64,000 nucleotides of DNA from Alloascoidea hylecoeti (GCA_001600815.1 BCKZ01000007.1:682001-746000), one strand, 5' to 3'. Shown: positions 1 to 64,000, counted from the stretch's first letter. A program made the numbers and translations. Notes: a model not told the origin generated them from the sequence alone.

Positions 1-248
1 CTAACCATTATATAAATTTAAACAGTAACTTTTAATTCTACTACATAGTACTTAAAGCTTTGTACAGGGTTAGAGTGAGCTGATTCAAATTTCAAAACAA
101 TCCACAGTGCTCCTTATTCTTCAGATCAAGCTTACAACTTATTTTATGAAAATATAGAAAAGTTCGTTTAAACTATATATTGAAATTATAAACATTAGTT
201 TCTTCTATAAGCCTTAACTCCTTGTCATGTTATTACTAACAAAACTGT

Positions 249-1023
249 TTAGATAACAGACTTGACTTCAAAAAACCGTTTTAAGTAATATATCTGGAAC
301 AGACTGTTGGCGGCAACCACAATAATTTGGAATATACTCCACCATTTAACTCTATCATTTGTAGATTCAGCAGTATTTCTATGAGTTCTTTCTCTAATGA
401 CGATATATGTCTAGATTAAATCATCAGTTAGTTAGTTATAAATCGTGGAAAAGGGAAACAAAGTTCAAAATTTTAATAAACGTACCTGTTCATCTCTAAC
501 TTCTTGAACTAGATGGGCAAGATTTCTAACTTCTTTATCCAAAGTATCACCAACATCTACATCATTCAAATCAACATAAACAACTCCATGAATATTGAAG
601 GTGATATCTTTTGTAGCAATCCCCCACCTTTCATTTGAGAAGCAATATTCATATTTTCCCTTAACATCAACTTCAAGTGATACATCACCGTGAGAAACAT
701 CGTATAGTTGCTTGACGGATTGTCCATTTGGTTTAATAATCTAGATTTGGGAAAAGCGCGTTAGAACTAATTTATTTCAACCACACTTCAATAAAAATAT
801 ATTGCAAACAGAATACAGTCAACAAACTTACGTTAAAGTCAGCAGTTAATTGGTCTTGATGTGAAGGATCACGATTTCCCACCTGGAAAGTGACAGCAAG
901 GACATCATTCACCTTCATGGTTTCAAAAAAACAAGTCTTTCCTCTTGGATGTAGCAAGACATTGTGGCATGCGACCAAAGGTAATAAACTGGCCAAGACC
1001 CAAAATAATGATAGAAACTTCAT
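249..1023 (-). CDS. EMP24: p24 family ER-Golgi cargo receptor Emp24 (202 aa); exons 1023-832, 740-486, 410-249
   Basis: Spliced by hand: signal peptide MKFLSLFWVLASLLPLVACHNVLL, GOLD-like region, then YIVIRERTHRNTAESTNDRVKWWS...YYLKRFFEVKSVI*. Introns GTAAGT..TTCTAAC..TAG (831-741) and GTACGT..AACTAAC..TAG (485-411) keep the frame. Confidence 0.95.
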
Positions 1024-1481
1024 GTTTTTGGTTTTCTTTACGGATTGGATGGTGTTGCTTGTCAGTCCAGAAACGTGGTAACTTCTCGATGAGAGTTGTA
1101 TGGGTGTTTCGACAATTCTGAGCAACTTCTACATCTGCCCCATCTTTATGAGACAACTATTTACAGCATTAATACATCTGAAATCAATCAAGTCTTAGAT
1201 GAAAAGTTTAAACAGGGCCCGCCGCCAAATTTTGAAAAAAAATGGAATACGTTAAAATTAGTAAATAGTAAGGTAGGGAAGATATTTTAAATAATAATTA
1301 GATATATAAACCTTTTTTCCACATTATTATATATGAATAATATTAATTAACTAAAAGTAAAAAGCATATATATCTTGAAATCATTTAACTCTCTAAACAT
1401 TATCATACTTTTAGAAATAAATTCGTCATTGAGGATAGTGATGGTTAGGGTTTTGATGAAGACATGGTGTTTGTTTCTAAT

Positions 1482-2090
1482 TTAATTGATTCTTTCCTTT
1501 CTTCTGAAAGAACAACCTTCTGTGAGCTTGGCTTTACCTCCAGTTGGCTGGCATAAAACTGTAGAGCAGGCACCACAGGTGACAGCTGTCTGAGCATGTG
1601 AAAAGACGGTTGTGATGTTAAGACAACCAGGACACTTGACATCCATAAAGTATGATCTTGGTGTGGCAACAAGTGTCTTTAACTTGTGTTTTCTTAACTC
1701 AGCTTGAGGAGTTGGGTTGAGTAAATCTTGAACTAAAACCTGTACATAAAAGAAGTTAGTTGAGACTACCATGAAATTGATTGTGAATGAAATGTATTAA
1801 TGATTTGGATAAGTGAAAATAACTTGGGATTACATAATTATAAGATTGTATCCATCCAATATATACCAATGAGTGTGCAAAATATTGTAAATACTCCGAT
1901 CTTTCCTAGGAAATCCCTTCCAGATAGTTGAAGGTCTGTGATGAAGCCCATGAATTGTTCAATATTGATCTTTGTTCTTCGATAGATGTCGTGTAATGCT
2001 AACCTTACGTAGCTGTAGCTATCTACCTTCAGTTTTCACTTTCCATTTCGATTATAACATTTGATCATCAACAAGTTGATTACGTACCAT
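1482..2090 (-). CDS. RPS27: 40S ribosomal protein eS27; exon 1 = ATG only (2090-2088), exon 2 = 1739-1482
   Basis: VLVQDLLNP...[47 protein letters not shown]. Intron GTACGT..AACTAAC..CAG (2087-1740) directly after the ATG. Confidence 0.97.
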
Positions 2091-2253
2091 TTTGTTACTA
2101 TTATTGTAATGCTTCTGTTGAGTTGTGGTGTATATTACTGTATGGAGTCTTCTAAATGAGTGATTATCAGTATCATAATTACACGCAGTTTTACCGACGT
2201 GCCCAATTTTGTATATCAGTTACTATTTTGGGATAAACTGTGACTGTTATTCA

Positions 2254-2260
2254 CACGTGA
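2254..2260. promoter_or_regulatory. Cbf1/bHLH E-box (TCACGTG) upstream of RPS27
   Basis: CACGTGA ~165 bp upstream of the RPS27 ATG; motif match only. Confidence 0.4.
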
Positions 2261-2339
2261 TATTGGATGGGTTTCGAAATACCTAAAGATTAAAGTATGA
2301 AGTTACGGGAAAGAAGCACATAGCAAATACCGGAATACC

Positions 2340-3120
2340 AGAATTGACTGCAGTAGCACGACTGACTTTACTATCCCTTTTGTGTGTATTTAAAGGGCTT
2401 TTACTCATTCACATTACAAGGTAGAGAAATATTGAATAGTGAAGCGCTTAAGCTTACAAATGATTCTTGTAAGTTAATACTTTGTAAGCTTTTGTTCATT
2501 TATGTATCACATCAAACCATATTTATTTGATGTTTCGACATGCTCATATTGATTGGCATATAAAAATAGAACGCTCGCAGTAATTTTGAAACGAACCACA
2601 TGTATCAGTGCACAGGAAGGTTATTTGATTTTTAATCTCGATTTACATTTGTAATTGAACATAGATATACGTAGGTTGGGATCGTTTGAAATGGTCTAGC
2701 TAGCAATAGGTCGTTACTATCTATAACTAGCCGTTGGATGTTTTCATGTTGAATATAGACAATGTTTTGGTAAGATAGTGTGCATTATATTACTCTAATT
2801 AATTGAGTTAAGGGATTGGTGTTTTCTATTAATATTTCATCTTCATAAGTATTATTGTTAATTCTGTATACGTAATTGCATTCAACAGTTACATGCATAT
2901 CCATTTAAAATTGTAACGTTTCTGCTGTTATTATAGTTCTATATGCTAATGGCATTTTTTGATTGTAATCTAAATGATCTACATAGATTTGGATCTGTTG
3001 TTATAAGGTTGTGGTGCTGGTGATTTTTATATTTAATCATACAGGTGTGCTAGGTATATGGAGTATATTTCTATTACCTTAAATACCAGCATTACAATAA
3101 TATTTATACTAATTTTGGTT
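2340..3120 (+). ncRNA. Candidate large structured ncRNA, telomerase-RNA-like
   Basis: No ORF of 60 aa or more. G-U-containing helices on the + strand, a putative pseudoknot (2736-2914), a three-way junction (3009-3097) and an Sm-like AATTTTGG at 3111-3118. No template identified. Confidence 0.35.
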
Positions 3121-3249
3121 GAAAATATGAGGAAAGAGATAAATCAAAATTAATTAGACATATACTTTACAATTAGTTATGAAAAAAATGATATATAGAT
3201 TTATATACTTTTTCAAAAATCGCATTTGTAACCGTTTTAATAAATGGTA

Positions 3250-4119
3250 AAATAATATTGCTATTCTCTGGGCTCCTCAGGGGATGCACTCAACAATCGT
3301 GAACATTCTTAAGAGTGGTTCATTTGGAGAGTCCAACATAGAGTTAAACATGGGAGAGTCATTGTTCTCTGGAGTCAATACCTTTGATTATAAGATGAAA
3401 CGTTTAACTGAAAATTGAGTCCTCATAAAAAGAAAACCACAGTCTTTGCTTTCCCTGTCGTAGGAAAATATATATTTGAGAATATGAACAAGACTTCCGA
3501 CTCTGTCTACTATAATTATCCTACGGGTCAAGAATCACCTTAAATATTCTAATAAGCGCATTCTGGTCCCCATTCATCAATCATTCGGAAGAAATAAGGT
3601 TGCGAAGTAGCATCAACGGGATACCCACTTTGAGATGAAAAAGAGTGGGGGTAATTATCAACGCTCCTTTGTGCAGTGTTATAAAGAATTAATACCTGAA
3701 ATTGGGTCTTCGTCCAGAAACATATTTCAGCAACTTTAATCTCATCTGGCTCCAACATTCAGGCGTTCCAAATAACGAACATTCTTGATATTAAGTTCCA
3801 ACAGGCATCTCTGTCTTTGAAGTTTGTACATGTAATAACTGATATCATTTTGATAGACACATTATCACATGGCAAAAAATGAGTTCTTGATGAAATAAGC
3901 TTTAATAATAAAAGGAAATTTTAAACTAAAAGTTTCGTTTGAGAACCAAAGCATCGCCAATCTGAAGAAGAGTGTTTGCTTGGCGACTTACTTCCACCCG
4001 GTTACTTGTGTTGATTCCAAGATTCTCGTCTAATCTATGTAACTTGGACTTTGAAGCCAAAGTGTTCCCGAAAGTAAGCCCATTCACTACTAACTTATGC
4101 GATTCAAGAATTCGAACAT
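3250..4119 (-). pseudogene. Decayed totivirus-like capsid (Gag) endogenous viral element
   Basis: Broken frame MFEFLNRI / LVVNGLTFGNTLASKSK / DACWNLISRMFVIWNA*ML / RSVDNYP..SQPYF..MIDEW / IFSNIYFPTTGKAK.WF. Colinear with remembered L-A/L-BC capsid motifs (RSTDSYP..VPYL..MMSKW; PRTAEASAWF). Confidence 0.55.
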
Positions 4120-4342
4120 AAGAAGAGAGGAATGATGTATGCCAAGAACATATAAAAATAATAAGAAGAATGGATAAAGAGGTTTTTATTTCACTATATA
4201 TAGTAGAGATTTCCTCAGGATTTACATAGTTTCTAGTTATATAATTTAATTGGAAAATATATGAAAGGTTAAAAAAAATATTAGCACAACCAAATGTTTT
4301 TTAAAGACAAGAGCAGAAAATGCTAATTATAAGATCTGCTGA

Positions 4343-4820
4343 CTATCCAACATTAATCTGTTCATGCATTGCAACCCAATTCCAAAAACGGCTCATGATC
4401 ATGATCACAAATACCTTCGAAAATTTGTCTTTACTTATTCGATAAAACCAATCGTCGATTTCTTGTCTAAAAGTTAGTTTTTGCTGCGATAGTTCATTGA
4501 GGGTGAAGAAGTCGAATATCATTAGGTATACACATGTATATATCCACAAATATAACCATTTCTACTGGTAGTAAAGGAACATTGTTACCTCCCGAGATAG
4601 TTGCATATAACTGTCATTATGTGTGATAACTGAGGTTAATACCTGTGAAGCACGATCTGACAGGAAGCTGAGTTCTCATGACACGAAAGCTGCAGTATTT
4701 AGTCTAGGTCTTCTTGAGGAAAACATATGCACGTTGCAGAATCTTGCATCTGTTTGTCGTACAAGATGTAAACACATACATTTATCTTAAAAGTATAACT
4801 GATTAGTCGAAAGTCTAGTG
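4343..4820 (-). pseudogene. Decayed totivirus-like Gag/Pol junction and Pol N-terminal fragment
   Basis: LDFRL at 4818-4804 (capsid C-terminal DFR motif that overlaps the slippery site), then IR.FTLNEL..DWFYRI..FVIMIMSRFWNW, resembling the pre-RdRp region of totiviruses. Confidence 0.45.
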
Positions 4821-5514
4821 TAACAACTTTTTTTAAAATTGGATATAAGTAAAATTGAGATGAGAGGATTACACATAGGTGAAATTATTGTCTAGAAGGG
4901 AATGGAGAAAAAAGGGTGGATAGGGTGGATTTATTTTTATGATTCTTATTATTTTTATTTATATATGTAGTGAAAATATAGCAAATATATACCAGAAAAA
5001 GATGAACAGCACGCAACATGTAAATTCCCATAGATGTTAGCAATCATAGCATCAAGTATATGCGATTGCAAATTAAAAGTAGGTTTAAGTATAAGTATGT
5101 AGGTATAAGAATAAGTAGGTAGTTAGGAATGCTGATGAAGCCGCAGTTATAGAGAGAAATAATGTTATAGCATCATTGGGCTTTCTTAATCATTTATGTT
5201 TCTAGTGTATTTATCAATCAATCAATCTAAAGGTAACTGAACAGGAAGGCACAAAAATAAGTTAACAAACAAGAAAAAATATTCAATAATACTATTCCTA
5301 ATTATAAGACGAAAATAGAACATGAATATAATTTTAAACAAACATGTAATTAGCTATTAAATACTGACATTGATTGTTTGAGAATAGACATCGGTATAAT
5401 TGATTGATTGATTAACACTAAAAACATACAAAATATAAAAATGTGGAAACCTAAAACTTCATCTTCATCTCAAACATTGCATTCCAACTTAACTTCAGAT
5501 AATTTAACACGGAA

Positions 5515-6939
<1,425 letters not shown>

Positions 6940-8789
6940 ACTAGTAGGTGGTGATGTTGGGTATTGGGTGATAAATAATTGGAAGGAGGGAGAGTGGAAG
7001 AAGAAAAGTGGCTTTATTGGGTGTTTGGATGTTACATTGTCACTAGATTTCATTCTCTCCGTGTTTATTCTTCAAATTCTAGAAAGAGGAGACACAAGCT
7101 GTACATGACTATGATATATATGTTTATGATCTGTGTGATTGTACCAGTTGGTTTTAGAAAGGAAGGGCAACTGGTCGGTTTCACAAACTTATGGATGATA
7201 TAAATCCACGCCGGAGTTTAGACAACAAATCATAACATTTGTTTTTCCTACATCCGAATCCTGAATACCCGAGGAACCCATCCTAGATCAGATCTTGCTT
7301 CCTGAAGTATCTGTTAATATCAATTGTGTAGTAAATATAATTATTTTCAGTCATTTTGATATTTCATTGCAAAGAAATACATTTGCAACGTTAACATACA
7401 TGTGCATATAACTGATAGCTGATAGCTATAAGACTTCTAAGAGATATTCATGCCAAAAGACCTTCATTTACATCTTTTAACAGAAAAAACTGGTTGGACC
7501 CAAGAAAATTTATGACCAGGATATATCGATACGATCTTTACATCTTGTTCACGTCGATAAGGGCGTAAAATGAAGCATTTTTATTTGATCTGTTTTGTTT
7601 TCCAATGATATGCACGTTATAAGAGGAGTCCTCGCTTGAAGTTAATTATAAGCTAATCCATACTCACAGTGGTGGCGTATAAAGTTCATTTTGTCTGTTA
7701 CAGACCCAAACCTTATATGGTTATCCTTCCAATTCAATTTCTGTTTTTATGTTTCTTTGGAGATTGTTACAGTCTGGGTATATAAGTTTATATATGCTAG
7801 GTTTTTAAACTGTGATATAGGCCACTGTAGCTGTATTTTAAAAGGTTAGTAGTAATAGTTATATTTCATGATCATAATTAAATCAGCTGCAATATTTGTT
7901 GGCGTGATGATCAAGAAAACTCCCAAATTTATGCATTATTGGCATTGTGCATTTGCATGCATACCTATAGTTTGTTTCAATTTACTCCACATTTCTTCAA
8001 TCGTAACGTTAACCGCTCATCATATCGATATCGATATTACGATCACAATCACGTATATATTTAAATTTTCTTTTCTAACTTGGCTATTACTTGTATCAAG
8101 TACATAATGTTTTTAAATCTCTTTTCCTAGATTTCCGAAGTATTTACAAATGGTTGTTACTAATACATGTAGTACAAAAATATTCGCTGAATCCAGCTGC
8201 CTTTAATTTAATTTATAATTTGATACACAAGAATTAACAAATGGTATGTATATATATTGGAATAAGGGGTATGTTATGATAATTAAACACTGAAATTAAA
8301 GTTATCTATAGAGATAAAAGTGCAATATCATCAAACAACAACCGATATTTGTATAAAAGGAATTGGCCTTGAAATTTTGAAACACCCAAAACTCAAAAGA
8401 ACGTTCTACGGTAACCTAAAACCTATTGATTCACCTTAGTGGTAACATCCTCCCCAAAACTTTGTCAAGTAAAATTCGAAACAGATTACGAATCTGCTAA
8501 TCCATTAAATTCATTGAATGGCCATATCCTTGATGGTAACGTTTAAAAGTAAAATATACTAATTCTCAACATACTGATTAATTCTACATTTGAAATTTAT
8601 TCTGGTGACGACCTTTTCTTACTTAATTAAAATCGTCATCCTAATGGATTGGAAATCTTCCATTTAATAGCTCTGGCAAGCAAGTGAGATTATATGAAGA
8701 AATTTGGTACACTATTGATCCCTACAAGTGGCTTACTTAAAGGTTATTGCTTTTCCACTCATTGAAGTTATATATATATATGAATTAAA

Positions 8790-9600
8790 CCAAGCATGCA
8801 TGTCGTAAATTGGATGGCCAATACTTTAAGGTAAGACCGTTAATAATTAAACAAAAAGAAAATAAATATGTGCCCTTGATAACTCGGTCAATAAACCTAT
8901 TTGATAATTCCATGCCAGCTACAATATCAGGAGGTATATATTGGAAATTTCTCCCATAGAAATATGGTACCTCTAATTAGAGACATTAACCAAGGAGTAA
9001 GAATTGATACGAAATAAATTACATGACAAATGAGAACAGATAGGCAGCTATCATTATCACTAAAATTAAAGAAGGAGCCTGATAAAGTTTAAAGTTGCGC
9101 TTTTATCGGTCACCACTCCAAATAAGAATGACAATATTATAACCAGTTGCTAATCAATATACAATGAATTAATCTGCTCTTAAAGTAGTACATAATTTTT
9201 TGATAATGTATAAAGATTCTATAAACATATAATATAATATTTTGAGTTTAGTATTTAGTGTTAGCCCTTATTATTACATACTACATAGTGATGTACGACC
9301 ACCTTTCCCAATTCCTGCCCATACTATGAGACTAACTGACTTTTTTAGATCTATAAATATTTTGAGGTTCAAAGACCTGGTCTGACTGTACTCTATCATA
9401 TACATTTCTAGACCTGGTTCCTGTAGCGGCTGAATATTCAATGAATACAACACCATTCCAAACATACTGAAACTTACTTTATCTACTTTTAGACCATACT
9501 TTTCTGATCTTTTTGTTATTCTCATTCAGAAAAGGCTTTTTACGTACCGAAAATGTTCCATATTCATGTTTTTTAGAATATATAACTTCTTATAGTATAC
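8790..9600 (-). mobile_element. Tc1/mariner (IS630-Tc1) transposase relic, copy 1
   Basis: KHEYGTFSVRKKPFLNE (HTH-linker type) and SLIVWAGIGKGGRTSL motif. Clear DNA similarity to 36800-37210. Many stops and frameshifts; ends approximate. Confidence 0.7.
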
Positions 9601-11504
9601 GCACTTGAAAAAATCGTAAATTTAATCTTGACCGGACCGTAGTTTCTAATATTAATCTATAATTTACTGCTTCCTAAGCTAAAGATCATAAAGAATTTAA
9701 ATATATTATATATATTAGTTGTACTCATATAAGACCTTATTAGTATATCAACATATTTTAGATAAGTTAAATAATTAAGCATGATGGGCCTGAGGAACTT
9801 TAAAACAAAAATGGGAAATCATTATATATCAAGCTTAGAGAGTTTCCAATAAGATAATATTTTTTATAAGGTAATTTGCCGCTACCATAAGACAATTTTG
9901 GTTTAATGGTATTTAAACCTTCATTATCAATCATTATATTTTTATCAGCGATTGCAAATGTTGTAAACATGTCCATTAGCTTATCAAACTTACTAGATAA
10001 TTCAATGAACTTATCTTCCATCCTTTTAATGTCTGATTTAATATCAGAATTCATCAACGTTAGATATTAAATTCTCAATTTGTGGAAGAATGCTATTTGC
10101 AGTTGCTCTATTGGTGTTACTAGTCTCAACCATTTTATCTTATTTACTTTTTCAGATAACTTGATTCGTTATACGAGATATAATAAATTTTGATAAATTT
10201 CGATTAATGTTATAAGTAAGTAATACTATTGAGTTATAAAGGTGTTTTGGAATTAGTCATTCATTACAGCTTAAATAGATAACTCTATTTGTCACAAATA
10301 ATGTTCATATGCTCTTATTATATGATTTTGACATTATTTATCCTTGTTACCAACGAAGCTGATGGCTATTAGAGTTTGATATTAGAGTTGAAAACCTGTT
10401 TATACGATAAATATGGTGAAGAAATTAGGTAGTTTAAACCCTTACAGTCTTCATCACAGTGATACTATAATTAAGTATCAAGAATTATTTAATTATGGTA
10501 ATGATTTTAAGGCGGTAAATATAAAAGTACGTAGTCGGATATGTCAAGAATTTTCGGATTAATTCAAACCCAGTTTACAACTCTAATATTCAGCTTTAAT
10601 AATCGCGAAATAGTACCATGGCCGCGGTGTATGACAATAAGAAATTAACACAAATAATCACATAAGCACAAATAGACAGCTGCAGATACTGGCAATCACA
10701 TGCATATAGAAAATTACATGAACATAGACAAATACCTGAACCTGAACAATGATATGAACATGGACAATCACAGGTTACAAAGTATAACACAATATACCCT
10801 ATAAGTTATATTAGGCCCTATCTAACAAGTACACTATCATTAATATTGATAATTAAAATGACATGGCCATAGGCAAGTATAATAACAAGTAGAAATTTAA
10901 ATGCTTGTGAGAACAAAATCGCAAACCCATAAAAGGCTAGCTGTAATATTTCCTAACATTCTAAAATACTTACATGACCAAAATATAGCTTCTAACATAA
11001 CAATTACTCAACCAAAGAAATATATACCTTATTGGTTTTTAAACCAAAACATAGCTAACAGTCATAAACAAGGAAGTATAACCATACAAATAAATATAAA
11101 ATTAACAAGCCAAAAACATAAACATGGCTAACTTTCTTACGGATAAGATCTTATGGTTGTGGGCAACACAGCTGAAGTAATATAACAGTGAGTGAGGCCG
11201 AGAACTATCATCAATTGAACTTACACTCGAGGTTGCGATTGATCTCTACGTACTACGTAGCTATAGAATATGGATCTCAACGTGTAATACAGCTGGCATA
11301 CGATCACATAGTCCAATTATTATATAACTACAAACTTACATCATAAATATTAGTTCATAATATGCTAATATGGAAAAAGATCAATACACCAAATATGTTA
11401 GATGTCAAATCTCAAATCTCAAATTTCAAATAATTCAACTAAACGTCAAACATCGAATGAATCTCAAATTCATGCGATTTAAAGTCAAATGAATATAAAT
11501 GTAA

Positions 11505-11745
11505 TAAAGGTAAAGGTAAAGGTAAAGGTAAAGGTAAAGGTAAAGGTAAAGGTAAAGGTAAAGGTAAAAGGTAAAGGTAAAGGTAAAGGTAAAGGTAAAG
11601 GTAAAGGTAAAGGTAAAGGTAAAGGTAAANNNNNNNNNNNNNNNGTAAAGGTAAAGGTAAAGGTAAAGGTAAAGGTAAAGGTAAAGGTAAAGGTAAAGGT
11701 AAAGGTAAAGGTAAAGGTAAAGGTAAAGGTAAAGGTAAAAGGTAA
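11505..11745. repeat. (GGTAAA)n hexanucleotide microsatellite with a 15-N assembly gap at 11630-11644
   Basis: Direct reading. True length unknown because of the gap. Confidence 0.98.
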
Positions 11746-11890
11746 TATAATACCAATTATATAAGCAAAAAAGTAAGAAAATGGCAGTCACATTTATCGA
11801 GAGGGTGAAGTTCAAAAATTAACTGTCTTTGAAAGGCGATTGAAATTTATTAGGTTAACTGTCTTCAGATTACTTGTTTGATTTTCATGA

Positions 11891-12904
11891 TTATGTCTTA
11901 CAATCGGGGCTTGAGTCTTTAATGGGTGTTTCATTTTTAGCTTCAGTAACAATAATAGTAGTGACTGAGGGGGAATTGGAATTTTGATCAGTATCTTTGG
12001 TTAGGTATTTCTCCTTGATCCCTTCAAACACTCTTCTCATTTTACCTCTGGCTCCTTTAGCTTTCACACCTCGTTTCTCCAAATCTTCATCGCTCATTTG
12101 GACCAATTCTTTCCAGTTGATATCCTTAAAGCACTCGGTATATTTATGCAGTCTCAAAGATTTCAATAATTGAGGAATATCATTTAATAACTCGGCTGTA
12201 ATCTCAACATGAGGAGTTGCTGGTGTTGTGGGAGTCAACGCAGACGCAATAGGTAGAGTAACACTTTTTGAAGGCGATGAAAAGCTAATAGGGGAAGGAA
12301 TATGTTTATATTGCTTATTTGGTTTTGCTGATCGCAATATAGTATTGCTAGTACTTGCCGATGATATTTTATTGTGCAAAGGAGTTGCTGGAGAGGGCAC
12401 AGTCTGTGTGATTTCAGGGATGGCAGATTGTGGAGTGAAGGGCTGGGGTGAAAATAAAGGGATATCCGTGAAATTTCCATTACCAGTCGCTGATAATAAA
12501 GCGGGAGACTTTTTGGAATCTAGAAATGTCCTTGAATTTACAGTAGAAACTGCAGCCAGCTTTAGTGAAGTTTCTTGAGCAATTTGGTCCCACTGTTTTG
12601 GTGTTGGGGGTGGTTGTGATTGCATCAAGTGCCAGTTAGGCTGAATTCTTGGATCAGCAGATCGCGGTCTGAGAGCTTCTTGAGAATTCTTATTGGCATT
12701 TTTTTGAACATTCAGTCCAGGAGGTAAGGTCAGATTCAGCTTGTTTTTATTAAGGTTTCCTTTTCCGCTATTAGGAAAAGCTTTAGAATGCTTCAATGTT
12801 AATGCAGCCAGGCATTGTGATTGTTCTGATTCTGTTAGAAGGGAAAACCACTCTTCTATAGATTCTAGCTCACTAGCAAAGGTTGTTTCCTCTGTTAATG
12901 CCAT
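11891..12904 (-). CDS. VTS1: Vts1/Smaug-family SAM-domain RNA-binding protein (337 aa from MALTEE)
   Basis: N-terminal ELESIEEWFSLLTESEQ helix, RPRSAD motif, and SAM domain DIPQLLKSLRLHKY...DLEKRGVKAKGARGK. Confidence 0.85.
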   Translation of the reverse strand: MALTEETTFASELESIEEWFSLLTESEQSQCLAALTLKHSKAFPNSGKGNLNKNKLNLTLPPGLNVQKNANKNSQEALRPRSADPRIQPNWHLMQSQPPPTPKQWDQIAQETSLKLAAVSTVNSRTFLDSKKSPALLSATGNGNFTDIPLFSPQPFTPQSAIPEITQTVPSPATPLHNKISSASTSNTILRSAKPNKQYKHIPSPISFSSPSKSVTLPIASALTPTTPATPHVEITAELLNDIPQLLKSLRLHKYTECFKDINWKELVQMSDEDLEKRGVKAKGARGKMRRVFEGIKEKYLTKDTDQNSNSPSVTTIIVTEAKNETPIKDSSPDCKT

Positions 12905-13569
12905 TTTGTTATTTGTTTCCTCCCGATCTTCGAATAAAATACAAAGGTAAAAAAGACGCAAGAAAAGAAGATAGAAGTGGTAAGAGGGATTACTAATATC
13001 CAGGCGATATTAAGTAAGCATATCTATTTTCAAACAAATGGGCAGACCCAGAGTTCCCTGCATTTCCCCTTGCTTTCAAGAGGATTTGACAGTTATTTTT
13101 TAGAACAAAAAAAGCAATTGATTTCTACAATAAGGATAGTTTGTTTATATGGTATTAACTTGCAATTAATTTAAATCTGGGAATTGTAGACACTATTTGA
13201 ACCTTAAAGCCATCAATAGAAAAAGACTTAATTTATGAATATATGGGATGCTGCTCAGGTTCAAATTTAGTAGGAACACTGTTAATTGTAATACTTCTAT
13301 TTGAAAAACAAGTTGCAATTGATGGGAAATCTCTTTTTCTGTGTATTTTCCCATATTAATTGGGAAATAATCATGAGAATCAGACTATCTCCCTCAATAT
13401 TTATTTATTTATCTTGAAAAGTTAAATTTCTACATTTATGAAGCTTTCTGTTCTCATATATACGCGTATACCAAACCTTTTGTATATATCAGCACGATCT
13501 TTTTTCAACCTCTCGAATCAGCATCAGGAAAAAGCCCAAGCCTAGAATTTAAACAGGCTATTTGTGAAC

Positions 13570-14048
13570 ATGTTATATCTCAAATCAATCTTAAAGGTCA
13601 TCGATAATTCTGTATGTGTTCTATACCAAACTACTGTTTTTTTCTTTTATGTTCAATTTAGAAACTCATACTAATACATTTATAATAGGGAGGTCAACTA
13701 GCTGAATGTATCAATGTGCTACGCAAAGGTGATCAATCTCCAGCCCGAATAGGCGATCGAATAGTCGTTGTTATACAGAAAGCTCGTACTGTTTCTACCA
13801 TTTTATCTGGCGCAACCTCAAATATTAATCGTGTGAAGCGTGGTGATATCTGTCATGCTATTGTAGTCCGAACAAAACAACCTACACTACGAAAAGATGG
13901 ATCAATCGTGAGATTCGATGATAATGCTTGTGTTTTAATCAATAAGAATGGCGAACCATTAGGTACGAGAGTTTCGAGTGTTGTTGCAAGGGAACTCAAA
14001 GAGAAGTCTTTTAATAAGATTGTTTCAATGGCACCGAAAATCGTTTAA
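13570..14048 (+). CDS. MRPL38: Mitochondrial ribosomal protein uL14m (133 aa); exons 13570-13611 and 13689-14048
   Basis: [24 protein letters not shown]...[18 protein letters not shown]. Intron GTATGT..TACTAAT..TAG. Confidence 0.95.
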
Positions 14049-14694
14049 ATTTCATTAACGATTCCATTCTTAATGCCACTTTATATAGTGAACAATATTT
14101 GTATATATAGGACTTATTATAAAAAATAAATGCTAAGTCAACCTTTGGAATTGGAATATGAAATATATCTATATCATTGCATAAAAATGATTTTTCTATC
14201 TTACATCAATAATTCAAGGACAACATTGTTACTACAATCTTGTCTAATATAATAAATAACATCATTAAAAATTGAAAAAAGAACTTTTTGGTCGCTTATT
14301 AATATCAAGAAACCACAAATAAAAATAGATTTAATTAAAATATAAATCACCCTTGCAACTGGTAGTGTTATGTGTACCCACAGAACATAGAAAGAGTATC
14401 TTATAAACAACTGTAATTGATTGTAAAGGTAACAACAATAAATATGTGAATTTGAATCTGATTATACTACAATATATGTTGTAAGCTGTAAAATTGAAAT
14501 TAATATATAAACCAAACCTTTTCCACATCTTAACCATATAAATCAATTGAAAAAGTTGAGCATAAAAATAGAACCCTAAGCGAAATATGTGACATGAATG
14601 ATGAAGATGCAATAAACAAGAAAACGTAACAAACAATGAATAATAAAAGAACATTAAGGAAAAATCAAATCAAATGCTTTCAAAAAATCATGCG

Positions 14695-17169
14695 TTAAAA
14701 CTCTTTGATTAGCCTCTCAAAACAATCATACATGTCTTCTAACCGACCCTTCATCTCTTCATTATAACCCATCTCAAACTCTCTATTGATTATACTTGTC
14801 TCAGCGTCGAGGAATTTAAATTGGGCAGAAAGTATATTATTTATATTATTTATTGATTTATCAGATGCTATAGTAGTCATGTTATTCGGTTTTGAATTAT
14901 TCCTGTATTTTAGATCATTTAAATTTGAGAGGAGCTTAGTTTTTTGGAATTGTACACGCTGCGAATAATTGTAATTTGTATTACTGATGATATCAGTGCA
15001 GCTTCTAGCGTGTGACTTGAATTTGCGTTCACGTTGAGGACTTATTTCAGTCTTTTCTGTTATTCGACTTAATTCATTTTCGGAACTGTTATCATCTTCT
15101 CTATTCTCATACACATCAGTAATAAAACTGATACTTGAATTATTATTATGAAGGATCTCAAGATGAGATGGAGAAGTAGTGGAAATAGTTTGTCTTCTTG
15201 AATTTTTTCCAGACAAGAATCGTGTTGATTTGGGGGCTTTTAACCGAACCCTTTCGTTGTCAAGTTTAAGATTTCCATTATCATTAAGATCTCTTCCTTC
15301 CAAGTTCATATGTTGATCGTGAATATTGACATTATGAGAGTACGCTGCAAGTGCTGGGGATGACATTACAGAATTAGGCGCAGATATACCATATAAAGGA
15401 AAAAACTCACCATTAATATTTCCCTTTTTGTTGATAGTAGTTTTATTTTTCAAAGGTGTTGAAAAGGATACAAAAGATTGAGTTTTGTTCTGATTTTCAT
15501 TTGGCATCTTTCGGGGTGGATTGTAGGTTTGTCTTTTAGAGTGTGTATTATAGTTTAGAGTATTTGTTTTATCAGGCTTTGGAACACTATCGTTAATGTC
15601 TGGATTTGGATTAAATATTACTTTATCGACTAATGAGAAGGAATTGGTGTGCATACTACGAGATCCAGGACCAAAGGTTGTGCTTGAATTGGGATTTGAG
15701 TTGACATTTGTTAGTGAATTAGAGGGAGATGAAATGTGATCCACCATTTGTGGAAAGTGCGATACCAGCGCACTATTACTTCTATTCACATTACCTTGTA
15801 GTGTATATTCTGATTGCGTAATAATATCTTGTTGATTTATCCCAAAATCTGATAACATATTTGAATTGCGGAACTTCTGTAGTTTTTTGAAGTTGTTAAC
15901 TTTTCGATCATTATCGTTATGATTGTGATTATGATTATGATTGTGGTCATGTCCATGTCTATGTCTATTCCTATATTTTATTTTGCTTTTTGATTTCGCA
16001 GATTCGACTTTCATCAGAACTTTTTCAATAGATAGATCATATTCATTTGAATTAATAAGAAGGTTATCAAGACTACGCTGTATGGCATTAAGAGAATCAA
16101 GGTGTCGTGATAACTCTGACTTGGAGATATAAGAATGATTGCCTGATGTTGTTTCCAATGGGGCTATGGTACTTAAAGATTGAATGGGATAATCTGACGA
16201 TTGAGAATGTAAGTCTTGTTGTATTTGAAACTTCTTCTTCATTGCAGTTTCATTTTCTAGTGATTCAGTTGATTTATGAATTTTCGGAGGTTCTATCGTT
16301 GAAGTTTCATGTTCACTTTCTGTGTTTATCCATTTTTTATTAACATTGTTTTGTAGTAAAGATGGGGATGTTAAACCATGACCGTCATTTAACGATTGTT
16401 CAGACTTTTTTCGATAAAAAGGTAACTTTCCGAAGGATGGAACATGAGCATCAGTTGACTTGTCATGTATGTTAGATTCTTTAATTTCTATATCCTCATG
16501 TGACTTAACCTTGCCAACCAACTCTTTATTACGAGCTGGATGTAGTGGTGAAGAGTCCTGTGAAATGGAGGGACTCTTAGCACTAATAGTACCCGATCCA
16601 GACCCAAATGTAGTAGAACTTTCGAGTAAAAGAGACTTAAAATCACGTTCATGAGGGTCCAAATCAAAATGAGGGGGGGTTATCTGTACCATTTCATCTA
16701 GTTCCTCCGCAAGAGAATCTACAGATGAAGAATTGTGAAGTATTGAAGGTGAATATTCCATTGAAGTGGATATATGAAGAGGCTGAGATTCCGGCTTTTT
16801 GTGGTTATTAGTTATAGAGGGATTCGACGTAGAATTAATGTGGTTTACTTCACTGCTGCCTTGGAGGTTTAAAGCAACGGGATAATCATTCACAGGTTGT
16901 GGTGTTTCTCGCCACGAGTCTTTTCCCAAAGGATGTTTATAGCCAATATTTGTGTTTCTGAGGCCCACCCTATTGAAATTTGGCCCGAGAAAAGAATCCT
17001 TATCTTTATCCTCCTGTTCAACTGTATCTGAAGCCGAAAGACTGCTACTCGAGGCAGATAGATCTGCTAATTCAGAGCTGTTAGGTGGATTATCATTCGT
17101 GTTGCCACCACCAAACAACCCAAACGGAGTTCCTAACTGGGACCCCAGTGAAAAGTTGAATGGTATCAT
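14695..17169 (-). CDS. Hypothetical 824-aa Ser/Asn-rich, mostly disordered protein with an HN repeat and short helical segments
   Basis: 2.5-kb uninterrupted ORF; no family recognised. Confidence 0.85.
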   Translation of the reverse strand: MIPFNFSLGSQLGTPFGLFGGGNTNDNPPNSSELADLSASSSSLSASDTVEQEDKDKDSFLGPNFNRVGLRNTNIGYKHPLGKDSWRETPQPVNDYPVALNLQGSSEVNHINSTSNPSITNNHKKPESQPLHISTSMEYSPSILHNSSSVDSLAEELDEMVQITPPHFDLDPHERDFKSLLLESSTTFGSGSGTISAKSPSISQDSSPLHPARNKELVGKVKSHEDIEIKESNIHDKSTDAHVPSFGKLPFYRKKSEQSLNDGHGLTSPSLLQNNVNKKWINTESEHETSTIEPPKIHKSTESLENETAMKKKFQIQQDLHSQSSDYPIQSLSTIAPLETTSGNHSYISKSELSRHLDSLNAIQRSLDNLLINSNEYDLSIEKVLMKVESAKSKSKIKYRNRHRHGHDHNHNHNHNHNDNDRKVNNFKKLQKFRNSNMLSDFGINQQDIITQSEYTLQGNVNRSNSALVSHFPQMVDHISSPSNSLTNVNSNPNSSTTFGPGSRSMHTNSFSLVDKVIFNPNPDINDSVPKPDKTNTLNYNTHSKRQTYNPPRKMPNENQNKTQSFVSFSTPLKNKTTINKKGNINGEFFPLYGISAPNSVMSSPALAAYSHNVNIHDQHMNLEGRDLNDNGNLKLDNERVRLKAPKSTRFLSGKNSRRQTISTTSPSHLEILHNNNSSISFITDVYENREDDNSSENELSRITEKTEISPQRERKFKSHARSCTDIISNTNYNYSQRVQFQKTKLLSNLNDLKYRNNSKPNNMTTIASDKSINNINNILSAQFKFLDAETSIINREFEMGYNEEMKGRLEDMYDCFERLIKEF

Positions 17170-17228
17170 GTATCCATATAGGTAAACATAACTAATTAAC
17201 TATACGAAGAAGGTTGTTACAACGGTAG

Positions 17229-17236
17229 CCGGGTAA
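17229..17236. promoter_or_regulatory. Reb1-type site (CCGGGTAA) in a ~175-bp divergent promoter
   Basis: Exact motif between the ATGs at 17169 and 17344. The same motif occurs near 42965, upstream of the Yra1-family gene. Confidence 0.5.
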
Positions 17237-17343
17237 CATAAATGTACCATCAAATCAAAGTTCACGAATTTATATTTTCCCAAATCTTTCAACTTTTCAC
17301 CCTTCTTCGCTTTCACTTTCACTTTCACTTTGATCACTGAAAA

Positions 17344-17835
17344 ATGTTTAAGTCACTACCAAAAGGAAATGTATCTCGTCAGGTTGCACGTCTCAACAAC
17401 ATATCATTTGGCCCTGGCGCCATTAAAGTTCCTTCGAATGTGGTAGAAATCGATCTCCTTTTTAAAATCATGAATAAAGATGGTCATATGGGTGCTCGCA
17501 AATTCTGGCAACAGAATCTTCCCCAAATACAGTTTCACAATCCAAATCTACCAATCAAAGTACAAAGAGTCCGTGTTGAGAAGCCAGAAGACCATGCTAG
17601 AATCCCCGCTACATTAACAATTAAATTTAACGACGGTTCCGAACAGACAATTAATTGTAAATATCGCCACAGCAATGAGATCTTAGAAGATTTCATTGAT
17701 AAAACGAGAGCGAGCAAAGTTCCAGTCACGGAGATCCCACTGATTATGATAAAGAGAGATGGGAAAGATGTTCCCGTTTTGGGTAATTCTGAAGCTGAGA
17801 ATAGTATTCTTGAGGGCAGAGCTGAAGCTGCTTAA
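17344..17835 (+). CDS. MRP49: Mitochondrial ribosomal protein mL61
   Basis: GPGAIKVP...GHMGARKFWQQNLPQIQFHNP (L51/S25/CI-B8 domain). Confidence 0.9.
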   Translation: MFKSLPKGNVSRQVARLNNISFGPGAIKVPSNVVEIDLLFKIMNKDGHMGARKFWQQNLPQIQFHNPNLPIKVQRVRVEKPEDHARIPATLTIKFNDGSEQTINCKYRHSNEILEDFIDKTRASKVPVTEIPLIMIKRDGKDVPVLGNSEAENSILEGRAEAA

Positions 17836-18154
17836 GTTAATATTTGAGATATTTTTGTTTGTATATACTTTTTGAGTTATTGCTCTCAATTGATTGTAAG
17901 GCATTTGTTTCTAAGTATGAATTAATGCTGTATATAGTACTTAGCTTGTTAATTATTCTTTTCTCTTCGAATTTAATCCAATTTCATGTTTATTATTGTA
18001 TTATAACTTCGAAATACCTAGAGATACAATATTAGTATCGAAATCATTCTTTATGGTGGCAAGTAAAGTATCTTAATTATACACTTAATTATAATTATAA
18101 TAAATATACTCATGAGCGTGATTTTCCTCGTTTTCAATAATTAATAATAAAAAA

Positions 18155-18548
18155 TACAGTCCTTAACTTAATTTCAGCCACCCCTTGACTGCAGTACTGT
18201 ATTAATTTTGGTTGAAAACTACTAATTTCGGATGATAAACGAGCGCAGATGAATTTTTATTTAAAGATATTTTAGTAGATGACTCAATAGGAATTATAAT
18301 TATAACTCTGAGTTAGTGAGACAATTTAATAATATTTTTTCCCGTTTAAAATATTCGCTATTAGACCCATATGCATATACACATTTACAAACACAAAATT
18401 ATAGTTGAGGGTGGCTTAAAATCAATAATCAACATGGCAGAATCTTTACTTCAGGGAATGTCTCAGTGCATGTGTCTGTACATTTAGATCTATAAATATG
18501 ATCGAATATTTAATTATTACATGGCTGAAATTAAGGGGAATGAGTGTA
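18155..18548 (+). mobile_element. Tc1/mariner-derived MITE or internally deleted element (~390 bp)
   Basis: TA|CAGTCCTTAACTTAATTTCAGCCA ... TGGCTGAAATTAAGGGGAATGAGTG|TA: imperfect 24-25 bp TIRs with a 14-bp perfect core, flanked by TA. Confidence 0.65.
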
Positions 18549-19250
18549 TAATTATGTTACGATTGTTGCGATCTAGCTACCAAGAGGATATAAAAGGCTT
18601 ACCTCAATATTACTATAACTTAGCCGCTTGCCTTTCATCATCGACAAATATCGATTCATCGGTGTCTAGGAAGGCTTGGAATAAAAAAGGCTTATAATTA
18701 TATAAGGTTAATTATATGGGTATGATTGTTCATGATCATATAAATGATAATCCATATACTAATATTATATAAGACTTGGTACTAATGCTTATATATAATA
18801 AACCCTGTTTACTCCCTTACTCTATTTAGAGGAAGGCAACAATAAGTAGCTATATTCTTGAGTACACTATATAGTACCAAGTTACCAACTTGCACTACCA
18901 TATTTTCATTTTTATATCGTTTTATTTAACTTCAGAATATAGCTAGAGCTCTACGTTTTGTAACTTTCAACTTTTGTTCTAGTACACTATTATTGTAGTT
19001 AGATGTTTGAACAATTATAATTGGTATATAATCCATTCGTTATTGTTGTGGTTGGCTTATCATGTTTTAATTTGCCAACATGTTGGATATTTCGTATCTA
19101 ACTTTGAATTTTGAATTTAAAAGCATTTATTATTAGTTCTTTCTATAGGTATATACATACATATATATTACATAATTACAAGTATATTCGCCTCTGGTGA
19201 ATATCAATATTAATAGTAGAAAGTGACTATACATATGTCACCGGAATAAT

Positions 19251-20057
19251 TTAGTAGTATTTATAACTAAGAGTTGGTCTGAAACTGATATTGTGAGAAG
19301 TTGTGTCAGACCCATGTATAGTCTTCACATGCCTGAAGAGATTGGATCTAACCGAGAATTGTTTCCTACAACCCTGGTAGTAACACTTAAACGGTTTTTC
19401 ACCAGTGTGACTATACATATGGATCTTCAATGAGCTAGGTCTGACAAATTCCTTCTTGCAAATTCTGCAACATTTGCATATTTTATCCTCCCGCATATTT
19501 GGTTGGCTCTGCCAAGAAATGCCTGCTTCATTAGTATCCTTACTAATTTGCTGATTACTTTCATTGTTATCTCTAATCATCCCTAATTTCTTTGTGAACT
19601 TGTCAGGTCGAATATCATTAAGTAAGCTGTCAATAGAGCATCTTTTTTTAACACTAGTAATAGTATTGCAGTTATCACTGATTTCAAGAAATTTCAACGA
19701 ATCTGTCTGCAGCTGTATACTTGTACATGATGCTCTATTCCAGGAACCCCTCTTTGCAATTAGGCTGAAATCATGGCTTTGAGATCGTGACATGAAATTT
19801 GGTTGAACATGAGTTTGAGATACTGATTGTAATACCGATGATAAGGGTGGTAATATATTGGGTTGAGAAATATGAGCTAGTAATTGAGAAGATTGATATC
19901 GGGGATTTTCGTTAACGTTGACGTTGGAATCTAGATTGTAATGTGCATTGTCTAATTGTGTAGCTGGAAATGATCTGGGGACATTATCGAACGCTCTTTG
20001 CGAATTTTGCTCCAAATTATTTTCCTGCAAATATGATGTGAAGAGAGTTTTATTCAT
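19251..20057 (-). CDS. Two-finger C2H2 transcription factor, MtfA/Loz1-like
   Basis: [43 protein letters not shown]; short LPPLSSVL and SIDSLLN motifs. Confidence 0.9.
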
Positions 20058-23000
20058 GGTAGACTGGAAGATTGTAAAAATATGAGTATATAGAGTTAAG
20101 ATTCATCGATGATGAAATCGATATAAAATAGCGGATACATCTTTTAAATACCATGAGAATTGAACAAAAATTTCTTTTTCTTGATTTCAAATATTATTAA
20201 GACTTCCACTAGCACGCAGATAGTGGAAGACTTCAAGCATGATATGAACATTTACATAAACCATGGCTCAAAGGTTGAAATCCACAATTTCAAGTTTGAT
20301 TCATGGAATTAAATTAGGATGCAAGAGAAACCCACGCCGCACTTTGGATCCTTTCACATAAATATTAAACTTTTCATCTTCATGCCGAAATACGTATATA
20401 AATCTTCAATCCGGCTGTATTATATGTATCAAAGAGATATTTGGCTGAGTGTCACGGACTCATGGACTATGTCTAGCTATTCAAGTAAAATATTAAGGGA
20501 ACATTATATAATTAATAAGAAAATCTGGATCTATATTTATACTTCTATGCATATAAAGTATTATAAACGGTGCATCGAATATATATGCATATAATTAACA
20601 TTTTAAAAGAATATTAACAACTTTTTCACTTCTTTTTAAATGAATGTCTAAGTTCCTTAAAGTTACTTGTTCAATATTTGATTTTATTATAAAAAAATTT
20701 AACTTATTGGAAATAAGACCGGTTTGACAGAGTTGTAAGCTGTAATTAACTTGAGATTGATTATTGAGTTTAATCATAGTGTTAGCAGCAAACCATTACT
20801 TCACAGTTGAACCAAGCTTAAGCCTCTAGCTTGGCTTGATTATATACAAAGCTAAATCTAGAAATGTATAACTTATAGCCATACATTCAGTTGATGCAAG
20901 CAAACTTGGATTATCAATAACTGTATTTGGATATCTATCTTATTACCTGCAGCTGTCAACCTTAACAGCTTTAAATAATATCTAAGAGTTATATAGAATT
21001 ACTAGCACTATAATCATATAAATCAATTTCTTTCTTTTAATCATTAGCATATTTAAATTCCTTTTGCGATTCTTTAAACCTATATCCAACAATTTGTTAA
21101 TTTAAAGGAGTCAAAATGTGCCCAGCCCATAACACTAACATTAGTTGTATGCATATGCATATTTTCCCCCGAAAGAATCAAGCTTAAGTCTAACCCACCT
21201 TCTGGAAGCCCAAGTATACACAACCAATGAAAACAAGGGTTGCCATTGGTTTTATTTTTGGTTTCAAGTTCTTTCACGCCTCTAATTAAAGAGATTTCGA
21301 TTAGATCATATAATAGTTATAGCTATAGAATGGTTCGTTAAATATAAATATAACATTACGTGTATGAAATACAATAAACGAAATATTATATAATAATTTG
21401 TTGAATAAAGTTTGAACAATTCGTATTTATGTTTAAAGTACTATCGTGATTCCGGTTGAAGCTTCTTAATATAGATATATAATTATATATAACTTTACAT
21501 GTAATGAAATACTAGCCATATAAATGTTTGTTGAATAAAGTTTGAACATGTCAATTCGTATATTTATATATAATTATATTTAAAGTACCGTTGCAGTTCC
21601 GGTTGAAGTTTCTAAATATGGCTATATAGTGTAATAAGTTAAATGCTTGTCATTCATATAAATAGCTTTATATGTATAGTCACAGTTACTTCTAGAACCA
21701 ACGTTTTGACATGGTCAATTACTACCTTCAATGTAACACTTTGAATGATCCATGGTTATAGGCGTAAATTTTATATCTAAGCAATTGTGTTAATATATTA
21801 CATGTTACATTTCTCCATAAAAAAAGGCATATCGTAAAACAAGTCATTATACATGTATAGGCTATATTAATATATTATTGCTGCTGTAAGGATGTAACGG
21901 TTTTATGATTGAAGAATGACTTGGTATTAATATTATATTAGAAAAAAAGAGAACTACTATATGGTTACTTTTATGGTACTTGTATTATTGTAATAGGCAG
22001 TGCCCGAATATCTTCGGTAAGACCCAAAGACTCACGTGCATGAGAACCTGACTACCCGGAATATTATGATAACTATAAGTTAATACCTCATCAATACTAA
22101 CTTAATATCATTAATGTAGGCCGATTAATATTGCGATATCCCTATAAAGTTTCGCCCTGCGTGTCAGGCAGTTAGATATAGAGGCACATGTGTCTTTTCC
22201 TTTATAATTATGATTGGAGTAGTGAATATAGAACATATTGATAACTAAAATTCATATATAAGTTATATACAGTATATGGTATAGTAATTAATATGCTGAC
22301 TATAGCTATAATTACAGTGGTAATAGAATGACATATGTATTCAGCTTCGCGGTGTAAAAACTTACAATTGAAATAAATAGTTCAGAAAGATTTCCAATCT
22401 TTTTTTTGAAATTAGACACCTCCAAGCTGTAATGTTTTAATATGCATAGGCCCATATGATGTCTCAATGAACCCCTCATCTAGGTTTGTACCGAATAATG
22501 ACGCTGCCTAACTCCACAACTGGGACACAAATCCAGGTTTAGCTTGAATTAGGCTAGGTCAGCGATGCAGCTTTATATAACTTATAATTATATATAATAA
22601 TCATCATTAATTTTGGAGACTAGAATGATATTTTGTAAACCGTAACATTAATTAATAATATAATACTCCCATTGGAACTAATTATAAGGATGAAACTACT
22701 TGTCAAAAGCTATGTTTTATGTTGATTTGAGCATGGAATTTTAATTTTTTTTTTTCCTTTCTATTATTTGATATCGTCTATATTTCAATTGCTTTTATAA
22801 GCATTAAAACATATTGTTATAGTTAGTTAATGTAATTATAAGCTAAAATTTTTTAAGATATGTTTTTGTTATAATGAGCTATTATAATTATATTGGTTTT
22901 ATCGTGTTAGAATCTGAGTATTTTTTTCCCGTTAAATATAATATAAGTCTTAAATATAAGCTTATAATTAAATATAAATTTGGGAAATAGTTGACAATTT

Positions 23001-23508
23001 TCAGAACGGCGAGTGAAGTTATATTTATCTTCAGAACGATAATATTATATCAGTTAACGTCAAAAAATTTCCTCATTAAATTGTATCTCTAACTCTCAAA
23101 TTCAATAATTTCCGATTATTTCAAACAATTTGAATATAAATAGCCCAATATATAGAAGGATCAAAAAAAAAACAATAGTAACATACCCTAAAATATAGCT
23201 TTCTATAATAAACAGCTGCTGTTAATTAAACTTAGTCCCTAGCTGAATAATATTCTAGTTAAACATGATTTTTTGCCAATATGTTACGGTTGATACTTGC
23301 AAAAATTATATAACCCTTATTCCAAATAGCATTGAAATGTAATAACTTTATATAAATCTATTCAGGTACCAAGGTAAACTAATTTAACTATAGATGGAAG
23401 TAAACGATCTTTTAAATAGAAACTTATAACTGTAACAATTAAACTTTTTGATAGTATTCAATACTATTCATACATGATTTGAGGTGCACTTGTCCCTGAA
23501 GAGGTTAA

Positions 23509-23572
23509 GTTTAGACTCATAATGTTTTAGACTCATAATGTTTTAGACTCATAATGTTTTGGACTCATAATG
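23509..23572. repeat. 16-bp minisatellite (TTAGACTCATAATGTT) x~4
   Basis: Direct reading. Confidence 0.9.
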
Positions 23573-25189
23573 ATTCTAAATGGTATAATGGATATATCGC
23601 CCCCATATGGTTAGTTGATTAACATATTGATATACTAATTAAATATAGAAAAAAAAAAGTATATTTTCCTAATTATTATTATCCGTATACCAATAACACT
23701 ATTTACAGCTTTTTTATTCTCTATATGTACGGTCATTGTTAGTGGTTATCTGAATTACAGCTATTAACTTCCCATTTGGCCAACTGTTTCCCATTACCAG
23801 ATCCCAATTGCTACAAACTACTTATAATTTTTTCAAGTAGTTATAACCATATACAACATTTAGATATATTGATTTATAGAATAATCACAGAAATTAATTG
23901 TGATTATTTTTAACTCATGAACCATTTCCAAGCTCAAGTGAGGAGTTACAGACGACATACATATCAGCAATTCGGTTCTTAGATTATTGGTACCAGTGGT
24001 ATTTAGATTTGAAATTATAGCTAGCTGTATACGGTATACCCGGTATAACATAACCATAACTATGGTGATACATAAAGTTTGTATATATACTTCTGAAATT
24101 TATTCTGTCATTCATTTAAGATAAGGTGATTGGATGTTATAATAAAAATGGATATATGCATATGGTTAAATCTATATCTACCGGCAACTACCATATTGAA
24201 ATGAGTGAGAAGAATGTTCTATCATTCAGTTGCAATATTTTTGGTAGTTTTATTAATATTGTTATTATGAATATGTATTAAGAGCATGGATCATATACAT
24301 ATATCGTATATTATACATAATTAAAAACCTGCAGGTATCCAATCAATCATGCATAGTTTTATAAAAAACATAGAAAATTGATATGTTTGTTATTATAGTT
24401 GTCATTTATATTTTCAGTCATGTTCCAATATTAATAAATTTTCTTTTTTCAATACATTATCCCCAGTAGTCAGAATAAGTTAATTATAATGTTTACTTCT
24501 ATGCATAATTTATATGTAAATAGGATAATTAATAATGTCTTTATAATTAATTCATATAAGTTGTAACTATGATATCGATATGTGTCTTGTTAAATTCCAA
24601 AACCAGAATTAAAGGAAATTGGAATTCATATATATTATACATGATGCTTTAAAGTTTCCAATTAGAATTATCGACTATAGCTGACGTTTAAAATTGAAAT
24701 ATTTCTAAAACTTATACTTGTTGCTATCAATTGGTATACGGCTTACAGGCTCACTATGAAGAAATATAACTATTGAAAAGGAATAGAGTGAGCTTAACAT
24801 CAGATTATATAACGTATAAACAACATAACACCTATAATTTCACTCCCATGAACATTGGGCTCAACCCTATTTGACATAAGCAATATAATATTAATATTAT
24901 ATATTAGCTTTTAAAATGGCAACAGGAATAATGACCTGCCGGTTCTTATTTATATATGCTACATATAATGATCACCCAAAAGTTAAAATTATCTCGTTTT
25001 GCCTCTCTTATTGCTAGACTTATTTATGAATAAATATTTGGCTTTAAAATTACTGCTTGTCAATTCCTATATATAAAGTATTTCGTTGAACATGAGTTTC
25101 AAGGAATCACTAATTAGGATGCTAATTATTATATTTCACGACTATTATACAATTTGGAGCTCAATCTCAAAGACCTATTATTGGATAAT

Positions 25190-26640
25190 GAGATAATAAG
25201 AGGAAGTATCTTCTCATTCACGCCTCAACATCTCATTCATATTCAAAATCTCATTGAGAAGTCTAAACAGACCTTAGTAGTCCAATGTATACATTAACAA
25301 CTGAACAGGATTATCTGAACAAAGAAAAATTTCTCATGATTTATTATATTGTAGAAATTCAAAAACTGATAATAATGAAAATGAAAATGTTAAAAAAATT
25401 AATAATGAAATTGTTAATAAAGTTGATAATAAATTTGATGATAAAATTGAAAATATTGATGGATCAAAAGGAGGAATTGATTTTTTAATTAATAATAAAA
25501 AAAAGAAATAGAGCAATGTCATTTCATCTTGATTTTAGAATATTAGAATTAATGATAAAAATCAAGCATACAAGAGATTTTTAAAAATAAAGGTTTTAAA
25601 GGCAATACACCAGGAAAGTCAAATAGATAAGTATATAAATAGTTAAACTTCCCTCTAATAAAAATCATCTGAATATCTTTATTTCATCTATCTCGAAGTA
25701 GATTTTGATTCTCATAGGCATTCTCCCCTCCATAATCAAATGACCAATCAACACATCGTGCCATTCATTCGTGCCATTCATTCATTCTCGTACAAATTCT
25801 GCTTGGTATCCCCAGATGTGAGTTAAACACTCGGTAATACGAATCAGCCAAATTAAAAGTTTCCTTCCAGGACATACACCTCTAACCAGCCCATTGCGAC
25901 ACACACAGTAAGTCGCACATTCCTAACCTACACTTCCGGACACGGGTATATGTTCTACTTTCTTCACAAACCACAGCGCACAATCGTTGTCCCCGAGGTT
26001 CTTCGTAATTTCACACTACCACTTCAGAACATATAACTCACATTTGTGTTTACAAATTTATCCTCATCAAACTAAACTATTCTCAGGTTCACAGCTTTCA
26101 ATATTTTTATCTGCAGCTGCTGAACATCCATGCTGCGATAATCATACTAATATTTAAGGCACGTCACAGTGTCATTCATTCTGGTCGGACTTCAATGGAT
26201 GCATTCTTCTAGTGAGAGTCAAACCACATAACAATACACAACCTACAACAGGATTAATACCACAAACAGAATCCTTCATTAATTACCACACATCTATAAT
26301 TACAACCTCATGCATTTATTTTTTGTCAAAGGCCACGATAATTACAGCAAATGTTTACATACACAGGTTTATTCACTACAAACCAAACCTACCATTATAT
26401 TTAATTAACTGGGTACGTTCACATCACAAATATTTCGCTAGTTACAACCAATTCATCTCCCACTCCATATCCAGCAGTCGGCTCATCTGGTTGCTTACTG
26501 TGGAGGTAAGAGGAAGTATCTCCCGAACATCTCATTTATGCATCAAAACCTAGACTCATTAAAGATATTGGTTTATAAATTGGTAAACTTTCCACTAATA
26601 AAAAATCATCTGAAAATCATTCATTCATTCTTAATTAACT
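25190..26640 (+). mobile_element. Pair of degenerate LTR-like direct repeats (about 25195-25690 and 26505-26630)
   Basis: Shared blocks TAAGAGGAAGTATCT, AACATCTCATT and TATAAAT..TAAACTT..CTAATAAAAATCATCTGAA in both copies. No gag/pol recognised between them. Confidence 0.4.
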
Positions 26641-27689
26641 ATTTCAGATAATGATAATATCGATATTAGTTATACTATCCCGCAACTTGATTAAATTTAA
26701 GTTTCAGATTCCGGAAAACATAATAAAATTGCAAAATCCCTCCTTAGATTAATTGAATCATTTAATTTCATTGTCGGGATTGAGTTAGTTACTAGTTTAT
26801 GACATAGTGTTATTTGGTGTCATGATCAGTTTATGATTATAAATATAGATTTTATCCCCTTCCAACGGAAACCCCTTTGATCATCCCAATTAAGTTTAGA
26901 AACCTTGAGAACGAAGCTCACAGTGTATTTAGGCCATGCATTCTCAAACTTAAATAGATGACTATGAAAGTTTTGATCTACTAGAATCAAACGATTCCCA
27001 ATAACAAGTTTATGTAAGTATAAAAGGTAGAAAAAGGGAGAAAATTCGGATATTTTATAGTAGACTTTGAATTATCTGGTGTTCGCAAACATAATATCTT
27101 TTTTAGGGTAAACTAGATGGAATCGTTCGGTATTCGCTAATATTAATTTAATAACTTTTCACAAAGTTAAATTTACGTTGATATATAGTTGGAAAAGTCC
27201 CTAGCATTCGCGTTCTCGTATATCGTACCTCAAATATTCTGTTACGTATATGATCGTGATACAATTGCAATATTAGTTATTATAACTTATATCATAAAAG
27301 ATTGATCAACATCAATTTAGATATAGGTCGTAATATTATTCCACCGGGTGTAGTGGATGAAATGCATTTAATTAATATGTTTATAATTAGAAGTGTCTAT
27401 AATTAGTTTCTTATAATAGCTAGTTTAAAAATCTTAGCGATCGTAGTATGCAGTTGAAATTAATACTTAATTAGGAAATTATACATACATAAATATGCAT
27501 GAAACCGTGAAATACGCTGCAAATCATCCCGTATGATTATTGTGTTAGTGTTAGTATTATTTCGGATATTTTATTTTTAGCTTCTTTCTTTTCTTCTTCT
27601 TCTACATCATTGTCTAATTCAACTTGCTTTTTTTCACATTCACCTCTCTCTTCTCTTTTCACAATAACAGCATTAATTGAGAACCAGCC

Positions 27690-28010
27690 ATGATCGGAGT
27701 TTCAAATTCATCTTTAAGTTATTCATCTTTCCAACACGACAATTCAAATAATGATTTCAGCACGATAATGGTAAGATCCTATTCAAAGACTTCTTGCAGA
27801 TCCTCCATCTCTTCTGGGACATCCAGTGTTTTTGAGCAAATGGCCGACTTCAAACTGGCAGTGCCCATTGATAATCCCATACATAATGTTTCTTATAGAC
27901 GAAGGGGGTCGCGACTAATGGGGGCAAATGGAATGAATTTCTCCTACCAGAGCGCCAACTTTTTATATACACATAAAAATGTGTCGAGACTAAAGAATCA
28001 AAAGTGTTGA
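27690..28010 (+). CDS. Hypothetical small Ser-rich protein (106 aa) with an RRGS PKA-type site
   Basis: ATG-initiated ORF preceded by a pyrimidine-rich leader; no family recognised. Confidence 0.5.
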   Translation: MIGVSNSSLSYSSFQHDNSNNDFSTIMVRSYSKTSCRSSISSGTSSVFEQMADFKLAVPIDNPIHNVSYRRRGSRLMGANGMNFSYQSANFLYTHKNVSRLKNQKC

Positions 28011-28241
28011 CTTTTATCCGTTTTATATTAATATTGGTATATTATTCGGAGTAATGATGTCTAAATTTAATCATGACATGGTTGGTCTCAATTGTCTTAA
28101 TTATAATATTCTGTTGGCCATTTACAAAATCTGACATTCGAATTCTCATTTTCTTATTTTCTCACTTTCTCTTTTAATAATCTTTCTCAAAATTTATTTT
28201 TGCTTTTTCGTTCTGACTATCTTTCTACATATATCATTCCT

Positions 28242-29270
28242 ATGAGCTTCGCTGAAATTGCTGCCTCACAACCAGATATCCCCACTCCAACATTGGCTAC
28301 TACACAATCCCAATCTCCTATCCCTATCCCACCAAAACCCACAAACCTGAAATCGAAACCAAAATCAAGATCAAGATCAAGATCAAGGTCAAAATCAAAA
28401 TCAAAGTCAAAATTTCAGAAGGGTAACTTTATTTGGCGTCTGCAAAAGTCGGTCCCTGATACGGTTCAACAATTCGTCGACTCAGAACGTGCTCAACAAC
28501 CAAAACAACAGACAAAAACATTTGTTGAAGAACAAACATCCTCTTCTTCTCTTCCATCCTTACCAAATACAGCATATTATGCCGTACATGATGTTGCTGA
28601 CGTTATATCCTCATTTCATTTCACAGACGTGTTTACAAGTTTACAACAATGGCTTTTAACAAAAGGTCAAATATCTGCTGTAACTGTTTCAGAAGTTACA
28701 TCGGAAAACAGATCTCCTCCGACAAGAATAGCTATTTCGTTTGATTTAAATTCTCTTGATACAACAGATCGTCAAGAACTTGAAAAACAATTAACAATGA
28801 ATGAATTTGATATAACTGATTCAAATTCTAAAGTGGTATCAACTTTTCAGTTATTAGAAATTCCAAATAAAAAATCAATTACTAAATCTGTTAAAAAAAC
28901 TGTAACGACTTCAAGAGAAGTTCACCTTTATGAAATTGAAACACTATATCGTTGGTGGTTTCAAGATGGAGAGGAAGTCCTTGCGTTTTTTGAATCACAA
29001 ACACAAATCTTAAAAGTTTTTAATGATGAAGTAGAATATATGATGAGAAATTCGGATACATTCGGTAAATTTGGTAGTTATGTTACTGTTTATATTGTGT
29101 TAGAAACAACTGGTACTACTACAACCTATAGTGCTCCCGGCGATCAACCTAGGACCGAAACTACTGGAAACATTAAAGGCGAACTTCCCGATTTCCCTGG
29201 TATATTCACTCCCGAAATTAAAGCTAATTCAAATTCTCCTTCATATTTTAGGATTAATCGTGTAAGTTGA
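28242..29270 (+). CDS. Hypothetical 342-aa protein, possibly derived from a LINE ORF1
   Basis: Intact 1-kb ORF: MSFAEIAA start, Pro-rich then RS/KS basic tract, RRM-like C-terminal half. The family assignment is tentative. Confidence 0.75.
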   Translation: MSFAEIAASQPDIPTPTLATTQSQSPIPIPPKPTNLKSKPKSRSRSRSRSKSKSKSKFQKGNFIWRLQKSVPDTVQQFVDSERAQQPKQQTKTFVEEQTSSSSLPSLPNTAYYAVHDVADVISSFHFTDVFTSLQQWLLTKGQISAVTVSEVTSENRSPPTRIAISFDLNSLDTTDRQELEKQLTMNEFDITDSNSKVVSTFQLLEIPNKKSITKSVKKTVTTSREVHLYEIETLYRWWFQDGEEVLAFFESQTQILKVFNDEVEYMMRNSDTFGKFGSYVTVYIVLETTGTTTTYSAPGDQPRTETTGNIKGELPDFPGIFTPEIKANSNSPSYFRINRVS

Positions 29271-30754
29271 AGAAGCGGTTTCATAACCTCTGTTATTTTA
29301 TATATTGTGTGTGTTTTATGTTTTAGTCCTCCAGGTATATGTTTCTATATATCGCCATATTCTTGAAGTTTGTATATCTTTGATTTCGTGCACGTACGCG
29401 TATCTCTTTGGAACACGACTATATCTTTATAAGCTATTTAAATATCTCTAAATTTACATTAGTTAATCATATGGGTATGTGCAAAGTTAACATTAATCAA
29501 CTCAAGATCTTGAACATTTATTTCTGTTTATTTTGAACTATCTAATGCCTATACCAGTACTAGTCCTGAAATTATTGTTCTCAGTTGAACCAATCTGAAT
29601 ACAATTTTATTTAATTTTTTTTTGGAAACAGTCCTTATAATCATAGATGTAGTTAAACGTGGTAATATAGGATTGTAAGAGGGTCTTTTGATATGGTCTT
29701 CGAATTCTATGGAGAAAATTTAAAAGTGTGCATACAATTGTTTCTACACCGTACCTGTCCACGCATTTATGCCTTTTTTATAAATTAAATATGCCAACGG
29801 TTAATAATCATGAAAGAAGATTACAAGTAAATTGTTGACAATTAGAGTCAAAATTCTCATGATTTACCAAAATGGTAATATTTTATAATTATTTTATGTG
29901 GATTGTGTAAGTCCATGTATTGCCGACTCATCACATTTGATGTGCGTATTCATTTGTGTGATATCACGTGGGTTAGTATCAAAAAACTAATTGTTATGCA
30001 TATGCAGGAGACTTCAAATGGTAATCACTTACATGTCAATCTGCATCAATCTTCAATATAGTGCACGATAGTTCTTGTGGTATGGGAAGTAAAAAGTAGA
30101 ATTATTCAATAATAAAACCACCCAAACGAGCTGGCTTTTTCCACTATATATTCAATTATAATTATGATTATAGTAGGAAGAAAACTTGTGAATTTATGAT
30201 GACTAAACAGTTTTCATTTTTTTTCTTTCTGCAAGATTTCAAGTTGCATGCAGATCTACAAAGTTAATATATATTTCACCACAAGTGAAATTTTATAGGA
30301 GATACGGGGACTTAAGTTTAAATTTAATTATCCCCAAATCAGAATATAAATACATATAATTATTAATAATTATAGGCAGTTTCAATGATTTCTTAAATAG
30401 AAAAATTATAACTGTTACAATCTAATTATTATGTATAAGCTTATACGATTGGTCATAATCAAGATTTTCCCAAAATAGCTTATAAATAAAGTTAAGAGAT
30501 GGTTATAAACTCTACAAATAAGCAATATTAAGCATTTTTATGATTGTATATATAAACTTTATAATTACGCAAGAGTAGAGAATATGACCAAATCCTCCAT
30601 ATATTCAACTAATAGACAAACGAGATTGAAACCTCTGTAATTGTAAACCATTACATAAAACATATATATATGAGTAATTTTCTCCCAGTTTAACTCTCAT
30701 AATTCATTATAATACAATTTAAATTTTGAATACTGGTAGTGCTCAAATCTTCTA

Positions 30755-32335
30755 ATGGTTTTTCAAGAAAGTATTAGCAGTGGGAAGGATATTCAGAAGG
30801 ATGGAGTTTTACTAGAAGAGCAAAATATAGATCACTTAGATACTGAATCTGAAGCATTATCGGAGGGAGAGGTCTTAAGAAGACAAAAAGTAACTTACAA
30901 AATTCAAAAATTTTTGTGGGATTCTGTCGATAAATCTCCTGAAGAGAGACGATTCTTATTCAAACTAGATTTTTTTTTACTATCAAGTGCAATGCTTGGA
31001 TATTTTATCAAAAATCTTAATCAAAGTAACATAAATTCAGCTTACATAAATGGAATGAGAGAAGACCTGCACATGACAGGTAACCAATTGAATTATATGC
31101 AAACACTTTGGACAGTTGGTTATATTATTGGTCAAGTTCCTTCAAACCTAATTCTTCATAGAATTTCAGCTAGATACTATCTTGGTGGTTTAGAAATATT
31201 ATGGGCTACGCTTACTGTCTGCATGACTGCTTGTAATGATGTTCATCAAGTTTATGCCATTAGATTTTTAGTTGGTTTGACAGAAAGTGGATTTTTCCCA
31301 GGTATGGAATATCTTGTTGGTTCATGGTATTCTAAAGAGGAGCTTACGAAGAGGTCGTCTCTGTTTGCGGTTGCAGGAACTGCAGGTCAAATGGTTACAG
31401 GGTTTATTGTTACTGCTATTATCCATGGCATTGGTAAAACAAACACTTCATTGCCTTCTTGGAAGTGGTTATTTGTAGTAGATGCTATTATTTCGTATCC
31501 TGTTGCATTTTATACGATGGCAGTTGATCCAAATACTCCGAGCACATGCACTGCATGGTACTTTACAGATAGAGAGAAAGAAATTGCTATTGAAAGAAGA
31601 AAAAGGATCGGAGCTCAACTTAACACTCGTCAGCCATATACGTTCTCCAAGATCAAAAGTATTTTCAATACCTGGCATATTTGGGTTTTTCCACTTGTAT
31701 TTCTATGTTATAATAACTCTTGTAACTCATTTGGGCAACCAACTTTTCCTGGTTGGATGAAGTACTCGCTAAAAATGACCGTTGATCAGTATAATTTATA
31801 TCCAACATCAGCTCTTGGTGCTAGTATTGGTGTCGCAATCGCTGCAGCCTATATAGCTGATTACTTCAAAGGATTGAACTGGCCCTTTGTGATATTATTT
31901 TTTAGTAGTCAAATTTTTGGTTGTGCTTGTCTGGCTCATTGGCATATCCCGAGAGCATTACATTGGTTTTCCTATTACATTCTATATATGACAGGAACAT
32001 TAGGGCAACCAATGATATATTCTTGGATCAACAGGCTACTATTCTATGATGATCAGAAAAGAAACCTTACCGTTGTTGTTACTAATACTTTAGCATATGT
32101 GACACAAGCATGGGTTCCTATTCTTACATGGAACGCAAAGGATATTCCAATATATCATAAAGGATTTACATATACAGCTTGCTTATCCTCGTTCGGGTTG
32201 GTATTTACATTAATTGCTTTATATTTGACAAAGAGAGACGAAAAAATCAAAAAGCATGCAACAATCGATCAACACATTGGGAATGAGAAGAATAGTACTA
32301 AGGAAGATTCAAATCATTTGTCATTGGAATCTTAA
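30755..32335 (+). CDS. MFS permease, Fen2/Liz1-like (DAL5/ACS family), paralog 1
   Basis: ERRFLFKLD..AYINGMREDL..GYIIGQVPSNL..RFLVGLTESGFFPG..GSWY..EL.KRS..WKWLF; about 12 TM segments. Confidence 0.95.
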   Translation: MVFQESISSGKDIQKDGVLLEEQNIDHLDTESEALSEGEVLRRQKVTYKIQKFLWDSVDKSPEERRFLFKLDFFLLSSAMLGYFIKNLNQSNINSAYINGMREDLHMTGNQLNYMQTLWTVGYIIGQVPSNLILHRISARYYLGGLEILWATLTVCMTACNDVHQVYAIRFLVGLTESGFFPGMEYLVGSWYSKEELTKRSSLFAVAGTAGQMVTGFIVTAIIHGIGKTNTSLPSWKWLFVVDAIISYPVAFYTMAVDPNTPSTCTAWYFTDREKEIAIERRKRIGAQLNTRQPYTFSKIKSIFNTWHIWVFPLVFLCYNNSCNSFGQPTFPGWMKYSLKMTVDQYNLYPTSALGASIGVAIAAAYIADYFKGLNWPFVILFFSSQIFGCACLAHWHIPRALHWFSYYILYMTGTLGQPMIYSWINRLLFYDDQKRNLTVVVTNTLAYVTQAWVPILTWNAKDIPIYHKGFTYTACLSSFGLVFTLIALYLTKRDEKIKKHATIDQHIGNEKNSTKEDSNHLSLES

Positions 32336-33221
32336 TATATTTATTTTTTGTTATATATTTATATATATCATATCACACTTAAATACAAGTTTACTTTAAT
32401 CATATTGTAAATTCAAGCTTAAACCCTCATGATCAATTAAATTTAGTTGAACACAGCCGGGAAATCTGAATCAAATTTTTATACCATCATAGTTATAGAC
32501 TATTGTGCTTCAAATCTTAATAACGAAAATATTTCAATTGGAAATTGATTCTGTTAATATGTTTGTAAACTTTATAGTACTCAAGGTTAATTTCGGCAAT
32601 TTATTCAAAAACTAACATAGAGAATTATATATGCAATCACATATATACATGATCACTAGACTATATATGATCATTGATCATATATTCAGGTTACATGACT
32701 GCTATCGCATCTGAGTAAATATTCTTCTTCTTAAACAATTTCATAAAGGTCATTTTTACGCAAATACTCATATATTTTATTACCAATCTAGAATCTAAAC
32801 GTTATATACTTAATAGTGACAAGTTCAACCATGGGTGAATTTAAGCATTATTATCACTCAAAACAGGAAGAAAGAATCTGAACATCAGAGGAAGCTATTA
32901 ATGAATTCAAGGAGTTGATGTATGTATTTAAAGCGAGCTGTGGACGAACCGAACCGATCTTAATTATTTCTTCAACTTAACTTTACTAATTCAAATATCG
33001 ATATTGAACCCATCACAACAAAATTTTTTTCTTATAATCAATGTCTATAATGATTATGTAATTGGATTCCGTGTCTACTTCAATGATTGCAATTGATTAT
33101 TACTATTTATTGTCATCAACTCTGCTAATACTACTGTCAAGAAAGAATATAATATTTATATGTAAGAACGAATATATAAATAAGATAATTATATAAACAA
33201 ACATATAGATGTACAATACTA

Positions 33222-34877
33222 CTATACCTCTTCAACACCCTTTTCATTAGTAGTGATTGTACTACTGGAATTAAGTTGTGGTTGTTGAGCTTTAAGAGTC
33301 TCATACTTTAATGTTAGTTTTTTATCGTCCCGTAAGGTTAGATAAGTAGCAATTACCGTCATTATTAACCCAAGAGAAGATATACAGGCTGTGAATGTAA
33401 AACCGACATGATACCTTGGCAAATCAGTAGCATTCCAAGTGAAAATTGGAACCCAAGAATTAGTAACATAAGGCATAACATTTGTAACAGCCACTATTAG
33501 ATTTCTTTTCTGGTCATCATAAAATAATAAACTGTTAACCCAACAGAAAATCATCGGCTGACCCATTGCAGTCGGTGTCGTAACGGCATAATAAGCAAGC
33601 CAATGCAGTCCAGTTGGAATATTCCATATGGCAAGACAAACACAACCAAATATAGACATTGTGAAATAAATATACACGAACACGTATGTCTTACCTTTCA
33701 TATAATCTGCAGAGAATGCAGTTATTAATGCTAGAGCAATGGCAGCACCACTAGCTGAAGTTGGATATAAGTTGAACTGATCTTTAGACATTTTCATTAT
33801 ATATTTCAGCCAACCTGAAAAGGTAGGTTGATCTGAAGCTTGACATGAATTATTATAGCATAAAAATAATATAGGAAATACCCAAATATGCCATGTACTA
33901 AAAGTTGATTTGATTTTAGCCCAAGTATATGGTTGGCGCGTATTTAGTTGGGCTCCTATTCTCCTTCTTCTTTCAATTGCAATCTTTTTTTCATCCTTTG
34001 AAAAGTACCAAGAGGTACAGGTACTTGGTGTATTTGGATCTACACACATTGTGTATATTGCAACAGGATAAGATATTACAGCATCGAATACAAATAGCCA
34101 TTTCCACGGAGGATATTTAGTATTTGTTTTCCCAATGCCATTTATAATAGCAGTTACTAAAAACCCTGTTACCATTTTCCCTGCAGTTCCTGCAACTGAA
34201 AACAGAGAAGATCTCTTTGTAAGCTCCTCTTTAGAATACCATGAACCAATAAGATATTCCATACCAGGAAAAAATCCACTCTCTGTTAGACCAACAAGGA
34301 ATCTAATTGCATATAAGTGTTCGACCTTGGTAGCAGCTATTGAGCAAATTGTCAGAGTTCCCCACAATAACTCCAACCCTCCAAGGTAAAACCGAGCTGA
34401 GATACAGTGAAGAATTAGGTTCGAAGGAATTTGACCAACAATATAACCGACAGTCCATAATGTTTGCATATAATTTAGTTGGCTACCAGTCATTGCTAAA
34501 TCTTCTTTCATACCATTGATATAAGCGGCATTAATATTAGTCTGATCCAAATATTTCACAAAATATCCTAGCATCGAACTTGACATCAAGAAAAAATCGA
34601 GCTTTAATAGAAACTTCCTCTCTTCTTCTGATTTGTCAACAGAGTCCCATAAGAATTTTTGAACTTTATAGCTCCATTTATTTCTTCTAACTTTCTCTTC
34701 CTCGCTCAAAACCGGTTCGCTTTCGGATGTGCATTCTAAATCAGATAAAATAGAAGTATCACTATAGTTTTTAGAGTTTATATGTCTTGAATCTTCATTA
34801 ATATTGTGGTTGGAGCAGACAGAATTCTTGTCACTATTATTATAATTAAGACGTTGGTCGATATCTACCTCTACCAT
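33222..34877 (-). CDS. MFS permease, Fen2/Liz1-like, paralog 2
   Basis: Same motif set as paralog 1; 551-aa intact ORF. Confidence 0.95.
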   Translation of the reverse strand: MVEVDIDQRLNYNNSDKNSVCSNHNINEDSRHINSKNYSDTSILSDLECTSESEPVLSEEEKVRRNKWSYKVQKFLWDSVDKSEEERKFLLKLDFFLMSSSMLGYFVKYLDQTNINAAYINGMKEDLAMTGSQLNYMQTLWTVGYIVGQIPSNLILHCISARFYLGGLELLWGTLTICSIAATKVEHLYAIRFLVGLTESGFFPGMEYLIGSWYSKEELTKRSSLFSVAGTAGKMVTGFLVTAIINGIGKTNTKYPPWKWLFVFDAVISYPVAIYTMCVDPNTPSTCTSWYFSKDEKKIAIERRRRIGAQLNTRQPYTWAKIKSTFSTWHIWVFPILFLCYNNSCQASDQPTFSGWLKYIMKMSKDQFNLYPTSASGAAIALALITAFSADYMKGKTYVFVYIYFTMSIFGCVCLAIWNIPTGLHWLAYYAVTTPTAMGQPMIFCWVNSLLFYDDQKRNLIVAVTNVMPYVTNSWVPIFTWNATDLPRYHVGFTFTACISSLGLIMTVIATYLTLRDDKKLTLKYETLKAQQPQLNSSSTITTNEKGVEEV

Positions 34878-36699
34878 GTTATCTATTGATATTACACAAT
34901 CTTATCAAAGAAAAATAGGAATATTCAAAAGTATTTATGTATCTAAATATCGTTCATTTGATCAGGATTTCATCTAAGCAATCATCTTTATTATATATTT
35001 GATTTCATATAATCTGTGCTAAATTTTCAATAGCCAACGTATAGATGCATGCAGCTCTCATTTTAACCAGAGTGGGACACTTTGGCGGATTCTCTATTCC
35101 CCTTATCGAGCAGATTTCACAGATTATGATGGTACTTGTTAGATATATTTTGTATTGATCAATTCCATTTAACAGTAGCTCAAACATTTTGGATTGTAAA
35201 TAAAACCATATAATGTCCTTATACCGGTAGGTTTATACAGTATATATACATCTATGCTTGCCATGACGAAGAATGGATCACATTTATAATTAAGTTATCC
35301 TTTTTGTGTGAATGTACTAGTTTTCCATAATGCGTTCCCGATTAGCAGTAAAATGCTATAGCAGAAGTCTGTTTGGCTTATCTCAATTATCACGAAAACT
35401 CCAAATTGAAGCTTTGACGTTTTGTAATAAAAGCTAAAATCTCAAAGGATCAAGATGAAGACTTATAATTAAACTCAATACTATCTATAGATAAGGCATA
35501 CACATTTTAGCATATAAGCTTATCGGAATAACGATGAAGGTTGCCAATTGCGACATAACAAGTGGGATTGCGCCATAGTTCAAAATGTTTATTTCCACAA
35601 CCAAACATATAATATTATCTGCCATATATTAGGCTTTATATCTTTATACTGTATTTAGAATACGAAGCGAATTATAATTATTTTTACATTTAACGGCTAT
35701 ACTCTAAGATTTTTCCCAACATTGGGATTTATTCCTTCTCAAAAATTTCTCATGTTCCACTAGGTGGTTCGAAGCTACACAGTAAAAGTAATTTTCACTT
35801 GATTTCACGTTTTATTTTCCTTTTCTTTACGGGGTGTTTTTGTTTTTATCAAGTTTCTGTCGACTGCATAATGTATTGAACCGATTAATCTGGGCACCTC
35901 TATTTGATGGATTTCAGATATATAAGTAAGATAAAGGAATTATAAAAGAATTAAAACCCCTGCAAATCTACAAATATCAATATAACGATTGATTTTGAGA
36001 AAGTTTTAAACTTTTTTGGTATCAGAATGAAAATTGTTCAACACTTTTGATGATGAAGATGGATAACAAAAACTTATAGAAGGAGAGAATATGAGTATCA
36101 GTTTTGTAGAGAATTTGTTAATGATATTAGTAGGATTTAATGAGAATTAGTTTTTGATATTGGCGGAATTGGTTGAGATTTGGTTGAGATTTGGTTAGTG
36201 ATATTAAATATTGATGGAATTAATTGACAATTGGTTAATGGTAATGTGATTATTGTACTTGCGCTTTCCACTTTAATTTATGATATGGCATGATGATTCA
36301 GTGGTTGTTTTTAAAAAATGGAACTTTTGAATGGTGATTTAGGAACTTTTTCGCATTTTAGGGGGTGGTCCAGAACTTAGAGATGTTCTCAATTTCCACG
36401 CACTACGCTACGATAGCTATTTCAAGAAAACATCTACACCACTCTTTAACCATAGAGACACAATATAATATTAGTGTGACAGCTTCCAACTAATTGTGGC
36501 ATAATGAAAATTTGCGTTTTACGATGGCCCTGTTAAGCTCAGTGGGCTAAATTTTAGCCACAACAAAAACTACAAAAAAAAAATATTAAACAAATATTAC
36601 CAGAATTATGAAAGTAAGTATAGTTTAGTGATAGTATTTATAATTGCTACTTATACATATGTATATATATTTGTTGCTGGTTTTCTAATTCGTGGATGC

Positions 36700-37330
36700 A
36701 ACACAGCAATATTGTGGCATCTGAGAATTACGTATAGAGTGCCATACATGGCCATGTGTTGAGCTTTTTTACACACAACACTTCAAATACCACACTAAGA
36801 ACCTTTCTGAAATGGATATGGAACATTTTTGGCTTGAAAAAGGCCTCTTCTGGATGAAAAGAAACAAAGAAACAGAATGATATGGTCAAACCAAGCCAGT
36901 GAACTTCAAATTATTTATAATGTAAGAAAGTCTGGATCCGTGGGTTACATAGTATGGGCTGGAATTTGGAAAGGTTGTCGTACTTCACTTTATAGATCTA
37001 GAGTGGTTAAGAATCCTAATATGCCTCGTAGAGTGTTTATGATAAGTGCGCTAACATTAAATACTAATATCATTTTATATAGACTAATAGGGTCTGCAAA
37101 ATTAACAGAATGTCAGGAACTATTTTATTTAGGCCTTGTAAAGTATTCATTAGTTGGTTATAATATTGCCATTTTTATTTGGAGTGGTGATCCGAGAAAA
37201 GGCGTAACTTTAGGCTGCTGTAGGTTACATTCCCTGTGTGATAGTGATACAGGTAGCTATCATTTTGTTTGCCTTTGGTCATATATGATCCCATTATTTG
37301 GTACTCTTGTCACTTTCATGAATATCTTTA
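36700..37330 (+). mobile_element. Tc1/mariner transposase relic, copy 2
   Basis: NGYGTFLA*KRPLLDE...SVGYIVWAGIWKGCRTSL. Shares GGTTATAATATTG.CATT.TTATTTGGAGTGGTGA with copy 1. Confidence 0.7.
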
Positions 37331-37621
37331 ATTAAAGATCTTAATTACAATAATACAAATAACATATAAAAATTTTATTCCGGTATAATATAAATTAAAA
37401 GTTTATATAATAACTATACAAACAAACAAATGATATTGAACAGGTATTAAATTTCTGTTACAGGAACAATATTCTATAGATCAATCATGAATCACAAATA
37501 AACAGAAAAAGATCTAGATTTCTGGTCTTTATAATATATAAACAATTAAGAAAATTTGAAATTGAAATTACCACATTAATTACAATTAGAATTCCTTTGG
37601 AATGATAACTTAAGGAATAAA

Positions 37622-38554
37622 TTAGTGACCACCACCTCCGATTTCGATTGTTGGTGGACAACCTAAGGTCTTCTTCAAAGAACCGTAAATTGTGAATTGT
37701 AAGGAAGTCAAGGTACCAACCATGAAAAGACGAGTAGGCAAACCAGCGAATGAACCAACAACACCTAATTGCTTGGCTAATTGAACTAATAATCCGACGG
37801 TAGATTGACCTGGAGCTTTCTTTGTCTTGTTGACCTTGGACAATAAAGTATCAGCTGGTTGAGAAACAATAGCAGCGGCACAACCAGCGATAACACCAGA
37901 TAATAAGTTAACAGCCATAACAGAACCATCAGTCAATTGACTTCTTGGTGTTGGGAGAACATCATAGATAACAGCAGAAGCACGTTCATAAGTTAAGAAT
38001 TTGGCGATATTGTAAGGAATTTGTTTGAATAAGATTGGAGTGAAACCATTATAGAAAGAACCGACACCTTCTTCCTTGATGATTCTGGAAAAACCACCAA
38101 CCAAACCGTTAGCGAAAGAAGGTTGAGAGACAAGACGAATACGGGTAGCTTCTAAAGGACACAAGGCAATATCGGCAAAGAATTCAGCAATAGCAGATGA
38201 ACCAATGTAGACAGCATCTTTGTACTTGGTAGCAGTTTCAATTCCCAACTGGTCAATGAAAACCTTCTTGAAGAGTTCGTAACCACCGAATTTAAAAGCA
38301 CCTTGGAGCGAGTAACCCAAGATGGTAGGACCGAGACCAGTGAAAAGAGTAGCACCACCTTCAGAAGAAATAATCTTCTTGGCTGAGTTGATCATACCTT
38401 TATTGTAGACGACTGGGTCCAATTGAATTCTGGTCTTAATGACATCGATAGGAGTCATGGAACCGTGGGTGACACCACAGCCGACGGCACCGGCAAGGGC
38501 GAATTTAGCATAGTCAGTAACGGTGAAGACTGGAAGTGGCTTATGTTCGGACAT
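37622..38554 (-). CDS. MIR1: Mitochondrial phosphate carrier (310 aa from MSEHKP)
   Basis: [18 protein letters not shown] and PADTLLSK carrier repeats; [15 protein letters not shown]-terminal EIGGGGH; strong codon bias. CCAATCA (Hap-type) lies ~105 bp upstream. Confidence 0.97.
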
Positions 38555-38804
38555 TATTAAGATGGACTCGAGGGTACTAAAGAAGGAAAAAAGTGAAATT
38601 TCCGTCCAGTTGGCAGTTAAATATGCTATTTTTTCAGGTTTTCGGTTCCGGCGCGTCTGATTGGCTGAAAGTCTCTGTCCGCTCCGATTAAACGGGAAAA
38701 GTGAAACCGCAAGACTACACTGTACCTGTCGGGTCACTTTGCCTACACACGTTTTTTTACAATTGCATTACTCTTTATTTATCTAAAGTTTTCTGATATT
38801 AATA

Positions 38805-40511
38805 TTAATATTCTATTCTAGTTGCCAAACCTTTACTCCTCCTACTGTTTTGTTCATCGCGCAGAGTAAATAATTGGGCAACGCAAACAAATCCCAGCCC
38901 CAAAAAGCAAAGGAATCCTGTATACACAAACCCAATATGGTACTCAGGCATATCTCTGGCGTTCCACGTCAATATGGGGACCCAAGAGTTTGTAACATAT
39001 GCCAGACAATTCGTGATGGAAACAACAAAGCTTCGCTTCTCGTCATTATCGAATAGCAGCCGATTCACCCAACAGAAGATCATTGGTTGGCCCATCGTTC
39101 CAGGTGCCGCTGATATGTAATACGAAGCCCAATGTAGCCAATTTGGAATATCCCATATTGATAGACAAATTGATGCGAATCCCACTAAAATAAAGTATAC
39201 AATCAAGAAAGGCCATGTGGTCCCGTTGTTCGCATCTGAGATCGTTGCACATATTGTAGCTACTACTATTGAAAGTGCAGTGGTCGATATCGGATAAAGG
39301 TTATATTCTGTCGGCTTATAGCCAAGAGTAATCTTTAACCAACTAATAAACGTTGGTTGACCATGAATTGCCCCCGAGTTATTATAGCAGAGAAATAATA
39401 AGGGGAATACCCAAATGTGCCAAGTGTTCCCAAAACTCTTGATTTTAGCCCATGTTAAAGGTATGGTATTTGAATCCTCATCTACCCAGTCTTCACAATC
39501 TGCACCTATCTTTTTTCTTCTTTCAATTGCAATTTCTTTTTCTCTTTCCGTAAAATACCATGCTTTACTTGTAGCCGGAGTGTTGGGATTAACTGCTATG
39601 GTATACAAGGCAATTGGTAATGAAATCAAAAAGTCAAATAAAAAGAGCCATTTCCATGTAGATAATCCACCAAGACCAGTATTACTACCGTTATCATTAT
39701 CATTTTCAACATCTCCTATAACTTTCAAAACCCCGGTAATGATTATCCCAGTACATAAAGTGCCCAGTGTCCCAGCACAAGCAAACAATGAACTTCTCTT
39801 CGTCAATTCATTTTGCGAGTACCATGATCCTACTAAATATTCCATTCCTGGGAAAAAGCCACTCTCCGTTAAGCCAACTAAAAATCTAATCAAATAAAAC
39901 CATTTAATATCCTCAATAAAAATTGAAACTAATGTTAGCAAACTCCATATGACCTCCAGACCACCAAAGTATAAATTAGGTGGTATCTTATAATGAATTA
40001 ATAACATATTTGAAGGAACCTGACCTATTATATAACCGATTGTCCATAAAGTTTGCAGATAGTTTAGTTCTGATCCATCCATATGGAATTCTTCTTTAAG
40101 ACCATTTAAATATGATATATTTAGATTTCCTTGGTTTAGATATTTGATAAAGTAGCCAAGTGTAGAGGAAGATAAGAGGAAAAAATCTAGTTTAAAAAGA
40201 AATATCATTTCTTCTGGCTTTTTATTTGGATCTTTATAAAGCGTCGTTATTATTTCATAAAATATTCTTTTTATTTTTGATTTTAATGTTCCTGGGGCGT
40301 TGTTATAATGATAGTTGGAATGATAGTTGGAATTGGCAGATGTGGTGATTCCCATATCAATATCATCTACCCCTTCATAACCATATTCACGAGTGCTTAA
40401 GCTTGAATGATTAGATTTTTTAGTAAATAACATACAGTTTGACTCATAAAGAGATCCATAAGTATTTTTCTTGCTGGGCTGTAGTTTGGAGTTGGGACTG
40501 GAGTTAGACAT
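38805..40511 (-). CDS. MFS permease, Fen2/Liz1-like, paralog 3 (most divergent)
   Basis: Same motifs, with a longer N-terminus and loop insertions. Confidence 0.95.
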   Translation of the reverse strand: MSNSSPNSKLQPSKKNTYGSLYESNCMLFTKKSNHSSLSTREYGYEGVDDIDMGITTSANSNYHSNYHYNNAPGTLKSKIKRIFYEIITTLYKDPNKKPEEMIFLFKLDFFLLSSSTLGYFIKYLNQGNLNISYLNGLKEEFHMDGSELNYLQTLWTIGYIIGQVPSNMLLIHYKIPPNLYFGGLEVIWSLLTLVSIFIEDIKWFYLIRFLVGLTESGFFPGMEYLVGSWYSQNELTKRSSLFACAGTLGTLCTGIIITGVLKVIGDVENDNDNGSNTGLGGLSTWKWLFLFDFLISLPIALYTIAVNPNTPATSKAWYFTEREKEIAIERRKKIGADCEDWVDEDSNTIPLTWAKIKSFGNTWHIWVFPLLFLCYNNSGAIHGQPTFISWLKITLGYKPTEYNLYPISTTALSIVVATICATISDANNGTTWPFLIVYFILVGFASICLSIWDIPNWLHWASYYISAAPGTMGQPMIFCWVNRLLFDNDEKRSFVVSITNCLAYVTNSWVPILTWNARDMPEYHIGFVYTGFLCFLGLGFVCVAQLFTLRDEQNSRRSKGLATRIEY

Positions 40512-43080
40512 TTTTAAATTTCCTAATCAGTTATAGTTAATATTGTGACACCGTGCTGCTGATTACCATATAATGTTTTGAATAAAGCTTAATGAACGAC
40601 AAAAAAAAAAGTAATTAAATCGCCAAAGAAGAATTAATAAAGATATATTGATAAAATAAATCTAAAGGTAAGATTAAAAGATTACTGTAATAATGTAGAA
40701 ATAAATGAAAACATTTAAAAATATAAAAATCGGATACTTTATTTTATAAATATGATTTATAAACTTGTATGTGCAATTATAAAAGATAATTTCGTCATTC
40801 CAAGGGTGTGTAACACATCTTGAAATAAATATTTACCCATGACCATTTGCATAATAAATGGCAATTATATCTATAGAATCGCGATGATCCAACTCATTTG
40901 AATACTTTAGTGCTTATCGCAACTATAGCTGTGTTACCTGTATCACTTTAAATGTGGTTTTTTATGCACATCCTTAGCCTATTTCAAAATATTTTCCAGA
41001 TTCTATATCTAGTACTAGTTAAGAGCGATCGATTAATTGATTGATACACAGTTCGAAGAAACATTTTATCTTGATTTATACTCAGGGCTATCAGCTGCAA
41101 GTTAAATAAAGCCACGCGATCGAGTTCCTCGATAATAATAAAATCGGTTCTGTCACATGAGATAATGCCATTTAGGTGTTCTCTCATGTAATGGTATAAA
41201 TCTCAGAAGAAAGGTTACTTCATGACCAAATATAAAACTATGCTGAGATAATAGGTATATCCGGTGCTTATGAACATATAGTTATTAAATAATCTATATA
41301 TGGATTAATATCAGAATTCATTATTATACTGGATTGTATTATATTCTAACTCCTATAACGTATAAGCCTATATTTGCCACATAACTACTTCAATCTGAAC
41401 CAAGTTTGCATGTTTATATTTATCCATTTTCAAGTATGAGGATAAAGAACATGAGACAGCGTGCAAACAATCTTATCTGAAAAAGGCCGCTGTGGGTAAA
41501 TAGTGGCTTTATCTAATGTCAAACGCGATTGTTCCTTTTTCGCTTTGAATTAAGGTTTTCTTGGCAAGGTTTATGCATCGCATTTTTTGGAGTATTTCCC
41601 CGGCACACAACTCTATTATTATGATTAAATATCTATGATTTCAACGTCAAAACACAAATATGGTTATAACTTGGTTTTTATACTAGGTAGCATGATTGGT
41701 CGACACCTTCAAAAACATTAATTAATAAGGACACAAATAATTTGAATTATTAATGTGGTGATCCCTAATCAAGATTTCAATGCATATGCATATAAAGAGA
41801 AAGCGAATCGACAATTTCCCCATGAGCAGTAACTTCCAGATATGTATTTATGCATCTGCATAAGTACCACATATGGATATGCAAGTATGACGAATTGCTA
41901 TATATAGTAATATATAACATGGTTTGCATATCCAAATAAATTAAATTGTTCTCAATATTTCAAAAATCAACTTTCAATCATTATTCCTAACCGGTTTTTG
42001 TTTGTCTTCGATATGTTTCCTAACTTTATATCTTCTTCTCAAATAGTTTCCTCTTGTTCTAAAAGGCTTGCGATCTTTTGCCTTCGGGTTTCTACTAAAA
42101 ATATCTGGTTAACACCCAGGCCTGATCTGTTTCAACCTGCAACATTAATATCATTTCAGGTGACATAATATCATTTAAGTCGTGCCAATTTATGAGACGT
42201 TTAATAATTCCAACTAACTTGTTCTTTCGGTTTTTTTCAATATTCTTAATATATGGAACTCGTTTAATCCCATTTTTTGGTTTGTTTCGAAGCAGTTATA
42301 ATTGACCCTGGTTGATAATCTTCTACCACATATACAAGATATAAAACACATGCTTCATTGTGATCAGCTGGAAATATAATAGACACTGTTGCTATTGGTT
42401 GGGATTCAGGGGCTTCAATGGAGTTTTCCTCATATTTGGTTATATCAAAATAAATAACAGATATTTCACTAGACTTTGACAACATTTCTCGTTAGGTTAG
42501 AGACTAATTATTGGTAATACACTTAAAATATATCGTTACATATTACACAAACTTTCAATAGAATATTGGGTAAATAATTGACAGAAATTACATTATTTTT
42601 GTTATCAAAAGAAATTATCTTCGGCGTTTGTTCAATCAACTCGCTTTATATTTGTTACTATAAAATTGTTCGCTATAATAGCTAGATACATGTGAATAGT
42701 TATGCCCCCCATAAATATAGCTATGTATTTTATCTGATCAAACAACAAAATCATGCTCCTAATTTGATGTTGATATTGCCTTACAATCGGGAGTTCTTTC
42801 TCTTACCAAGAACCTAAATCTTTTTTATTTTAAGTAAAATCAGTATTATCAATGATTTTAATATAAATATTATAAAAACTCATATGTACAGTAGTATTTA
42901 TGCAAATTAGGAGATTTAGATATTTTAGATTCGTTTTTAATCTTGAAAAAATGAGATTTTTAATCCGGGTAATTTATTGAACTTCATCACTTCAGATTTC
43001 CAAACGCGAACTTCAATTTAAGTTACTTGTATTTATCTGGAACAATATATTTTAAATTCTTGGTATAATTGCTATTTGAA

Positions 43081-44024
43081 ATGGATCGTTCTTTAGATGA
43101 AATTATTGGAAATAATGTATGTTCCAAGTAATTATCATATTGTTTTCTGGCCCATTTTTATTCTAACTTGGGTTGACGTATAAGGATACAAAAAAGCGTG
43201 GATATAGAAGAAACCATGGTAGTGTAAGAAAGTCTCGTGATCATGGAAGAGGTAGAAGGAATGATAGGCAATATAGGTATGTCAAACGTTGCGGATTGTG
43301 CTATTGACAATGGCTTCTGAAGAATAGAACCTAATGGTGAAATAGGGACAACAGAAAAAAAAGGCTACTGGTTTCGAATCTTCATTATGAGCTAAACGAA
43401 ACAGACATATATGTAAGTTAAGATGATTTATGAATCCCATAATCTACTGTAAATTGAAATGGTTAGCTAATTCGGAATTTTTTCAATTTTGATAAATAGG
43501 ATCTATTCTCTCAGGTTGGGGATTTAGCAGAAGTTCACCTTCATTATGATAAAGCAGGTCGTTCCGAAGGGTCAGCAACAGTCGAATATTCTGATCCCGC
43601 TGATATAGATGAAGCAATACGTCGATTTGATGGAAAAACTGCTGTTGGAATGAAGATTTCAGTGAAAGTGGATATTCCATTAGAAAACCGAATTGGAGCA
43701 CGACCACGACGTAGAGATAGTAGAAACAATCGAAAATCTCGGAGTCCTAGAAGTGATGATAAAGATAAAAAAAGAAATGGTGGTAGAAGGCAAAAAAAGA
43801 GTTTGGAGGAATTAGATGCAGAGTTGAATAATTATATGGGAATAGAAGGAGATAATACCAACGAAAGCACGGCTGTTAATGGTGAATTGGGTAAATCAAT
43901 CAATAGTGATGACGAAAAAACTTTGACAAATGAGCCAGAGAATTCGGTGGACGGTAATTTACCAACAATCCCGGAAGCTGAACCTACTACACAAGTTAAT
44001 GACGATCAGATGATTCTTGATTGA
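43081..44024 (+). CDS. Yra1/REF(Aly)-family RRM mRNA-export adaptor (239 aa); exons 43081-43116, 43185-43276, 43346-43412, 43500-44024
   Basis: N-box MDRSLDEII, RRM (LLVSNLHYEL..DLFSQVG..YDKAGRSEGSA), C-box KKSLEELDAELNNYM. Three GT-AG introns give an open frame. Confidence 0.88.
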
Positions 44025-44380
44025 TCTGATAATATCATGGGCAATATTGTTCCAAATTTTGTCTATAAAAGATGTCTTTTTTAAAAAATAGTTTTAATGC
44101 TCATAGTGCAATAAATGATCTAACACAAGGATCTAACACTTTTGTTAGAGACCAGATGTAATAATCATGATAAAAATACTCAAATAAATGTGTACACCTA
44201 TAAAATACTCACTCAGTTTAATAACTTAAACAATTTATTATAAGCTTATCATATATGTAACTAACAAAAAGTAACAATATAAAACATAAACATAATTACA
44301 AATGCATATTAACTTGCGAGTCTTTCCTAACTATGACACACTATTTTAACTGTGTACCTATTAGATGGATCTATCCTCCG

Positions 44381-46018
44381 TTAGAGCTTTTCAGTATCAT
44401 TGACTGTGGTAGCAGAGATCTTGTCCCCTGACTTTGTTTGTTCATGTTGCTTTTCAGATTTATAAAGTTGACGCCTTTCTTCCGCCCTTTTATCATCTCT
44501 CTTAGTGAGAAAGAGAGCAATAGTTGTCATAATAATACCTAAAGAAGATAAGCATGCCGTGAAAGTAAAACCTACATGGTATTCTGGTAAATCATCGGCA
44601 CTCCATGTGAAAATGGGAAGCCAAGCATTGGTGACATATGCCAAGACATTGGTGACAGCTACTGTCAAGTTTCTTTTTTGATCATCGTAGAAGAGTAGTC
44701 TATTAACCCAACAAAAGATCATAGGTTGTCCCATTGTGTTAGGAACTGTAACTGCATAATAAGCGAACCAATGTAATCCTATCGGAATATCCCAAATTGA
44801 TAAACAAATGCAACCAAATAGCAAGGAAACAAAAAATACATAAACAAAAGGATATGTTCGACCCTTTAAGTAATCTGCTAAATAAGCCGCAAATATGGCA
44901 CATCCAATAGCAGCACCACTAGCTGAGGTTGGATACATATTATAATGCTCTTGGGACATTCCTAAAGAATATTTTAACCAACCTGAGAATGTAGGTTGAC
45001 CACTTGCATTACAAGAATTATTATAGCATAAAAACAATATAGGAAATACCCAAATGTGCCATGTATTGAATATTGATTTGATTTTTTCCCAAGTATATGG
45101 CTGACGTGTATTAAGCTGTGCACCTATTCTTTTTCTTCTTTCAATTGCAATCTCCTTTTGTCTTTCAGTCAAGTACCAAGCTGTACAGGTACTTGGTGTA
45201 TTTGGATCAACGCACATAGTATAGATTCCAACAGGATAAGATATTACAGCATCGAATACAAAAAGCCATTTCCATGCCGGATATTTTGTATTTGTTTTAC
45301 CAATACCATCTATAATAGCGGATACTAGAAATCCAGTTACCATTTGGCCAGCGGTACCAGCACATGCAAATAAGGCAGAACGTTTGGTAATTTCTTCTTT
45401 AGAATACCACGAGCCAACAAGATATTCCATACCAGGAAAAAATCCACTCTCTGTTAAACCAACAAGGAATCTAATTGCGTATAAGTGTTCGACCTTGGTA
45501 ACAGCTGTTGTGCAAATAGTCAAAGTAGCCCAAACAAATTCCAACCCTCCGAGATAAAACCGAGCTGAGATACGGTGAAGAATTAGATTTGAAGGAATTT
45601 GACCAACAATATAACCGACAGTCCACAATGTTTGCATATAATTTAATTGACTACCAGTCATTGATAGATCTTCTTTCATACCATTAAGGTATGCGCTATT
45701 AAGGTTGGCCTGGTCTAGGTATTTAATGAAATATCCCAACATCGAACTTGATAGTAAGAAGAAATCTAACTTAGCCAAGAACCTCTGCTCTTCTTCTGAT
45801 TTATCAACCGAATCCCATAGGAATTTCTTTACTTTATAATTCCATTTACTCCTTTTAAGTTTTTCCTCTTCTGACAAACTTTCTTCTTCATCATAGTCGA
45901 GATATGTCTCATCGAAACCCTGACCTGATGTAATAATTGTAGTGGGTTGTTTTTCATCTTCACTTGATTCATTCTCAATGTCCTTATGGTGTCCTCTACC
46001 CAGATGAATTGTAACCAT
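44381..46018 (-). CDS. MFS permease, Fen2/Liz1-like, paralog 4
   Basis: Same motifs; near-identical DNA blocks with paralog 2. Confidence 0.95.
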   Translation of the reverse strand: MVTIHLGRGHHKDIENESSEDEKQPTTIITSGQGFDETYLDYDEEESLSEEEKLKRSKWNYKVKKFLWDSVDKSEEEQRFLAKLDFFLLSSSMLGYFIKYLDQANLNSAYLNGMKEDLSMTGSQLNYMQTLWTVGYIVGQIPSNLILHRISARFYLGGLEFVWATLTICTTAVTKVEHLYAIRFLVGLTESGFFPGMEYLVGSWYSKEEITKRSALFACAGTAGQMVTGFLVSAIIDGIGKTNTKYPAWKWLFVFDAVISYPVGIYTMCVDPNTPSTCTAWYLTERQKEIAIERRKRIGAQLNTRQPYTWEKIKSIFNTWHIWVFPILFLCYNNSCNASGQPTFSGWLKYSLGMSQEHYNMYPTSASGAAIGCAIFAAYLADYLKGRTYPFVYVFFVSLLFGCICLSIWDIPIGLHWFAYYAVTVPNTMGQPMIFCWVNRLLFYDDQKRNLTVAVTNVLAYVTNAWLPIFTWSADDLPEYHVGFTFTACLSSLGIIMTTIALFLTKRDDKRAEERRQLYKSEKQHEQTKSGDKISATTVNDTEKL

Positions 46019-47305
46019 CTTGATATCAATTTAAGGTCCTATAGAGATTTAATATGCTAATTATAACAGTTGCAAAATAATCACTATGTGAAGATAATAA
46101 CTAGAATAAGGAGATAAAGTTGGAGTCCTACCTTTTATATTCAGATTTTTTCTTCTATTAATCAGTATTTTAAATTGGTTTTAGGAGCTTGTGAAGCTTA
46201 ATTTTTTATAAGCTCATATATTACATGATAACCGATAATAATAATTTTGATGCATGCCAATATTGTTATATATTGATCAAAGTAGAAAAAGTTTTTGTTT
46301 AATAAATAAATTCGCAATATCTTTGCATATTAGCTCATGAGAGCTGAACAAATCAAAATTACATCTTCGACAATTATTATTTGAAAATATTTTAATTTAA
46401 ATGTAGGCTGTAAGTCGCATTATCAATGATCGGGGCATCAACACCTAATATTCACATGCCTTCTGTGTGGTAAATTGATATATAGTGAAATGAAGTTACG
46501 CTTCATTTGCAATTGAGATGGTAGAAGTGATAAATATGTAGGTAAATACATTAACACAAATGTACCTTCGGATCATGCATATGACTTGATTCACGATGTT
46601 TTAATAATTATAGCTAGAATGGTAATTCTAAAGATTACTATCTTATAATTTTTTCATTGAAATATAATATTCCACATTTATATATTTTAAGATCTAGAGA
46701 TTAAGCTTTTCAATCGGGATTCGGGAAGGCTTATAAATATCAATTCCAAGCATTAGATTGCTTAAATCTGTTAAATACAGTGCATAAACTGATATAATAC
46801 TGATCTAATTATATTCGCAATATTTTTACATATTTGCTCATTGGATTCAAAATTAATTATCCATAATTATCCATAATTATCCACTTCTTCATCATCAAAA
46901 TTTATCATATATGTGTAGGCCCCATATGCCTGCTAAATTTTCTATCTAGATCTTTGTTATATAATTAATATTGATCATGATATGACCGGTGCAATACTGA
47001 TAAATTATATGGTAGATATAGTAAGATTAAGAAGTACTCTATAAGGTTATAAATAGCTATAAAACTAGATATGAGAGGAGGAGAATGTCATTATTTCGAC
47101 TGGTTCACGGTCAGAATATTTGTCCAAAATATATATTTAATATTCCTTCTTCAAAATCTTGTTCTAATAATTTCTACATGACGTTAAACTGGTTGACTGG
47201 CCCCATATCTATATCTTCTAAGCTTACAATTTTCTCATTGAATTCAAAAATTAAATATTATATACCACGCTAATTCATATGACAACTAGATAAGGCTTTT
47301 TAACT

Positions 47306-47510
47306 TATACTACATGTTTCCAGTTACTTTAGGCTACCTTTGATGAATAAATATCTCCCCATCCCATTACTGATAACTTTTTCTATACTATGATTATATT
47401 ATAGATGTATACGGATTAAGCTTATAGTATAGAAAAAGTTATCAGTAATGGGATGGGGAGATATTAATTTATCAAATGTGGACGAAATTAAGTGGAATAA
47501 TTGTATTATA
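47306..47510. repeat. Long inverted repeat: perfect 42-bp arms (47350-47391 / 47424-47465), 32-nt spacer, diverged outer arms
   Basis: AATATCTCCCCATCCCATTACTGATAACTTTTTCTATACTAT and its exact reverse complement. Confidence 0.95.
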
Positions 47511-49624
47511 TCTTATCACTGCATCATAAATAGTCACGTGTAATAGCGAATAATGCTTCACTTCTTATGTTTTTTTCTTTGACCTCCACAGTCCACACTG
47601 CATTATTTTTATTTTTATTACATATACATGGTATCAAATTTTTTTATTTACCATGCGGCTCTTAACTAATTATAACCAGTACGCCGTACATGTACCAGTA
47701 AGCAGTACTAAGCACGCGAATTATAAACCAGATATAATGCTATACCGATAGTTACACCGAATTGCATTAAATCACAGATTCACAACATGATTATGGCTAT
47801 ATAATAAGACCCACTGTCAAGGCAACTTCAGAATCTTTAAATATTTCCTCAGATATTTATTGCTAGTTACTATAGATGAGTACTCTTGAAGAACTTCTAT
47901 ATTGGAGATACTTTATAGCTAAAGTTGGTACCTGCATGTCTCTGCATTATTGTTTGATGAGTTAATGGATGGCTTTACTTTGCTTCACAATATTAGAAAT
48001 CAACAAAAATATCAGAGGTAGCTTGGCCATTATTTTGATGGCTCCTACAGCTGGAAATTTGAGTTGTTGTTGAACACAAATATAAAGGCATCATTTCTAA
48101 GTTATTGGAGTTAGCTTTGGGTAGTACTAATTTTAATACTGATCTTGATCATGATATAATCTCACAATTAAAACAGATCTATATGTATTTAGATACGACA
48201 TCGTTAGTATTGCGAAAAGCAACAGTGATCCATCCAATACATACTTCACTAATTATTTTCACAAATTTCATGATGAGTAAATTTACAAAAGAATTTAAAG
48301 AACTTTAGTGAATGGATAAAATAAGAGAGTTGATAGATCGACTTTAAGGTTTTGGATTTAATTTTGATTTCCTCTTTTAAGTGGTTTCTAGATATAAACT
48401 TTTCATGTTGCAACACTAATTAAACGTAGTAAAGTATTGCTTTAACGAGAGCGGAATTTGAGCTGAAGGGCGAGATTGTGTTACCTATAGAATCTCCCTA
48501 ATAACAACAGACTAAATGTAGGAATGAACGATTAATGAACGACGAATAAAACGATGAGTAAACCAATAAATAATGTGTAATATAACCTACGAACAAAGGA
48601 GAGGAAATCACCTACCTAGTGAAAAATTTCAGCATTTTCATATTTAAAACTTTTTGATCACAAAACAGAATATTTCGATCTGAATAAGAAGTGGTAGAGG
48701 TTTTCCATTCTTCCATTCTATGATCGATCAATAGTAGTTAAGCTTCTAAGAGTCACACTAGATACGTAAAGCTGTGGCACCTTAATCTTTTTGATTTTTT
48801 GGTCTTTTGATTTCAGTAATTATGCAAAAAGTGCTTTATGGAAGAAAAGAAGATAGATCACTAAATTTCCATACTAATCGCCAAAAAAAAAAACTCACAG
48901 AAAATGCTAGTTAAAAAAAAAAATTAGCGTTATGAATTAGTGGAAATTTTATTTAAAGGGGTTCCGAAACATAATTTAGTTAAAAAAAAACATAAAAGAC
49001 ATAAGTTAGAAGCATCTTTAGATCTAGAGGGAAAGATAAGTTATGAAGAGGTTCTATACCCTCACATATAGGTACAGTATAAAGTAGACAGGCTCGTTAC
49101 GAGAAAAGAAGTGAAGAGTTCTAGATTAACAAATCTGAATCTAGACTACCAAATCAAATTTAAGTTTTGACCATTCCTAAAAGACAGTAATCTAAATTTG
49201 CAGAAGTAGCTGTAATTAGCTTATATACCAATATCTTAAACCAGGTTATAGCATGTGCACGTTAGTCTCAATATGAGCATGATATATTAGTGTGACACAG
49301 ATATTTATAGTTAAACAAGCATACATAATTTGGTTTACGCGTAGCAGTTATAAAGGATTAAGAAAATATCTGACGAGGACTCTTCATATATATTTTTATG
49401 ATAAATAGAGTGGACAGTTCACCATTTTTCCGGCTCTTAAATTCATATAATTTTTAATTTGTACCATGGCCGGTTGCAGTATAATCCCCGCGGATTTTCT
49501 TTCGAGAATAAGTCAATTTCAAAATACCTAAACTAGCTAACTTATATGTTTATATAATATACAAAGTATACGGTCCTTCATCTTTCCTTCATTTCTCTTT
49601 CATAATCCTAACTTATTATTTGAA

Positions 49625-50440
49625 ATGACGACTTCAGTCACAAAATACTCATTGGAAGTTCCAACAGTTATGAACTCAGTTTTACCAAAGCCTCAGCAAT
49701 GGGATGGCGACCCATACACACTATATAAGTTTATATCGCAGATGGACAGATATTTGTCAAGCTTTTCTCCTAGGTTAACAAGAGAAATCGCGCTTCAGCT
49801 ATATCTAGATTCGTTGCCAGAAATTATTTTAGATAAAGTGGAGTATGATATCTATGGCGTTACTTCATATACTTCAACTGCTATTAACTATGGTAATGGT
49901 TCCACCCAAAGGTATCCAACTGGACCTGATGAGCTGACAGCGCGTTTGAAAGAGATTTTCAAGCCTAATATGGAAGCAAGAACAGTTAAAAAGATTGAAA
50001 CTATAGCTATGAACCAATATGATAGTCTAGACGAGTATGCGAGAGACCATTATGTGTTGGCTTGTATGGTGCCAGATAGAGCAGTTAACAAAAAGCATGG
50101 AACTGCCGATACATTCATAAAGGAAACATTTTTTAAAGGTTTATCCCCCGAATTACAGAAAAAATATAGAGGTGAGTATGATAACTATCAATTTTATGAT
50201 CCTTTCAGGTTGAAAGTCGTTATGGATGAACAAAAAGTTTGCTGCAAAAAAGGTTCTTTAATGTTTCCACATTCAAAATTTGCTGGGCTTAACCAAGATG
50301 ACCCAAATTTAAAAGAAATGTGTGATCCTGTGCGGTTGGGAAGATCAATCACAGCCCCTAAAACCAAATCGTATCCTAGGAATATTTACACAAAAGATCT
50401 CGAAGATAAGTTTGAAAGCCTTAAATATATTATATCGTAA
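49625..50440 (+). CDS. Stand-alone Ty3/gypsy-type Gag capsid protein (271 aa)
   Basis: PKPQQWDGDPYTLYKFISQMDRY (capsid N-domain start), MNQYDSLDEYARDHYVLA (major-homology-region-like), ETFFKGLSPELQKK. No CCHC knuckle and no downstream pol. Confidence 0.8.
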   Translation: MTTSVTKYSLEVPTVMNSVLPKPQQWDGDPYTLYKFISQMDRYLSSFSPRLTREIALQLYLDSLPEIILDKVEYDIYGVTSYTSTAINYGNGSTQRYPTGPDELTARLKEIFKPNMEARTVKKIETIAMNQYDSLDEYARDHYVLACMVPDRAVNKKHGTADTFIKETFFKGLSPELQKKYRGEYDNYQFYDPFRLKVVMDEQKVCCKKGSLMFPHSKFAGLNQDDPNLKEMCDPVRLGRSITAPKTKSYPRNIYTKDLEDKFESLKYIIS

Positions 50441-51731
50441 CGCTAGCTTTTCGAATAAAAGCTATTATACTTAAATGTTTCCTTAATTCCAAGTTTATTC
50501 TACTATTATTGTTTTCAGATGTAGCAATTGTAATTACATCGAGAGAGCCAGAATGATATCGATATCTATTGCAAATATACCATGGCCATTTGCATGAAAA
50601 ATAATCATAATTATTCATATATTTCATCTTAAACAATCAATCTATTCTACATTATAAATTTTTAATCCCATTATAATCCCCCATTTCTCACTTTGAATAA
50701 TTCAAATCCATAATTTATATTAGTTTGCCCCAATAGTTTAAGTGTTTTGGATTTTACGAGACCCCGCATCTTATTTTCTAATTTTTGTAATAAATGGTTG
50801 TGGTAGGATTTTGATTTGTGAGCTATCCGGTTCTTATGCCTTATCATGTCTAAAATAATATTTTAGAATATCTTTTCGTGTCAACAATCAGCATAGCATG
50901 CCTTAATCCTGCACGAGAATGATCCGAGTTCCTAGCTCCAGGAATATATCATGTGCGGTTTCTGATGGTAATTGTGGTTGGGCTGTTATCGGATAAATTG
51001 TATATTCTAGTTCTTCACTACCCCATTCGCTTATAACATCACTTAATATAGACCTCATTGAAAGAAAAGCAGCATTAGATTCAATACTCAATACAGTCTA
51101 CTGCGGTTCTCTGATTGTTCTCTAGAATCGTCAATACTGTTTAAATCTTCATACAATCTAGAAGAGGCAAAATGACAGAGAACGTCGGGGAAAATCTCCC
51201 CCTTACTATTTTGTTTCCCTATCCCATAGGTTAACTCAATCCGACTAACGTAACCCAATAAATAAGGGTCTTTTTACTTAGGATTAAAGGAAACTCTTGT
51301 AGCTCATGATACTTCTTCAAAATTGATGCCAATTGTGAACATCTTAAGCCTTTTAAGGGAAAAGCAAAGATGTCTATTGTCATTGCTTTACTAATATAAG
51401 CATCAAACTGAGGTTCTTATTTATTATCCAATAGTTGTAGTCCATTAAAGAAAATCATTTGATCTACAATACCTCCATTTCTAAATCGACTAATTATCAT
51501 TGTTGTGATACCAAAACCACCATGGCTGGGATTATATATTTAAGTGCACCAGCCAATTCAAAGTTCAAACATCATAACTACAACGCTAAATGAGTATAAA
51601 CAGAATTTTTTTTTTAACTTTTCATATATTTTCCAATTAAATTATATAACTAGAAACTATGTAAATTCTCAGAAAAACAAATTGCCTAATATATAAAGGT
51701 ATCTAAACAAAGAGAGCCAGGAGTTGAGTTT

Positions 51732-51804
51732 GCCTTGATGGCCAAGTTGGTAAGGCGTAACACTAGTAATGTTAAGATCGTTGGTTCGAATCCGACTTGA
51801 GGCA
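51732..51804 (+). tRNA. tRNA-Thr (anticodon AGU), 73 nt, no intron
   Basis: Acceptor GCCTTGA/TTGAGGC, D arm TGGCCAAGTTGGTAAGGC, anticodon arm TAACA-CTAGTAA-TGTTA, T arm GTTGG-TTCGAAT-CCGAC. Confidence 0.97.
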
Positions 51805-51805
51805 A

Positions 51806-51812
51806 TTTTTTT
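51806..51812 (+). terminator. Pol III oligo-T terminator (T7)
   Basis: TTTTTTT two bases after the tRNA 3' end. Confidence 0.85.
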
Positions 51813-51814
51813 AT

Positions 51815-54800
51815 CTTAAAAACCCCTTTGATTTTTGCTGGGATATATTCAAGGAGTTGTTGAGTCACATATCAAATAATGAACTCAATATCATTTTACG
51901 CTTTGGTTCAAATCCTTCCTATGGAAAGAATCAACCCATTGTTAAAGGTGGCGGTCATTGCTACGGTGGAAAAATAACTGGCCAATTTTGTCAACCAATT
52001 GGTTTTCTTGCAAACAATTTGAATGATACAGATAATCTATCTTAGATTATCGTTAAGGCACCAAACTTTCTCTTAGTAGAAGTTCCCGATAATACACCCA
52101 CTGCTATTCCAAAGGTAGTGACTTTATGGTACCTCTCGAGGTAGATGGGTCAACCTCGGTATCCATTGCTCACTCTTTCCGACTTCAATTGAAGCCAAAC
52201 GGAAAGCTATATTGTATTCACTGAAATTCACTTTCCCACGGTAAAGTAAGTTGTCCCCAACAGCTTATTAATCATTTGCCAATTGTTTCTGGTGGCGCGA
52301 GAACTCAGTAGCAACAAGCCGCTAATCCTCCCCCGCGTTGCTACAAAAGGACAAAGATCAACTATTTTATCCTATATCTATTTGCTGATTATGAGGCAAT
52401 AACAGGTCTGTGATGCCCTTAGACGTTCTGGGCCGCACGCGCGCTACACTGACAGAGTCAGCGAGTCTTAACCTTGGCCGAGAGTGGGTAGAACTTTAGC
52501 ACAGGAACCCCGGATTCNGTACCGATTTGGCACCCATTCTGGTACCAGTACAAAATGTCACCACAGCATGAGCTCATAAACAGTGTTACTCTTATCTCCT
52601 TCGTGATATCTTTAGTTTTACGAGGGAAACTAAACAAAAAAAACTGAGTGAACTGAAACATCTGATTAACTCAAGGAAAAAAATCAACCGAGATTTATCA
52701 AAGTAGTGGTGAGCGAAAGATAAACAGCCTAACAAAGTAAGTATTACGTGGTAATGATAGATAACTTCCTTTTTCCAAAAAAGAAGGCTCGCAAGGTTGC
52801 TCAGGCATCCGTTCTGGCAAACACCTCCTATCCCTATTTGGAAAAAAATCCTTTTAGGGTCCTCGAAAAGCTGAGGGATCCGGATCCAATTGAGGAGAAT
52901 CTCCAAGCACCCGCCCCTCCACTTAAAATCTCCACCCCATTAAGAAAGAAACCCCCCAAAAACAAAACGCTTATCCGTCAAGACCTTCTACTCCCATTGC
53001 GGATGTTGATGCAATGGAATCGGAGGCTGACGAATCTCCAAATAGTGAATCCTCGGATGACTTTTCCGTAGCCGAAGATTCTTCTGAAAATGAAGATGCC
53101 GCCTTTGCTGCAGATTTGAAATCAGAAAAGAATCCCCTTTTAAACATGTCATCATCTAACAAGGATGAACGATATATCCCTAACCAAATGGAGGCCGTTG
53201 ACGCAATGGATATCACAGATTCCGAAGCAGAAGGGTACCCAGAAAACTTTTCATTGGATTCTGGTGTTGCATCAGATACTATAGATCTTCCTGAACATAC
53301 GGTGACTGCTACTCAACCGGTAACAGACATTAACATATTTAATAACACTAATCATATCCCTGCGAGGCCATTAATGTCCCCCGAGGAATCTCCTTGGAAT
53401 ACCAGATGTCTACGCTCTAGGAGTCATTACTCAAGCCCTACTAAAGGGAATAATAGATCTCATTTTAATAAATTAAACGCCGATACAACTATACAAAAGG
53501 GTTCACCAGCTGGGCCTAATAACGTACCACCATCTTCTTTAAATTATTAATATCAGAGTATATAAATATTTCCTCACAAAATGTGAGAAGATTCTCAAAA
53601 TCAATTCAATCGTTAATTATTAACTGGTTTATACAAAATGACAAGTTAACAATTTTATCATTACAAGAAACTTGAGGCTGTGACTTCCTCAGCTTAAGAA
53701 AGCAGCTCCAGGAAATCGAAATTGAGATGGTTTATTCAAACTTGACAATCATTCTAATTAAAACATGTTTCCACAAAAATACCAAGACACCAAATATGGA
53801 ACTCTTTGCTCAAAATATTAGAGAACCATTTCGCTATACTTTTCAAGCACATACTTCCCTTATTCACATAGAATATCAAAAGGATTTTATCATCATCATC
53901 AATTCCTATGTACCATGCACAGGCCACGAAAGAATAGAATATTTCAAAACAATGAAGCCTTTTATCCAACGTGTATCAAAGCACCAAGTAATATGGGGAG
54001 GTGACCTCAACTGTGTTGAATTACCTTCTCTTGACTCTTCGGTTCCTACTAGAATTAAAGATCAAGGAGTCAGTCAGCTATAAGAACTTCTGAGTCAATA
54101 TTCTTTAATTGATTCTTTTAGAGAATTAAACCCAACAAAGAAACAATTTTTCAATATTCAATCTGCAATATCTCTGCTTAACAATGCTGATAACGTTCGT
54201 TACATTTGTAAAGGACACATTCGATTGCCAGAAGAATTTCCAGCCTATAAACATTGGATGGTTAAAAAATCCGAAATAAAGAAACTTGCGAGGGAACTGA
54301 CTTTTATACTTAAGAACAAGGGGTCTGGTCCATAAATGAAAATGAAATAGAGAAAGCTCAACAAATAACAAAAACCAACATTCAAGGGCAATCACTAAAT
54401 GACCTGTTACGTCTTCAAAAGTATCGTACAAAAAAGATGGAAATAGCCTTGCTTAATGGGTCTGATGATCAATGTGAAATGGAAAATATAGTTGTCGATT
54501 ATTTTTCCAAAAAAGTGTTTTATGAAAAGCAAATTGAGGATGGAGCTATAAAACAATTATTTGCATCCTTTGAACCCGGCCATCTGATATCCAAAGATCT
54601 GATGCATTTAAACTACCCAATCACGTCAAATGAGCTTTGAAACGCAATTGTCCAATCTAATAGAGATAGTGTCCCAGGTCAGGACGGTATTGGAACTTTC
54701 TTTTATAAGCAAGCTTTTAATTTTATAAAGGATGATTTTCTGAAATTTGCGAACTCTCTTCTGACAAATGAAATTCCTAATTTTATGACACATAATGTTT

Positions 54801-56700
54801 TTGTATTATTATTGAAGGATAAGGCCAAAAAAGGCGACATAAATGGTTATCGTCCAATAGCTATACTGAATTCAGACATACGAATCATACACCAGATTTT
54901 AAACATTAGACTCCAATCATTATTAAAAGGGATTGTGTTGGAACATCAAACGGCCTTTATTCCTGGGAGATCTATATCGACCAATATTCACCTTCGCCAG
55001 TTATTATTCATTGACCCAGATACTAAGTTTATTAGCCGGAACCCATACCAGGCGCTCATCATGGTGTATTTTAAAAAGGCATATGATATGTTAGGCATTG
55101 AATACATACACAGAGTTCTTGAACATTTAGGCCTGGGTCCTCATTTTATAAACGCTGTTATGGGGTCCATCATAATAACATACGAACGAGGTGCATCATA
55201 GTAAATATTTACGTTATGTCCAAGACGCTTTTTCTTATGGAATTTATTCCACCCCCAAAAGGTATCTTGAACGACATTATGAAAATAATTAAAAATAATA
55301 TAGGTACATATGGACAAGTATCGCTCAAAGTGTTGGCAACTCCTGCAAAGAGTGGAGGTTATGGTCTGACAGACCTAATGGTTCAACAGAAAGGCCGTCA
55401 TTCCTATCATTTATCATCATTACTAACCAATGACGATGAGGATCTCCAAATCACAATCAGGGAACAAATGATATTTCATGGGGTAAAAGCCTCAATATTA
55501 GCAAATAAAATAATGGAAAAAGAAAAAAAAAGCTAAAAAAGATAATTTATTACACCTGGATTGGGATCAAATGTTATTAATCAATAATAAATATCTTCAT
55601 GAAAATTTTTCAACAGAAAATGTGCATTACCTCCAATGCTTTAAGCAAAACCTCAAAATAATCCAGCCCTGGAACACATATATAGCCCATTTCTGGGACA
55701 CCACAAAAGTTGGTGACATAAACCAACAATATATTAAAAATAAAAGTTTAAGGTCAATTAAAGAATTCAATGAATCCATGGAATTGATAAAAAAATCAGC
55801 AAAAACCCAAATTTTAAAAGTAGAGGACTTTATTGGTCTACAAAATGAAGTGCTCGACAAATTCAGTAGGAGGAGCATTTGTAAAACATTTTTCAAAGCA
55901 AACCAAAAAGTATTAGTACCAAAAGAAATGGAAAAAACCTACAAAATTGGAATCAATAGATGGGATTTGCTATGGAAAGCAATCCACAAAAATAACCTAT
56001 ATTTATCAAACGTAATAGATGACTATCAAATATTCTGCAGTGGTTCATATTTACATTTTTACAACCCTAAAGACAAAAAATGTCCTTGCTGTGAAAAGTT
56101 GGAATTATCCTTTGAACATGTTTTCTCGACATGTGAAATTACAAAGAAAATATGGTCCTATAACCAAAAGGTGATAGATCTCTAAAAGAAAAGGAAATTG
56201 AAGTGAAATCTTTTCTTGATTTTAATCATAAGGAAAGAAAAGAATTAATATTAAGAGCGGTAACAGTTTTTTTGGTTAGAAAATATCACAGAATATATCA
56301 CCAACAGGAAAATAGTATATCAGGATTACAGTGGGCCAAAAATGATTGAAAGAGACTCATAAAGCTTTGCTCTGAATCACTTCGGTGCTACAGACATAAA
56401 AAGAAAGAGGAAAGATGATACATATGATATCTATTATTAGTATTGATTGAGTAAAAGGTTGAGAATGGAGGCAATAATACTATAGAAAGTAACAACATTA
56501 CTCAAAAAAGAGTGAACCTATAACATTTGTAATAGGAATTTTTGCCTAATATTAGGTCTTTTTATTTTCACAATTTTTTTGGTTACTATGAAGGTAGTAT
56601 TTAGAGATTAGTAAGTTTAATATAGAGCCTTAATGGTCACTTAGTGAGGAGAGAGAAGAATCGATTATTTTTTAAATACAGAAATAAATAAAGAAACTTG
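51815..56700 (+). mobile_element. Decayed L1-clade (Zorro-like) non-LTR retrotransposon
   Basis: ORF1 zinc-knuckle relic YCIH*NSLSHGKVSCP (~52210-52260). APE endonuclease SQNVR..LSLQET, WGGDLN, LIDSFRELNP (~53560-54150). RT N-part PGQDG, YRPIAILNSD, QTAFIPGRSI, FKKAYD (~54660-55170). C-terminal CPCCE..SFEHVFSTC. Many stops and frameshifts; ends approximate. Confidence 0.93.
52392..52484 (+). rRNA. 93-bp fragment of 18S rRNA (non-functional insert)
   Basis: TGAGGCAATAACAGGTCTGTGATGCCCTTAGACGTTCTGGGCCGCACGCGCGCTACACTGAC...AACCTTGGCCGAGAG is the conserved eukaryotic SSU 3'-major-domain sequence; the flanks are not rRNA. Confidence 0.95.
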
Positions 56701-57598
56701 TTACAATTACAATATATAATTATAAATTTAAACAGTTTATAAAAAATCAATCTCAAATCAAAACCTGAAATGGGCGGCTTGATTCGTCATTACATTTTAT
56801 CCTTTTTATCTATATAAGGCCAAAAATTGTCAGCTTAACAAAGCTTAAGGTTTTAGTGATGTATGGCTTAAAGTTGAGTCATACCACTGTTGAACAAATA
56901 TTAACGCCATTAACGTTCTTCGTCCATATATAAGCAGATTCCCATAGTCCAAATGATGACGGATATATTTCATTGCCACCAAAAACTTCTAGATCAGAAA
57001 ACGAATTTCTGCTTCTGCGAACAGATTTTGTGATAATATTATAGGTAAAATATTTATTAAGTGTCAATATACGGTATCATTTATATTTAACTACGTACAC
57101 TTAATTTATATATTTATACCCGTTATTGTTCATTTACCATAAACTCTACTAGAATTTTGTACGTAAGACTTGATCCTGAGATTGGTGACCCTTGGGATGG
57201 ATTTCTTAAGAATTATTTTGGCCTTTTCTCCATCTCAAGCTCAAATTCATATAATTATACCCATCAAATTAATTGCAGCCTATCATATATGGATATAGAT
57301 CGCCTTTCTTACTGGATGATATTTTTTAAGATATAAGCTTATATGTGTTATGCATTGCAATTATGCCCCCGCTATGTATACCTGATGGATCGGGACGTTA
57401 AATATGTGCAATCGGGGGGTATCGGGCATTAATATTATTATTATATAATTACAAAAAAAATAATTTTCAATCAAGCTAATCTGAAAGATAGGTATGATAT
57501 AAAAGGGCCTTCCGATCCCTCATCATATCCTCCTACTTTTTTGATCACGATCTTATAAATATTGATCCTATTCCCAACTAGATATATACCAACTGAAT

Positions 57599-58408
57599 AT
57601 GTCTGACTTTGATATTGAAAAGGGTGGAATTGAAACAAGTTCACCAAGCGAAAGAAACCCAGTTCCTATTCAAAGAATAAAAACTTCTGGCGCTAACAAT
57701 GAAATTGTTCATATCGGAGACACCATGGTGTATAAGGATGATTTTATCAGGGCATTTGGTGGTTCTTTAGTCCCAGGATTGATGCATGTCCCAGTACACA
57801 AATTTGCTAATCCGGCTCCTCTTGGTTTATCCGCTTTCTCCCTAACAACATTTGTTTTGTCTTTATGCAATGCCCAGGCACGTTCAGTAACTGAACCAAA
57901 TATTGTAGTTGGATTGGCCTTCTTTTATGGTGGTCTTATTCAATTATGCGCAGGTATGTGGGAAATGGCTGTTCAAAATACATTTGGTGCAACAGCTTTG
58001 TCGTCATATGGTGGCTTCTGGATGTCATATGCCTGTATACAAGTTGATGGATTTGGAATTGTATCTGCTTATGGCGATAATGAACACGAGCTACAAAGTG
58101 CCATTGGGTTCTATCTTATTGGTTGGTTCATATTCACATTTTTATTAGTGCTGTGTACGATGAAATCTACTGTTGCTTTTTGTGCATTGTTCGCATTTTT
58201 GGATCTAACTTTTTTAATGTTGGCTATTGGTGAATTTCAGAATAGTGTCAATTGCACAAAAGCAGGAGGTGTTCTAGGAATAATTACAGCTTTTATAGGA
58301 TGGTATAACGCTTTCGCTGGTATTTCCAATCATGAGAACTCCTACATTAATGTTAGACCATTCTATCTTCCCAGCCCTCAACAAAAGCCAGAAGATGCTA
58401 AAGAATAA
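57599..58408 (+). CDS. ADY2: Gpr1/Fun34/YaaH (Ato) family acetate/ammonia transporter
   Basis: AFGG.L.PG, FANPAPLGLSAF, NTFGATALSSYGGFW. Confidence 0.93.
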   Translation: MSDFDIEKGGIETSSPSERNPVPIQRIKTSGANNEIVHIGDTMVYKDDFIRAFGGSLVPGLMHVPVHKFANPAPLGLSAFSLTTFVLSLCNAQARSVTEPNIVVGLAFFYGGLIQLCAGMWEMAVQNTFGATALSSYGGFWMSYACIQVDGFGIVSAYGDNEHELQSAIGFYLIGWFIFTFLLVLCTMKSTVAFCALFAFLDLTFLMLAIGEFQNSVNCTKAGGVLGIITAFIGWYNAFAGISNHENSYINVRPFYLPSPQQKPEDAKE

Positions 58409-61359
58409 AATATTATAAATTAAAAAAATAAAATAATAAAATATTAATATTTATCATTTTAAAAAAATGATGGATGATAAAACAGAGCTTTTCTATAGCT
58501 ATACGTAGAAGTAATTTATAACTAAACATTTGGATGATTTACTTCGGAATTTTTCATGATTATTGTTATAGCCTATAATTATAGATCGTAAACAATGTTA
58601 TAACTATTATGTATCACAGGCGTGTGTAAATGATTGTTTCTAGAGTCTCCAATTGATATATATATTACAAGCCCAGAGGGAAAAACCTTGATAAGCTTAG
58701 TTGTTTTAAGCTTAAGCTTCAGTGAATCAGTATTCAAAGTATCTATAGCTATAGGTAGGATGGTACGGTTATCAGTAAGCTAGTACTTGTACTAGTAAAA
58801 CCCAGTGCTGGTGCTGATCATGGAGATAGTTCCCTAAAGAAGTATATTATCTTATAATAATATTACTATCCCATCATTATTTTAAGAATGCTATTGTACA
58901 CATGAGGTTTAGATCCTAAATGATTATTTATGATGATGTTTACGTACACTGCTATAATATTCCAGGAATTTTTTAATTCCACGCTTAACCTTAAGCTTCT
59001 ACTTGCAATTGTGGTCTCCAATGACTCTCCATTTAGTATTTTAAAGGAGATAAGTGCGTTTCCCCACGTACCATCTTGTGATTATCTTATATCTAGGCAT
59101 ATTGGTATTGTTTGATGAGGCGACACTTGTGTATCATCATTTGAGAATCTATTTTTACACAAACAATAATCCTGACATGATAAATTCGACAGGTGAATTC
59201 AAAGATTGACCAATGAAAATTTGAGTAAATGATTTAGAAATTCAAGAATGGATTCAATATAGCTAGGCAGCACCAAATTTGATCTCCAAGATGGCTTACT
59301 TTTTCACAATTCTGTACCAATAAAATATGTGCACTATCTCTAGATCTTATCGTTTACTGCTCTTATATTTGAGTTCAGTATTATGAATTTATGAATATCA
59401 GTCTTGTTGAGTTTTCTGCTTATCATTTTCTTAAATGGTCACATATCGACGCAAATCTATATCTGATGGTTTATATTGTAAGTATTATCCCGTACCTGAG
59501 AATATATGTAGGTATATTTTTGTAATTTGAGGTTTCTCAGATTTGCCTGAGGGATGGGTCGTAAAACTTGATCTCCATTCATAACCTTGCATGTATTTTG
59601 TTATATTCAAACTTAAATTGTTTCCACTAGTCCGATATTTTCAAGTAGTCTTTATACCACAATGGACTAACGCAAAGCTTAAGGAGTACAAAGTCCACTC
59701 TAATTACTAATTAAAATTATGTGGAACGATGGTGAATGAGTAGGATTAGATACCTGATCATTTTTGATGTTTATGTACAAAATGTAACACTATATTAATC
59801 TTACAGAAGATTATGTCTCTGAATTTCAAGTAGCTAATTATGAAAGCTTAAGGAAAGCTTAAGGCTTGACCTTCGAACCATATCTGAGATACATAAGCGC
59901 ATTTCCCCACTAGTACCTACTACGTACTACCTAGTGTCTACTATCTAGTATACCTACCGCCTCGTGGCTATATATGATTAATACGTAGTATTACATAGTA
60001 TTACGTACGCAATATTTCTAATAAAGGCCAACAAAGCCTGGGATTGAAGATATATAATTCTTTTTATAGTTACTACACTATAAGCCGTATCATCTTGTTG
60101 ATATTTTCTTTAAAAGTCTACGGAAGGAGGAAAAAAGAAATCAAAGGAGAAATGACATACAATCGCAAAAGCATACCAATTGCGGATCTGTGAGATCGAT
60201 ATAAAACTACAAAATATTAGTATCAATGAACTTGTGGTTCAACTTCGGGTTTCTTCAAACATAAATATAGCTTCTAATATTATAATTAAAAGTCATATTT
60301 CAGATTAATATTTTATAATTGAACATATCTCTTACTTCTTTCTTTCCCCTCTCGGTCCCTCTACAAAATCTAGATCTTATGTTACACACCTTCTTAATCA
60401 TCCATATAAAAACTTTATAACAAATATGAAGCTCAAGTTTCATGATCATAATATTATTACGCATTTCTTAAGTTGATACCAAGATACAACCGATTACAAG
60501 TATAGAAATGTACGACTATATGTATAAATTTATAGCTTAATTATTAATTAAGACCTGGGACAAAGACAAAGGGCAAAAGAGTCAATTGAAACAAATTGTA
60601 TTACATGTAGCTTCCTGTAGATATTGAGGGACATGCGCTCGTCTCCTAATTAGGTAATAAATTGCAAGTAATCATCTCATCTCACTTTATAATATTTATC
60701 GATATCCATACTAAACACACTATTTTTTATTATCATATAGTTACACACGTCTCGCAAAGTCTGTAGAAAATGTTGATCTTTGTGTCCAGCATTAAACATT
60801 AACTAAGCTTCTTTTTCCTTCCCTCAATTGGCCCCGAAGTACAGGTGACTCCTAGTAGTCCCCGTCTCCTTGAATAGAGACACCAAAGAATATGTATCAT
60901 ATGACTACCAAATTACCACGTTGGGATGATTTCAATGCCTGATATCCATAATCCTATTCAATTACCAGGTGTTTTAAGATATATTAATACAGCGCCGAAA
61001 GACTGTTTATTAATGAATAGGTTTAAGCCTCTTGGCACCATTTAAGCTTAAGCTTAAAGCTTAAAATTGCAGCTTGGCATTTGTATTATTTTGAATTTAT
61101 CTAAAACAATCACTGTAAACGATGCACGTGTAAAGATATAATGTTTATTATAGTTGATCTTTCAAACACTGCTGTTTATGTGAGTTTTATATACCTTTCA
61201 TAAATATGATAACTTATACGATATTTAGCAGCTTTATTAATATTGATAATACACCGATAACTAGGCCTATATGCAGAGCTCAATTTAGACATAGTGATGA
61301 TTGGATCGTCAGATGTGCGAGCTAAATATAATTATTATAATTTTAAAATATAGTATTAT

Positions 61360-62920
61360 TGTGGCGATCGGGTTCTTTAGGACTACCTAACACCTATAGA
61401 GCGACCCCGGTTAAAGGGTTATGGGAGTTTGAAGACATTACCTAAATCTGTAATTCCAGTATTTTTTTCTTTACTTTACAAATGTCAATAAGGAAAGAAA
61501 CTTAAATCCCCTTTAATGAAGGAGCAAAGAGGCTAAAATCGCTAGATGTTTTGAACAAATTCCATTTGAGCCGAGCACACCGCTTTCAAATATTGCTAGA
61601 AAGAACGGTATAACCTGTCCAAGATTTTATAATGGTTGACACTCTTAAGTGGAGGTAAGGGAACATTAAAAATTTCTCACAAAGTTAGAGGGATCAACTT
61701 ACTGGTTCACTGGTCTATTGTGTTAGAATATGAATGGAGATATTAATGTGGACGCGATCTACCCCATGGTGAATGAAGTGATTGTCCCAGGATGCCCCTC
61801 AACCTGAGCAAAAGCTTCCCAAACAGGATGATAGTCGATACTATATGAGTTCAAATTGGATTTACTGTTTTTTTATCCACGCATCATGTTAAGTCTGTCA
61901 TATTGGATGCACACAGGTTTCTTTGCTTCCAATGTAGATAATTTCAAATTTAGGTATGACACCTTTAAGGTTTGATCCACGAGTATCATTATAAAACAAC
62001 TAGAATTCATAATGCTAATGACTGGTGAAACAGCTAACGGTTGGAAATTTTGCATGCCTAGTTACGAATCAAAACATCACCAATTGAATGGGATCAGTCT
62101 CTTAGTTAGAATCTGTCACTAACTTTAATATTTGATGGAAGAGAGGTACCTAGATTATGTGTAACCGTGTATTTGGTTTTTCCAGCATACAGACTCAATT
62201 ATGTCAATAATAAGAAATGTTTTTTTATTAAAATGGTTATTTGTACTGTGTTATTTTTTCTTACAAACATATGAGGTGAATTCCTCAGTTTATATATGTG
62301 TTGCTATATAATAATATGAAAGTAAGAATTTCCAAAGTAGTCCAAATAAGTGCCAATATGGAATGCCGGAATAGTTTGTTGACAATTATTTCAATTAGTG
62401 CCTTTTTACAATATAATAAGCTATGTATTCTCCCGATCACTGAGCAGGTACTATGATTTAAAGGTGTACCAGCTATAAATACAGTATTTCCATTAATTAT
62501 AGTAGTCTCGAAACACAATTATTACAGTTAAACTAGCTTTTAAAGGTAAAAAATATTGTTAAAATCAACAAAATGATTGATAGTAAGTCAGAAAGGATTT
62601 CTCGACTTGGGGAAAACCCTCCAACTAGCTATAAAACAAATTTACTTTACAGGAGGAAAAGGAAAGTCAACTTCGTATGATCATAGTTCTACCAATAGAT
62701 CAAGTCTCATTTAGAGAGAGCGGATGTGATTTTCCTTGTCGGTAGAATAAATAGATTTCTGAAAAAAAGGTCTTAGCAGTGTTACAGTTGACTAGGAATG
62801 ATGCCAAAGATCTCAAGGTTAAAGGAATATCACTTCGTCACTTACACTACAGTACTGTTTGCCATTCAAGGAGATAAGGGGTTATGTTCCTTTATTAGGG
62901 CAACTATTCATATTAATCAG
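61360..62920 (+). pseudogene. Decayed totivirus-like endogenous viral element (capsid central/C-terminal part, frameshift junction, Pol N-terminus)
   Basis: Single frame 61685-62122 with 5 internal stops: EGSTYWFTGLLC*NM..AIYPMV..LLFFYP..LSYWMHTGFF..MLMTGE. GGATTTC at 62595-62601. KGISLRHLHYSTV at 62821-62859. Confidence 0.6.
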
Positions 62921-63447
62921 GTTTGATGATTTAACTTGTTGTAATACTGTTTCTTCCAATTTTCACACTCTGGGTTTTATTGCTAAAAATAGAGAAAACC
63001 CCTACGAGCGCGCGTAAACATTTTGACAAGCTTATAATTAGTCCTTGGTTTTTTTTTTTTTGTTTAACTTGCAATTGGATTGATTGTGTTAGCTTGTTGA
63101 TTTGACTCGTACTTCTTTTGAATATTAATCAGTATTTCATTATGTTCAACTTAAAGTATAATTTATGTATTATTATTATTTATTGACATATTTGGGATTG
63201 TATATTATATTGAAATATAGCATATACATATATTTATCAATATCGATCACTACCAATTGAGAAGATGCTTATAGTTTAAATACGTCGTGAACCTTAACTA
63301 TATCTTGTAATCAGCAGTATTGCTTATGCACATAAGTCGATTGTCACTTGCAAGCTTAATTAGCTTCTAATCTTTTACACTCTCCCAACAGTAGTTTCAA
63401 CTTTGCTTTCGTCCATTCAAATACACCCACCTCTTTTATCACTTATA

Positions 63448-63954
63448 ATGAAACTCAAGTCAATTTTTTCAGCTTTAGCTTGGGCCACCTTGGTCTCTAC
63501 TTCCTCCATCAATTCACCCATTCTCAATCGTTTATGGGCAGGAATCGACAATACCCCCATTAGCGGTGGATCTCCAGTACAACTTTGTGATGAGTCTGAA
63601 CCCCAACTACTTACCATCGATTATATAAAAACCCTTCCAACCAAGCCAGAAAGAGGAAAGAACTTGACCGTTATTGCTGGTGGTTACGTCTCTAAGCAAA
63701 TCCCAGAGAAATCATACGTCTATGTTGAGGTTAAATATGGGTATATCAAGTTAGTACAAGAGTATTTTGATTTATGCGAACAGTTAGGTAATGTCGACTT
63801 AGAATGTCCTGTAAATAAAGGTTATTTATCTATTTCTAAAGAGGTTGAAATTCCACAAGAGGTCCCCCCTGGAAAATATCTGGTTACTGCAAGAGCTTAC
63901 ACTCTAGCCGACGAGCTCATCACCTGTTTAACTGCTAATGTCGAATTTCCGTGA
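63448..63954 (+). CDS. NPC2: Npc2 / phosphatidylglycerol-phosphatidylinositol transfer protein (ML domain, 168 aa)
   Basis: Signal peptide, GSPVQLC, P.RGKNLTV.A.G, VKYGYIKL..DLC..LECPV, IPQEVPPGKY, ITCL. Confidence 0.93.
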   Translation: MKLKSIFSALAWATLVSTSSINSPILNRLWAGIDNTPISGGSPVQLCDESEPQLLTIDYIKTLPTKPERGKNLTVIAGGYVSKQIPEKSYVYVEVKYGYIKLVQEYFDLCEQLGNVDLECPVNKGYLSISKEVEIPQEVPPGKYLVTARAYTLADELITCLTANVEFP

Positions 63955-64000
63955 GCAAATTTAAAGATTATTGAAGGTTATATATTTATAATGTAACAAA

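Follow-up and report, generated by a model that had tools for sequence, protein, structure and literature searches.

A candidate gag-derived capsid gene upstream of a tRNA-Thr gene in the budding yeast Alloascoidea hylecoeti

Capsid-only genes and the Alloascoidea locus

Capsid-only genes of retrotransposons have repeatedly turned into host genes, among them Arc, PEG10 and PNMA in animals and DRT2 in Saccharomyces. A single-copy open reading frame (ORF) of Alloascoidea hylecoeti is compared here with these genes and with the capsid of Ty3. It lies in a stretch of 64,000 nucleotides (GCA_001600815.1, BCKZ01000007.1:682001-746000), which is called the window below.

Ty3 targets tRNA genes. Its Gag3 capsid (S. 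cerevisiae, Metaviridae; PDB 6r22-6r24; PF03732/PF19259) is the structural family closest to the ORF. Like Ty3, the ORF is found upstream of a tRNA gene, but it is 1.3 kb from that gene and not at its start site. The order of its motifs (P-x-x-aromatic-x-G; F-x-P...Q...[VL]-x-x-Y; F-x-x-G-L) is that of Ty3 Gag, and residues 22-181 are collinear with that part of a gag profile to which Ty3 Gag itself is matched (E 1e-19). Unlike Ty3, the ORF has no Pfam match, no CCHC nucleocapsid, no protease, RT or integrase, and no LTRs.

DRT2 and the Ty1 proteins p22/p18 are the closest functional analogues. As published (PMC10951436), DRT2 is an exapted piece of a Ty1' gag (Ty1/copia type) at a relic locus in Saccharomyces; it comprises the capsid C-terminal domain only, is transcribed, and restricts co-resident Ty1'. 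The Alloascoidea ORF is similar in being a stand-alone and apparently capsid-derived frame that an LTR element would have left at a relic locus of a budding yeast, with a proposed action via capsid contacts. It differs from DRT2 in that it resembles a Ty3/gypsy-type gag, in that both capsid lobes are seemingly present, and in that it is known here from sequence alone.

A survey of 2,011 eukaryotes (PMC8321522) reports 14 deep gag co-options, among events above the family level in annotated proteomes. Three of these are fungal (Crtg12-14), two being of Ty1/copia and one of Bel-Pao origin. Arc/dArc, PEG10/RTL, PNMA and Crtg12-14 share with the ORF the status of a capsid-domain gene without the rest of the element, and the structures of dArc1/2, PEG10 and PNMA2 match the same profile that the ORF matches. 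The Arc, PEG10, PNMA and Crtg genes are defined by cross-family syntenic orthologues, purifying selection and expression, whereas what is available for the ORF is its sequence. In addition, and unlike these genes, the ORF has no detectable orthologue among protein representatives or metagenome loci.

The reading frame and its surroundings

The ORF runs intact from ATG to TAA and encodes 271 aa in 271 codons (P0001). The window was previously read from sequence, without database searches, and the uninterrupted 271-aa ORF claimed in that sequence-only reading is recovered with the same coordinates, strand and length. The surrounding stop-to-stop frame comprises 299 codons and is the ninth longest in the window. 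At the composition of the window, the per-codon stop probability is 0.0756. Because only about 8e-6 equally long open frames are expected on both strands of the 64-kb window, the ORF is not a chance frame; it is confirmed as real, and chance is excluded. Its in-frame codon log-likelihood is 0.216 bits per codon, with negative values in the other five frames. This codon usage is host-like, being inside the range of the 14 host genes in the comparison (0.089-0.332 bits per codon). The ORF has a single CTG codon, such that a CUG-reassigning code would alter at most one residue.

The TATA-like sequence about 70 bp upstream and the AATAAA about 14 bp past the stop that had been read at this locus are both present, close to these distances (Table 1). 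Both signals are little informative because the words are frequent in the window (356 occurrences of TATAWAW and 182 of AATAAA, both strands). The A-rich start context is borne out at positions -1 and -2, which are A, but not at position -3, which is G.

Table 1. Features of the ORF and of the region downstream, in window coordinates
Feature	Position	Strand	Remarks
Stop-to-stop frame around the ORF	49541..50440	+	
TATA-like heptamer	49551..49557	+	74 nt 5' of ATG; weak evidence, word common in AT-rich DNA
ORF	49625..50440	+	ATG to TAA
Capsid-like core, putative N- and C-terminal lobes	49688..50167	+	residues 22-181; hhalign against gag alignment A1
C-terminal tail	50183..50437	+	residues 187-271; predicted mostly non-helical (low-confidence model), without CCHC zinc knuckle
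AATAAA	50454..50459	+	13 nt 3' of stop; weak evidence
Multi-copy DNA	51515-53017		from contig depth
tRNA-Thr(AGT) gene	51731-51805	+	Rfam tRNA, 63.9 bits; 1.3 kb downstream of ORF
Non-LTR (LINE-type) relic	~52.9 to 56.3 kb	+	stop-riddled; beyond the tRNA-Thr gene from the ORF
Putative ORF1 piece of the LINE relic	52927-53547		codon score 0.34
Frame with short motif, presumably LINE endonuclease-type	53676-54083		motif read by eye
RVT_1	54641-55201	+	E 1.2e-7; 4.2 kb downstream of ORF
zf-RVT	55514-56185	+	E 0.011

The window is AT-rich (about 32% GC) and yeast-like, and its genes are without obvious introns. They include genes for four MFS transporters, a mitochondrial carrier, a GPR1/FUN34/YaaH protein and an ML-domain protein. 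The ORF is located in the interval bounded by an MFS gene (44381-46018) and the GPR1/FUN34 gene (57599-58408). The ORF sits in the upstream landing zone that the tRNA-Thr gene offers to mobile elements. A MITE-like palindrome and multi-copy repeats occur among the transposon debris around the ORF. Also, a 73-nt multi-copy repeat is located before the tRNA gene; it is too short, and its ends are too unclear, for a confident reading as an LTR.

The LINE relic on the other side of the tRNA gene is broken into many frames and differs from its paralogues at about 15% of sites (164 of ~1100 letters). Apart from the putative ORF1 piece, the codon scores of its pieces (three of the four) are 0.07-0.12. 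The RT within this relic was considered as the pol of the ORF and was ruled out, being of LINE type and on the far side of the tRNA gene.

No direct repeats of at least 40 nt flank the ORF, and a sensitive blastn comparison of one flank with the other reveals nothing LTR-like, the best match being 43 nt at 74% identity. The searches agree with the sequence-only reading, which had noticed no flanking LTR pair. No Ty3/gypsy Pol remnant was detected when two genuine Pol proteins were compared with the whole 64 kb; matches stayed at noise level (best E 2.6) and away from the ORF. The statement that protease, RT and integrase are missing downstream is therefore correct for Ty3/gypsy Pol, but it overlooks the LINE-type RT listed in Table 1.

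Copy number was examined with contigs placed on positions 44000-59000 at a likeness of at least 80%, of which X1 and X2 are from assemblies of the organism and X4 and X5 from an independent wood-decay metagenome; the filter used for the depth tally omits some records. Over the ORF, the summed depth equals the depth of the one covering contig (6.24 in X1, 23.6 in X2 and 8.3-9.6 in X4), and the ORF is single copy in these three assemblies at a DNA likeness of at least 80%. Relative to the ORF, depth rises 2-3-fold over 50.5-51.5 kb and by factors of tens to thousands over 51.5-53.0 kb. No further copy of the ORF is found within the 64-kb window. The proposed solo status is supported: the ORF is single copy, without LTRs and without Pol.

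Similarity to Gag capsid domains

The translation includes P21-x-P23-x-x-W26-x-G28 followed by F36-x-x-Q39, then Q130-x-x-S133-L-x-E136-Y137, and F-x-x-G-L at about residue 170. These are all of the Ty3/gypsy-type capsid motifs that had been named from sequence. The absence of a CCHC knuckle was likewise noted correctly: neither C-x2-C-x4-H-x4-C, sought by eye in the translation, nor a zf-CCHC match in the Pfam scan is found in the ORF. The majority line of the gag alignment described below (A1) has a CCHC knuckle at the C-terminal place that matches the tail of the ORF.

Ordinary searches with the protein detect almost nothing. The whole protein matches no Pfam family at E up to 10, and nothing above gathering score is obtained with the curated Gag-capsid models PF03732 / PF19259. 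When seven fragments were scanned, residues 95-195 gave the only capsid-type sub-threshold match, to PF22909 (Caulimovirus coat domain; residues 117-187, E 0.12, 13.2 bits versus a cut-off of 27), which is level with noise matches in the same scan (Anticodon_1 0.031, CagY_M 0.14). PF22909 is a family of the same kind: where it matches a genuine gag (L149), it overlaps both Retrotrans_gag and Ty3_capsid. NCBIfam gives no match, and PHROGs gives one noise match (E 0.096). By phmmer against 1.84 billion representatives (~15 billion proteins), a library size at which only matches of at least about 40 bits are visible, the protein finds its own allele only. Word-indexed searches at E up to 10, run with near lengths, with longer proteins and with the core region, also return only that allele, and no relative was found among metagenome loci. 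A phmmer search of the PDB with the whole protein and two fragments returned only protocadherin noise. Pairwise BLASTP against two genuine gags is not significant, nor is tblastn against genuine gags. By ordinary searches the ORF is a sequence orphan.

AlphaFold2 without an alignment yields models whose quality does not permit a fold search, with pLDDT 34.9 over the full length and 40.3 over residues 15-192. In these unusable models, about nine helices are predicted from residue 30 to residue 186, and the tail is mostly unstructured. Language-model features from the ESM Atlas associate the protein with gag families. PF03732 Retrotrans_gag is found on 16 of the 30 nearest clusters (score 0.93, recognition 3115), and further clusters carry Ty3_capsid, DUF4939, DUF7041 or DUF1759. 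The shared features number 116 of 256, which by the calibration of the tool corresponds to a chance match or a distant relative. Querying with the allele gave the same outcome and is not independent.

Because the gag family had been fixed as the hypothesis beforehand, a single-family test without a whole-library penalty could be applied. Elements with a short Ty3/gypsy RT motif were collected from viral contigs (81 stretches) and metagenome contigs (118). From loci with sufficient upstream DNA, 29 ORFs located 1.25-3.8 kb 5' of the RT motif were taken, and all 14 of these with Pfam Retrotrans_gag constitute alignment A1. The resulting profile is anchored to the capsid fold, because it matches the structures of Ty3 Gag (6r22, E 1e-19), dArc1 and dArc2 (~1e-9), and also PEG10 and PNMA2. 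The matches to capsid structures span profile positions of about 110-281.

When the protein is compared with A1 by hhalign, the alignment places residues 22-181 on the capsid region (score 37.5, P 1.4e-4, probability 52.6%, 136 columns), a result that was reproduced. All of the motifs named above are in register, and identity over the aligned columns is about 21%. With the same profile and filters off, the protein scores 7.3 bits in HMMER (E 1.3e-4 at Z=1), in two collinear segments, residues 22-46 and 117-180. The hhalign score is attained by none of 120 shuffles, whose maxima are 27.0 and 71 columns; 18 other proteins of the window reach at most 20.6, and the reversed ORF sequence reaches 14.9. 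The HMMER score is attained by 4 of 5000 shuffles, and the window controls all score -0.3 or lower. The similarity to Gag capsid is a weak match, and it is collinear over both lobes and above the empirical nulls. The hhalign P-values are to be read as about four-fold optimistic, because the smallest P among 39 null comparisons is 0.0059.

Positive controls were 12 ORFs from the upstream position that lack a Pfam capsid match. Four gags missed by Pfam are recovered in the same profile region: L053, which is from a complete chromovirus (P 8e-16), L121 (4e-15), L133 (1e-11) and L097 (1e-5, over 117 columns). Among the others, L035 matches the zinc-knuckle region only, and the remaining seven have no strong match. 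Because A1 recovers four genuine gags that Pfam misses, a Pfam miss does not exclude a gag. The Alloascoidea ORF is placed by this comparison at the weak end of the range of genuine gags.

The strength of the match depends on the profile. With A2, which is A1 plus the four extra gags (18 sequences), the top match covers only 41 columns (P 0.0057, probability 6.5%) and puts residues 32-72 on the C-terminal lobe, out of register. All 18 capsid cores give the same short top match, and the long alignment that is in register (138 columns, P 9e-4) ranks only among the alternatives; P is 3.6e-4 with the 15 longest cores and 2.2e-4 with the 14 A1 cores. A jackknife was made with 22 random subsets of 9-13 of the 18 cores. 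The ORF scores above its three matched shuffles in 22 of 22 subsets, with a median of 27.9 (range 20.6-47.9) and P from 1.8e-6 to 0.037; because of their overlap, the subsets do not count as independent tests. The top alignment is the long in-register one in nine subsets, covers the C-terminal half (100/102-180/181) in five, and is short and N-terminal in eight. Profile support for a capsid varies with the profile used and is not robust.

Overall, these comparisons argue with moderate strength for a kinship to Gag capsid that is real but weak and of profile level. The claim of a Ty3/gypsy-type capsid agrees with the profile test and its nulls and with the language-model features, but no curated Pfam model, PDB sequence match or usable fold supports it. 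A gag origin of the ORF is nevertheless probable on the profile evidence. The assignment leans to Ty3/gypsy because of the families named by the ESM features and by the sub-threshold Pfam match, and the LTR element of origin was most likely of Ty3/gypsy (Metaviridae) type. A scan of viral contigs for copia-type RT motifs gave five loci; their ORFs are dense and prokaryote-like, and none provided a usable element.

Origin and retention of the frame

Probably, an LTR retrotransposon inserted upstream of the tRNA-Thr gene. The element would then have lost its LTRs, the nucleocapsid zinc knuckle and all of pol, and the capsid frame, single copy and host-like in its codon usage, would have stayed open. 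An intact single-copy ORF with the rest of the element absent is observed at this locus, which is one of the features of a co-opted gag gene. We slightly favor the reading that the ORF is a solo, gag-derived capsid gene and not merely a freshly dead relic.

The leading alternative, which we consider unlikely, is such a relic: a truncated insertion of an LTR element whose frame is open only through very recent loss, and which is neither expressed nor selected. The ORF does lie in transposon debris upstream of a tRNA gene, among the LINE relic, the MITE-like palindrome and the multi-copy repeats. In simulations with substitutions alone, the frame survives with a frequency of 0.54, 0.29, 0.05 and 0.002 at 1, 2, 5 and 10% neutral divergence, and when indels are included, at one-tenth the rate of substitutions, these values become 0.30, 0.09, 0.0025 and 0. 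At 1-2% divergence, survival of a neutral frame is still 0.09-0.54, as a relic would need. However, recognisable LTRs, remnants of Pol or sister copies would be expected after a recent insertion, and none were found. Moreover, the protein is so diverged that nothing of at least 40 bits matches it among the 1.84 billion representatives, and in codon usage it is no less host-like than genuine genes. Neutral frames of such a length break fast, and no related copy is left; the frame was therefore probably either kept by selection or orphaned very recently. An open frame without surviving relatives hints at retention by the host.

Few alleles are available. Compared with the window, contigs differ at no position in X2, at 1 in 1982 in X1 and at 1 in 2111 in X4, which gives no power for dN/dS. 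The exact protein is encoded on a 2111-bp Logan contig, and its sequence cluster has two members, neither of them named. An allele at NCBI (P0002, 263 aa as recorded) differs from the protein solely by W26R. This change, the only known allelic difference, is non-synonymous and radical, and it affects the conserved aromatic of the [FYW]-x-G motif in alignment A1. It speaks for the relic and against maintenance by the host.

Alternatively, the ORF might be a lineage-specific orphan gene unrelated to retrotransposons, with a likeness to Gag that arose by chance or by convergence in a helical protein. For this reading count the lack of significant matches in Pfam, NCBIfam and the PDB, the low ESM shared-feature count, AlphaFold2 models too poor to show a fold, and an hhalign probability of just 53% that falls to 6.5% with the wider alignment. 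Against this, a single hypothesis stated in advance is matched at an empirical p of ~1e-3 or better in two programs, the alignment is collinear over both capsid lobes, and the ORF outscores its shuffles in every jackknife subset. Language-model features, a separate method, name the same family, and a tRNA-upstream setting amid mobile-element debris is the expected place for gag relics. An unrelated gene therefore seems quite improbable.

It is very unlikely that the ORF belongs as gag to a live element, be it a non-autonomous LTR element with gag only or a full element split by assembly. Assemblies are fragmented at the locus (contigs of 0.5-2 kb), but the stretch 48503-50887, which comprises the ORF and its unique flanks, is spanned by contigs of three runs that show 0-1 differences. 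Depth is that of a single copy, and LTRs and Pol are missing within 64 kb.

For the solo capsid gene, domestication is a reasonable candidate reading and not a result. The chance that the host maintains the ORF is a little short of even. If the protein is expressed, its likeliest action would be through capsid-capsid contacts. Contacts with the Gag of related elements would perhaps disturb the assembly of particles, in the manner of Ty1 p22/p18 and DRT2; alternatively, the protein might self-associate. As a target for restriction, no related Gag of at least 40 bits was found among the 1.84 billion representatives, and none was found among longer proteins at E up to 10. In the genome, a related element was sought as a second copy at a DNA likeness of at least 80%, and the three assemblies have none. 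Because neither a related Gag nor a second copy of the ORF was found, no target of restriction is known, and a present-day restriction role is a doubtful candidate. It is similarly a long shot that a Ty3/gypsy-type element with tRNA targeting gave this yeast its entire capsid domain as a single-copy host gene, which would guard against such elements or serve in another capsid-based role.

Several genuine Ty3/gypsy gags escape the Pfam capsid models but are recovered by a small, targeted profile used together with shuffled controls. With moderate strength, the profile comparisons suggest that the ORF adds another solo, capsid-only gag derivative, a kind that is already known. No domesticated Ty3/gypsy-type capsid gene in a budding yeast was found in the literature searched, non-exhaustively. 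If the ORF proves conserved and expressed, it would provide a Ty3/gypsy-type case in a tractable budding yeast, at a tRNA-proximal relic locus like that of DRT2. If domestication is true, it would be the first co-option of a Ty3/gypsy-type gag described for fungi.

Transporter cluster, palindrome and microsatellite

The four MFS_1 transporter genes (see the table) are paralogous and fit within 16 kb, with mutual DNA repeats of 74-85% identity. This cluster is a local gene-family expansion. The nearby palindrome yields matches on both strands to several plant miRNA-precursor families, including MIR1120, all of them below the gathering score. It looks like an inverted-repeat element of the MITE type and not a miRNA gene. 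Ambiguous bases occur in the gap within the (GGTAAA)n microsatellite, and a single N is located at position 52518.

Features in the window and gag ORFs at loci from viral or metagenome contigs
Feature	Position	Strand	Remarks
Long (GGTAAA)n microsatellite	11505-11760		15-N assembly gap inside (11630-11644)
MFS_1 transporter gene	30755-32335	+	
MFS_1 transporter gene	33222-34877	-	
MFS_1 transporter gene	38805-40511	-	
MFS_1 transporter gene	44381-46018	-	
Near-perfect palindrome, ~205 nt	47306-47510		81% self reverse-complement
Duplicated segment in the ORF-tRNA interval	50860-51562		second genomic copy at ~89% identity
Multi-copy short repeat, ~75-90 nt	51604-51690	+	93% identity between copies
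Multi-copy short repeat, second copy	4210-4282	-	
rRNA-like stretches	52390-52480, 52640-52720	+	by eye; directly 5' of the LINE-type relic
Decayed non-LTR (LINE-type) retrotransposon	52927-56185	+	RVT_1, zf-RVT, ORF1-like frame, endonuclease-like motif
Genuine Ty3/gypsy gag ORF	L053:1185-2459		
Genuine Ty3/gypsy gag ORF	L133:5990-7231		
Genuine Ty3/gypsy gag ORF	L097:7433-8140		
Genuine Ty3/gypsy gag ORF	L121:4354-4869		

Repeats and a LINE-type relic around the tRNA gene

The interval between the ORF and the tRNA-Thr gene contains a duplicated segment; two contigs, 4573 and 4895 bp long, carry its second copy. A Pfam scan of four short minus-strand frames within 50671-51416 gave no match. 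The short repeat that follows reaches to ~45-55 nt before the tRNA-Thr gene, and seven contigs of one assembly diverge at the repeat's left edge (51608). A search for the ends of this repeat found no clear ones. It may represent part of a solo LTR, or a piece of another tRNA-associated element.

Downstream of the tRNA gene, the LINE-type relic matches RVT_1 (E 1.2e-7) and zf-RVT (E 0.011), and it retains an acidic ORF1-like frame and an endonuclease-like motif. Its coding region is split over at least seven frames, and ~15% of sites differ between the relic and paralogous assembly contigs. The two stretches immediately 5' of it resemble, as judged by eye, fragments of small-subunit and large-subunit rRNA; an Rfam scan (E <=0.01) gave no match at either one. 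In X4, a wood-decay metagenome run, contig depth reaches 22,453 over 52016-52516 versus ~9 over the ORF, a jump that is expected of universally conserved sequence. These rRNA-like fragments may be RNA that was captured through template switching by the LINE reverse transcriptase.

The ORF allele and gags missed by Pfam

The two known alleles of the ORF (P0001 here and P0002 at NCBI) differ solely by W26R, at the conserved aromatic residue of the [FYW]-x-G motif with which the capsid domain opens; the recorded end of P0002 is residue 263, versus 271.

The Pfam capsid families do not match any of the four genuine gag ORFs at loci near Ty3/gypsy RT motifs, including the one at L053, part of a complete chromovirus that also encodes RT, RNase H, integrase and a chromodomain. 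A profile built from 14 gag sequences recovers all four (hhalign P 1e-5 to 8e-16). A good share of real gags escapes the capsid models of Pfam.
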